64,000 bases of DNA from Macrostomum lignano. Lineage: Eukaryota. The notes under the pieces are model-generated. The model made no database searches. It had not been told where the DNA came from and was given only the letters and a program-made list of their open reading frames with translations. A program made the translations under genes and the position numbers. Each line of letters begins with the position of its first letter. The first letter of the stretch is position 1. The DNA lies in assembly GCA_002269645.1 (NCBI GenBank), contig NIVC01003331.1:1-64000 (forward strand), given 5' to 3'. Positions 1 to 64,000 of the stretch are shown in pieces.

Positions 1-1000
1 CCTTGTAAGCCTTGACATGTCAGTAATTCCCCCCCACAAGCTTTAACATATCAACTTCCCCCTTGACATCTCAGCATGCCCCCAATAAGCCTTGGAAATC
101 TAAAAATATCTGTCAACCTTCTAACCCTAACCCTAGCCTAACCTAACCCAACCCTAACCCTAACCCTAACCCTAACCTAACCCTAAAGCATTGAAATTTC
201 AGTAATAATTCTCTCTAAGAGTCATTATAGCACTACTACAGCATTATAGCGATTCCCTGCAAGCCTCGACATCGTAGGATTCCCAAATGAATCTCTTACT
301 TCGACATGAAGCTTCTTTTATTTTTTACATTACGCTTTTTTTATCAGCGATCCCTCCCCTGAGGAGGCATCAAATAATATAATAAAAAGTTTTCAATAAA
401 CTACATGTAGCTTCTGACTTTAGCCTTGAAATCTCATTTATACCCCCGTGAGCCTTGACATCTCAGCTATTCCCCCCGTAACCTTAACATGTCAGCGATG
501 GCCCCATAAACCTTGAAATCTAAAAATCCCCTGTTATCTGTTAACCTTGAAACCCGATAAAATATACCCTCAACCCACACCTGACCTAAACCTAACTTTA
601 ACCCAACCTAAAGCCTTGAAATCTCAGCAATTCTTCTCCCCTAAGCCTTGACATTTTAGTGATTCCTTCTTTAAGAATCACAGCACTATAACGATTTCCA
701 CCAAGCTTTGACCATCGTAGCAATTCCCAAATGAATCTTTAACTTCGACATGACTTTTCTTTTATGTATACATAGTGCTACTTTTATTTTTTACATGACT
801 CTTCTTCTATCAGCGCCCCCCCCCGTGGCGAGCCAACAAAGAATGCAATAAAAAAATTGAGTAAAGTACATGAACTTTGAAGTAGCTTCTGACTTTTGCT
901 TTGACATCTCAGAAACCCCCCCCGTAATCTCAGTTATTCTCTGAGAGCCTTGACGTCTCAGTTTTTCTCCCCAGCACAGCATTATAGCTGCATTTAATTT
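1..1000. repeat. Degenerate ~440-bp tandem unit (about 2.3 copies) built of ccttgaaatctc/ccttgacatctc sub-repeats with an internal (CCCTAA)n tract
   Basis: ttcccaaatgaatct..acttcgacatga occurs at ~281 and ~725. gtagcttctgactt occurs at ~407 and ~882. The telomere-like tract at 121-186 has a decayed counterpart at ~565-612. Confidence 0.75.
121..186 (-). repeat. Interstitial telomere-type repeat, imperfect (CCCTAA)n, i.e. TTAGGG on the minus strand
   Basis: ctaaccctaaccctagcctaacctaacccaaccctaaccctaaccctaaccctaacctaaccctaa. Confidence 0.85.
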
Positions 1001-1001
1001 T

Positions 1002-4000
1002 TACATGACACCCTTCATGTCTGACATGACGCTTCTTTTATTCTACATGATGCTTCTTAATTTTTAAATGACACTTTCATTAGTTTTAAATGAGGCTTCT
1101 ATGATTTTTACATGACGCTTTATGATTTTTACATGACGCTTCTATGATTTTACATGACGCTTCTATGATTTTTACATGACGCTTCTATGATTTTTACATG
1201 ACGCTTCTATGATTGTTTACATGACGCTTCTCTATGATTTTATATGACGCTTCTATGATTTTTACATGACGCTTCTATGATTGTTTACATGACGCTTCTA
1301 TGATTTTTACATGACGCTTCTATGATTTTTACATGACGCTTCTATGATTTTTACATGACGCTTCTATGTTTTTTACATGACGCTTCTATGATTTTTACAT
1401 GACGCTTCATGATTTTTACATGACGCTTCTATGATTTTTACATGACGCTTCTATGATTTTTACATGACGCTTCTATGATTTTTATATGACGCTTCTATGA
1501 TTGTTTACATGACGCTTCTATGATTTTTACATGACGCTTCTATGATTTTTACATGACGCTTCTATGATTGTTTACATGACGCTTCTATGATTTTACATGA
1601 CGCTTCTATGATTTTTACATGACGCTTCTATGATTGTTTACATGACGCTTCTATGATTTTTACATGACGCTTCTATGATTGTTTACATGACGCTTCTATG
1701 ATTTTTATTGACGCTTCTATGATTTTTACATGACGCTTCTATGATTTTTACATGACGCTTCTATGATTTTTATATGACGCTTCTATGATTGTTTACATGA
1801 CGCTTCTATGATTGTTTTACATGACGCTTCTATGATTTTTTACATGACGCTTCTATGATTTTTACATGACGCTTCTATGATTTTTACATGACGCTTCTAT
1901 GATTTTTACATGACGCTTCTATGATTTTTACATGGCTTCTATGATTTTTTACATGACGCTTCTATGATTTTTACATGACGCTTCTATGATTTTTACATGA
2001 CGCTTCTATGATTGTTTACATGACGCTTCTATGATTGTTACATGACGCTTCTATGATTTTTATATGACGCTTCTATGATTTTTACATGACGCTTCTATGA
2101 TTGTTTACATGACGCTTCTATGATTTTACATGACGCTTCTATGATTTTTTACATGACGCTTCTACGATTTTTACATGACGCTTCTATGATTGTTTACATG
2201 ACGCTTCTATGATTGTTTACATGACGCTTCTATGATTTTACATGACGCTTCTATGATTGTTTACATGACGCTTCTATGATTTTTACATGACGCTTCTATG
2301 ATTTTTACATGACGCTTCTATGATTTTTACATGACGCTTCTATGATTTTACATGACGCTTCTATGATTTTACATGACGCTTCTATGATTTTTACATGACG
2401 CTTCTATGATTTTTACATGACGCTTCTATGATTTTTACATGACGCTTCTATGATTTTTACATGACGCTTCTATGATTGTTTACATGACGCTTCTATGATT
2501 GTTTACATGACGCTTCTATGATTTTTACATGACGCTTCTATGATTTTACATGACGCTTCTATGATTTTTACATGACGCTTCTACGATTGTTTACATGACG
2601 CTTCTATGATTGTTTACATGACGCTTCTATGATTTTTACATGACGCTTCTATGATTTTACATGACGCTTCTATGATTTTTACATGACGCTTCTATGATTT
2701 TTATATGACGCTTCTATGATTTTTACATGACGCTTCTATGATTTTTACATGACGCTTCTATGATTGTTTACATGACGCTTCTATGATTGTTTACATGACG
2801 CTTCTATGATTTTTATATGACGCTTCTATGATTTTTTACATGACGCTTCTATGATTTTTACATGACGCTTCTATGATTTTTACATGACGCTTCTATGATT
2901 TTTACATGACGCTTCTATGATTGTTTACATGACGCTTCTATGATTGTTTATGACGCTTCTATATTTTTTACATGACGCTTCTATGATTTTTTTATGACGC
3001 TTCTATGATTTTTTACATGACGCTTCTATGATTGTTTACATGACGCTTCTATGATTTTTACATGACGCTTCTAGATTTTTTACATGACGCTTCTATGATT
3101 TTTACATGACGCTTCTATGATTTTTACATGACGCTTCTATGATTTTTACATGACGCTTCTATGATTGTTTACATGACGCTTCTATGATTTTACATGACGC
3201 TTCTATGATTTTTACATGACGCTTCTATGATTTTTACATGACGCTTCTATGATTTTTATATGACGCTTCTATGATTTTTACATGACGCTTCTATGATTGT
3301 TTACATGACGCTTCTATGATTTTTTACATGACGCTTCTATGATTTTTACATGACGCTTCTATGATTTTTACATGACGCTTCTATGATTTTTACATGACGC
3401 TTCTATGATTTTTATATGACGCTTCTATGATTTTTACATGACGCTTCTATGATTTTTACATGACGCTTCTCTGATTTTTACATGACGCTTCTATGATTGT
3501 TTACATGACGCTTCTATGATTTTTACATGACGCTTCTATGATTTTTACATGACGCTTCTATGATTTTTTACATGACGCTTCTATGATTTTTACATGACGC
3601 TTCTATGATTTTACATGACGCTTCTATGATTTTTACATGACGCTTCTACGATTTTTACATGACGCTTCTATGATTGTTACATGACGCTTCTATGATTTTT
3701 TACATGACGCTTCTATGATTTTTACATGACGCTTCTATGATTTTTACATGACGCTTCTATGATTTTTTACATGACGCTTCTATGATTTTTTACATGACGC
3801 TTCTATGATTTTTACATGACGCTTCTATGATTGTTTACATGACGCTTCTATGATTGTTTACATGACGCTTCTATGATTTTTATATGACGCTTCTATGATT
3901 TTTACATGACGCTTCTATGATTTTTTACATGACGCTTCTATGATTTTTACATGACGCTTCTATGATTTTACATGACGCTTCTATGATTTTTACATGACGC

Positions 4001-7000
4001 TTCTATGATTGTTTTATGACGCTTCTATGATTTTTACATGACGCTTCTATGATTTTTACATGACGCTTCTATGATTTTTTACATGACGCTTCTATGATTG
4101 TTTACATGACGCTTCTATGATTTTTATATGACGCTTCTATGATTTTTTACATGACGCTTCTATGATTTTTACATGACGCTTCTATGATTTTACATGACGC
4201 TTCTATGATTTTTACATGACGCTTCTATGATTGTTTACATGACGCTTCTATGATTTTTTACATGACGCTTCTATGATTGTTTACATGACGCTTCTATGAT
4301 TGTTTACATGACGCTTCTATGATTTTTTACATGACGCTTCTATGATTTTTACATGACGCTTCTATGATTTTTACATGACGCTTCTATGATTGTACATGAC
4401 GCTTCTATGATTTTTACATGACGCTTCTATGATTTTTTACATGACGCTTCTATGATTTTTACATGACGCTTCTATGATTTTTACATGACGCTTCTATGAT
4501 TTTTACATGACGCTTCTATGATTGTTTACATGACGCTTCTATGATTTTTATATGACGCTTCTATGATTTTTACATGACGCTTCTATGATTTTTACATGAC
4601 GCTTCTATGATTTTTATGACGCTTCTATGATTGTTTACATGACGCTTCTATGATTGTTTACATGACGCTTCTATGATTTTTACATGACGCTTCTATGATT
4701 GTTTACATGACGCTTCTATGATTTTTATATGACGCTTCTATGATTTTTTACATGACGCTTCTATGATTGTTTACATGACGCTTCTATGATTTTACATGAC
4801 GCTTCTATGATTTTTTACATGACGCTTCTATGATTGTTTACATGACGCTTCTATGATTTTTTATGACGCTTCTATGATTGTTTACATGACGCTTCTATGA
4901 TTTTTATTGACGCTTCTATGATTTTTTACATGACGCTTCTATGATTTTTTACATGACGCTTCTATGATTTTTATATGACGCTTCTATGATTGTTTACATG
5001 ACGCTTCTATGATTGTTTTACATGACGCTTCTATGATTGTTTACATGACGCTTCTATGATTTTTATATGACGCTTCTACGATTTTTTTACATGACGCTTC
5101 TATGATTCTTTACATGACGCTTCTATGATTTTTACATGACGCTTCTATGATTTTTTACATGACGCTTCTATGATTGTTTACATGACGCTTCTATGATTGT
5201 TTACATGACGCTTCTATGATTGTTTACATGACGCTTCTATGATTTTACATGACGCTTCTATGATTTAGTTTTTACATGACGCTTCTATGATTTTTACATG
5301 ACGCTTCTATGATTGTTTACATGACGCTTCTATGATTTTTTACATGACGCTTCTATGATTGTTTACATGACGCTTCTATGATTGTTTACATGACGCTTCT
5401 ATGATTTTTACATGACGCTTCTATGATTTTACATGACGCTTCTATGATTGTTTATATGACGCTTCTATGATTTTTACATGACGCTTCTATGATTTTTTAC
5501 ATGACGCTTCTATGATTGTTTACATGACGCTTCTATGATTTTTATATGACGCTTCTATGATTTTTACATGACGCTTCTTGATTGTTTACATGACGCTTCT
5601 ATGATTTTTACATGACGCTTCTATGATATTTTTATATGACGCTTCTATGATTTTTACATGACGCTTCTATGATTTTTTACATGACGCTTCTATGATTGTT
5701 TACATGACGCTTCTATGATTGTTTACATGACGCTTCTATGATTTTTTACATGACGCTTCTATGATTTTTTACATGACGCTTCTATGATTTTTACATGACG
5801 CTTCTATGATTGTTATACATGACGCTTCTATGATTGTTTACATGACGCTTCTATGATTGTTACATGACGCTTCTATGATTGTTTACATGACGCTTCTATG
5901 ATTTTTACATGACGCTTCTATGATTTTTTACATGACGCTTCTATGATTTTTACATGACGCTTCTATGATTGTTTACATGACGCTTCTATGATTGTTTACA
6001 TGACGCTTCTATGATTTTTACATGACGCTTCTATGATTGTTTACATGACGCTTCTATGATTTTTTACATGACGCTTCTATGATTTTTTATATGACGCTTC
6101 TATGATTGTTTACATGACGCTTCTATGATTTTTACATGACGCTTCTATGATTTTTTACATGACGCTTCTATGATTTTTACATGACGCTTCTATGATTTTT
6201 ACATGACGCTTCTATGATTTTTACATGACGCTTCTATGATTGTTTACATGACGCTTCTATGATTTTTACATGACGCTTCTATGATTTTTTACATGACGCT
6301 TCTATGATTGTTTACATGACGCTTCTATGATTTTTATATGACGCTTCTATGAATTTTTTACATGACGCTTCTATTGATTGTTTACATGACGCTTCTATGA
6401 TTTTTACATGACGCTTCTATGATTTTTATATGACGCTTCAATGATTGTTTTACATGACGCTTCTATGATTTTTATATGACGCTTCTATGATTGTTTACAT
6501 GACGCTTCTATGATTGTTTACATGACGCTTCTATGATTTTTACATGACGCTTCTATGATTTTTAATGACGCTTCTATGATTTTTATATGACGCTTCTAGA
6601 TGTTTTTACATGACGCTTCTATGATTTTTACATGACGCTTCTATGATTTTTTACATGACGCTTCTATGATTTTTACATGACGCTTCTATGATTTTTTACA
6701 TGACGCTTCTATGATTTTTACATGACGCTTCTATGATTTTTACATGACGCTTCTATGATTTTTTACATGACGCTTCTATGATTTTTTTACATGACGCTTC
6801 TATGATTGTTTACATGACGCTTCTATGATTTTACATGACGCTTCTATGATTTTTACATGACACTTCTAGATTGTTTACATGACGCTTCTATGATTGTTTA
6901 CATGACGCTTCTATGATTGTTTACATGACGCTTCTATGATTTTACATGACGCTTCTATGATTGTTTACATGACGCTTCTATGATTTTTACATGACGCTTC

Positions 7001-10000
7001 TATGATTTTTTAACATGACGCTTCTATGATTTTGCATGACGCTTCTATGATTGTTTACATGACGCTTCTATGATTGTTTACATGACGCTTCTATGATTTT
7101 TACATGACGCTTCTATGATTTTTACATGACGCTTCTATGATTTTTACATGACGCTTCTATGATTTTTTACATGACGCTTCTATGATTTTTTAAATGACGC
7201 TTCTATGATTTTTGCATGACGCTTCTATGATTGTTATTATGACGCTTCTACGATTTTTTACATGACGCTTCTATGATTTTTATATGACGCTTCTACGATT
7301 TTTTACATGACGCTTCTATGATTGTTTACATGACGCTTCTATGATTTTTACATGACGCTTCTATGATTTTTTACATGACGCTTCTATGATTGTTTACATG
7401 ACGCTTTCTATGATTTTACATGACGCTTCTATGATTTTTATATGACGCTTCATGATTTTTTACATGACGCTTCTATGATTTTTATATGACGCTTCTATGA
7501 TTGTTTACATGACTTCTATGATTGTTTACATGACGCTTCTATGATTTTTTACATGACGCTTCTATGATTTTTTAATGACGCTTCTATGATTTTTATATGA
7601 CGCTTCTATGATTTTTTACATGACGCTTCTATGATTTTTACATGACGCTTCTATGATTTTTTACATGACGCTTCTATGATTGTTTACATGACGCTTCTAT
7701 GATTTTTATATGACGCTTCTATGATTTTTACATGACGCTTCTATGATTGTTTTACATGACGCTTCTATGATTGTTTACATGACGCTTCTATGATTGTTAT
7801 TATGACGCTTCTACGATTTTTTACATGACGCTTCTATGATTTTTATATGACGCTTCTACGATTTTTTACATGACGCTTCTATGATTTTTTACATGACGCT
7901 TCTCTGATTTTTTTAATGACGCTTCTATGATTGTTTACATGACGCTTCTATGATTGTTTACATGACGCTTCTATGATTTTTACATGACGCTTCTATGATT
8001 TTTTTAATGACGCTTCTATGATTTTTATATGACGCTTCTACGATTTTTTACATGACGCTTCTATGATTTTTATATAACGCTTCTACGATTTTTTACATGA
8101 CGCTTCTATGATTTTTTACATGACGCTTCTCTGATTTTTTTAATGACGCTTCTATGATTGTTTACATGACGCTTCTGATTAATGACGTTTTACATGACTT
8201 CTACGATTGTTTACATGACGCTTCTATGATTGTTACATGACGCTTCTATGATTGTTTACATGACGCTTCTATGATTGTTAACATGACGCTTCTATGATTG
8301 TTTACATGACGCTTCTATGATTTTTATATGACGCTTCTATGATTTTTTAAATGACGCTTCTATGATTTTTTACATGACGCTTCTATGATTTTTTACATGA
8401 CGCTTCTATGATTGTTTACATGACGCTTCTATGATTTTTACATGACGCTTCTATGATTGTTTACATGACGCTTTTATGATTTTTATATGACGCTTCTATG
8501 ATTTTTTACATGACGCTTCATGATTGTTTACACGACGCTTCTATGATTTTTACATGACGCTTCAATGATTGTTATTATGACGCTTCTACGATTTTTTACA
8601 TGACGCTTCTATGATTTTTATATAACGCTTCTACGATTTTTTACATGACGCTTCTATGATTTTTTACATGACGCTTCTCTGATTTTTTTAATGACGCTTC
8701 TATGATTGTTTACATGACGCTTCTATGATTGTTTACATGACGCTTCTATGATTTTTTACATGACGCTTCTATGATTGTTTACATGACGCTTCTATGATTT
8801 TTTTAATGACGCTTCTATGATTTTTACATGACGCTTCTATGATTGTTTACATGACGCTTCTATGATTTTTATATGACGCTTCTATGATTGTTTACATGAC
8901 GCTTCTATGATTTTTATATGACGCTTCTATGATTTTTTACATGACGCTTCTATGATTTTTTACATGACGCTTTTATGATTTTTTTATATGACGCTTCTAT
9001 GATTGTTTACATGACGCTTCTATGATTGTTTACATGACGCTTCTATGATTTTTATATGACGCTTCTATGATTGTTTACATGACGCTTCTATGATTTTTAT
9101 ATGACGCTTCTATGATTTTTACATGACGCTTCTATGATTGTTTACATGACGCTTCTATGATCTTTACATGACGCTTCTATGATTTTTATATGACGCTTCA
9201 ATGATTGTTTACATGACGCTTCTATGATTTTTATATGACGCTTCTATGATTGTTTACATGACGCTTCTATGATTTTTATTTGACGCTTCTATGATTTTTT
9301 ACATGACGCTTCTATGATTTTTTACATGACGCTTCTATGATTTTTATATGACGCTTCTATGATTGTTTACATGACGCTTCTATGATTGTTATTATGACGC
9401 TTCTACGATTTTTTACATGACGCTTCTATGATTTTTATATAACGCTTCTACGATTTTTTACATGACGCTTCTATCTTGATTTTTACATGACGCTTCTATG
9501 ATTTTTTACATGGCATTTCTATGATTTTTTACATGACGCTTCTATGATTGTTTACATGACGCTTCTATGATTGTTTACATGACGCTTCTATGATTGTTTA
9601 CATGACGCTTCTATGATTGTTTACATGACGCTTCTATGATTTTTATATGACGCTTCTATGATTTTTTACATGACGCTTCTATGATTGTTTACATGACGCT
9701 TCTCTGATTTTTTACATGACACTTCTACGATTGTTTACATGACGCTTCTATGATTGTTTACATGACGCTTCTATGATTGTTTACATGACGCTTCTATGAT
9801 TGTTAACATGACGCTTCTATGATTGTTTATATGACGCTTCTATGATTTTTTACATGACGCTTCTATGATTTTTTACATGACGCTTCTATGATTGTTTACA
9901 TGACGCTTCTATGATTTTTATATGACGCTTCTATGATTTTTTACATGACGCTTCTTTGATTGTTTACATGACGCTTCTATGATCTTTACATGACGCTTCT

Positions 10001-13000
10001 ATGATTTTTATATGACGCTTCAATGATTGTTTACATGACGCTTCTATGATTTTTATATGACGCTTCTATGATTGTTTACATGACGCTTCTATGATTGTTT
10101 ACATGACGCTTCTATGATTGTTAACATGACGCTTCTATGATTTTTTACATGACACTTCTACGATTGTTTACATGACGCTTCTATGATTGTTAACATGACG
10201 CTTCTATGATTGTTTACATGACGCTTCTATGATTGTTAACATGACGCTTCTATGATTGTTTACATGACGCTTCTATGATTTTTATATGACGCTTCTATGA
10301 TTTTTTAAATGACGCTTCTATGATTTTTGCATGACGCTTCTATGATTGTTTACATGACGCTTCTATGATTGTTTACATGACGCTTCTATGATTTTTATAT
10401 GACGCTTCTATGATTGTTTACATGACGCTTCTATGATTTTTTACATGACGCTTTTATGATTTTTTTATATGACGCTTCTATGATTGTTTACATGACGCTT
10501 CTATGATTGTTTACATGACGCTTCTATGATTGTTATTATGACGCTTCTACGATTTTTTACATGACGCTTCTATGATTTTTATATAACGCTTCTACGATTT
10601 TTTACATGACGCTTCTATGATTGTTTACATGACGCTTCTATGATTTTTATATAACGCTTCTACGATTTTTTACATGACGCTTCTATGATTGTTTACATGA
10701 CGCTTCTATGATTTTTATATGACGCTTCTATGATTTTTACATGACGCTTCTATGATTGTTTACATGACGCTTCTATGATCTTTACATGACGCTTCTATGA
10801 TTTTTATATGACGCTTCAATGATTGTTTACATGACGCTTCTATGATTTTTATATGACGCTTCTATGATTGTTTACATGACGCTTCTATGATTGTTTACAT
10901 GACGCTTCTATGATTTTTTACATGACGCTTCTATGATTTTTTTAATGACGCTTCTATGATTTTTATATGACGCTTCTACGATTTTTTACATGACGCTTCT
11001 ATGATTTTTATATAACGCTTCTACGATTTTTTACATGACGCTTCTATGATTTTTTACATGACGCTTCTCTGATTTTTTTAATGACGCTTCTATGATTGTT
11101 TACATGACGCTTCTATGATTTTTTACATGACGCTTCTCTGATTTTTTTAATGACGCTTCTATGATTGTTTACATGACGCTTCTATGATTGTTTACATGAC
11201 GCTTCTATGATTTTTTTACATGACGCTTCTATGATTTTTTACATGACGCTTCTATGATTGTTTACATGACGCTTCTATGATTGTTAACATGACGCTTCTA
11301 TGATTGTTTTACATGACGCTTCTATGATTGTTAACATGACGCTTCTATGATTGTTTACATGACGCTTCTATGATTTTTACATGACGCTTCTATGATTGTT
11401 TACATGACGCTTCTATGATTGTTTGCATGACGCTTCTATGATTTTTAATGACGCTTCTATGATTTTTTGCATGACGCTTCTATGATTTTTATATGACGCT
11501 TCTATGATTGTTTACATGACGCTTCTATGATTTTTACATGACGCTTCTATGATTTTTATATGACGCTTCTATGATTTTTTACATGACGCTTCTATGATTG
11601 TTTACATGACGCTTCTATGATTGTTTTATGACGCTTCTATGATTGTTTACATGACGCTTCTATGATTTTTAATGACGCTTCTATGATTTTTTACATGACG
11701 CTTCTATGATTTTTACATGACGCTTCTATGATTTTTATATGACGCTTCTATGATTTTTTACATGACGCTTCTATGATTGTTTACATGACGCTTCTATGAT
11801 TTTTACATGACGCTTCTATGATTTTTATATGACGCTTCTATGATTGTTTACATGACGCTTCTATGATTTTTATATGACGCTTCTATGATTGTTTACATGA
11901 CGCTTCTATGATTGTTTACATGACGCTTCTATGATTTTTATACATGACGCTTCTATGATTTTTACATGACGCTTCTATGATTTTTACATGACGCTTCTAT
12001 GATTTTTTACATGACGCTTCTATGATTTTTAATGACGCTTCTATGATTTTTATACATGACGCTTCTATGATTGTTTACATGACGCTTCTATGATTTTTAC
12101 ATGACGCTTCTATGATTTTTTACATGACGCTTCTATGATTGTTTACATGACGCTTCTATGATTTTTACATGACGCTTCTATGATTGTTTTACATGACGCT
12201 TCTATGATTGTTTACATGACGCTTCTATGATTGTTTATATGACGCTTCTACGATTTTTACATGACGCTTCTATGATTTTTTACATGACGCTTCTATGATT
12301 TTTTAATGACGCTTCTATGATTTTTACATGACGCTTCTATGATTTTTTACATGACGCTTCTATGATTTTTTTACATGACGCTTCTATGATTTTTACATGA
12401 CGCTTCTATGATTTTTACATGACGCTTCTATGATTTTTTACATGACGCTTCTATGATTTTTATATGACGCTTCTACGATTTTTACATGACGCTTCTATGA
12501 TTTTTTACATGACGCTTCTATGATTTTTAATGACGCTTCTATGATTTTTACATGACGCTTCTATGATTTTTTACATGACGCTTCTATGATTTTTTAATGA
12601 CGCTTCTATGATTGTTTACATGACGCTTCTATGATTTTTACATGACGCTTCTATGATTTTTACATGACGCTTCTATGATTGTTTACATGACGCTTCTATG
12701 ATTGTTTACATGACGCTTCTATGATTGTTTACATGACGCTTCTATGATTGTTTTACATGACGCTTCTATGATTTTTATATGACGCTTCTATGATTTTTTA
12801 ATGACGCTTCTATGATTTTTACATGACGCTTCTATGATTTTTTATGACGCTTCTATGATTTTTTACATGACGCTTCTATGATTTTTACATGACGCTTCTA
12901 TGATTTTTATATGACGCTTCTATGATTTTTTACATGACGCTTCTATGATTTTTTTACATGACGCTTCTATGATTTTTTACATGACGCTTCTATGATTTTT

Positions 13001-15668
13001 TACATGACGCTTCTATGATTTTTTACATGACGCTTCTATGATTTTTTACATGACGCTTCTATGATTTTTTACATGACGCTTCTATGATTTTTATATGACG
13101 CTTCTATGATTTTTACATGACGCTTCTATGATTGTTTACATGACGCTTCTATGATTTTTACATGACGCTTCTATGATTTTTACATGACGCTTCTATGATT
13201 GTTTACATGACGCTTCTATGATTTTTATACATGACGCTTCTATGATTGTTTACATGACGCTTCTATGATTTTTACATGACGCTTCTATGATTGTTTACAT
13301 GACGCTTCTATGATTGTTTACATGACGCTTCTATGATTGTTTACATGACGCTTCTATGATTGTTTACATGACGCTTCTATGATTGTTTAATGACGCTTCT
13401 ATGATTGTTTACATGACGCTTCTATGATTTTTATGACGCTTCTATGATTTTTAATGACGCTTCTATGATTTTTACATGACGCTTCTATGATTTTTATATG
13501 ACGCTTCTATGATTGTTTACATGACGCTTCTATGATTTTTTACATGACGCTTCTATGATTTTTTACATGACGCTTCTATGATTTTTTTACATGACGCTTC
13601 TATGATTTTTCATGACGCTTCTATGATTTTTACATGACGCTTCTATGATTGTTTATGACGCTTCTATGATTGTTTACATGACGCTTCTATGATTGTTTTA
13701 CATGACGCTTCTATGATTGTTTACATGACGCTTCTATGATTTTTATATGACGCTTCTATGATTTTTTACATGACGCTTCTATGATTGTTTACATGACGCT
13801 TCTATGATTTTTACATGACGCTTCTATGATTTTTATATGACGCTTCTATGATTGTTTACATGACGCTTCTATGATTTTTATATGACGCTTCTATGATTTT
13901 TTACATGACGCTTCTATGATTGTTTACATGACGCTTCTATGATTGTTTACATGACGCTTCTATGATTGTTTTATGACGCTTCTATGATTTTTACATGACG
14001 CTTCTATGATTTTTTACATGACGCTTCTCTGATTTTTTTAATGACGCTTCTATGATTGTTTACATGACGCTTCTATGATTGTTTACATGACGCTTCTATG
14101 ATTTTTATATGACGCTTCTATGATTTTTACATGACGCTTCTATGATTGTTTACATGACGCTTCTATGATTGTTTAACATGACGCTTCTATGATTTTTTAC
14201 ATGACGCTTCTATGATTGTTTACATGACGCTTCTATGATTGTTAACATGACGCTTCTATGATTGTTTACATGACGCTTCTATGATTGTTAACATGACGCT
14301 TCTATGATTGTTTACATGACGCTTCTATGATTTTTTACATGACGCTTCTACGATTGTTTACATGACGCTTCTATGATTGTTTACATGACGCTTCTATGAT
14401 TGTTTACATGACGCTTCTATGATTGTTTACATGACGCTTCTATGATTGTTTAACATGACGCTTCTAGGATTGTTTACATGACGCTTCTATGATTTTTATA
14501 TGACGCTTCTATGATTTTTATATGACGCTTCTATGATTTTTTACATGACGCTTCTATGATTTTTTACATGACGCTTTTATGATTTTTTATATGACGCTTC
14601 TATGATTTTTTCCATGACGCTTCTATGATTGTTTACATGACGCTTCTATGATTGTTATTATGACGCTTCTACGATTTTTTACATGACGCTTCTATGATTT
14701 TTATATAACGCTTCTACGATTTTTTACATGACGCTTCTATGATTGTTTACATGACGCTTCTATGATTTTTATATGACGCTTCTATGATTTTTTACATGAC
14801 GCTTCTATGATTGTTTACATGACGCTTCTATGATCTTTACATGACGCTTCTATGATTTTTATATGACGCTTCTATGATTGTTTACATGACGCTTCTATGA
14901 TTGTTTACATGACGCTTCTATGATTGTTTACATGACGCTTCTATGATTTTTTAATGACGCTTCTATGATTTTTATATGACGCTTCTATGATTTTTTACAT
15001 GACGCTTCTATGATTTTTATATGATGCTTCTATGATTTTTTACATGACGCTTCTATGATTGTTTACATGACGCTTTTATGATTTTTATATGACGCTTCTA
15101 TGATTTTTTACATGACGCTTCTATGATTGTTTACACGACGCTTCTATGATTGTTTACATGACGCTTCTATGATTGTTAACATGACGCTTCTATGATTTTT
15201 TACATGACGCATCTATGATTTTTATATGACGCTTCTATGATTTTTTAAATGACGCTGCTATGATTTTTATATGACGCTTCTATGATTGTTTACATGACGC
15301 TTCTATGATTGTTTACATGACGCTTCTATGATTTTTTAAATGACGCATCTATGATTTTTATATGACGCTACTATGGTTTTTTATATGACGCTTCTATGAT
15401 TTTTACATGACGCTTCTATGATTGTTAACATGACGCTTCTATGATTTTTTACATGACGCATCTATGATTTTTATATGACGCTTCTATGATTTTTTAAATG
15501 ACGCTTCTATGATTTTTATATGACGCTTCTATGATTGTTTACATGACGCTTCTATGATTGTTTACATGACGCTTCTATGATTTTTTAAATGATGCATCTA
15601 TGATTTTTATATGACGCTACTATGATTTTTTATATGACGCTTCTATGATTTTTACATGACGCTTCTTT
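1002..15668. repeat. Satellite array, 22-23-bp monomer ACATGACGCTTCTATGATT(T/GT)TT, ~14.6 kb (about 640 copies by length divided by unit)
   Basis: Continuous head-to-tail monomers with a variable T-run and TTGTTT/TTTTT variants. No spacers. The ORF track reports no ORF within it. Confidence 0.98.
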
Positions 15669-15699
15669 TTAAAAAGTCTTTTAGTTTTCCTGACGTTGA

Positions 15700-16275
15700 A
15701 AAGCTTTAATTAAAAAAATTATACTCTACGAAAATTCGAACCATCGTCGCTGCATTTAGCAGTTCAGTTTGTTCACCTCTAGGCTAGCTCTCATCGTTTT
15801 GATAACATCAAATTTTGCACTTATATAATTCAAAACTTGAAAATCCAAGCATAGAGTAAATCACACGAAGCAGTTATGACATAATCAGTTTCTCAGTCAG
15901 TCAGTATCAGTTAACAATATGGTTACGCAATTTAAATCAAGTCTGGTGCTACGCTTCCACACTGCATTTTCAATTCAAGTCGGAGTTACAATTCAGTTAT
16001 GATGCAATCTATTTCAGAATCAGAATTCAACCAGTCAGTTTTTTCTCTAGCATTCTTACAATGCATTTCAAGTCGAAAAGTTTGCTTGACCTTTGCAAAA
16101 AAGCATGTTTTTCGAATATTTAATGCTTTTAGCATCGAGCAATTTCTTAGCCACGATGCATGTACCGTCACGGGAAAATTTCTGATCGAACAGTGCAAGT
16201 TTGAACAAAATCGGTCCAGCCATTTTTTCTCTAATCGATCACATAGACACAGACAGACCATTTTTAGTATATAGA
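15700..16275 (-). mobile_element. Non-autonomous Helitron-like element; 5-prime end at 16275, 3-prime end not defined
   Basis: The minus strand reads A|TCTATATACTAAAAATGGTCTGTCTGTG (TC start after A, followed by a CTGT microsatellite), as in animal Helitron-N families. It also carries a tttgaacaaaatcggtccagcc motif typical of such elements. It shares cagtcagtcagta..ttaacaa..gcaat.taaatcaa with 17770-17830. Confidence 0.5.
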
Positions 16276-16279
16276 TAGA

Positions 16280-17692
16280 GTGGAACTCCTCCTTCGGAGG
16301 AGAAAGGGGAAGAACTCCCATCACCGGAATTCCATTTCCTGAAATATCCATCAACTGAAATTCCATGCCTTGAACCCTATCTTCCAAATCGTCTCCAAAT
16401 TCTTTACAAAACCTTTAAAAGACCATAGCTCAAAGACTCTCACGTCTATCATATCTCCTCTCTACTCTCTTCGCTATTATCGTGACTCTCTTCTCTCTTC
16501 TCTCTCATATCTTATCTCTACCCCTACTCCCTTATTTATCTCTTCTCCCTCGTCTTTCGTCTGTACCCTCTCCTGTCTCCTGTCTCCTCTCTTCTCTCTT
16601 ATCTCTCCCTCTTCTCTTCTCTCTCATATATCATCTCTACTCACTTATCTATCGTCTCTCTTAACCCTCTCTCTCTCTTCTCTTTTCTCTTCTCTCAGCT
16701 CTCATTTCTCATATCTCAAATACGCTCTCACACTCTACTTTCTTGTCTCCCATCTTTCTTTCCTTCTTTCCACTATCCCCTGTCTCTTCTCTTCTCTCTT
16801 TTCTATCCTCTCCATTCTCTCTTTTCTCCTCTCCTTGCTCCTTTCATCTTCTCCCTCTCTTCTCTAATCTCTAATCTCTAATCTCTTCTCTCTTATGTTC
16901 TCACGCATCTCTTCTCATCGCATCTCTCATCTCTCCTCTCCGCACTACTTTCCTCTCTTAACTCTCTCATCTATGATCTTTCATCTCTCTCCTCTCTCCT
17001 CTCTCTCTTCTCCTTTCGCTTCTCTCTCCTTTCTCCCCTCTTTTCTCCTCTCTTCTCTCTCCTCTCTCCCCTGCTCTCTCATCCCTCATCCCCTCATCTC
17101 ACTCTTTCTTTCTCCTCTACTCTTCCCTCTCTTCTATTTCCTCTGTACGCTCTTATCCCTCATCTATTCTCTCTCCTATTATCTCTCTTGTATCCCTTTG
17201 CTATCTCATATCTCCCCTCTCATCTCCTCTCTCCTCTTCTCTTCTCTCTCCTTCGTTCCCGCCTTACTCCCCTTTTTTCTCCCATCTGTCATGTCTAATC
17301 TCTCCACTCATTTCTACTCTGTTTTCTATCATCTCATCTCTCTTCTCTTTTCATTCTTCTCTTTACTCTCTTCTCTAACTGATTGAAGATGCCAAATCCA
17401 TCAAGATCCTCTCCGCGCGAAGCAGAAATCCTGTCCGTGCAACTGAAAACCATCGAAATCCTCTCCGTGAAACTGGACTCCTTCGAAATCCTCTCCTTGA
17501 AACTTAAATCCATCAAAATGGTCTCCATAAAACAGAAATCAATCATAAATTATCTCCACGAAACAGAAATTCTCTCCGTCAAAATTAAAACATTGAAATC
17601 GTCTCCGCTAAACTGGACTCAATCGAATTTTTTCCGTCAAACAACTCAACTCCGGATTCATTGGTTAGGGTTAGGGTTAGGGTTAGGGTTAG
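16280..17692. repeat. Composite repeat element: perfect hairpin, ~1-kb C/T-rich tract, gaaatcctctccgtgaaact sub-repeats and (TTAGGG)4
   Basis: Hairpin CTCCTCC-TTC-GGAGGAG at 16286-16302. Pyrimidine tract at ~16440-17380. Sub-repeats at ~17420-17640. GG(TTAGGG)4TTAG at 17663-17692. Confidence 0.65.
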
Positions 17693-17699
17693 AACTACG

Positions 17700-19024
17700 C
17701 ACAGGTTTGTGTTAAAAGGCACTGATAAGAATATTGAACTAATTGAATCAATTCATTGCGCAACCGATTTCACAGTCAGTCAGTACCAGTCTCAGTTAAA
17801 GTTAACAAAAACATTGCGCAATCTAAATCAACCCTCCAATACACAGCAGCAGTGAGAAGTTGAACCCTCCCCCCAACTTTATCTATTACGTCTCGCAAAA
17901 CTGAGTACAATCTTTGCAGAAAGTTAAAAGTATGGAAATAGTTTTTCAAATGCTGTGCTTTTTCTTTTCATATTTAAAGCAAACAACTTATATCCCCGAA
18001 CTCAGCGTTGCAAGATCTTTCCAGCAATATAAGTTTCTCTTCTCAAAGTTTAAAACTCGAGGAACAGTTAGCGTTTGAAATTTACCGATTTCCCAACTGC
18101 TTGCTAGAGAAGCTCGCAAGTTTATTCATTGAAATTCACTGCCCAGCTAATACACAGGGCCGATAATAAAACCAATTGAATCTCGGCACAGTTCTATCTG
18201 TTTACAACAGCTATGTACACTCAGCCCAAGCCCAACCCCCCGTTCCGGGGGAATCATTAAATTTAACTCAACCCCTCAACTCGCGGGGTTTTATTTGCAT
18301 TGAACGCAGAACACGCGCACCCACCACCCCTCAATACACAGCGGCCCGCGAGCGGAGGTTGGGGTGGCTATTTTTACAAACTGGCTGAAGCCCCAGGCAG
18401 AGTAGCAAAAGAAGGTTATTGGGGGTCAAAAAGGCAGTTTTCTGCTTTTTTTGAGGATCTTAGAAATTAAAATTTCAGAATTAAAATAGCCTATAGCCGA
18501 CCTCGGATAATTTCCAATCTTCCCAACCTTAAAGCAGAAATTAAGGTGCAAGTTTTCCCGTTTCTTACTTGCAGAGCGCAATGTACACTCTGTGATGAGT
18601 TAAAAAATCAAGCCATCCATTCTCGCGCAGTGTGCACCTCCACCCCTTTTTAACACTGAGCAAGTAGGCCGCCAATTCTCAAGTGCCGGCGACCCTCCCC
18701 CAGCTGAAATGAAATACACTGCAGAGATAGGAGAAAAGTTGTGGCGCAACCATACAAAATAGCGTCAAGTGGGAAGTCCATGGAATGCGATATATAGACA
18801 TCTGGTCTGGCTGTCTGGTTTGTGCTGTTTTCTGCTTTTTTGAAGCACTTAAAATTGAAATTTGAAAATGAATTTTAAATTGTAGCATCGTCGGGACATT
18901 TGACATGTTTTGGTACCGGTTTGAAAGTTGAGTTGCAAGAATCCTAGGAGGAGATCGTCGACAAACCCGGCCCACCGGCCCACCCTACCACCGGACCACG
19001 ACGTCAGCTTTAGTATATAGAGGA
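17700..19024 (-). mobile_element. Second non-autonomous Helitron-like element; 5-prime end at 19024
   Basis: The minus strand reads A|TCCTCTATATACTAAAGCTGACG, followed by short ccggcccacc repeats and a ctaggaggagatcg motif. The left part is similar to the 15.7-16.3-kb element. The left boundary is approximate. Confidence 0.45.
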
Positions 19025-19499
19025 TTCGAAATGCTCTTATAACAGTTATGGTCTAATTTCAGACTGAAATTTTGATTGTTGTCACAGTGGAAACAATTCT
19101 TTTACTGTGCAACTTGCACATTTAATGACAGGCACAAAGGCAGGTTTATGAGTTCCAGTGGGACAAGACATGGCGGTGAATAAAATAAAGTGGAGGCCTT
19201 GCTGTGTACACTTTTGGTTTTGCTATGTACACCATTGCATGCTGTTTATTGTAGATCATTGCAGACTGTTTATTCCTTTACAACAGTTTATTCTGTGTTT
19301 ATTAGACTGTTTATTCAATGACACAGTTCCAAAGCTACTTTACTTTGTTGCACCAGTTTTAAGAACAATTCACAAGCACTTTCTTTTGTGTGACTCTGTT
19401 TTTTTTCAAATTGATCCTTGGACATTTTTCTTAACAATTGATAAGCAAAACAGTGCAAAATGACTATGTGTGATTGCAGTGGTTTGCAGGTTGCTCATT

Positions 19500-19990
19500 A
19501 GTTTAGTTGCACGCTTAGAGTGCTAGGGTGCTCATTGATCAAGAATTTCTAGCCAAAGTATATGCTAGACTGCCAGAAGTCCAATGGACATATCCGTTAA
19601 AAGTCACAATGGTCGTTTAGATAGTTGGGATGGTGCAGGAAGTATAGTCAGTGCAACAAGGAGTCTCACATTGCTCATTGGTAAGGCTTGATCAAGAATT
19701 TCTAGCCAAAGTATATGCTAGACTGCTAGAAATCCAATGGATACATCCGTTGAAGGTCCCGATAGTTGTCCAGATGGTCGGGATGGTGCAGGAAGTATAG
19801 TGAGTGCGACAGGTAGTGTCATGTTGCTCATTGGTGAGGCTTGATCAAGAATTTCTAGCCAAAGTATATGCTAGACTGCTAGAAGTCCAATGGACATATC
19901 TGTTGAAGGTCCCAATGGTCATCCAGATGGTCAGGATGGTACAGGAAGTATAGTGAGTGCAATTAGTTGTAGGATGCTTATTGACAAGAT
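19500..19990. repeat. ~152-bp tandem repeat, 3 copies
   Basis: gatcaagaatttctagccaaagtatatgctagactg at ~19537, ~19690 and ~19842. Confidence 0.9.
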
Positions 19991-20235
19991 TTCATAATAA
20001 ATATTTGACCAATTTTTTTTCGGATCTTAAATTCCGATGATGTCAGAATATGCTCATTGAATCTCCTGACAATGGTTAACTGTCAGATGCCAGAGACAGC
20101 CAAGGGACTCGCCAGCCGCAAATGCACTGGAGCTCAAGTCGGTGAGGGTCAGTTGGTCAGTCGGTAAATTATTTATTTATAATTAGTATGTATTCTTAAA
20201 TCACTTGGCCCTGTGGCAGAACCTAAGCTGGCGCA

Positions 20236-20680
20236 CTATATAGACAAAAGCAGCATGTAATGATGTTCTGCAATGTGAGCCACCAGTAGAGGACCACTGG
20301 TTGGCTTTGTCTGCAATGGTTCAATAACTCTCTATAGATGGCTTTGATGCGGCATGCAAGTTCTTGACTTTTTCAATGCAGTGGGTAGGAAAATATGAAT
20401 TTCACACTTTAATATATGGCTAGTAGACAGTACTACAATATTCTCAACGTAGGAAGTTGGCTTTCGCATGTTGTCCAGGTAGGTAATCAGATTCATGCCA
20501 GATTCGTTGAAGTCTTTAGAAACTTTAAAAAATTCTGGGTTTATTAGTTTGGTGCATGCCAAAGTGTGGAGTCTTATAGGGTCCTTATAGGGAAAGCAGT
20601 TGGCAAATAGAGTCAAAAAAGCAATTGCTATCAGCAGCAGCATCACCCAAGATGCACCCTAGCCTCTTGCCAATTAAGCG
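20236..20680 (-). pseudogene. OTU-like cysteine protease domain at the C-terminus of the pogo transposase pseudogene
   Basis: GDAAADSNCFFDSICQLL (Cys loop), then a 1-nt frameshift, then DPIRLHTLAC..NPEFFK..YLDNMRKPTSYVENIVVLSTSHILKCEIHIF, one in-frame stop, and LLVAHIAEHHYMLL (His motif). Confidence 0.75.
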
Positions 20681-22543
20681 CAGTTTAGATTTTGCATTCT
20701 GCAATTCAGCCACTGGATTGAGACTTCTAATCTGGGCCATCTTCTGTAGCTGCCACTGCTGTGCTGCTGTGGCCTTGTTTTTTTTCATTTCAGCTAGCAC
20801 TCCTTGGCATTTTAATTGTGCCAATTGTCGATTTCTCGCTTTTGGATTTCTCTTTGACAAAGAACTTCCAGAAACTTTGGGCTGGTCAATTTAGGCATGC
20901 CCGCTTCCCTCGCAATTGAAGGCCGCTGTCGCTTAGGCTGATTAGCTTTTGGCTTAGGCTACAACATTTCAAGATGGTTGTATTGGTGAGCCACTGAACG
21001 TAAAATTTCAAGTGTTGAATTCGGTGAAGACTTTAGAGTCAGAGAGATAGCACTTTGATCGGCATCTAAATCAATGCTAGTGGTGCTCACTAAGCAGCTC
21101 GGTGCCTCGCCATCACCTTAGACAGCTGAGGTGACATTGCTGCTTGGCACCTCGCCATCGCCTTGGACAGCCAAGGTGGCATTGCCGCTCGATGCCTTGC
21201 CATGGCCTTGGGCAGTCATTGTCGCAGTTGCACCCACTTGCTGGCTGGCCAAACTGGAGGCAACATACAACTTGTCATATAATAAGGCTTCTAGGTTGAA
21301 TGGAAAGAGGCCACACACTCGAAACCCAGACTTTACATTGGTAATGGAGATTGACTCAGCCAAAGAAGACAAAAACAGTTGTATAAAGTCCATATTACAC
21401 AGAACTCCAGCTGAATCTAGCCTCGCTTGCTGCGCAATGAGATTGTTCCAAGCAGCCTTAACTGATCAAAAGACTGCAACATCCAAAGGCTGCATTACAT
21501 GCATTGTGTTTGGGACTTGGCCAAAAATGTAGACCTGTTTAATAATTTCAGAATTAATAAATATCTATGAATTGTCAACTGATAGAAGAAAAGATAAAGG
21601 GATTATCAATTAAAACAAGATATACAATACCTGATAGAAAGATCAGAATGAAACAAAATATACTAGCTAGTTTTTTTTACTTTTCAGGAACTCATATAAT
21701 TAGATAGATTACAGTTAAAGCCTGTTTACATTTTCCTTGCTTAGCAGCTCCAACATCTAAGCATTATGTTGCAAATTGTAATTATTGCAAAATAAAATCA
21801 CAGGTCTTCTGATTTTTTTCTACTCTAGGTAGGATAGGAATGTCTCCATGACCCACTTCCAAAACGACTCCCTGGTCAACCAACCTTTCTTTGTCATGGA
21901 ATAGTTGTAAATGTCCGCAACATTATGTCTCTTTCCTGCAAAAACAAAATGCGGTGGCAGCATAGATCACAAGCCTGGATTGTAACCATGATGGTAGCAT
22001 TTTCTTTTCTACTGTCTTAGTGTAAACAAATTTGGATCCCTTTCTAACAACTACTTTGCGGGACTTTCTAGCAAAGTAAGCGGCTGAAGTATCTGCTTCT
22101 TAGTGACTAAATATTGGGTGTAGTTGATCGGTTGAGGTGTCCAGATTGACAGGACACTCTGGTGGCACACAAAGAAGCAGTTTAGCCAACCTTCTGTCAT
22201 CGTCACTTTTTTTACAGTTTTTAAACTGATCTGAGTTGTCACTAAAAGCAGAAATTTTCTTTAGGGCTAGAGAGGCCATCTCCAGGACCTGTACTCTAGT
22301 CATTGGGATATGCTGCCTTTGCATTGCTAATGTCTCAACAAAGACAGCTTCCTCTTTGACTGTGAAAACCTGTTTCTGTGAATTAAAAGGCTTTTGGGGT
22401 TTGTTAGATGAAACCTTCCTTATGTGATAAAGCAAAATTTGATGAAAAACACCAAATCGCTGCACAATGCTCCTATAACTTAACTTTTCACCTGCTTCAA
22501 GGAATGTAATAACAACCTGCACAGCTTCATCAAGGTCCTTCAC
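20236..22543 (-). pseudogene. Decayed pogo/Fot1-type (CENP-B HTH + DDE_1) transposase with one intron and a C-terminal OTU-like domain
   Basis: HTH_psq/Tc5-like N-terminus (LSYRSIVQRFGV..FTVKEE..MTRVQVLEMA). GWLNCF..H and KVVVRKGSK follow, then KENATIMVTIQAC/LPPHFVFAGKR, KKGWLTRESFWKW and RPVILF. After intron 21729-21535 come VPNTMHVMQPLDVAVF*SVKAAW and NVKSGFRVCGLFPFN. Many stops and frameshifts are present, plus an apparent deletion before the first catalytic Asp. Confidence 0.88.
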
Positions 22544-22619
22544 TCAAGATCTTACCTGATTTTAGCCATTAGCCTAGTCTTAAACAAAATTCTAACAGGT
22601 AGACAAAGTATACAGGAAA

Positions 22620-23000
22620 AAATATGCTAAGAAGTAAGCAAAGTAGATAAAGTAGAATAGGCAGTTTAGGTAGGCAAAGTAGATTTAGTAGACAAGGCTA
22701 GTTAAATAGTCAAAGCAGTTTATTTAGATAATACAGTAAGTTATTGTAAATAGGCAAAGTATGAGTAGGTTAAGTAGACAAGGTTGGTTAAGTAAGCAAA
22801 GTAGGTTAAATAGACAAGGTTGTTAAGTAAGCAAAGTAGGTTGTAGATAAGGTTGGTTAATTATAGACAAAATAGTTTATTTAAATAGTACAGTATGTTA
22901 AGTAGGCAAGACAGTCTACATAGGTAGGCAAAGTAGGTTGGGGAGAAAAGGTAGGTTATTTAGGTTAAGTAGGCAAAGTACTCTAAGTTGACAATGTAGC
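22620..23000. repeat. Degenerate short purine-rich repeats (taggcaaagtagg-like) upstream of the transposase, possibly subterminal repeats
   Basis: Recurrent gcaaagtagg, gacaaggtt and taggttaag words. Confidence 0.5.
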
Positions 23001-23332
23001 AAAAGTAAAATATGAGTATAAGTATACAAGCCAGCAAAATTGACTTAACAATGTTTGAAGTGACCTCCAAAAACTTTCAGATTAGCAGTTGCAAAAATGG
23101 TTCGAATGCTGTTGATTTAATGTTTAGAAGGTTTAAGAAAAAAACTAAGTATATCTTATTGCTGGATACATATAGCCAAAGATACTCGCTACAAACTTCC
23201 GGCGCTATTGTTAAAGAGCGAATAAGAATCCTAGGAATGCGCCGCAAGAGTTTCTATTCATTGGCAGTCCGTCGGTGTAAATACAGTGAAAAAACCACTG
23301 CTGTCGCTGTATGCACTAGCTGCTATTAAGAT

Positions 23333-23695
23333 GGCTATTTCTCTGCCTTTGCATATCTTGAAAGCCGATTGACTTACTTAAAGAATTCTTTCTACATCAT
23401 ACATGTATCAGTGTGGTTTAGTAGCCTGTAGAAATTTAGCCGCTAATCTGCTGATCCAGCTTGGCAAATTTGGGTTGGATTTGTTGACTTTCTCCTATCT
23501 AAATACACTATAAGATGGCTCTATTTCTCCACCTTTGCTTATCTTGGAAGCCAATTGACTTACCTAAACAATTATTTCTGCATCATACATGTATCAGTGT
23601 GGTCTAGTAGCCTGTAGAAATTTAGCCTCTAATCTGCTGATCTGGCTTGGCAAATTTGGGTTGAATTTGTTGACTTGTTCCTAACTAGACTCACA
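23333..23695. repeat. ~183-bp direct duplication
   Basis: gatggct..catcatacatgtatcagtgtggt..gtagcctgtagaaatttagc..cttggcaaatttgggttg occurs twice, at ~23333 and ~23514. Confidence 0.85.
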
Positions 23696-24727
23696 GCTGC
23701 TTACTCCTCTACTTTTCTTTTTGTATAAGTATTAGTGCAATAAATTAATAGTAGTTTCAATAAACTACTTAATTCATGCTGCAGAGCTAGCCATCAGGTG
23801 TTTAGAAGGCTTTATGTAAACACAGTTTTTTGGATGAAAAGGTCAAACATATTTTTCCCCCATTTTAGTGAGATATTTTTTTCTGTTTCAAATAGCTGGT
23901 TGAAAGGCAAACCATGCTCTATAAAATGTTATGTTTTTGACAGATTTTAGTTTACTCTTTTAATTGTATATTCTATTTTTTAATTATGCTTCTCCAACAA
24001 GTAGATAAAGCAAATACATTTTTGGCAAAAATGACAATAGTATAGTAAAATGAGAGTATTTTATGCTACTCTTGATTTTCAAATAGAAGTAGGCCTACTT
24101 GTACATTATCACTCATATTGAACTTGAAATCAATAGAAATTATAAATGATAATGCCTATAACCTCAACTCTTGCAGATTTATGAGCCTACTCGTACCTAT
24201 ATAACTAACTCTACTGGCAGAATTGAGAGGTCTAGAAACTTCTGGAGAAACACATGACCAGAAATGTGTGCCATCATGCTTCTTTACAATTACATTGAAA
24301 ACTTGCAGATGCGCACTTTAGAAAAGGAATCAAATTATTTTACCGCATTTTAGGATTATTAGAAATCATTTTTTACAATGTTTTCCTATAGGGCATGTGC
24401 CTGCATGTGAAAAGATATTATTAAGGCTAACAAACATCAAACAGCATTGCAAATTCTCTAAAAAGAAGCTCAAATCATAGATAGGTAGTACAAGTATTGT
24501 AATATACCAGTTTACCACCATTTTTGTTCCTATTCTTCTCTTATTTCTATAATAAAAACTTGAACTTGCACTTCAGCTTATTTTCTTATATCAATAGTCT
24601 ATGTTCTAGATCATCAGAAATGTTTGTCAAGTACAAAGACTTCCTTGATCAAGTAACAAATAAGTTAAATAATCTGGAATATTATATTGGCTGGAATGGG
24701 GTGAAATAGGGTATAAATAAGGTTGCT

Positions 24728-24795
24728 GACATGGTGGCTCTTTAATGTTTGACATGGTGGCTCTTCTATGTTTGACATGGTGGCTCTTTAATATT
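24728..24795. repeat. ~23-bp tandem repeat, 3 copies
   Basis: gacatggtggctctt repeated three times. Confidence 0.8.
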
Positions 24796-26100
24796 CTGAG
24801 GCTGATAATAGCCTGAGGATGATAGAGTCATCTAAAGCAGATAGACAAGTTGTGTGTATGCCTACACACATATCCATGTATGTTTGTGAAGAGTAAGCTA
24901 AGGAGTAAATGGAATAGGCAGAATTGCCTTTTCACTGTTTGTGGAATGATCTTTTCAAAGGCCTTGTGCCATGGTGCCTATAATCCTCCTGCAAATATTT
25001 AAAAAAATTACTAGATCACCATTTGCTCCAATTCAAGACCTGACAGACCTCGAACACAAGCTTTTTTAGTGGCATTTTTATATGCTTGTTTTTCCTTGGC
25101 ACTCAGATGCTTAAATGCTTCACTTAAGAAGGCTATTCTTTGCTTTGAAAAATTATTTGAAAGATAAATATACAAGCATATTCCATACCAAAAGCATTCA
25201 CAATGCTAAAGCAAATCTTACTAGCTGATCTTACTAGTGACACTTATTGGCTCCCTTGGCCTTGATAAACATAGACTAGGCATTGACTTTTCTTTTGTGG
25301 TGACTGCAAATGCCTTTCATTTTGTTAACTATATTCAATATTAATTGATGTCCCTAAAAATATTCATTAAGCTATAACCAATTATAAATAAATTTCTTAA
25401 TACATAAAATGGGCTCATATGACAATATATATCATTCTTCACAATTTTGACAATGATTATTTTTTAACTTGTTGATAGATATAGATATGGTAATATCACA
25501 CTTAATTAAACAAATGTAGCATGACAAGTAGAAGGGGGAGGTTGAAAAGGAGGGAGGCTAATAGATTAGAAAGTGGGTAGATAGGAAAACAGGTGGATGG
25601 GAAAGTGGGTGGATGGGAAAGTAGGTGGATGGGAAGATAGGTAGAGGGGAAAGTGGGTGGATAGGAAAGCAGGTATAAGGCAAGGTGGGTGAATGGGAAG
25701 CAGGGTGTAAGGCAGCAGGACTGGATTAGCAAAGGGTGAGGCATTAAGGCTAGATTAGCAAGGATAGGACAACAAGACTAGATTAGCAAGGGTGGTTAAT
25801 AGGGCTAGCAAGGTAGAGTATTAGGACCAAATTAGCTTGTTGGAATTAGATAAATTATAGAATGAATAGATAGATAGAAATATTCATTGTAAAATTATTA
25901 TACTCGGCTATCAATAGGCCTAGCTATAACAGACATATAACTAGGCCTATATACAGCTCAAATAATTATAGCTATATTTATTTTTTATGGCTGTAGGCTA
26001 GTTTAAGATATTTATAAAATCAAATATAGCTAGGCCTAAAGCTAAAGTATGAATAAAATAGCTAGTATAACATGGGTCTAGATTGTAGCTAGGCTTATGG

Positions 26101-26102
<2 letters not shown>

Positions 26103-26152
<50 letters not shown>
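26103..26152. repeat. (AT)n microsatellite
   Basis: About 25 AT units. Confidence 0.95.
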
Positions 26153-26157
<5 letters not shown>

Positions 26158-29100
26158 GGTTACTACTGCTGGATATGAAATAAATAAATATGAGAGGATA
26201 TAAGGTTGATGTTTGTTTAATTTTCAAGTTTTAAAAAGGCCTGAAACTTAACTAATCTTTGGTCTTGAGTGAATATTTGAGCATTTACTTTTTGATAAAA
26301 AGGACTAAATACAATAAATGATGATTTTGTTTATATGATCTATTTGTTTTGGCTTGCCTACTTTTACAAATTTTGTGAATCAGAAGAATCAAACATTTTG
26401 TTATTTATTAGCTTTCATCTTGATATTGTTGGCAATTTGCCAAAATACCAAGCAAAACATAGGCATCTTACTTGTTAATTTATTTTATGTTTAAGCCAAG
26501 CATAAAACCAAAAAAGATGACATTTTTATTTAAGTTTATTAAATTAAGTTTATATTTAGTTAGTTTTCTATAGCAGTTTAAAACATTTTTTCAATGAAAC
26601 TTAAATGGTCTAGGCCTAATAGCAACAGGCATAAATGGCTAAAATAGGAGTGTTATAATCTATAATATTAACTAAAATTTCTACAACAAAAAGACCACCT
26701 ATTAGATTGTAAAAAATTTTATTAGCACATATAATGATATATTAGAAATCAATATAGAAAATAAAAATGAATAGTTTCTTCATTGAAAAACAATATTTTT
26801 ATAAGTAGGCCTAATATGTATAATAATGATATCATAAGCATAATTACAATAATAAATATATTTTGATATAGCTAATAGTAAAAGTAATTACTTGAAAAAG
26901 AAAAAAGAGAGCAAGCAAAAAGAGAATAAAATTAGCAAGTTACATCTATGGCATATAGCAAAAACATTAAGGCAACATAGAAAAATAGGAGATCCAATAT
27001 TGATCCCATATATGGCATTTCAATAAATGAATGCAGAAATAGAAAAAACCAAAAAGAGCAATTGGATCCATGGCACAAAAAAGAAAGAGAGGACCACCAA
27101 AAGGACCAGAAGTAAGGCCAATAAAAGAACAAGTATTAAATCATATAGAACTTTTTAATAGCCTGCAGTGTCCTATCCTGGGGCACAAATTAATTATACA
27201 AAAGTTCACAAAGAAAGAGTAATAGTCTCATTCCTACATATACTAAAGTGCCAAGGTGCCATACATATATGCAGAATAAGGCCATCTTTAGCTATTTACT
27301 GATAATATATATAGTTATTTGGCACATAGCCTCCACAAGTAACTGGGTATACTTTGCATTTGCCTCTATTAGCCAGGGTGTTTCATGTTGCACAGTGTGG
27401 CTTGGGGCTTTCTAGGGCCATGGTGGAGCTTGGAGAGTTGCTATGTTTCCCATTGCAAATTGTTAGGCATTGCAAGGAAGTCTTGAAGGGGGCAAGAAAA
27501 AAGACAATGATAGGCAGAGTAAACAAAAAAGGGAGCAAGAAAAGCAAGACAATCAACAGAATGAATAAATGTAAATAAATATGGGGCACAAAAGGGGAAT
27601 AGGAAAATAAAAAGATAAGCAGGCAATGGCAATAGACAAATAGCAAGGATATAGCTTTACAATCAAAGTCTATAGCATAATTAAATTTCACCTTTTATAT
27701 TCCTTTGGCACTCCATCCAATGGACAAAGAGGTCTAATTGCTAGAAATATCCTTTATCGTTGAGTCTAATTAAGGTCATGCCTAAAGATTAATGTGGGTG
27801 ATTGAAATCAAGGAGTAGTAAAAATATACCCAAGTGATATAAAGGTACAAAGCCATTAAAAGCTGCTTGCTATCTCCTTTAGCAATATCAAAAAGTCTTC
27901 TAAAATAAACATATTTACAATATTATACAACATATTCTTATATTAGCAAATTTCTTATACAACAAAAAATAACAATCATGCTTGTTGAATAATTGTAGCA
28001 GAAGGAAAGAACAATTTGTATAATTGCTATCTATAAGGCTAGATTCTAAAATATATCTTTGCTCCTTTGAGGTTTCCAAAGAAAAACCAATGCTATATAC
28101 TAAATAGAACATAAAAACTAACATATGGAGACAAATTTGCATTTGTCAACCTAAATATAGTTTCATTTTGAACCTAAAAATAGAAAGTACAAATCAATAT
28201 TTAAATATAGTCCTAATGTGCCAGTTACAAATGGCCTATAATGGCCAGCTCCCTTGCAACTATTGCATAGCTACAATTTAGCCACTGTATTGCCATAGAA
28301 AAAATAGAGATACTAATTTAACTAAGTTCTTCTTAGTTTCTATCTGATGATAGTATATATGTTATGCATGTCTTTTGGTCTTTTTCAATTTTTTAATAGT
28401 CTATTTGAGACTTAGACTCAGCCTTAGATGAACCTAGTAACTGCATTGCTATCTTGCCAATTCTTATTGGTCTATGATACCAGTTTGCTTATCTGTATAC
28501 ATGCCATGGGTACAAAATAGTTTAAACACAATTCTTTGAAGCTAGCTTCCATTTGTTATGTCATGCCTTTGCAGATGCTTTTGTATAGTATTTAAATGTC
28601 AATGTTTAATAAGGCAGATATATTTGACCTTTAGAGGTAGTTAAACTTACACCTAGTTTTCTCTAAATTTCAACATGCATTTGTGTCAAGGAATGGGCAT
28701 CAAAATTAAAGCAGGCAGTTTCCACCTTGAGTGGTCTGGCTTGTGGTTCCTTGAATATACCAGATGCTGCATTATTAGGGCCTAGCTTTTTTAAGGCAGA
28801 TAAAAAAATTTGCTACTAGACTAGAACTTGCAGTGACCATGATTGTTGATAAAAATAACCTGTTTGCTGCTGGACTATGACTTGCAAAATACCTTACCAA
28901 TTTGTTGCTAAGAACAAGGTATTGCTAGGCTTAGACTAAAGGGGCTACAAGATGCAACAAGGCTAGGTGTGTCCTTGGTATATAGATATAGACATTAGAT
29001 GCTAACTCAGTCTATAGATATGTGTAAAGAGGGTTGACAAGTTAATGCACTTCAAATTCCAACTTCGTTGCAAGCAGTTGCGAAATGATAGTTTGATAAA

Positions 29101-30323
29101 TTTATTTAACAAAATATGCTTTAACTAAATGGTTGTTATAGTGCTACTGTTATAACTAAACTAATTATATAATCTGAAATATAATGATAGAATTTCTTGC
29201 AATGCATATAAAAAACATGGTGTTAAAAAAAATCAGTAACACGCATATGTATTCATATTATATACTATCTTTTACCATTGTGAACATGATATGCCAACTG
29301 TAAAAGTAAGTCAATAAAGCACTTTTTAAAACTCTTAAACCTTACATAAGCCATTGTTTCTTGGCCATTGTCAGTCTCATTCAGCAGTACTTAAGATTTA
29401 GATAAAAATTTGAAATTTATGTTTATTTGCATTATTTATTTACCTGAACCACAGGGTATTAAAAGTCAAAGTCACTTAGACAATAGTCAAATAGGCAATA
29501 GGAAGGAGGGTAAAGTGTAAAAACTCAAATCTGCAGAAACATAATACCAACAAAGTCAACATTTGACTTGATTTCACGTGAAAAAACTCCTTGCTACCAT
29601 AGGCTTGGTTCCATTTCTTCATTATTGACCTAATTTTTTTAAAGATTACCTAATAATAAATGACTCAGTTGATATGGTATAAATAATTTAGTCAAATGGT
29701 TAAGTCTTTACAAAAAGTACAGCTTGTTCCATTTACTAAAATACCTTAAATAAGTATCCTTGAATATGCCATGCTTAACTGTTGCAGCAGTGGCTATTTA
29801 ATAGCTATATAGTGCTATCAAACTAAAAATTACCTTGAAATTTTGATGTAGAACACATCAATTGCACTACTTCTGGAAGTATACTATGTTTAACTCATTT
29901 TGCACAATATTAATTTCGAAAATATCAAATAATATATTTTAAATATTTTCTAATTAAACTTTATTTGATTTGATTTTCTATCTTATGCTAGTTTTAATTT
30001 TTGGCTAATAAGAAGGTAAAGATAATCTAAATATTTGTAAGACAGAAAACCAATGAAAATGAGTCAAATAGTGCTAGAGCCATGTTGTATAATGAATTCA
30101 GATAAAAGAGCTATGTAGAGGGATTTATCTATCCCAAATATCACTAGCTAAGTAAAAATGAAACTGATTCCCAACTAAAATGATAGACTTCAATGATTTT
30201 GAATAAGTGTGGAGCTCCAGGAAAAAACCCTGTAAATTGTACAATTTTATAACCAAATACACTACCAAACTCCAAATCAATAAATTCAATTCATGACATG
30301 AACAATCTTATTTTGATGCAGCA

Positions 30324-30913
30324 ATGAACACTGTACATTTAGATAGCAAACCGGAGCCATTAACTGTCAAAACCAATGCCAATTTAATCGGAAGTAATAG
30401 TAGCACCGCTACTAGCAGTAGTAGCAGTAGTAGCGCATGCAGCAGCGCTTTTAGTAGCGAAGACTCGCCGGCCCAGCAGCAACAGATGCAGCAGTCACCA
30501 AGCATGCCAGCTGCTGTAGGCGAGGCATCCAGAATGGTGTCGGCGCGTTGTGCCGCTATAAATTCTTCCTCAGCCTCTTCGGGCGTAGAATCTCGCACCC
30601 AACGTGGCTTCTCGTGCGCATTTGACGAAGTGTTGGCATCGAATAGGGCTGTTGTGCAAGCGGAAAATGTGCCGGGTAGGAGGGTAAACAACAATGGCGG
30701 ATGTGGCGGTACAGCTGGTAGCGGTTGCTCTAATTCTGGCAATGGTCGCAGCCTGTCACGAAATGGTAGTGCTTGCGGCGCCAATGGTAGTTATTCATTC
30801 ATATTGCCTGACTTGTCAACCTATCCGTTGGAATTTCGAGCCTTTTTGGAGAAGGAACTGTTGGATACGGGGACTCTGGTTAACTTGGAGCAGGCTGGTT
30901 GTTTGAATTGGTG
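30324..30913 (+). CDS. OTUD7: OTUD7/Cezanne (A20-family) deubiquitinase, first identified coding exon (gene 30324-36291, ~708 aa)
   Basis: ATG ORF with a Ser-rich N-terminus ending FILPDLSTYPLEFRAFLEKELLDTGTLVNLEQAGCLNW-W, matching the OTUD7A/B pre-catalytic segment. Donor TG|GTAAGG at 30914. An upstream exon is possible (gcag|caATG). Confidence 0.88.
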
Positions 30914-30959
30914 GTAAGGTTACTTTGGGTTAATTTTGTCTACCATTGGTTAGTAGTAA

Positions 30960-32060
30960 GGGGTAGTCTGACATTGTTACCAGTTTCCTAATGGTAAACT
31001 AGGGATGTAGCCTGACATTGTTACCAGTTTCCTGAAGGTAAACTAGGGATGTAGCCTGACATTGTTACCAGTTTCCTGAAGGTAAACTAGGGATATAGCC
31101 TGACATTGTTACCAGTTTCCTAAAGGTAAACTAGAGATGTAGTCTGACATTGTTACCAGTTTCCTGAAGGTAAACTAGAGATGTAGTCTGACATTGTTAC
31201 CAGTTTCCTGAAGGTAAACTAGGGATGTAGTCTGACATTGTTACCAGTTTCCTGAAGGTAAACTAGAGATGTAGTCTGACATTGTTACCAGTTTCCTGAA
31301 GGTAAACTAGGGATATAGCCTGACATTGTTACCAGTTTCCTAATAGTAAACTAGGGATATAGCCTGACATTGTTACCAGTTTCCTGATGGTAAACTAGGG
31401 ATGTAGCCTGACATTGTTACCAGTTTCCTAATGGTAAACTAGGGATGTAGCCTGACATTGTTACCAGTTTCCTAATGGTAAACTAGGGATATAGCCTGAC
31501 ATTGTTACCAGTTTCCTAATGGTAAACTAGGGATGTAGCCTGACATTGTTACCAGTTTCCTAATGGTAAACTAGGGATGTAGCCTGACATTGTTACCAGT
31601 TTCCTAATGGTAAACTAGGGATATAGCCTGACATTGTTACCAGTTTCCTAATGGTAAACTAGGGATGTAGCCTGACATTGTTACCAGTTTCCTGAGGGTA
31701 AACTAGGGATGTAGCCTGACATTGTTACCAGTTTCCTGAGGGTAAACTAGGGATGTAGCCTGACATTGTTACCAGTTTCCTAATGGTAAACTAGGGATAT
31801 AGCCTGACATTGTTACCAGTTTCCTAATGGTAAACTAGGGATGTAGCCTGACATTGTTACCAGTTTCCTAATGGTAAACTAGGGATGTAGCCTGACATTG
31901 TTACCAGTTTCCTAATGGTAAACTAGGGATGTAGCCTGACATTGTTACCAGTTTCCTGAGGGTAAACTAGGGATGTAGCCTGACATTGTTACCAGTTTCC
32001 TAATGGTAAACTAGGGATGTAGCCTGACATTGTTACCAGTTTCCTGATGGTAGACTAGAG
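30960..32060. repeat. 44-bp minisatellite (~25 copies) filling OTUD7 intron 1
   Basis: Unit agcctgacattgttaccagtttcct(aat/gaa/gag)ggtaaactagggatgt; period 44 (ctgacattg at 30968, 31012, 31056). Confidence 0.97.
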
Positions 32061-32117
32061 ATTTAATATGCTTAGAGTACAAGCAGCTGACGCGTAAGTC
32101 CTCACACTAATACCTAG

Positions 32118-33192
32118 GCACGACCTTGGCCTGTCCCAACGATTGTGGCCTCTGCAAACGAGCGGCGATGGCAACTGCCTTCTACATGCTATCAGTCTGA
32201 GCAGTCTAGGCTTCCACGATCGTCAATTGGTATTCCGAAGCGCGTTGCACGAATATTTGCTGTCTCATAGTGCAGCTGTGTACAGGCGCTGGAGATGGCA
32301 GACAGCCCGGGAGCTGTACCGAGCCACGGGCCTGAGATTAAGCGAGTCGGAATGGCAATCGGAATGGAAATCGTTGCTACAACTGGCTAGCGCCCAGCCT
32401 AAGCAGCAACAACAGCAGCAGATCGGTCAGCAGCATCAGCATCAGCTGGATTCTCTAGAAGAAATCCACGTATTCGTAGCCGCCAATGTATTCCGCCGGC
32501 CCATCATAGTGATAGCCGATCAGTTTGTCAAAGACTCCGAAGGTGACAATTTAGCTCCAATACCGTTTGCCGGAATCTATCTGCCGCTGTTAGAGAAACC
32601 AGAGCATTGTTCTAAGCATCCGGTATTGCTAGCCTACGATGCAGCTCATTTCTCCGCATTGGTTCCCATGGAAACTGCTGTAAACTTGCCCTACGCTGTT
32701 CCATTGTGCTGCTGCGATCTGCACACCCCGCTGCCTCTGCACTTTAGCGCCGATCCCGGGCCGCACTGGAAATGGTCGTCGAAATCTGCCGCTGCGGCTG
32801 TTGTTAACGGCGCTCCAGTGGCGACGCCCGATACAGAAATGGGCGGCAGGCTTCGAGCTAAACTGCTGGCTTCTTATCTGAGATGCTCAACTCTGAGATT
32901 GCCTGTGGCTCCGCCGCAGCCGCTTCCGGCGGCTGTCGCTCAGGCTGCCGTTGCTGCTGTTACTCAACGCCCAGTAGTAGTTGGACTAACTCGTTCGGGT
33001 AGTTCAGTTGGCAATGCGGCGCAGTTGTCTATGGCAACAGTCGGTGCTGTTTCAGCAGACGATAGCGGCTTTGTTGAGTATCAACAGCAGCAGCAGCAAC
33101 AACAGTTGCATTCGCAGTTGCAGCAGAGATCTGCTACTCTGGACTGTCGTAGAATGCGCGGCGGTGTTGATGGATTGTATCCAGGGGGCATG
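32118..33192 (+). CDS. OTUD7: OTUD7-like exon 2: OTU catalytic domain
   Basis: Acceptor ctag|G at 32117 joins in frame to give NWWHDLGLSQRLWPLQTSGDGNCLLHA (catalytic Cys at 32176). Also LEEIHVFVAANVFRRPIIV, PFAGIYLPL and LAYDAAHFSALV (catalytic His). Donor ATG|GTGAGC at 33193. Confidence 0.93.
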
Positions 33193-33196
33193 GTGA

Positions 33197-35758
33197 GCTG
33201 CTGTAACATGTTGTGTAACAGATGCTGTAACATGTAGTGTAACAGATGCTGTAACATGTAGTGTAACAGCTACTGTAAAGTATAGTGTAACAGATGCTGT
33301 AACATGTAGTGTAACAGATGCTGTAACATGTAGTGTAACAGATGCTGTAACATGTAGTGTAACAGCTACTGTACCATGTAGTGTAACAGCTACTGTAACA
33401 TATAGTGTAACATCTACTGTAACATGTAGTGTAACAGCTACTGTAACATGTAGTGTAACAGCTACTGTAACATGTAGTGTAACAGCTACTGTAACATGTA
33501 ATGTAACAGCTACTGTAACATACAGTGTAACAGATGCTGTAACATGTAGTGTAACAGCTACTGTAACATATAGTGTAACATCTACTGTAACATATAGTGT
33601 AACATCTACTGTAACATATAGTGTAACAGCTACTGTAAAGTATAGTGTAACAGATGCTGTAACATACAGTGTAACAGCTACTGTAACATGTAGTGTAACA
33701 GCTACTGTAACATGTAGTGTAACAGCTACTGTAACATTTAGTGTAACAGCTACTGTAACATGTAGTGTAACAGCTACTGTAACATGTAGTGTAACAGCTA
33801 CTGTAACATATAGTGTAACAGCTACTGTAACATGTAGTGTAACAGCTACTGTAACATGTAGTGTAACAGCTACTGTAACATGTAGTGTAACAGCTACTGT
33901 AACATATAGTGTAACAGCTACTGTAACATATAGTGTAACAGCTACTGTAACATGTAGTGTAACAGCTACTGTAACATGTAGTGTAACATCTACTGTAACA
34001 TGTAGTGTAACAGCTACTGTAACATGTAGTGTAACAGCTACTGTAACATATAGTGTAACAGATGCTGTAACAGCTGCTGTAACATGTAGTGTAACAGCTA
34101 CTGTAACATATAGTGTAACAGCTACTGTAACATGTAGTGTAACAGCTACTGTAACATGTAGTGTAACAGCTACTGTAACATGTAGTGTAACAGCTACTGT
34201 AACATATAGTGTAACAGCTACTGTAACATGTAGTGTAACATCTACTGTAACATTTAGTGTAACAGTTACTGTAAAGTATAGTGTAACATCTACTGTAACA
34301 TATAGTGTAACAGCTACTGTAACATGTAGTGTAACAGCTACTGTAACATGTAGTGTAACATCTACTGTAACATGTAGTGTAACAGCTACTGTAACATGTA
34401 GTGTAACAGCTACTGTAACATACAGTGTAACAGCTACTGTAACATACAGTGTAACAGCTACTGTAACATATAGTGTAACAGCTACTGTAACATGTAGTGT
34501 AACAGCTACTGTAACATGTAGTGTAACAGCTACTGTAACATGTAGTGTAACAGCTACTGTAACATATAGTGTAACAGCTACTGTAACATGTAGTGTAACA
34601 GCTACTGTAACATGTAGTGTAACATCTACTGTAACATGTAGTGTAACAGCTACTGTAACATGTAGTGTAACAGCTACTGTAACATATAGTGTAACAGATG
34701 CTGTAACAGCTGCTGTAACATGTAGTGTAACAGCTACTGTAACATATAGTGTAACAGCTACTGTAACATGTAGTGTAACAGCTACTGTAACATGTAGTGT
34801 AACAGCTACTGTAACATGTAGTGTAACAGCTACTGTAACATATAGTGTAACAGATGCTGTAACAGCTGCTGTAACATGTAGTGTAACAGCTACTGTAACA
34901 TATAGTGTAACAGCTACTGTAACATGTAGTGTAACAGCTACTGTAACATATAGTGTAACATCTACTGTAACATATAGTGTAACATCTACTGTAACATATA
35001 GTGTAACAGCTACTGTAAAGTATAGTGTAACAGATGCTGTAACATATAGTGTAACATCTACTGTAACATATAGTGTAACAGCTACTGTAACATGTAGTGT
35101 AACAGCTACTGTAACATACAGTGTAACAGCTACTGTAACATACAGTGTAACAGCTACTGTAACATACAGTGTAACAGCTACTGTAACATATAGTGTAACA
35201 GCTACTGTAACATGTAGTGTAACAGCTACTGTAACATGTAGTGTAACAGCTACTGTAACATACAGTGCAACAGCTACTGTAACATATAGTGTAAGAGCTA
35301 CTGTAACATGTAGTGTAACAGCTACTGTAACATATAGTGTAAGAGCTACTGTAAAGTATAGTGTAACATCTACTGTAACATGTAGTGTAACAGCTACTGT
35401 AACATGTAGTGTAACAGCTACTGTAACATATAGTGTAACAGCTACTGTAACATGTAGTGTAACAGCTACTGTAACATACAGTGTAACAGCTACTGTAACA
35501 TACAGTGTAACAGCTACTGTAACATACAGTGTAACAGCTACTGTAACATATAGTGTAACAGCTACTGTAACATGTAGTGTAACAGCTACTGTAACATGTA
35601 GTGTAACAGCTACTGTAACATACAGTGCAACAGCTACTGTAACATATAGTGTAAGAGCTACTGTAACATGTAGTGTAACAGCTACTGTAACATATAGTGT
35701 AAGAGCTACTGTAAAGTATAGTGTAACATCTACTGTAACATGTAGTGTAACAGTGTAA
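33197..35758. repeat. 24-bp minisatellite (two related 12-mers, ~107 copies) filling OTUD7 intron 2
   Basis: Unit tgtaacagctac-tgtaacatgtag; the pattern recurs exactly every 120 bp (5 x 24). Confidence 0.97.
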
Positions 35759-35829
35759 CGTAGTGGATCATGTTATACTAGTACTAGTTTATCGTACTAA
35801 CACCTACCCCTCCCGTTCTTGTTTCCCAG

Positions 35830-36291
35830 TCGCAGGGCCAACAGAACCCCAGCCGATCTCTTGGCCATCAACTGCTCAAAGCCATGCAGCAGCGTCTACC
35901 AATTAGGCGAACAGGTAAATCTAGTAAATGGCCGTCAGTTGCAACGCCAGCTTCATCAGCTGATGCCTCGGTGGCGGACCAGGCGCTATTGGATAGCGCC
36001 TCAACCGGGTTGCTATGCGCCCACCTGGGCGTTACTAATCGACCGCCGCATTTCACTGACGCAGTTAGCAGCTACCTGACCTCGGCTATGGCTCGGTTCT
36101 CACAATTAGACGAATTACAGAAGCGCCGGTCTGCCGAAATTATCGACCAACAAATGCGCCGCTCGGCTCTGGTGCAGTGTGTCGGTCCGAACTGCGACAT
36201 GTTCGCTCGAGAGGAGACCAATTTCCTGTGCTCTCGCTGTTACCAGGACCAGCAGTTGCTGATGAAGCAGATGCTTAATGACGATCATTGA
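35830..36291 (+). CDS. OTUD7: OTUD7-like exon 3 with C-terminal A20-type zinc finger
   Basis: Acceptor tttcccag|TCG at 35829 is in phase 0, with TACTAAC at 35795. RPPHFTDAVSSYLTSAMARF and CVGPNCDMFAREETNFLCSRCY (Cx4Cx11Cx2C). Stop at 36289-36291. Summed exons are 2127 nt = 709 codons. Confidence 0.9.
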   Translation, partial: SQGQQNPSRSLGHQLLKAMQQRLPIRRTGKSSKWPSVATPASSADASVADQALLDSASTGLLCAHLGVTNRPPHFTDAVSSYLTSAMARFSQLDELQKRRSAEIIDQQMRRSALVQCVGPNCDMFAREETNFLCSRCYQDQQLLMKQMLNDDH

Positions 36292-36478
36292 GCAGCTTTT
36301 TTGGTTTGTTAAACAGTTAGACTGTCGATAAAACTCTGTTCGATTCTTGTTCTCGTCCTTCATTTTTTATACTATAAATCGCTTGTTTCCAGTCAATGTT
36401 TTTGTTTCATTTTGCATATCTACATCGCAGGGTTGGGCGCATCTCTGACTCTTGCCTGTGTACACCCTGTGTGAGCGT

Positions 36479-36766
36479 GCGGGTTGTAGCCTAGTAGTCA
36501 GAGCGTCGGACTCACAACTTGAAGGTTGGGAGTTCGATTCCCGATCCCACTGAACCAATTTGTATCCTTGAGCACAAGATACTTAACTCTGCATTGCTTC
36601 AGTTCACCCAGCTGTAAAATGGGTGCCAGCATTAGCTGGGGTAATTGAGGGTGTGTGGCGACCCCCCAGTCCTTGGACTGAACAGCCGTACATAAGGTTA
36701 TGGTTAAAGCGCTCTAGTTAGCCAGAAGCATATTGTACCCCTTTTAAACTTAACTTAAACTTAACT
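36479..36766 (+). mobile_element. tRNA-derived SINE with CORE-like central domain
   Basis: A-box TAGCCTAGTAG and B-box GGAGTTCGATTCCC. Body GTATCCTTGAGCACAAGATACTTAACTCTGCATTGCTTCAGTTCACCCAGCTGTAAAATGGG resembles the CORE consensus as recalled. (TTAAAC)-like tail. Confidence 0.8.
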
Positions 36767-37520
36767 ACTGAGTAAATCTAAAACACACTATATTAAAATA
36801 TGCCATTAGTCATTCTTTGCAATATATTTATTTACTTATTTTTGTTTCTCAAGTTAAGTTTAGCAGGTCGAGGTGTTCCTTACTCATTTAAAAGAATAAA
36901 TATAGATAATTTTATATATTATTAAGCATACAGCTATTTTCTATTTTCCGATAGTCCATAAATTGACAATATGAATTTGGCCAAAATAAACTAACAATCT
37001 CTTTGTCTTGATAATCATTATATTCATGTCATCGGAATTCGACTGTTATACCTCAATAAAAAACTTATTCAAGCTGCAATCAATTTTATTGCTTGAAGTG
37101 AAGAGACAACTTTTTATTTTATGCCTACAGAATAAAGTATTAATTATCCTGTTATCATAATTTTTGTACTTTCATAATGCTAGTCGCTTTAATGTTGTTA
37201 ATAAATGTGGTGACCTTTTTTCTTTAATTTAAGTTGCAATTGCACTTAGAAAAAAAGAATCTATTATTTTTCATATTTTCCACTTTCAACTATTGAATAG
37301 TTGAAATAGTTCGATACCTTTGCAATTTCGCAATTGCAAAGGTATCGAATGAATTTTTTTGCAATTAGGCTTTAAATATTTTTTTTAAAATAAGTGTTAC
37401 TTTAATATAAAGTACTTCAATTAGCGCGATGGGATTGAATACTCAAAGGTTACATATATTGATATAGCATTTTGCTTATCTCTCTAACCCAAGTCTCACT
37501 CATTTGTATTAATAACATCG

Positions 37521-37552
<32 letters not shown>

Positions 37553-38452
37553 TCTGCCACTTTTTGCAATACGTCAGCTATAGTTAGTATTTTCCGCAAC
37601 ACTCACACTGCACTGCTTACTTTATTATTAAAGTAGTAATATCAAAAGTTTATAGATCGTCTTTTTCTGAATTGTACCGCAAGAGTCTGTGTTGGCTACA
37701 GCTTTGCTTTCGCTTTATTCTGTCAGTCTGTGAATCTGAGCTTCAAAGTCTATATAATGTTACCTAAGTCAGTTATTACCTGGACAGACCTACCTGGTGT
37801 GTTTCAAAGAAAATAGATTTAACAATTTATTTTGCAGAGCAACGCGTCTGGCTTTGCTTTAAAACTATTGCTTTAATAAATCTCAAATTTATTTGTGAGA
37901 CTTGACGTTAATTAATTTCTGAATACAGTGTGTTTAGTAGGATTTAGAGGTTGGAAGTCCCAGATATCTAAGATATCGAAATTATTAAAAGCCTATAAAA
38001 TTCCATAGTTAACGGTATTAATTACTTAGTATTACTACCGATGATATAGTTAAGAATGAGAACCGGCTGGGAATGCTGCAGCGCTATAAGGGTGCCTCAG
38101 GGGCCAGATAGGTAATTCAGCTCTTGTCTGCTGACCAGATGAGAGTGGAAAGGAAAGGGAATAGAAGACGAAAGATGAGAGAAGAGAGGAGAGGCGGGGA
38201 ATGAGATGAGAGCTTGTCGCTCGCACTAGTCGTAAAAGTACAATCTTATCAATTTTATAAATTACAGTCTCAAATAGTAGATACTATGTACATTTAAATG
38301 ACGCTTACTATAAGTCCAAGTCACTTTAGGCCACTCAAGCATTTCTTGATACATAAGCAACCGTAACAGCCAAGTTATACCCTATTATCAATTTGACACA
38401 AGCACAGGTTCTCATTGAAATCTAATTTTATGCCAAACTACACTTCACTACT

Positions 38453-40096
38453 ATGCCAAGCCGTGGAGAAGCAATAAAAAAACAACGCGAAACTTGCAGC
38501 GTCAAATCTTGCGACAATCCATCAGTAGAAGTTGGCTTAGTCGGTAACAATAAAGTTCTTTGCCAGGAGCACCTGGATAATGAGTCCGAGACAGTGCGCA
38601 AGCAAGCAGCTGATGTATCGTGGAAAATGAGACAGCTAGTTCCCGTAGCAAAACAACGAGCAAAGATGACGAAGGAACTGCAGGCTCTTACCATCGAGGT
38701 GCAGGAAGTCAACGAAATGTTCAACGCAGTTCAGGAAAAATTGCAGCAGTGGCGCCAGAAAACGGTGAACCGACTGCAGTTGGTGCACCAATCGGTGGCA
38801 GAGAGGCTGACAGACGCTGACGAAGCTGAGACCCGCGAGAAGGAGGCCTCGCTCGCCCTGGCCGCCCAGGAGATAAAAAAGTTGGCGGAGCTATCCAAGA
38901 AAAACAGCGCCTGGCTTGTAGACGCTTCTAAACGATGCAAAGATTTTAATAACAAGCGATACGAACTTCGAGAGTTTCAGCGTGACTACATCGACGCTGG
39001 TCCTAGAGCCGAGATGCGGCTAAGGTCGTTTGGCGACGTGGCCGCTGGAGTGCAACAGTTCCAGTCTACAATTGACGACCATATGACCAGCGTGATGACC
39101 GACTGCTGGCTTGATTTGGACAATAACGGTGACGATATCGATGATCTTGATATCACGCCTGTTTCATCCAATCAAGTGTTCCAGGTGAATCTTCAGTCTG
39201 AGCCGAAGTTCTTGGCAGCCTGTAGCAACACAGCTGGCTTTGTAGTCAATTCGGTCGGTTTTGTAAAGCGATCAGCTGATTGCACTGGCCGCGGCAACGT
39301 TAGACCTCTTGGCGCACCGTGCGTATTTTTCGAAAGACAAACCGACGAAAAGCAGAGCATTCTGGCGTTTTCAGCTGAGCTTAAAAAAGTTTTGAATGTC
39401 GAGTGCGATTTCAGCTCAACGTCAGGTAAAATCACTGGGCTGCACTGTGACAGCAACCGGCAGCAGTTGTTTGTGACGCATCGCAGCACTGTAACTGTGA
39501 CTGACCTTAGCGGCGGTTTGGTCAAAGTGATCAGTGGCAGCAGCTTTGACGGCGTCAGCAGATCGTTCGACGCCATTGCGGGCAATTCTGACAAGCTTTG
39601 CTTCCTTGATTTGGCAAAGCAGTGCGTTTTTTCTATCGACAAAGACTCTTCTGAATTGCTGTCAGTGATTGACTTGTGGCCTCTTCACGATAAAGGAATT
39701 TTCTTCACCGATCTAGCTCTTGTCGGCAGCAAATTGCTGCTGTTTAACTGGGGCGTTCTTGAATCGGTGCTGAAAATCTGCGGCATCACTGGCCAAGCCA
39801 TCAGTTCGCTGCCGGACAAAGACTCCGACGATGACGAGGAACCCGTTGACGCGGCCGCGAGAGTTAGGAGGCTGGCCATTGATAGCAAAGGCTTCATTGT
39901 TAAATTGACCGGCAATGAAATTGTCATCTCAACTGGCAATGATGTTTTTGTTGACTCGTTTGAGCTTCCTGTCAAGGAGACTGGACTTTGTGGCCATATT
40001 GAACGTCTGGAGCTGGTTGAAAAAGACAACGCGAGGTGGTTGGCCTTCACTTCTAATAGGAACCGGTTGGTCCTTCTGAAGTTGGCTTATAATTAG
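38453..40096 (+). CDS. Intronless 547-aa TRIM-like protein: degenerate B-box-like Cys/His motif, long coiled coil, putative C-terminal beta-propeller (NHL/WD-like), no RING
   Basis: Uninterrupted ATG-TAG ORF with coding-like composition. CSVKSC..LCQEH, a heptad-rich region at ~aa45-190, and beta-strand-rich repeats (ITGLHCD..LFVTH, IAGNSDKLCFLD, LAIDSKG). The domain call is by eye. Confidence 0.75.
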   Translation: MPSRGEAIKKQRETCSVKSCDNPSVEVGLVGNNKVLCQEHLDNESETVRKQAADVSWKMRQLVPVAKQRAKMTKELQALTIEVQEVNEMFNAVQEKLQQWRQKTVNRLQLVHQSVAERLTDADEAETREKEASLALAAQEIKKLAELSKKNSAWLVDASKRCKDFNNKRYELREFQRDYIDAGPRAEMRLRSFGDVAAGVQQFQSTIDDHMTSVMTDCWLDLDNNGDDIDDLDITPVSSNQVFQVNLQSEPKFLAACSNTAGFVVNSVGFVKRSADCTGRGNVRPLGAPCVFFERQTDEKQSILAFSAELKKVLNVECDFSSTSGKITGLHCDSNRQQLFVTHRSTVTVTDLSGGLVKVISGSSFDGVSRSFDAIAGNSDKLCFLDLAKQCVFSIDKDSSELLSVIDLWPLHDKGIFFTDLALVGSKLLLFNWGVLESVLKICGITGQAISSLPDKDSDDDEEPVDAAARVRRLAIDSKGFIVKLTGNEIVISTGNDVFVDSFELPVKETGLCGHIERLELVEKDNARWLAFTSNRNRLVLLKLAYN

Positions 40097-40724
40097 CACG
40101 ATTTAACATTTCCATGATGGTGCTTCATTTGACTTGTCACTTAGCAAGCGTTTCATTGGCTTAGGCTTTTATCTTAATTAGTCTGAAATTTGTTTGTTTT
40201 CTTTTTAGTTAGCCCGTAAAATAGTAAAACACTAAAATTCGGTTAAAGTGTTGGTCATTTCAATGATTCCACCAGTCCCATGTTTACTCAGTTTTTATCA
40301 CATTTAAGGCTCAATTCGAGTCGCATTTTTTGTTTGTGGTTTCTTTTGTTAGACGTTTGGTGCATTTTCGTACATTTCGTTTTATGTTTTTCTTAACCCA
40401 CAAAGCAGTTGATGTTTTACTGGGTTTCTTATAATTTCTAAAATTTTCCAAGTTTAAGATCTTCCTATTCGTTGTTTTTATGTTCATTTACAGTTTATGT
40501 GTGTTATTGCTTGTAAGCATTTATTGTTTACAAAATATATCTTATTTTTCGTTCTGTGTTGTTGTTTTAAAAAAAATGCTATTGCTCTTGGCCGTTGGCC
40601 TGATCTAATTCACTGACGTTATTAACACTTCTGTATCTATTATCAGGTGAGGCCAAGATAGGTTAAGCAATGAGTCATTAAGGCTACAATTCATAAAGCA
40701 ATTAAAAGCAATGCTAGAATCTAG

Positions 40725-40995
40725 GAAGATCAGAGAGTGAGAATACAGAAGAGAGAAGAAAGGTAAGGGGGAGAAGAGAGTGAGGGAGAGGAGGGGGAGA
40801 GAGAAGAGGGGGAAGAGAGAGGAAAGGGAGAAAAGAGAAAGGAAAGGAGGGAGAGAGAGGAGAGAGGAAAAGACCGGAGAGGGGAAAAGAGAGAAGGGGG
40901 GAAGAGAGAGGAGAAAGGAGAGTGTAGAGGGGGAGAAGAGAGTGAGGGAGAGGAAGGGAGAGGGGACAGGAGAAGAGAGAGGTGAGAGAGCCACA
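40725..40995. repeat. A/G-rich low-complexity tract
   Basis: gagagaagaggggg-type purine run. Confidence 0.9.
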
Positions 40996-40997
40996 AA

Positions 40998-41085
40998 CCT
41001 TTAGCGGGCCGAATTGCTATTTTGAAGTTTCAAAGAACCCGAGGGCCGGATAGAGAGGCTTCGCGGGCCGGAGTGCCGACCCCTG
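40998..41085. mobile_element. hAT (Charlie/SPIN-like) non-autonomous element end
   Basis: Ends gcgggccggagtgccgacccctg (reverse complement CAGGGGTCGGCA..), with repeated gggccg subterminal motifs. The partner TIR was not found. Confidence 0.55.
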
Positions 41086-41530
41086 CGCTAAACTATGTAC
41101 ATTTCCTAAGTAAAACCATTATACTGTATCTAGCTTTTAATTTGAACGAACGAAAGCATTTCCTAAGGTAAATTATATTTGAATGGATAAAGAAAAGCTT
41201 CATCAATATGCATATGCTTCGAAACAGCCTGTCAGCTGGCTTAATTCACGCCAATTCATGAGAATTCAAATAGCATGCCTCTTGTTGAAGACATCTCTTC
41301 TCTTCTCTTTTTCTTTTGATTAAAATTCAGAAGCCAGAAACACATAAGAGCTTTCAGTTTGATAATGGCTTGGGAATTGTCACAGCTGGCATCTGCAAAT
41401 AAAAAATGCTTGTCAGTCACGCTGATTCCCAATTATCTTTAATAGCGTGAAAAACAGCAAAAAAATTAAAGAGAAAATTTGCATGATACGACATCTCAAA
41501 GCTATAGAACGGTTGTCAAGTTCGACGACA

Positions 41531-42589
41531 ATGTGTCTAATAGCCAGAATTCGATTCGCCATGCTGCTAGTTAGCGCATGGCCGTTACTATCGGCTGTTG
41601 ACTGCGCTAAACAGTGGTGCAAATACTTCTCACCGCTGTGCATCAACGAGAGCTCCTCTCTGAGTTCGTGGCAATCCCAAAACCTGCAAAGCTGCATGCT
41701 CAAAGCGTCGAGCACCGGCCATTCTGATGACGACCTCGTCCTGCAGTGGGACAGGCAGACAGGTGCGTGCTCGCTCTTCCACTACCAGCGCGTGTGCCGC
41801 GTCCTGCAGTCAGTTGAAGCCCAGCTAATTGGCACTGACCAGGTGCTGAGCAGCAAGCAAGAAGCGGCGCAGTGTTATGTGTTTCGAACCAAATCGTTGA
41901 CAAACTGCGATACCTCGGTGCACGACCGACTACTGGGTCTGTGGCTGGCTGGAGGCGGACACCGATTTGGCAACCTGGCGTGCCAGGGCGATGCTCCGGG
42001 AAGCAGCGGCAGCAGCCATCGACTGGAAAGTGGGAACCTGCAGTGGACCGAAGAGGGCGCCGTGTTCGACGGGGTGTCCTCATATGCGCTGCTCAACGAC
42101 AGTCGCTTCTCTGGAGCCGCCTTTGCTGGCGGGTTCACTTGGCTGATGCGGCTGAAGAGAAAGCCAAGGGTCCAGCCGTTCATAGAGGCGGTGTCTTGCT
42201 CCGATCCTGTCAGCATAACTTTCGGTCCTCATCTGTGGGAATACAGTCAAGCAGGCCAACTCTATTTTAATGCAAGGAACTATTACTACGTAAAATCTGC
42301 AGTCGGACTGCTATCTTTAGATGAAAACACCTGGATGGACGTGGCGTTTTCTGCTACCGTTTCTTACACTGCAGAATCTGCCCTATTTTATAACAAAGGG
42401 TTTATTGTACCCTCTGCAGTTGGGTCGGCAGTTCTCGGCGGATCTCCTTCGTGTTTTGCTGTTTCGATCGGCCGTCGCTTCTATGCTGGACACACTGCCC
42501 ATTTAATAGGCGTTGTTTCTGCTGTGGCTATCGCCAATTTCAGCATGAATGAGAAACAGATTAACAACTTTTTCAGCGCTTTGCCTTGA
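41531..42589 (+). CDS. Intronless secreted protein: signal peptide, Cys-containing (PAN/apple-like) region, concanavalin A-like/LamG domain
   Basis: Likely start at 41531 or 41561 (cgccATG), with hydrophobic MLLVSAWPLLSAVDC. C-terminal LLGLWLAGG..GAVFDGVSSYALL..FTWLMRLK..TWMDVAFS..LFYNKG..LIGVVSAVAIANFSMNEKQI fits LamG_3. Confidence 0.8.
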   Translation: MCLIARIRFAMLLVSAWPLLSAVDCAKQWCKYFSPLCINESSSLSSWQSQNLQSCMLKASSTGHSDDDLVLQWDRQTGACSLFHYQRVCRVLQSVEAQLIGTDQVLSSKQEAAQCYVFRTKSLTNCDTSVHDRLLGLWLAGGGHRFGNLACQGDAPGSSGSSHRLESGNLQWTEEGAVFDGVSSYALLNDSRFSGAAFAGGFTWLMRLKRKPRVQPFIEAVSCSDPVSITFGPHLWEYSQAGQLYFNARNYYYVKSAVGLLSLDENTWMDVAFSATVSYTAESALFYNKGFIVPSAVGSAVLGGSPSCFAVSIGRRFYAGHTAHLIGVVSAVAIANFSMNEKQINNFFSALP

Positions 42590-42684
42590 GCCCTCTTTAT
42601 CATGTAAATTCGAATTCGAATTAGCACTCTATTTTCTTAATAAAGCTCATTGTCAAGCTGTCAAGCATTGTTATAAAACCGCGC

Positions 42685-42894
42685 GTCGAGAGGCATTACT
42701 GCCCATCCCGCCGACTCCCCCTGAGCAGACATACGCACAGGCACACACTCACACAGGAATGTACAGAGGCCCGGACTTAATTTATCGTTAGGCATGTACA
42801 CTTCACTGCGCCTTGGGGGTTGGTCCTCAAGACCATTAATTGCACGAGATTCCAATTGTGCCCCAAATTAACGCGACTGCACTTGGAATCGAGC
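42685..42894 (-). mobile_element. Dispersed SINE-like family, copy 1
   Basis: Shares gctcgattccaagtgcagtc, cccccaaggcgcagtgaagtgtacatgcctaacgataaa and tgtgagtgtgtgcctgtgcgt with copies at 47862, 51850 and 62560. Confidence 0.85.
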
Positions 42895-43400
42895 TATACG
42901 TGATGTACCTGTTTTGATGTTCGCTAGACGCTTATGCCTTGGATCAAAAAAATCATTTGTTTGTTATAATTTAGCACTGCGCGTTCTTCGCGTATCACAC
43001 ACTGAGCCCTGTTTTGTCAAAATTTCCACCAAGAATCGCTGGAAACTTATGAGCATTGCTAATTTATTTTGTTATAAAAATAAAAAAAATAAATTTTTGA
43101 TTTGCTACAAATTTGCTCTTCTTTTTCTTTTTTATTGAAAAGAGCAACATTAATTATTTTGTTAAATCCATAATCTTAAGCCGATATAAATACTCATAAA
43201 CACAAAACTTAGTTATGTAAGTTAATATAATTTTCCGAAATTTAATTTACATAAAAGATAAATAAGCGTTACAGTTCTGAACAATATCGTCATGTTGCAA
43301 TCAGCTGTAAAGTAGAAAAATATTAGAAACGATCATAGCATAACGAAACCGGCAATTCACAAGCAAAGACTCAGAATTCGAATGCTGCAGTATAAAAGGT

Positions 43401-45038
43401 CTAGCTGGTGACCGCAGCTGTTGTCGCCTCTCGATACCAGGCGTCATCATCGAGCGGAGCAAAGCGAACATTGCCGGCGCCCATGTAATTGTTCCACAGG
43501 GTGCTCTGACCTTTGACCTCGATGTGCGGCAGCTCTTTGTGCGCGTCAGCCAACGAAAGCATCGGTCGTTGAGTCCTTCGCCGATCGTGATAGCCCGCTT
43601 CGTCGTAGTCGTCATCGTCGTTGTAGGTCTCCGTTGCCGGCGTTGTCAGCGGCCGCTCGCCTGGGCGCTGGGCGCTGGAGAAAGTCGACGTTGACGAGCT
43701 TCCGTCGACGCCGCGCAGCTGTTTTCGTCGTCGCTCTCCGGCCGGATTCCGACGCCACGATTGCAGTAGGCGGGGATCTGTCAGGTCAAGCTCGCCGTCG
43801 CCCCCTCGTCGTGACTCCAACTCGAGCTGCTCCCGACGGCGAGCCCTCTCGAGCGCTCCGCCGAACAGCTGGCCAAGGTCCGCCTCGGCCTCGTCCATGA
43901 GCCGATCGGCGGAATCGCGGACTGGTCGCTCGTCCAGAATGCGTCGAGTGGCTACACCGAACGTGACAGCCATCTGCTGCATGTGCCGATGCTCGCGCCA
44001 CTCGTCCAGCCGCTTGCGTCGGCGCTCCTTCAGGCGTTCAAGTTCCAATTCGTCGGCCGATTTTTCCTCTTTCTTGGTGAAGTCAACGTTAAAGCTGCTG
44101 AGCTTGGGCCGCTCAGCTCGTGGGAATAGCTCCTCGAGCATGCGGTTCTGCTGAGCGCGCGACATGCTATGAAAGCCGCCGCCGCTGCGAGCACCAGCAG
44201 CGTTTCGGCTCGCGCCCAGCTGGAGCGTATCGTCCGTTCTTTCCCAGTGCAACGTGGGATGCAACTCTTGATCGTCCGCTTGTAGCAGATCATCTCCAGC
44301 TGCAGAGTGTGCACCCGAACCGGCACCGGCGGCACCAGTCATGTGTCTGCGCTGCCGTCGTCCAAGCGCCGACGTCTCCGTAGGCCGCAGCAGTCCTTTG
44401 GTTTGAAGCTCGCCCAACCAGAATTGGTCGTGATCGTCGCGCGATCTAAACTGCTGTTTCTGCTCGCGCTGCACCAGCCGGTAGTACTTTGATTTGGCTA
44501 CGTCGGCGACGAACTGCGAGTCGGTGGCGAGGTCCACCTTGTCTAGACGCTTGTGCAGTTTGTGCTGCTCCTTTTTCCGCGCCGCCGCCTTTGCAGAGGC
44601 CTCCCTGGCGGCTTCGGCTTTTGCCCGCTCGCGTTCTTCACGGTCGCGCTCAACTTTAGCCTGCAGTCGGTCGTAATGATCCAGGTAGGTGTAGAACCTT
44701 TCTTGCTCCTCCGGTTGCATCAGCGACATCAAGCGCTGGTCTCGTTGCTTTTTTCTGGCCAGCTCCTCCTTGGGATCGAGCTCAAGCAGCACAACTTCTT
44801 GACCGAACGGACGATTGGCTCGACGGCGTTTCCACTCCTCGAAAGAGGGCATGTCTCGGTTGGAAGGCATCCTTAGCGCGTCAGAATGCTGCTGCTGCGG
44901 CTGTTGTTGCTGCTGCTGCTGACTTTCCAATTGTTGCGGCTGCTTCTGCTGTGAGCTACCCACCAGATAGTGAAATGTGCACACTCTGCTTCGGCTTGTA
45001 GCGCTGCCGTCTCCGAACACCCGCTGGTCGTCAGTCAT
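43401..45038 (-). CDS. Intronless 545-aa hypothetical protein with poly-Gln N-terminus and charged coiled coils; no family recognised
   Basis: Long ATG-TAG ORF with GC-rich coding-like codon usage and E/R/K-rich helical segments. Confidence 0.85.
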   Translation of the reverse strand: MTDDQRVFGDGSATSRSRVCTFHYLVGSSQQKQPQQLESQQQQQQQPQQQHSDALRMPSNRDMPSFEEWKRRRANRPFGQEVVLLELDPKEELARKKQRDQRLMSLMQPEEQERFYTYLDHYDRLQAKVERDREERERAKAEAAREASAKAAARKKEQHKLHKRLDKVDLATDSQFVADVAKSKYYRLVQREQKQQFRSRDDHDQFWLGELQTKGLLRPTETSALGRRQRRHMTGAAGAGSGAHSAAGDDLLQADDQELHPTLHWERTDDTLQLGASRNAAGARSGGGFHSMSRAQQNRMLEELFPRAERPKLSSFNVDFTKKEEKSADELELERLKERRRKRLDEWREHRHMQQMAVTFGVATRRILDERPVRDSADRLMDEAEADLGQLFGGALERARRREQLELESRRGGDGELDLTDPRLLQSWRRNPAGERRRKQLRGVDGSSSTSTFSSAQRPGERPLTTPATETYNDDDDYDEAGYHDRRRTQRPMLSLADAHKELPHIEVKGQSTLWNNYMGAGNVRFAPLDDDAWYREATTAAVTS

Positions 45039-45963
45039 TTTTTATTTTTAATTCGTGGACACTTTGCACAGTGCTGGGCAAGAGAAGCTAAGGAGGGGAG
45101 GTCGGCCGTTGTGCGCAGAAAAATGTGCAGCAAAATTGTGCCGAAGAATTCAATGCCACTATGTCTATTATTCTTTTCTGCTTTCACTATGAAAGGTAGC
45201 GTCGCACTGTATTCGTATGGAGCTAATGAATGATGAGCACCAGGGGGCTGTGCTGTGCGCAGACCTTACCAAGCCATGGCAACCCTGGCTAGAGAGCATC
45301 CAGAGTGAAGGGAAGAGAGGATTGGTAGGAATCGCGGGCAGGTGAAGGAAGAGAGTACGCTCTAGGCTTGGCAAGTAAGGCTTCACCTGCCCGCCCCCCC
45401 CCCCAGCAATGCATTGATCGAACGCGGCGTCTCCATGACAACGCGAGTGAGTTTCTTGCTGGCTGCATTTTAAAAAAAACGCTGCTGCTTCTTTTTCATC
45501 TTGGCTCTTAATTTGCTTCGTCTCTCTCCACACTCTCTGCCCAGCTCGCTCTATTTTCCTTCCCCGCATGCGACCGTTTTATATGCAGGAATATCGCCTC
45601 ACCTGCAGGTCCACCTGCAGCAGATGCTCACGTTAGGTAGAGCTGTACAGACTGCTTCTCTATCTGTGTCAATTCTTCCTTCTATTGAACGTTTCTGAAA
45701 CATGCTGAGTTCTGCTGCCAGCTGCAAGACAGGGCGCCAATGCGCAATTGCTCCGCTACTTACAGTAGCAAGTTGCGATACAGAGAATTCAATCTAACAT
45801 ATTATCAATTTGATTTTAAGAAGCGAAAAGGAAAGGCACGATTTATAGTATCAGATGATAATATGTGCAAATATTGTAGTTTGTTTGAAATCGCTTTTTT
45901 CATTGTTGGTATCTTCAATTTGAGACTTAAAAAGGATAAGAAACACACATTTAGGCGTGACGT

Positions 45964-46056
45964 AGTGGGGTGTCGTAGACTAGTGGTCCAGCGCGGCGCT
46001 CTGGTGTGCCAGCGGCCGGAGATCGCAAGACAAATGTGACTTTGCTTTGCGATCTC
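45964..46056 (+). mobile_element. tRNA-like SINE head fragment followed by a 10-bp inverted repeat
   Basis: ggggtgtcgtagactagtggtccagcgcggcgctctggtgtgccag (A-box TAGACTAGTGG) matches the head of the 62560 copy. gagatcgcaa...ttgcgatctc follows. Confidence 0.5.
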
Positions 46057-46380
46057 TAGTCCCGAACAACGCAAGGCATATCATAACAGTCGTGCCTTGC
46101 GTTTTCCTTGATTTGAGATCTCTGGGGGGTAAAAATGTACATGAGCGGTGTACAGACACGAGGCTACAACTCTGCCAAAGAATTACTGGTTGCATGTGCA
46201 GGGACTCACACGGCCCACACAGCTCTAGATGAGTTGTCGGTGTAATTGCGCAATGTATACAATTCATTCTCACTGATGCTCTAGTATTTTAAAAGCTATT
46301 AAATTAAGAATTTAGAAGGCTGCAAAGCGTGACTGAGGTACTTGCAGTTTCAAGTGGAGACAGACGTGGCAAGTCTAAAC

Positions 46381-46635
46381 CAAGTGTTCTTTAACGAGCT
46401 TGTATTGAACGAGTACGCCAAAATTCCCGGAGACTTGCCGGCCAAAGTGAGGGACAATTTGAAGCGCAAAATTCCAGAGAAAGTATAAAGGCTTTTCTTC
46501 CAAGACGGTCAATTGTTCTAAAAAGTGACAAACCGGAGCTGCTGCAAGAAAAGGCGCCCAGAACATCAGCGGCGTGTGCTTTTTACGGAGGATGAAGTCA
46601 GGGAAAAGATCAAAACACTGCACGTCGAGTCATGT
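46381..46635 (+). pseudogene. Fragment resembling the N-terminus of a Ginger/gypsy-integrase-like protein, with two in-frame stops
   Basis: YAKIPGDLPAKVRDNLKRKIPEKV*RLFFQDGQLF*KV..RRVLFTEDEVREKIKTLH resembles the segment preceding the HHCC finger. Confidence 0.4.
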
Positions 46636-47080
46636 TAAATGGGAATGAAGAGCACCACTGGCCTCTTTACTGTGCGATTTTACAGCGAAAACTTACTTAA
46701 AGCCACCCACCGGGACATGGGGAATGGGGGTTTTAGGGTGGCGAGATTCTTCATGTGGGGATCGATTTTTAACCTAAACTTTGATAGAGGCATGGGGTCT
46801 ATAGAAACATTAAAAAATTTCCTAACTCAGTAATTTTACATCCTTGAAGCACTTTCACTTAATCTTTTTGTTCCAAGACTAATCGTTTTAGTACATTATC
46901 GTTCTTTGACCCGGAAATCACAATCCGCATATCTCAAAACAAACCTTAGTTTTTCGGCAGGATGTTTCAACTTAGCTTGTGACTTCCGGGGAGACTGCAA
47001 GCACCCCTGAGAACGTAAAGCAGCTTGAGCTACCCGGACCGGATACTTTAAGACGCTTGAAACATCCGGGTGTCCAGGTG

Positions 47081-47812
47081 GAGATCAGAAAGCACTTGCA
47101 ATGTCCAGGGGGAGATCAGAAAGCACTTGCAATGTCCAAGGGGAGGTCAGAAAGCACTTGCAATGTCCAGGGGGAGATCAGAAAGCACTTGCAATGTCCA
47201 GGGGGAGATCAGAAAGCACTTGCAATGTCCAAGGGGAGATCAGAAAGCACTTGCAATGTCCAGGGGGAGATCAGAAAGCACTTGCAATGTCCAGGGGGAG
47301 ATCAGAAAGCACTTGCAATGTCCAAGGGGAGATCAGAAAGCACTTGCAACGTCCAGGGGGAGATCAGAAAGCACTTACAATGTCCAGAGGGAGATCAGAA
47401 AGCACTTGCAATGTCCAGGGGGAGATCAGAAAGCACTTGCAATGTCCAGGGGGAGATCAGAAAGCACTTGCAATGTCCAAGGGGAGATCAGAAAGCACTT
47501 GCAACGTCCAGGGGGAGATCAGAAAGCACTTGCAATGTCCAGAGGGAGATCAGAAAGCACTTGCAATGTCCAAGGGGAGATCAGAAAGCACTTGCAATGT
47601 CCAAGGGGAGATCAGAAAGCACTTGCAATGTCCAAGGGGAGATCAGAAAGCACTTGCAATGTCCAGAGGGAGATCAGAAAGCACTTGCAATGTCCAGAGG
47701 GAGATCAGAAAGCACTTGCAATGTCCAGGGGGAGATCAGAAAGCACTTGCAATGTCCAGGGGGGAGATCAGAAAGCACTTGCAATGTCCAGGGGGGATCA
47801 GAAAGCACTTGT
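47081..47812. repeat. 31-bp minisatellite, ~23 copies
   Basis: Unit gagatcagaaagcacttgcaatgtcca(g/a)ggg; period 31 (47081, 47112, 47143). Confidence 0.97.
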
Positions 47813-47861
47813 ACTATCTGGGCGGATAACACAAGACACGGATATCCGAAAGTATAACATC

Positions 47862-48170
47862 GGGCTCGATCCCAAGTGGCAGTCGCATTAATTTGGGCCT
47901 AAATTGGAATTTCGGCTTGGCTCTGCTCGTGCAAATTGACGCCATTGAGGGTCAACCCCCAAGGCACAGTAAATTGTACATGCCTAACGATAAACAAAGT
48001 CAGGGCCGCTGTAAACTCCTGTGTGAGTGTGTGCCTGTGCGTATGACTGCTCAAGGGCAGTCGGTGGAATGGGCATGAGTAATGCCTTCCGCCGGTTGTG
48101 AGACAATGTCGCTTAAAGTGCGCCAGAGTGCACACAGCTCACTGCCTCTAACTAACTTAAGTAACTAATG
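47862..48170 (+). mobile_element. Dispersed SINE-like family, copy 2, with (ctaa)-like tail
   Basis: Runs from gggctcgatcccaagtggcagtcgcattaatttggg to cacacag, followed by ctaactaacttaagtaactaa. Confidence 0.85.
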
Positions 48171-49415
48171 TTATGGCCTTTAAAGTTTTTTATTCCATTA
48201 GACAATGCAAGACGCCTTCCGCTTATAGGTTTGAATTAAGCAACAAATTTGAATCTAAATATACTACTAACCTAACGCTGTCATTTTGTTGAGCAGCAAC
48301 TTATCGACTACTTTTTTACGAGCTTGCAACTTGGTTGTTTCCGGACCAGCGACATTTAAATTGGTCTCCTAATTGAGCTTTCTATTTAATGAAAAATTGA
48401 ACGCATTGTGCAAATTGAAGAGTGATTTTAAAAATAGATCTTTTAAATGCTCTCTTGCTCCCTGCCGATGCTGTTGTTGAACATTTCAATAGACATTTCC
48501 GATACTGAATTAACGAAGTAGTCGTCTATTTGTTATTTCTTTGCCATGGGAGCCAGCAATGTTTGAAGACAAAGCCCGCAAAGCCAAAAAATTGACAAAG
48601 CCTTTCAAGACTCAATGTGAATGAATCGAAAAAAGTAAACTATAGATAGTAAAGATCTTTTCTACATGGATTCCATGAGGGCCTCAACTTTTTCATCGAG
48701 ATATTCCCTGCCTAAGGGTTCATCCTTGCGTGGCATCCATAGCCGAATAGATAGCGGTACCGCTGCGGGGCGAAAGCTGCAAGACTGACAGATAAACATG
48801 TAATGCTGTGTATGACTGCACGCTTTTTTCCACAGCTGCAGGCCCGACCCGTGACAATAGCGACTGCTGCTGCTCCCAGCCGCTGGAGACAGCTGCTGCA
48901 GTTCGCGGACACAAAAGAAGCTTAGAATCTTACTGCTGGGGCGTGTGGGCGAGAGTCAGACCTGCAAGCCACCCGGGCACTTCAGCTGGTTTGTCCTTCC
49001 ACTAAGCCAAGTACCTCCCCCTGCGTCTGCCTCTACGCATCTCTATTCACTCTTCCAGTCTCTTTTTTACCATTCATTCGTTGTTGTCGTCCATAGTAAC
49101 CAGCCATTCTCTTTCTGCAAAGCTGATTTGCTGAGTGTGGCCCGGCAGGGAAACTGGAAGGGGGACGCGGGGTGGAGACGGCAGGAATTATCCCCCAATT
49201 ACTAATTATTGCTGAGTGGCTGGGGGATTTCGGCTCTGCGGCCAGCCAATTCGGATCAGAGCAGGGGGTGAGAGCTCTTAGGACTAGAAATCTATTACTG
49301 ATAAGTTAAGCCGCATCCTTTGTCGCAGTATCCGTGCAGCCGGTTTAGTGGTTCCTTCCGGACACTTTCACTCACTCTATAAAGTCATTAGACCTCGCAC
49401 AAAGACGCAGTGGTC

Positions 49416-49783
49416 ATGCCCGAATTGAAATCAGCCAAAGGCAACGCCAAATCAACTTCGTCGTTGAACAGCAAGAAGCAGCCGGCGGCGGCTATGGTCA
49501 CGCCGCCAAGATCCGTGAGTCCGAAGCCGCCGCTGCCGAAAACATCGTCTGTAGCTTCGGCTCCAGCGGCTACGCCTGCCGCTCAACCGCAAGAGCCGCA
49601 GCCGCCGCAGCCGCAGCCGCAGTCGCAAGCTCCTGGCACGCTCGAAGAGATCGAAGTACTATTCGTTAATAGTTTGGAAAAGAAATACGAGTGCCCGGTG
49701 TGTAGTCAGGTGCTGCGCTATCCTATGCAGTTTCCTCAATGCGGACACCGTTGCTGCAGTGCTTGCTTGCCGGAATTGCTCAG
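49416..49783 (+). CDS. TRAF4: TRAF4/trf-1-like TNF receptor-associated factor, exon 1 (Pro/Ala-rich N-terminus and most of the RING); gene 49416-56880, ~501 aa
   Basis: ATG at 49416. FVNSLEKKYECPVCSQVLRYPMQFPQCGHRCCSACLPELL. Donor AG|GTGCGA at 49784 (phase 2). Confidence 0.9.
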
Positions 49784-50474
49784 GTGCGAATTTACTCCGG
49801 AACGGCCTTGAAATTCAGCTTTAAGTTGGGAAGCAGCGACAAGGGCCGCTAAAAGTTACCTTTTAATAAGGATTTAGCCCTCAGTTTCTATGAAATGCTT
49901 TATTTAAAGGCCTACTTTCGCTCTGCAGTAGCAAAGCGACAACACTCATTTTTAGTATAGTGGACTAGCAATCTTCCCCCGTTGGGGGAGGCAACAGAGG
50001 AAGGAAAAAAAATTTTTAGTAGATTTCATGTAACCTTTGACCTTCTGCAGTCGCTATTGTTTAGTTTCTTGAATAAAATGACGTTTCATGTGACGTCCAT
50101 TGTCCAGTTAAGTCCTGATAAAACGATATTACCTCTAGCTGCGCTTGGATTGGGTGGAGGTTATAGTGTTGGGGCATTCTTTCAACATTCCGTGACCATG
50201 CTCGATTTTTAAACTGTACGAGCGTACAAATCAGATCCTGATAGCAGCGTCGTTGCACTTGGGTCGCACTTTTTAAAAAAATCTGTAACTTTTAACTGCA
50301 TCAAATCTAACTGCATGCTGAATGCATCAGTTTCATCTGCATTGCAAAACGGAATCTGAGCTCCCTTTTCTCCCTGGATTATTTTGCTTGAAAAACTGGG
50401 AGCTGCTTTTTTATTTTGGCTGCTTCCTGCTTTACAAAATTTTAACTAATATGCACTACTTTAATAACCGTCAG

Positions 50475-50628
50475 AGTGTCGCCCAGGTGTCCCCTGGACC
50501 AGACCAGCATCGACAAGGACAGAGTGCTGGAAGACCGTGCGTTTCAATCCGAGACAGAGGCGCTCGAGGTGAAATGTTCCTACTGCGCCAGGGGCTGCAA
50601 GTGGACCGGGCATCTGGTGGACCTGATG
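50475..50628 (+). CDS. TRAF4: TRAF exon 2 (RING end CPLD, first zinc finger)
   Basis: Acceptor tcag| at 50474 restores RVSPRCPLDQ..VKCSYCARGCKWTGHLVDLM. Donor |GTGAGG at 50629. Confidence 0.92.
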
Positions 50629-50650
50629 GTGAGGCGTTTGGAGTGGGTTA

Positions 50651-51165
<515 letters not shown>

Positions 51166-51848
51166 TTGTTGTAATGCCGCTACGTGGAGGGGCCTAAGCT
51201 GCTAGGGAAAGTTATTCTGCTGTCCTTAAACAAGCGTCGAACTACGTTAGGCCATGTTTCCCTTCCATCTCATCTGTCCCCCAAGATCTGGCCTGAAAGT
51301 TTCCACCTGCTATAATTAGTCTTGTCGACGTTCTCGTTTATGGCCTTTGTGGCTTTCACAAATGGCGGTTTCTTTTAAATTGCTGAAAAGTTGCTGGGGC
51401 AGCCTCTCTTTGCAAGAAAATCGATACAAGAGAAGGCAGGTAGGACAGAGGTGGAGAGGAGGAGACGAAAAAGCAGTTAAGAAGAAATTTTTAACAACCT
51501 TTGGTTGTTTGGTACTCTTAAAAGACTTTTTTGAGCAATTCTATGCGGCCTCACGATCGTCTCTCATCAGAGTGTTGAAGCCTCTCAAAGGGACAGGATT
51601 ATTGATCTTTAAATAGAAACAGAGTCAGTTGGAGTTAAGGACCAAGAAGGGCATACTTTTAGAAAATTGAGAGAGAGTTTGTTTTAATAAAATTCTGCAC
51701 TCCAAAAAGAAAGCTGATTTCTTTCAAGGTGATTTATATTATACTCAATCAATATCCAGTGAAGGCTATGGGCCTCTCTAAAGTCATTGCATATTTTAAC
51801 TTTAATATTTTAGTAGGCTGGCTACATTTAAACGTTTAATATTATAAT

Positions 51849-52140
51849 GGGCCTGTGTGCCACCCTGATGCACTTTAAGCGACATTGTCACACAACCGGC
51901 GAGGGGCATTACTGCCCATTCCGCCGACTCCCCTGAGCAGTCACACAAGCGCGCAGTCAAACGCACAGGCACACACTCACACAGACTCACAGCGTCCCTG
52001 ACTTTATTTATCGTTAGGCATGTACACTTCACTGCGCCTTGGGGGTTGGCCCTCAAGGCCGTTAATTGCACGAGCAGAGCCAAGCCGAGATTCCAATTCA
52101 GCCCCAAATTAATGCGACTTCACTTGGAATCGAGCCTGGG
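51849..52140 (-). mobile_element. Dispersed SINE-like family, copy 3, in TRAF intron 2
   Basis: The minus strand reads ccaggctcgattccaagtgaagtcgcattaatttgggg...gcacacaggccc. Confidence 0.88.
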
Positions 52141-52270
52141 CTGCAATTGAAGTACTTAAAAGTAAAGGACATTTAAATCGACATGAACCTATCGACATCG
52201 ACATAAACTAGATATATTTTTTCATAAAAAGTCATCGCTTAAGAATAATCATTAATCCCCACTTCAACAG

Positions 52271-52591
52271 CCGCATTTGGAGACCTGCGACCGCGGCCTC
52301 ACGGTGTGCCCTCTGAACTGCGGCATAGTGTTCGAGAAGCGCTTCCTTGACAAGCACCGACAGCAGGACTGCGCCAAGCGTCAGGTGAAATGCCGCCTGT
52401 GCTCCGCTGAGATGCTCGCCCACGACGAGCCCGACCACGCCAGCGAGTGTCCAAAAGCGCCAGTTCAGTGTCCGAATGGCTGCTCGAATCCGAAGTTGGT
52501 CATCACTAGGGAGATGCTGACGGCCCATCTGTCCGCTTGTCCCAAACAGGAGACGTCTTGCCCTTTGGCTGTGCACGGCTGCGAGTTCAAG
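52271..52591 (+). CDS. TRAF4: TRAF exon 3 (TRAF-type zinc fingers)
   Basis: caacag|CCGCAT. PHLETC..CPLNCG..HRQQDC..CRLC..HASEC..CPNGC..HLSAC..CPLAVHGCEFK. Donor |GTTAGT at 52592. Confidence 0.93.
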
Positions 52592-52597
52592 GTTAGT

Positions 52598-52599
52598 AG

Positions 52600-52633
<34 letters not shown>

Positions 52634-52634
52634 G

Positions 52635-52725
<91 letters not shown>

Positions 52726-52742
52726 GACTAGCTAACTAACTG

Positions 52743-52797
<55 letters not shown>

Positions 52798-52798
52798 G

Positions 52799-52838
<40 letters not shown>

Positions 52839-52839
52839 G

Positions 52840-52880
<41 letters not shown>

Positions 52881-52881
52881 C

Positions 52882-52925
<44 letters not shown>

Positions 52926-53177
52926 GCCTGACTAACTAGCTAACTAACTAACTGACTAACTAACTAACTAACAAACTAACTAACTGACTAACTAACTAAC
53001 TAACTAACTAACTGACTAACTAACTAACTAACTGACTGACTGACTAACTAACTGCCTGACTAACTAGCTAACTAACTAACTGACTAACTAACTAACTGAC
53101 TGACTAAATAACTAACTAACTGACTGACTAACAAACTAACTGCCTGACTAACTAGCTAACTAACTAACTAACTAACC

Positions 53178-53241
<64 letters not shown>

Positions 53242-53258
53242 GACTAGCTAACTAACTG

Positions 53259-53313
<55 letters not shown>

Positions 53314-53314
53314 G

Positions 53315-53362
<48 letters not shown>

Positions 53363-53363
53363 G

Positions 53364-53441
<78 letters not shown>

Positions 53442-53470
53442 GCCTGACTAACTAGCTAACTAACTAACTG

Positions 53471-53509
<39 letters not shown>

Positions 53510-53685
53510 GACTAACTAACTAACTAACTAACTAACTGACTAACTAACTAACTAACTGACTGACTAACTAACTAACTGCCTGACTAACTAGCTAACTAAC
53601 TAACTGACTAACTAACTAACTGACTGACTAACTAACTAACTGCCTGACTAACTAGCTAACTAACTAACTAACTAACTAACTAACC

Positions 53686-53763
<78 letters not shown>

Positions 53764-53806
53764 ATAACTAACTAACTAACTAACTGACTAACTGACTAAC
53801 TGACTG

Positions 53807-53858
<52 letters not shown>

Positions 53859-53874
53859 GCTAACTAACTAACTG

Positions 53875-53916
<42 letters not shown>

Positions 53917-53936
53917 CAACTAACTAACTAACTAAG

Positions 53937-53968
<32 letters not shown>

Positions 53969-53969
53969 C

Positions 53970-54003
<34 letters not shown>

Positions 54004-54043
54004 CTAACTAACTAACTAACTAACTAACTAACTGACTAACTAA
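52598..54043. repeat. (TAAC)n microsatellite with TGAC/TAGC variants filling TRAF intron 3
   Basis: About 1.45 kb of taactaac, covering nearly the whole intron (52592-54055). Confidence 0.98.
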
Positions 54044-54055
54044 AACAACACCCAG

Positions 54056-54389
54056 GGCAAGAAGCAGGATGTCCAGTCGCACCTGCAAACTATGCAGTCG
54101 TATCACACTGAGCTACTTTGCACAGCCTTCAAGTCGGCTCGTGAGCGCCTGGAAACAAAAGAAAAACAAGCCGCTGACCTCGAGGAGAAAGTTATCGGCT
54201 TGGAGAAGCGCATCCGCTGCATGGAGTCCGTCTACGGGCCGCAGATGATCTGGCGAATCGAGAACTACGCCGAAAAGCTGGCGGAGGCGAAGTCTGGAAA
54301 GAAGGTCACCATCTACAGCCCGCCATTTCTGAGTCATCGGCATGGATATAAGTTGGCTGCGTCAGCCTGCCTGTTTGGCGATGGGGCTG
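54056..54389 (+). CDS. TRAF4: TRAF exon 4 (coiled coil and start of MATH domain)
   Basis: cccag|GGC in frame. KQAADLEEKVIGLEKRI..MIWRIENYAEKLAEAKSGKKVTIYSPPFLSHRHGYKL..LFGDGA. Donor G|GTGAGG at 54390. Confidence 0.93.
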
Positions 54390-54519
54390 GTGAGGATGCT
54401 GAGCACGGGAATTTGTTATCTTTATTAGCAGATTAGTCCTCACTTATCAATACAAATACATGTAGCAGTGTCTAATCACATATTGTTCATAGAATTTGTA
54501 ATCTTAATCCTACTGAACT

Positions 54520-54970
54520 CTAATCCGATGTCAATCTCATCTCATCTCAGTCTAATCCAATCTCAATCTGATCCAATCACAATCTGATCTAATCTCAATG
54601 TGATCTAATCTCAATCTGATCCAATCTAAATCTGATCCAATCCCAATCTGATCTAATCTTAATCTGATCTAATCCCAATCTGATCCAATGTTAATCTGAT
54701 CTAATCTCAATCTGATCCAATGTCAATCTGATCCAATCTCAATCTGATCCAATCTAAATCTGATCCAATCTAAATCTGATCTAATCTCAATCTGATCTAA
54801 TCTATATCTGATCTAATCTCAATCTGATCCAATGTTAATCTGATCTAATCTATATCTGATCTAATCTCAATCTGATCTAATCTTAATCTGATCCTATCTC
54901 AATCATCTAATCCCATCTCAGTATGATCCAATCTCAATATAATCCCATTACAATGTAATCTCAACCTAAT
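54520..54970. repeat. ~16-bp degenerate minisatellite (aatctgatc(t/c)aatctc) in TRAF intron 4
   Basis: Recurrent aatctgatctaatctc and aatctgatccaatct units. Confidence 0.9.
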
Positions 54971-56551
54971 TTTTCCCAATGAAAAACCATTATTTGTTTC
55001 ATTAGCTTCTATACTTAGCTCGTAAAAATTGAACATGTATAAAAAATTTGTATATTAAAGAGTTTTTTTTATTTAGTTCGTGACAAAAAGTTTTAGTTGA
55101 ATGATGAAAAAAAATTGACAGGCATTAGGATTACACACGATTTTTAACAAATTGTCATGCCCCAATACGTGATGTGGGCTGATATTAACCTTGGATTGGT
55201 TTTCTTGCAATTAAAAATTTGCTGAATAATTTGTCTGTAGCTAGCTCTGCTTTACCAGTGCTACAGGCCAATTATATTCTAGGATAAATTGTATGAGTTG
55301 GGTCACACGCTTACGTGCAAATCCTGAAATTTGTATGCTAGGCAAGAAATTTTAGTCTTCTTTTTCATTACGTCTAACAATGAAAGTATAATAACAATCA
55401 TTTCACTTTTGAAAAAATTAGCCTAGACTTAACTTTTTTCAAGATTAAAGTATCTTTTGAAACTGTATATATGCAACTTTGTTATATTACGCATAGCTTC
55501 CAAATTACGTTTTGAAAAGTAGAAAAATACTTGCTAGCCGAGAAAAAACATTTTAATTCGCTAGGATTTGGTAAATTCAGAAAGATTAATTCTACCTATA
55601 CTACTTTTTTTAGATAGATATGTACTTTTAATTATAGTATTTAATTAAGTTGGTCAGAACTTGCGAAAGCTTTCATAGGGCCCCCAACCCCCGTTTCAAA
55701 TTAAATCCACGATAGCTAATTATAAGAGGACGCGTTTAAAACAAGTTTTAGCAACCAAAAGCTTAAAATTTTACCCAAAATAGTTTTGAAAGGGAATAGC
55801 TAGCTAATATAAATAATATTGAACTTTGAAATTTTTGACAACTTTCCAACTTGTGACTTAAAGGAACATTTACATAATTGGAGCCACAATTCTTGTTGGC
55901 TTGAAATGGCATTGCATACTTATACTTGAATAGTTAAGTAGCATATGGGCGTAGAGTAAGTAGATCGTGGCGTATAATTTTTAAAATCTGGTGACCTGCA
56001 TGTTTAACGCACGTAAGTAAAAACACTTTACGACTGTCTTTGTACTTTGTATAACCATTGGCATAATATACTATATAATGTAAGTATAAGTATAGTATAG
56101 ACTAATATATATGTCCTTATTCTCGATCTCTTTATTCTCTTTTTAATCAATATGGATTTACGAGCTAAATGGAAAAATCGATTAAGGGTTAGTGCTATAT
56201 TAAAAGCATGTGGATCCACAAGTATTTGTGTTTCTGATGAAGAACTTAAGGCCACTCAAAACATTAGTTTTTAGACTGTTGTTATCTATTAATAGTTCCC
56301 GAGTACAACCAAGTAAAATTGTTTTACTGAAGTGCGCTAAAATGTTCAGTCCAAAAATTAGAAAGCCAGTTTGAGTTACTCCAATGCATTCAATGAATAC
56401 TGTATTTATTTGAAGCGAATATTAGCTATAATTATTTATTTTTGTCATGGTGTGTACTTTGTCTTCAACACGTAATTTTGAAGAAAACAAGTTTGCAGAC
56501 TTCTTTAAATTACTAAAACAAAGCCAATAATTCACCGTTAATTCCGCGCAG

Positions 56552-56880
56552 CCCGCGGAAAGTACATGTCGGTGTTCATCTGCATCTGTAAAAGCGACAA
56601 CGACTCGCTGCTTCAGTGGCCATTCAGCCATCGAATCAACTTCGAATTACTCGACCAGCGAGATCAAACCGAAGCCAGGCGCAACATTTCCTACTCGTTC
56701 AAACCGAATCTGTGCTCCGAGAATCGGCCATTCCTTGACAGGCCGATTGGCGAACGAAATCCCAGCTTCGGATGCGTTCGCTTCGCCGACTTGGACTGCA
56801 TCGCCGCCAAGCAGTTTGTACGAGACGACTCAATCTTCATCAAAGTGACGGTCGATTGCGAGAATATCAAACCGTTTTGA
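56552..56880 (+). CDS. TRAF4: TRAF exon 5 (MATH/TRAF-C domain end)
   Basis: gcgcag|CC in phase 1. KYMSVFI..LLQWPFSHRINFELLDQ..FLDRPIGERNPSFG..FVRDDSIFIKVTVD. TGA at 56878-56880. Summed exons are 1506 nt = 502 codons. Confidence 0.94.
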
Positions 56881-57289
56881 AACGTTGAAGAAAGCTCGGT
56901 AAACGAAAAGCACCGATATATAAAACTTGAGATGCTTTAGACCAGGCTAGCTGTAGATAGCCAGTGTTTTGCATTGCGGGGCGCTTTGGCACCTGGTTTA
57001 ACAAAAAATGGTGAATAAATAATAAGTGCTTCATATTAAAGTATAAGCTGTTGAAAACCGCGGATTTTAAACCCGCAGAATTCCGATCCCCGGACCTATT
57101 TTTGCAAAAATTCTTTATTTTGAAGTCATACTAATACTCAAACAAAAACTTGTCAATATTTAAGATATAGAGGTTTGAAAAATGGAGTAAATTCGTGTTA
57201 AATTAAGATTTGAGCCAAGCATTGATCTGGTCAGCTGGGGTGCCGCCACGCAGAATGAATCTCTCTAAATGTCTGTCTTAAGCATGTGG

Positions 57290-57505
57290 GCTTCTTTGAA
57301 ACTTCTCTCCTTTCTCCTCTTTCCTCTCGGATTTTCTTTTCTCATCTTATTTATCCTCTTGTATTCTCTCTCTCTTCTCTCCTCTTTTATCAATTTTCTT
57401 TTTATCTCATCTCTTTTCTCTCATCTCTGCTCTCTCTTCTCTTCTCCCTCGTCTCTTCTCTCTTCTCTCTACCCTCTCTCCTCTCTTCTCCTCTCTCGTC
57501 TCTTT
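57290..57505. repeat. C/T-rich low-complexity tract
   Basis: ctctctcttctct-type run. Confidence 0.85.
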
Positions 57506-59487
57506 ACAGTATAACAATATATGCTGCAAAAAGGGTATATTTAGATAGGTGAAAAATTGGTTGCTAAATTAATACTTCTTAGATTTAGATTTATAGAAAC
57601 TTATAGGCTTGTTGATCAGCCTGGTTACATGTTAATACTTTCTATAGAAGCTGTAACGCCCCCAAAACCGACACTATAATACTTACCAAGCATTCGGATT
57701 GAATGGAGAGTGAGATATGAAGAATTTTTACCCATTGAGTCATAAAATTTTGTGGCGAGTTGAGCCACGTAAAGTTTATTTGGAAGTAGCAGAGTGGAGG
57801 CGCGCGAGACAAAAGTCTAAAGTTATATAGGCCAGCGGTGTACACTGGGCAGCCAATCAACGCACAGCGACCGTGCACCTAGCGCCGGCCTCCCCGGCCG
57901 GGGTTGGGGTGGCTGCTGGAGCGCGTACGCGCGTGTGGCGTGACCGCCACAATTCTCTTTATTTTTTATACTTTAAACTGTATTTTTTATACAAGATAAC
58001 TTTTCCTGTAAATGCTACTTGTAGTAAGCGCGAGCGCACGTTTACCAAACCGTCTGTTGTGTGTCAAATTAATTTCGTGTTGGAATGAAAATTTTTAATC
58101 CACTATAGAAGCGCTGAAATATCCCCCCCCCCTGAAAAAGTGTCAGCTATAAGATCTAGAATTGATTTTCATGTCGCACTGATTAGGCGCCAGGATTTTT
58201 CTGTTCCCATGAGGAGTCTTGAATTGCTAATTGTGCCCGAGACTTGAGATGGGCGTTAATCTGATTTGATGCCTCTGTGGGTTAGGATTTAGGAAGTTAG
58301 CTAGCACTCAACACTCGATCATACTTGATAAAATTTCAGTTGAAGACGCCTTTTCTATAATTTTTTTTGAGATTTAAGAGCTTCGTTTTCAAATGCCTTC
58401 TCAATATCGCGTTCTCATCTTTATTAAACGTTTTATCTGCGTTGTCAACTGATTTGTTGTTTCCCTGACCTCCTTAATGTCTTCATTATTGAAGCTTTCT
58501 CTCTAACTTTAATTTTTTTCGCCAAAATTGTTTCAATTTAGTTACTGATGCAATCAATCAGTTTTATCAATAATTACCAATTAGTACATTTTGGAGATCA
58601 TAGCGATTTTCATATTTTACAGCGCAAAATTTATAGTTGCCTAAGGCAGGGCAGACCCAATGTTTCTGCATCTCCTGATGTGGCTTCGTTTATAATAACT
58701 CTATTGATATTCGAAGAGCTGTTTTAAAGAAAATTAGGATTCTATATGCTAATTTCCTCTTGTACGTACTTCTCCTGTGTCGGAAAGTCATAAAATGGCA
58801 TAACTAGCAACTAGGTAAGCTTTCTCATAAGTATGGCCTATATATACTCGTATACTTGCCTAATATAATGAAACATTTTTATTCTAAACAAAAAGCTCTA
58901 TAGGAATATCAATCGAGTTATAATGAAGTACTTTTACTTGAGCAGTCCTTGTTAATTGCATGTGAGAACCTGTTCTTCTGTCGCAGTTAACGCCGGAAAA
59001 AGTTAAATCGTTTTGCTTTGTTTGTCTTTGCTAAGCTACAAATTAAAAATCTTCGTTTTGTCACGTACGCGGAAGCTGTTGTTCTTGAATATTTTTTCTA
59101 TAAAAAGACTTCTTTTGAAACTCTTTGCAACGCTTCAACTGTCTCTTTGCCACTCTTGTGATTAATTTGCTTTCACTGGATTATAATTGCTGCCTTCTAG
59201 TATATTTTTCTGTATTTTTAAACAATTAAAGCCAAATATACTAATAAAACAGAATATAACAATACTAATATATATTTGTCTACGTTAATCGGATAAACAG
59301 TTTACATCAAAACGGCTCGCGTGTATTTTGGGAATGAACTTGATTTTTTTACAATATAGCTTATTTTGAGATATATATATATTTATTCGTATTTAATAGG
59401 CAAACTTTTTATAGACAAATAAGACTCATTGTTTATAGAACATGCAGTTACAAAATACAAAGCATGGTACTGTATTTGTAAAAATAT

Positions 59488-60597
59488 CCTAATCCCTCTT
59501 CCGATGTGTTTAAATGAACTGTTAATCCTTCTTCCGGTGTGTTTAAATGAACTGCTAATCCTTCTTCCGGTGTGTTTAAATGAACTGCTAATCCTTCTTC
59601 CGGTGTGTTTAAATGAACTACTAATCCTTCTTCCGGTGTGTTTAAATGAACTGCTAATCCTTCTTCCGGTGTGTTTAAATGAACTTTTAATCCTTCTTCC
59701 GGTGTGTTTAAATAAACTGTTAATCCTTCTTCCGGTGTGTTTAAATGAACTACTAATCGTTCTTCCGGTGTGTTTAAATGAACTGCTAATCCTTCTTCCG
59801 GTGTGTTTAAATGAAATGCTAATCGTTTTCCGGTGTGTTTAAATGAACTGCTAATCCTTCTTCCGGTGTGTTTAAATGAACTGCTAATCCCTCTTCCGGT
59901 GCGTTTAAATAAACTGTTAATCCTTCTTCCGGTGTGTTTAAATGAAATGCTAATCGTTTTCCGGTGTGTTTAAATGAATTGCTAATCCTTCTTCCGGTGT
60001 GTTTAAATGAACTGCTAATCCTTCTTCCGGTGTGTTTAAATAAACTGTTAATCCTTCTTCCGGTGTGTTTAAATGAACTGTTAATCCTTCTTCCGGTGTG
60101 TTTAAATAAACTGTTAATCCCTCTTCCGGTGCGTTTAAATAAACTGTTAATCCTTCTTCCGGTGTGTTTAAATGAAATGCTAATCGTTTTCCGGTGTGTT
60201 TAAATGAATTGCTAATCCTTCTTCCGGTGTGTTTAAATGAACTGCTAATCCTTCTTCCGGTGTGTTTAAATAAACTGTTAATCCTTCTTCCGGTGTGTTT
60301 AAATGAACTGTTAATCCTTCTTCCGGTGTGTTTAAATAAACTGTTAATCCTTCTTCCGGTGTGTTTAAATAAACTGTTAATTCTTCTTCCGGTGTGTTTA
60401 AATAAACTGTTAATCCTTCTTCCGGTGTGTTTAAATAAACTGTTAATTCTTCTTCCGGTGTGTTTAAATAAACTGTTAATCCTTCTTCCGGTGTGTTTAA
60501 ATGAAATGCTAATCGTTTTCCGGTGTGTTTAAATGAACTGCTAATCCTTCTTCCGGTGTGTTTAAATGAACTGCTAATCCCTCTTCCGGTGCGTTTC
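59488..60597. repeat. 33-bp minisatellite (~33 copies) with a recurring 32-bp variant
   Basis: Unit ttccggtgtgtttaaatgaactgctaatccttc; variant gaaatgctaatcgttttccgg at ~59812, 59942, 60172 and 60500. Confidence 0.97.
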
Positions 60598-60697
60598 AAT
60601 AGGCTGCTATCAAAGTACGCGTACTGTAAGTAAATTTCAAAGCAGGTTACGCAATTCTTGGTCAGCAAAACGTTCTTCAACTATTCAACGTACATCG

Positions 60698-61341
60698 CTA
60701 CACATAGTCTCGTCTACAAGGCGCTTCAGCTCCCATTCGCTGTCCAGCTGACCCACTAGATCCGCTATTGATCAGAGCAGCAAACCGAGACGACGCAGTA
60801 GCTGTTTGCAGAGCTCCGTTGTCGCCATCAACAAACTCGTCGCATTCTTCGTCGTCGTCTAGCTCGACTACCGTGGGTACTAACAGCACTCGAGTTTCAT
60901 CCACGGTTCGAGGCGTTACAGGTAGGGAGCTCGCGTTGCTGTGGTTACTAATCACAGTCGATGAGGTCATCGGTTGAAGCCTGAGGCTGCCGCTGTCGCC
61001 CTGCTGCTGAAACATTGTCGGTGAGGACAACAGTGCAGCCTGACGCTGATATCGACAGTGCGTTGAATAGTGGCTGACGGATGTGGTAGCGGCGTCACCG
61101 ATTCCGCTGCTACATGTACATCCGGGTTCATCGTAGTCGCTCCAGGACGACAGTTCGGAGGCAAAGTAAAACTCAGCGCCGCAGCAGGTGAACCGACTTG
61201 TGTCCCGGAGGCAGCAGTAGAGAGCCGCTGCCACCAGTACGCCCGCGCTGATAGCCGAGGTGACGAGTGCCAAACAGACTGGCCAAGTTGCGGACGCCAA
61301 GGTTGCGGTTGGAGACATGGCTCTGGCTGATATTGCAGGCG
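60698..61341 (-). CDS. Putative single-pass membrane protein (TM helix and Ser/Thr-rich, acidic tail); probably a terminal exon
   Basis: 206-aa ORF from ATG 61318 with hydrophobic WPVCLALVTSAISAGVLVAAALYCC followed by LRD. Acceptor ccttag| at 61342 leaves the frame open up to the ATG. Confidence 0.7.
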
Positions 61342-61687
61342 CTAAGGTTCAATTTGAAAGTGGCTGGATGAGTTCTCTAGGCGGAGATGCTAAATACTCG
61401 TATCATGATGGGACGGCAAATTTGACCAATCCTGTTGGCCCGTTCGGGATACAGTAGGGATGAGGTGGATTGCCGGGGAAGTGAAGATCAGTTAAGAAGG
61501 AATCGCGGTGGGGGAAGGAGAGAAACTGAAAATTTCTGATTTCCAGGTGGGTAAAACGTGTTATATTGCAGATTAAAGTGCAGATTTATGAGTTTGGGCG
61601 TAGCTAGTTGCAAATTTTTATCAAAGTAAAGCTTGGAAACGAATGAAGACCGCTAATGCAATAAGTCACGATGCTTTGAAATGCATA

Positions 61688-61791
61688 GACAGACAGACAG
61701 ACAGACACTAAAACAGGCAGGAAGGCAGACAGACAGAGACACTAAGACAGACAGGCAGAACGAAAATAGACTGACACTAAAACAAGCAGGC

Positions 61792-61828
<37 letters not shown>

Positions 61829-61955
61829 CTAAGACAGACAGACAGACAGACAGACACTAAGACAGACAGACACTAAGACACAGACACTAAGATATACAGG
61901 CAGAACGAAGATAGACTGACACTATAACAGGCAGGTAGACAGATAGACGACAGGC
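61688..61955. repeat. Compound (AGAC)n microsatellite
   Basis: agacagacagac interleaved with actaagac units. Confidence 0.9.
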
Positions 61956-62559
61956 AAAATGAGACATTTTCGCCGTTGTTGTTACATCTAAACTATAGTT
62001 CAAATATCAGAATGCTATGGTTTCCTCCGTGGTTATAGCACGCAACGACAAGTACAACACCAGATAGTGTGACGATAAATCCAGGCAACTCAGAAAACAA
62101 ATTTCCTGCCTTGAAAGTGATGTGGCTTTTTTCATTGCGTACCAGCTTCGCGCTGATGTAGAGTAACTAGAGTAACTAGCCAGGTGCTTCATCTACTCAT
62201 TCATATTCATTGCAACTTGCTTTTGCAATCGATAATATACGGTTTATTTGTAGGTAGCAATGCATTGCAATCTCTCTCTCTTTATGTCGGTTCTGTTGAC
62301 AATGCTCTCTCTGTATTAACTATATTTGCTCCTAATTCAACTGCAGGACCGATTTCTCGTTGAGTGAAGTCTCGCTTAGTCAATAACTATACACAGTATA
62401 AATACGTTCATCCCTACATCTGAGTAGTTGAATCGCAAAATGTGATACAATAGGCGCTAAAGTATCACCATTGAGTCAATTGCTTCAAGTATATTAATAA
62501 ACTATGGAGTGTTACTTAGGTAGACCAGGTCAGCAATACCTTTCTAAAGCTTTTCATCA

Positions 62560-62755
62560 GCACCAGAGTCAGTGGTCTGGCGCCGCGCTCTTATGTGCCA
62601 GGCTCGATTCCAAGTGCAGTCACATTAATTTGAGGCAAAATTTGAATCTCGGCTTGGCTCTGCTCGTGCAATTAGCGACCCTAACAATAATTATTGAAGT
62701 TAGGGCAGATGTACTGTCCTGTGTGAGTGTGTGCCTGTGCGTATGACTGCGTACG
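62560..62755 (+). mobile_element. Dispersed SINE-like family, copy 4, retaining a tRNA-like head with an internally altered body
   Basis: gagtcagtggtctggcgccgcgctc..ggctcgattcc (A- and B-box-like), then caagtgcagtc..tctcggcttggctctgctcgtgcaatt..tgtgagtgtgtgcctgtgcgtatgactgc. Confidence 0.8.
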
Positions 62756-63755
62756 TATCCGCGTACGTATCCGTGTGCCTGCTCACTGTGTAGCACCACA
62801 GTCAGGATAAGTAGAATTACTAAGGCAGGAAGATCTTACTTGTCACCCATTCCATGGTCAGTTGCGGCTTTACAAAATTCGCTGCTAATGAGAGACTGAG
62901 AAAGAGAACTCCAGGCACGAAGGATATAAAAGCTTCCTTATGACGAGGAACTGAGAAGGGTTAAGCGCACGGAAATATGAGGTTAGGCAGGCTGGTTTGA
63001 ATCCGGGCAGACGCCTTTATAGAAGGAAGTGACTGAAGTCTCTCAGCTTCAGACCGTCCAACCTCTTATTTCTTTTCTACCTACCTTCTTTTTTCGTTTA
63101 ACTCAATTACCTGCCCGACCCGTTAACTAAGGAAGTTAATGCGACCGCTTCGAAGGACCTTCCTTAGCTTTGAGCAACCTCGTCTCCCTTTCTATAATCT
63201 AGTGTCTCATTTTAGAGACAAGCCTGACTGACTTTGTGACACATTTCGCGGGCTCGAAATGGCTTAATCACGACAAACTGAGTGCATTTTTGGGGTCAAA
63301 TTAGTCCATTTGGCATGCAACTTTACCTTTTTTTCAAGTTACACAGCCTAACTTAATTATAATTGAGAGCTTAATTACCCTAAATAAGGCACGCAAAGTC
63401 AGTTGAGCGTCAAATGATAAATGTAATTTCGTCAGCTAACTGGTTTTATTTTTGAGTAGCGAGACTCGCTTCAGTTCAACCACCACAAAAAAATGTAATC
63501 AGTTTTCTTGACCAGAGTGCTTTGAGTGCTTTGAATAAAGTTTTCAGTTTCAGAGCGCAAATGCTACTTGCAGCGACCGCAAGTTTTCGCGCATAGACGG
63601 TGCAGCGTAGAGCACATTCCCGAGTGCTTGATTGCTTGACAATCGTGCGCCTTGATTTGATCGTTGCAATCTAAAAAGAGTTAGAAATTGTAGATCACTA
63701 TAGTGAATTTGTTCATGCTTGTAAAAAGTAATTTGACGTCAAGGACGGTTCTTAC

Positions 63756-64000
63756 CAGAGGCGGCACTGACGCATTTCTCGCTTCGGGTGATCTTCTTAG
63801 CCACGCAGCGGCGCCGACCGGGGTAGGTGACATAATACCGAGTGCAAACAACGCGACGGCCGCACTTGCACCGAGACCGGCTAACGCTACGCTTGGGACA
63901 CTTCGGCGAGCACGCGAATGTGTTCTTATGGTGGCGCACAATGCAGCGATGCTTACGACTGTTGCGCTCCGTGAATGTACTCGTCACCACGCGGTGCCAG
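63756..64000 (-). CDS. Internal exon, truncated by the window edge, of a Cys/Arg/Lys-rich protein
   Basis: Open frame WHRVVTSTFTERNSRKHRCIVRHHKNTFACSPKCPKRSVSRSRCKCGRRVVCTRYYVTYPGRRRCVAKKITRSEKCVSAAS, GC-rich, ending at a strong donor G|GTAAGA (63755). Confidence 0.7.

What the first reader, a model, noticed from the sequence alone, without database searches (positions are those of the whole stretch)
20236..22543. pogo/Fot1-type DNA transposase fused to an OTU deubiquitinase domain
Seen: after the DDE C-terminal motif (NVKSGFRVCGLFPFN) the same frame, reading through two C-to-T-type stops, continues through a linker and PKPK..KRQRP..KLTSPKFLEVL. After a single frameshift it passes through a basic coiled segment into DAAADSNCFFDSICQLL...YLDNMRKP..YVENIVVL..ILKCEIHIF...LLVAHIAEHHY, which has the OTU Cys-loop, helical core and His motifs in the correct order. 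Established: pogo-family transposases often end in PHD or zinc fingers; OTU proteases are known cargo of Helitrons and viruses, and Ulp1 proteases of MULEs. I do not know of a described pogo-OTU architecture. Inference: a transposon family encoding its own deubiquitinase, perhaps to stabilise the transposase or counter ubiquitin-based defence. This OTU is of a different subfamily from the neighbouring host OTUD7, so it is not a local capture.
Basis: partly seen in the sequence, partly recalled or inferred. Interest (0 to 1): 0.8.

Follow-up and report, generated by a model that had tools for sequence, protein, structure and literature searches.

The report
Dead pogo transposase fused to OTU
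A decayed, non-functional gene relic in a flatworm genome (Macrostomum lignano) shows that a pogo-type "cut-and-paste" transposase once carried an OTU-type (deubiquitinase-like) domain at its tail; a nearly intact second example from another dataset proves the fusion is real, adding a further transposon group to those known to carry ubiquitin-removing enzymes.

Summary
On the minus strand, 22569/22543 to 20236 is a collinear pseudogene: HTH, Pfam DDE_1 (37.6 bits), a linker, a basic coil and Pfam OTU (25.5 bits; cut-off 23.3). It is more broken than described, with at least 5 frameshifts and 7 in-frame stops. Two of the frameshifts and three of the stops lie between the DDE end and the OTU His motif.

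The fusion is not a chance juxtaposition. An exhaustive search of 1.84 billion proteins found one close relative, P0007 on Logan contig L001. There HTH_Tnp_Tc5, DDE_1 and OTU lie in one 893-codon frame with a single stop, collinear with the window copy (35% identity). Its OTU part models as an OTU fold (OTUD3, TM 0.71-0.76).

Related pogo transposases carry PHD-like or other domains in the same C-terminal position, so the OTU occupies a swappable slot.

Two deviations are shared by both members. The second catalytic Asp of the transposase is Asn. The acidic residue at His+2 of the OTU is Met, while Cys and His are kept.

No TIRs or TSD were found, so a domesticated gene remains a live rival to a transposon. 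Transposase-OTU fusions are already known (Ginger1, Helitron). This is a new variant, and the window copy is dead.

The parts
22630..22977 (-). 5' array of about 10 direct copies of TTTGCYTACYTAA-like motif (18/35-bp period), directly upstream of the ORF. It is a candidate subterminal transposase-binding array.
   Evidence: Six matches with at most 1 mismatch, all on the gene strand, against 0.79 expected. Ten matches with at most 2 mismatches. TRF arrays. L001 has 7 x 19-bp CGTTGCTTAAYTACTTRAA directly upstream of its ATG. The core TTGCTTA[AYTA]CTTAAC is the same apart from a 4-nt indel.
22555..22569 (-). Possible original start (ATG, MAKIR). It is out of frame with the following HTH region and is followed by a TAA stop.
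   Evidence: Inferred only from position relative to the L001 N-terminus.
22223..22543 (-). N-terminal helix-turn-helix region (VKDLDEAVQVV...SAFSDNSDQF).
   Evidence: Aligns to L001 residues 10-120 (27% identity, E 5e-06). There is no Pfam hit on the window copy itself.
22132..22191 (-). Remnant of the Tc5/CENP-B-type second HTH (GWLNCFFVCHQSVLSIWTPQ), reached by a frameshift.
   Evidence: Aligns to GWVNRFLQRHSDLAMRVPQ of L001, which lies inside its HTH_Tnp_Tc5 hit (30.5 bits; cut-off 22.2).
21730..22114 (-). DDE_1 core, first part. It contains the first catalytic Asp (EADTS, 22099-22085, preceded by stop 22102-22100), VVVRKGSKFVY, LPPHFVF, and ILFCNNYN (21798-21775), where the second catalytic Asp is Asn. 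It has three frame changes and stops at 21822-21820 and 21759-21757.
   Evidence: Pfam DDE_1 37.6 bits. Alignment A1. Frameshift-aware alignment. Coordinates.
21535..21729 (-). 195-nt AT-rich intervening sequence (GT...AG, 25% GC, multiple of 3, several stops). It is absent from L001 and all relatives. It is a putative intron, or else a later insertion. It is flanked by the 8-bp direct repeat TAAACAGG.
   Evidence: Removing it restores ...SKEN|VYIFGQ..., collinear with QEQVILYGL of L001 without any indel.
21268..21534 (-). DDE_1 core, second part. It contains VYIFGQVPNTMHVMQPLD (third catalytic Asp, 21495-21481), a stop at 21468-21466, and NVKSGFRVCGLFPFNLEALLYDKL.
20893..21267 (-). Poorly conserved linker. 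It includes a 45-bp x 2.5 tandem repeat (21094-21228) and stops at 21120-21118 and 20961-20959.
20860..20892 (-). Conserved junction motif KLTSPKFLEVL. It corresponds to NLTSRSTLEFF in L001 and to PTVATSDEFM / PSVVSSQEW in relatives that lack an OTU.
20700..20857 (-). Basic, probably coiled segment, reached by a frameshift at about 20861.
   Evidence: An equivalent K/R/E-rich stretch is present in L001, P0001, P0002 and P0009.
20236..20699 (-). OTU domain remnant. It contains the Cys loop DSNCFF (20632-20615), a frameshift at about 20587, YLDNMRKP (20481-20458), a stop at 20334-20332, the His motif VAHIAEHHYM, and the terminal stop at 20238-20236.
   Evidence: Pfam OTU 25.5 bits. P0007 match at E 1.3e-13. 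Columns.

Best explanation
Window 20236 to about 22980 (minus strand) is an old, inactivated copy of a pogo-superfamily DNA-transposon gene in Macrostomum lignano.

The single protein it once encoded ran as follows: two N-terminal helix-turn-helix DNA-binding domains, a DDE_1 (RNase-H-fold) transposase core, a variable linker, a conserved 'LTS..LE' motif with a basic coil, and a C-terminal OTU-family cysteine-protease domain.

Shown:
- The domain order.
- Its conservation in an independent, nearly intact ORF (L001).
- The OTU fold.
- Retention of the OTU Cys and His.
- That related pogo transposases carry other modules (PHD-like fingers, or an unassigned domain of about 90 aa) at the same C-terminal position.

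Inferred:
- The C-terminal slot is a host-interface module.
- In this lineage it was filled by a ubiquitin-directed domain.
- The HTH domains would bring this domain to the element's DNA.
- There it would remove, or at least bind, ubiquitin on the transposase, on chromatin or on repair factors. This would stabilise the transposition machinery or steer repair of the excision site, as proposed for Ginger1-OTU and Helitron-OTU/VTD proteins.

The copy in the window can do none of this. It has at least 7 in-frame stops, at least 5 frameshifts and an internal deletion, and its GC content has decayed (41% against 56% in L001).
For: - Pfam DDE_1 and OTU are both above their curated cut-offs on the window copy.
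- P0007/L001 has HTH_Tnp_Tc5 (30.5 bits), DDE_1 (47.7 bits) and OTU (33.0 bits) in one 893-codon frame with a single TAA.
- A collinear frameshift-aware alignment of the window to L001 gives 241/679 identical residues. Conservation is concentrated in the HTH, DDE, junction-motif and OTU blocks, not in the linker.
- The AF2 model of the L001 OTU (pLDDT 71.8) matches OTUD3 at E 9e-8 and TM 0.71/0.76, then OTUD5, OTUD1 and Otu2.
- Cys and His columns are invariant across 29 OTUs, including both pogo-OTUs.
- Relatives P0001, P0002, P0009 and P0012 share the core and junction motif but end in other domains.
- Related direct-repeat arrays lie immediately 5' of the ORF in both the window and L001.
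- The relative L003 has the same kind of subterminal motif at both ends.
- No intact homologue was found among annotated proteins of M. lignano or any other species except L001. This fits a sporadic, decaying mobile element better than a conserved host gene.
- The relic lies in repeat-rich intergenic DNA.
Against: - No terminal inverted repeats, TA duplication or inverted 3' copy of the 5' array were found.
- There is only one copy in the 64-kb window, and only two members are known at all.
- Both members have Asn at the second catalytic Asp (DN35D instead of DD35D), while six relatives have Asp. The common ancestor may therefore already have been unable to cut DNA.
- Both have Met at OTU His+2, where 27 relatives have Asp/Glu. 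L001 also has Tyr instead of Asp at Cys-3. Protease activity is therefore unproven.
- The source organism of L001 is unknown, as is whether the contig is genomic or a transcript.
- The similarity between the two 5' arrays is short (about 14 nt with a 4-nt indel). A loosely similar array also lies at 25569-25791.
Confidence: 0.58

Rival explanations
1. This is a domesticated gene, not a transposon. A pogo-derived, catalytically dead transposase kept for sequence-specific DNA binding became fused to an OTU domain and served the host as a DNA-targeted ubiquitin-handling factor. L001 is such a gene (or a very recent pseudogene of one). The window copy is a decayed paralogue left after gene or genome duplication in M. 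lignano.
For: - The Asp-to-Asn change at the second catalytic position is shared by two sequences that are only about 35% identical. The ORF of L001 is otherwise almost intact, so the Asn is probably ancestral and was tolerated for a long time.
- Domesticated pogo genes typically show altered triads and added domains (PMC7386202).
- No TIRs or TSD were found.
- The window copy has a GT-AG intervening sequence.
- The OTU active site is also atypical in both members.
Against: - No intact homologue exists in the annotated M. lignano proteome or in any other annotated genome among 1.84 to 5.8 billion proteins. A long-lived host gene should have orthologues.
- L001 carries a nonsense codon.
- Related repeat arrays abut the ORF start in both members, as expected for transposon ends.
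- Transposon genes can also have introns (PMC2836005).
Confidence: 0.27
2. This is a chance juxtaposition. An OTU-bearing fragment (for example from a Helitron, a Ginger1 element or a host gene) landed next to, or was hit by, an unrelated pogo relic. The apparent read-through would then be an artefact of stitching frames.
For: The window copy needs two frameshifts and three stop read-throughs between the two domains. The linker is poorly conserved.
Against: - L001 has the same order and the same junction motif in one open frame from the DDE core to the OTU end.
- The OTU of L001 is by far the closest relative of the window OTU in 1.84 billion proteins.
- No Helitron Rep/helicase or integrase domain was detected.
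- The host OTU nearby is unrelated.
Confidence: 0.04
3. The OTU call is a false positive. The C-terminal segment would be a different papain-like or non-enzymatic domain that happens to contain NCFF and HHY motifs.
For: - The Pfam score on the window copy is only 2 bits above the cut-off.
- A PDB sequence search found nothing.
- The third catalytic residue is missing.
Against: - L001 scores 33 bits.
- A profile including both sequences retrieves bona fide OTU proteins.
- The structure model matches more than 60 OTU structures at E <= 1e-3, with OTUD3 on top.
Confidence: 0.03

Closest known systems
Ginger1 DNA transposons (Gypsy-integrase-like transposase with a C-terminal OTU or Ulp1 domain; Bao, Kapitonov & Jurka 2010, PMC2836005)
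   Same: A cut-and-paste DDE transposase carries an OTU (pfam02338) domain at its C-terminus in one ORF. It occurs in invertebrates, sometimes with introns. The protease slot is interchangeable with another domain (Ulp1/PHD there; PHD-like and others here).
   Different: The transposase here is pogo-type (HTH_Tnp_Tc5 + DDE_1). It is not an integrase with YPYY, H2C2 and GPY/F motifs, and there is no rve-type hit. Ginger1 has defined TIRs and tens of copies, whereas no termini or copy number are known here.
Helitron/Helentron elements encoding OTU and/or VTD deubiquitinase domains (PMC9741609; PMC11417382)
   Same: A eukaryotic DNA transposon protein carries a papain-like ubiquitin-directed domain. 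The proposed role is protecting transposition proteins from ubiquitin-dependent degradation.
   Different: Those are rolling-circle Rep/helicase proteins, not DDE transposases. VTD activity has been shown biochemically, whereas no transposon OTU, including this one, has been assayed.
pogo superfamily transposons and their domesticated derivatives (Gao et al. 2020, PMC7386202)
   Same: It has N-terminal HTH_psq/HTH_Tnp_Tc5-type DNA-binding domains, a DDE_1 core, a 35-residue spacing between the second and third catalytic positions, and a QPLD motif. Its closest sequence relatives are pogo transposases (about 30% identity).
   Different: That survey lists no protease domain in any pogo transposase or derivative. 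The second catalytic Asp is Asn in both OTU-bearing members, a feature seen in domesticated rather than active pogo proteins. TIRs and TA duplication were not found.
Cellular OTUD-type deubiquitinases (OTUD3, OTUD5/DUBA, OTUD1, yeast Otu2) and small stand-alone bivalve OTU proteins (P0008 family)
   Same: It has the OTU fold (TM 0.67-0.76), the GNCFF Cys loop and the C-terminal His-aromatic motif. The P0008 family is the nearest sequence group (22-29% identity).
   Different: Met replaces the conserved Asp/Glu two residues after the catalytic His. L001 also lacks the Asp three residues before the Cys. The domain is fused to a transposase, whereas the bivalve genes are stand-alone.

Membership tests
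pogo superfamily (IS630-Tc1-mariner group) | DDE_1-type RNase-H-fold transposase core | tested here: met
   Pfam DDE_1 scores 37.6 bits on the window copy and 47.7 bits on L001. The cut-off is 22.
pogo superfamily (IS630-Tc1-mariner group) | N-terminal CENP-B/Tc5-type helix-turn-helix DNA-binding domains | tested here: inconclusive
   L001 has HTH_Tnp_Tc5 at 30.5 bits (cut-off 22.2) and a sub-threshold HTH_psq. The window copy gives no Pfam hit, but it aligns collinearly to the L001 HTH region, including GWLNCFF.
pogo superfamily (IS630-Tc1-mariner group) | Intact DDD catalytic triad (DD~35D) | tested here: not met
   The first Asp and the third Asp (QPLD) are present. The second position is Asn in both the window (ILFCNNYN) and L001 (VVLFTNLHD; codon AAC), while six relatives have LFLDGH. 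The spacing to the third Asp is 35.
pogo superfamily (IS630-Tc1-mariner group) | Terminal inverted repeats flanked by a TA (or TAA/TAAA) target-site duplication | tested here: not met
   No inverted partner was found for the 5' array or for any terminus in 17000-26000. L001 is too short at both ends. Decay or truncation could hide the termini.
pogo superfamily (IS630-Tc1-mariner group) | Multiple dispersed copies in a genome | not testable with these tools
   Only 64 kb of the genome is available and it holds a single copy. No eukaryotic genome collection was searchable.
OTU cysteine proteases (Pfam PF02338) | Match to the OTU profile above the curated threshold | tested here: met
   25.5 bits on the window copy and 33.0-33.7 bits on L001/P0007. 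The cut-off is 23.3.
OTU cysteine proteases (Pfam PF02338) | Catalytic Cys in the D-G-N-C-[LF]-F loop and catalytic His in the C-terminal H-[FY] motif | tested here: met
   The window has DSNCFF and EHHY. L001 has YGNCFF and EHHY. The Cys and His columns are invariant in 29 sequences.
OTU cysteine proteases (Pfam PF02338) | Acidic or Asn third catalytic residue (His+2 in OTUD-type enzymes) | tested here: not met
   Both pogo-OTUs have Met at His+2, while 27 related OTUs have Asp or Glu. A conserved Glu two residues before the His (EHHY) might substitute. This is an inference and was not tested.
OTU cysteine proteases (Pfam PF02338) | OTU three-dimensional fold | tested here: met
   The AF2 model of the L001 domain (pLDDT 71.8, pTM 0.65) matches OTUD3 4bou at E 9e-8 and TM 0.71/0.76. 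There are 64 PDB matches at E <= 1e-3, and the 50 listed are all OTU-family structures. The window copy itself was not modelled because it is broken.
OTU cysteine proteases (Pfam PF02338) | Isopeptidase activity on ubiquitin or ubiquitin-like modifiers | not testable with these tools
   This needs a biochemical assay.
Ginger1 transposons | Gypsy-integrase-like transposase (YPYY, H2C2 zinc finger, rve core, GPY/F) | tested here: not met
   Pfam finds only DDE_1 / HTH_Tnp_Tc5 and no integrase family.
Helitron/Helentron | Rep (HUH) endonuclease plus PIF1-like helicase | tested here: not met
   No such Pfam hits were found on the window copy or L001. No large ORF of that kind lies nearby.

The most novel reading that the evidence does not exclude
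The pogo-OTU protein may not be a transposase at all. It could be a previously unrecognised kind of domesticated factor. In this reading a catalytically dead pogo transposase (Asn at the second catalytic Asp) supplies sequence-specific DNA binding to the repeat arrays next to its own gene or elsewhere. It would deliver an atypical OTU module (Cys-His dyad, Met at the third position) to defined genomic sites. That would make it a DNA-sequence-targeted deubiquitinase or ubiquitin reader acting on chromatin.
Probability: 0.2. Interest if true: 0.7.

Novelty: new variant of a known kind. Interest (0 to 1): 0.42.

Why it matters
Deubiquitinase-type domains have been picked up independently by Helitrons (OTU, VTD), Ginger1 (OTU, Ulp1), MULEs (Ulp1) and an IS5-like element (USP). 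What they do for the element has never been tested.

A pogo-type example adds a further transposon group. It strengthens the case that handling host ubiquitin or ubiquitin-like marks is a recurrent need of DNA transposons.

L001 is a short, nearly intact ORF of 893 codons. Its OTU domain could be expressed directly, which gives a simple test system.

The shared active-site deviations in both halves also raise the possibility of a domesticated DNA-targeted ubiquitin factor.

For annotation of this window the practical message is modest. 20236-22980 is a dead repeat-derived pseudogene, not a gene.

Tried and rejected
1. Second copy in the window. tblastn and blastn of the element against all 64 kb found none.

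2. TIR/TSD search.
- The repeat finder on 18000-25000, fuzzy motif search, and blastn of the 5' array against both flanks gave only chance-level inverted matches.
- A 21-nt inverted pair at 18079-18099 / 20150-20170 has its CAGTTG ends facing inward and is about what chance gives. I rejected it as a terminus.

3. Protein searches for more members.
- The composite window protein, the full L001 protein and a three-sequence OTU profile were all searched.
- Only P0007 combines DDE_1 and OTU.
- The profile was dominated by stand-alone bivalve OTU genes, which are ordinary single genes with host neighbours.

4. Scans of JGI metagenome contigs and IMG/VR.
- These gave one unrelated small OTU ORF (L004) and nothing else.

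5. PDB sequence search with the window OTU gave no meaningful hit. Structure comparison was needed.

6. Exact look-up of the window pseudogene ORFs in the protein collection found nothing on record.

7. A search for the L001 run accession in papers found nothing, so the source organism of L001 is unknown.

8. An alternative single-frame reading of 22100-21960 (ERDPNLFTLRQ) was produced by tblastn and the DP alignment. I rejected it in favour of the frame giving IFSH*EAD...VVVRKGSKFVYTKTVEKK, which matches the conserved pogo motif in six relatives.

9. The idea that the 195-nt intervening sequence is a TSD-flanked insertion was considered. Removing the insert plus one TAAACAGG copy breaks the frame, whereas GT-AG removal restores exact collinearity. 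An intron is therefore preferred but not proven.
Full report
**Observation.**
A frame-corrected conceptual protein for 22543-20830 hits Pfam DDE_1 (E 2.2e-09, 37.6 bits; cut-off 22). One for 20857-20239 hits Pfam OTU (E 2.1e-05, 25.5 bits; cut-off 23.3).

**Damage in the window copy.**
The copy is more damaged than described.
- I ran a frameshift-aware protein-to-DNA alignment against the intact relative found later and also read the frames by hand.
- These give frame changes near 22198-22221, 22110, 22001-22017, 21961, 20861 and 20587.
- In-frame stops lie at 22102-22100, 21822-21820, 21759-21757, 21468-21466, 21120-21118, 20961-20959 and 20334-20332.
- There is also a deletion of roughly 27 residues between the second HTH and the first catalytic Asp.
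- The path from the DDE end to the OTU His motif therefore crosses two frameshifts and three stops, not one and two.
- The TAA at 21120 is a C-to-T change of CAA. This is shown by the adjacent copy of a 45-bp internal tandem repeat.

**Is the linkage real?**
There is no second copy in the window.
- Searching the composite protein against 5.8 billion clustered proteins found only pogo-type transposases at about 29% identity, none with an OTU.
- An exhaustive HMMER search of 1.84 billion representatives with the OTU part alone found just two proteins.
- The better hit is P0007 (E 1.3e-13, 35% identity over query residues 17-205). It has both DDE_1 (38.6 bits) and OTU (33.7 bits) in one predicted protein.
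- Its contig, L001, is a 3191-bp Logan assembly of run SRR30276804. It carries a single reading frame of 893 codons (nt 142-2820) interrupted by one TAA.
- The whole conceptual protein hits HTH_Tnp_Tc5 (30.5 bits), DDE_1 (47.7 bits) and OTU (33.0 bits).
- The window copy aligns collinearly to it from the N-terminal HTH to the last residues (LLVAHIAEHHYMLLLSI against LRVAHIPEHHYMPLLPI).
- 241 of 679 aligned positions are identical. Conservation is concentrated in the HTH, DDE core, a junction motif (KLTSPKFLEVL / NLTSRSTLEFF) and the OTU, and is low in the linker.
- Two independent, strongly diverged sequences with the same order and junction rule out a chance juxtaposition or an independent OTU insertion.

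**The OTU domain.**
An AlphaFold2 model of the L001 domain, built from a 29-sequence alignment, has mean pLDDT 71.8 and pTM 0.65.
- It matches OTUD3 (4bou, E 9e-8, TM 0.71/0.76), then OTUD5/DUBA, OTUD1 and yeast Otu2. There are 64 PDB matches at E <= 1e-3, and the 50 listed are all OTU-family structures.
- In the alignment the catalytic Cys (NCFF) and His are invariant, including in both pogo-OTUs.
- Both pogo-OTUs have Met two residues after the His, where all 27 relatives have Asp or Glu. L001 also has Tyr instead of Asp three residues before the Cys.
- The domain is therefore a true OTU with a Cys-His dyad but without the usual third residue. Whether it cleaves or only binds ubiquitin is open.
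- Its nearest sequence relatives are small stand-alone OTU genes of bivalves (22-29% identity), which sit among ordinary host genes.
- The host gene next door in the window (OTU 56.3 bits at 32143-33237, zf-A20 at 35884-36291) shows no significant similarity (E 0.68). The OTU is not a local capture.

**The transposase.**
The closest relatives (P0001, P0002, P0009-P0012) are pogo-type proteins with HTH_psq, HTH_Tnp_Tc5 and DDE_1.
- In the eight-sequence alignment the first catalytic Asp and the third (QPLD) are present in the window copy and L001.
- The second is Asn in both (window ILFCNNYN, L001 VVLFTNLHD, codon AAC), while all six relatives have LFxDGH-type Asp.
- L001 is otherwise nearly intact and the two sequences are only about 35% identical. 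The Asn is therefore most simply ancestral.
- This is the strongest argument that the lineage may not have been an autonomous transposon.

**A modular C-terminus.**
After the DDE core, the relatives share a motif (PTVATSDEFM, PSVVSSQEW) and a K/R/E-rich stretch equivalent to the junction motif and basic coil upstream of the OTU. They then end differently.
- P0009 and P0012 end in a Cys/His-rich PHD-like finger. The Pfam PHD hits are sub-threshold (14-17 bits).
- P0001 and P0002 end in an unassigned domain of about 90 residues.
- The OTU therefore occupies a C-terminal slot that this pogo clade fills with different, probably chromatin- or host-directed, modules.

**Cis elements.**
Directly upstream of the window ORF lies an array of about ten direct copies of TTTGCYTACYTAA (22630-22977). 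All are on the gene strand, with six matches at up to 1 mismatch against 0.79 expected.
- L001 begins inside an array of seven 19-bp repeats, CGTTGCTTAAYTACTTRAA, which ends 8 nt before its ATG.
- The cores are the same apart from a 4-nt indel.
- A relative without an OTU (L003) has a different 15-17-nt motif repeated at both ends in inverted orientation, as expected for subterminal transposase-binding sites.
- I could not find an inverted 3' counterpart, TIRs or a target-site duplication in the window. L001 is too short to show its ends.
- A loosely similar array lies 2.6 kb further upstream, so the array evidence is suggestive only.

**Intervening sequence.**
Between ...LLSKEN and VYIFGQ... 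the window has 195 nt (21729-21535) that L001 and all relatives lack.
- It begins with GT and ends with AG.
- It is 25% GC and a multiple of three in length.
- Its removal restores exact collinearity.
- I read it as an intron. It is flanked by the direct repeat TAAACAGG, so an insertion that supplied splice sites cannot be excluded.

**Source.**
A 545-aa ORF of the window (43401-45038) clusters at 90% or more with PAA85476.1 of Macrostomum lignano. The window is therefore from that flatworm or a very close relative. The element lies between a 14.6-kb 22/23-bp satellite and the host OTU/zf-A20 gene.

**Comparison with known systems.**
- C-terminal OTU or Ulp1 domains on a DDE transposase are described for Ginger1, and OTU domains for Helitrons (PMC2836005).
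- Helentrons carry VTD and OTU deubiquitinase domains. Their proposed role is protecting transposition proteins from degradation, and no transposon OTU has been assayed (PMC9741609).
- The systematic survey of the pogo superfamily lists no protease domain. It shows that domesticated pogo genes often have altered triads and extra domains (PMC7386202).
- Full-text searches found no pogo-OTU description.

**Verdict.**
The finding is genuine. It is a new variant of a known theme, transposase plus deubiquitinase-type domain, in a superfamily where it had not been reported.
- The copy in the window is a dead relic.
- I favour a decayed transposon copy (0.58) over a pseudogenised paralogue of a domesticated gene (0.27).
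- The shared Asn at the second catalytic position, the atypical OTU triad and the missing termini keep the second reading alive.
- Interest is moderate. The main value is the nearly intact L001 ORF as a test object for why transposons carry ubiquitin-directed domains.

Noticed in passing
window 1024-15666: A 14.6-kb satellite of about 650 copies of a 22/23-bp unit (ACATGACGCTTCTATGATTTTT). It is 91% matched and strongly strand-asymmetric (AT skew about -0.35).
   Followed up: partly
window 17663-17692: A perfect (GGTTAG)x5, i.e. a TTAGGG telomere-type hexamer, lies interstitially between CT-rich low-complexity DNA and the element.
   Followed up: no
window 21535-21729: A 195-nt GT-AG, 25% GC intervening sequence lies inside the transposase core. 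It is flanked by the 8-bp direct repeat TAAACAGG (21728-21721 and 21541-21534). This may be an intron created by duplication or by an insertion that supplied splice sites.
   Followed up: partly
window 19535-19962 and 23327-23687: The relic is bracketed by two unrelated tandem repeats: 153 bp x 2.8 (88% matched) just 3' of it, and 186 bp x 2 (89%) just 5' of its repeat array.
   Followed up: no
window 25569-25791: A 16/32/48-bp tandem array (GAAAGTAGGTGGATGG on the + strand) has a core (CCTACTTTC on the - strand) loosely resembling the 22630-22977 array. It is unclear whether they are related.
   Followed up: partly
window 30324-36291 (+): A host gene has an OTU domain (32143-33237, 56 bits) and an A20-type zinc finger (35884-36291), i.e. 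an OTUD7/Cezanne-like architecture. It is unrelated in sequence to the transposon OTU.
   Followed up: yes
window 49410-54436 (+): Exons of a TRAF-like gene: a RING finger (49410-49811) and a MATH/TRAF domain (54092-54436). An SIYL-coding microsatellite (about 50700-51170) lies in between.
   Followed up: partly
window 46979-47891: A tandem repeat is open in all three + frames (units such as GEIRKHLQCPGGDQKALAMSKGRSESTCNVQ). It is probably a minisatellite, not a gene.
   Followed up: no
window 59429-60680: Arrays encode LPVCLNELLIL on one strand and LNTPEEGLTVY on the other, another minisatellite giving long spurious ORFs.
   Followed up: no
L003 41-75, 441-503 and 3201-3274: A related pogo element without an OTU (P0009, with a PHD-like C-terminus) shows a 15-17-nt motif (TAGTGTTTGACACTT) repeated at both ends in inverted orientation. 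This is a clear example of subterminal repeats in this clade.
   Followed up: partly
L004 492-2218: A metagenome contig has a 167-aa stand-alone OTU ORF (GDGNCFF) downstream of a 394-aa ORF with a Cys/His-rich nuclease-like region. It is unrelated to the pogo fusion.
   Followed up: no
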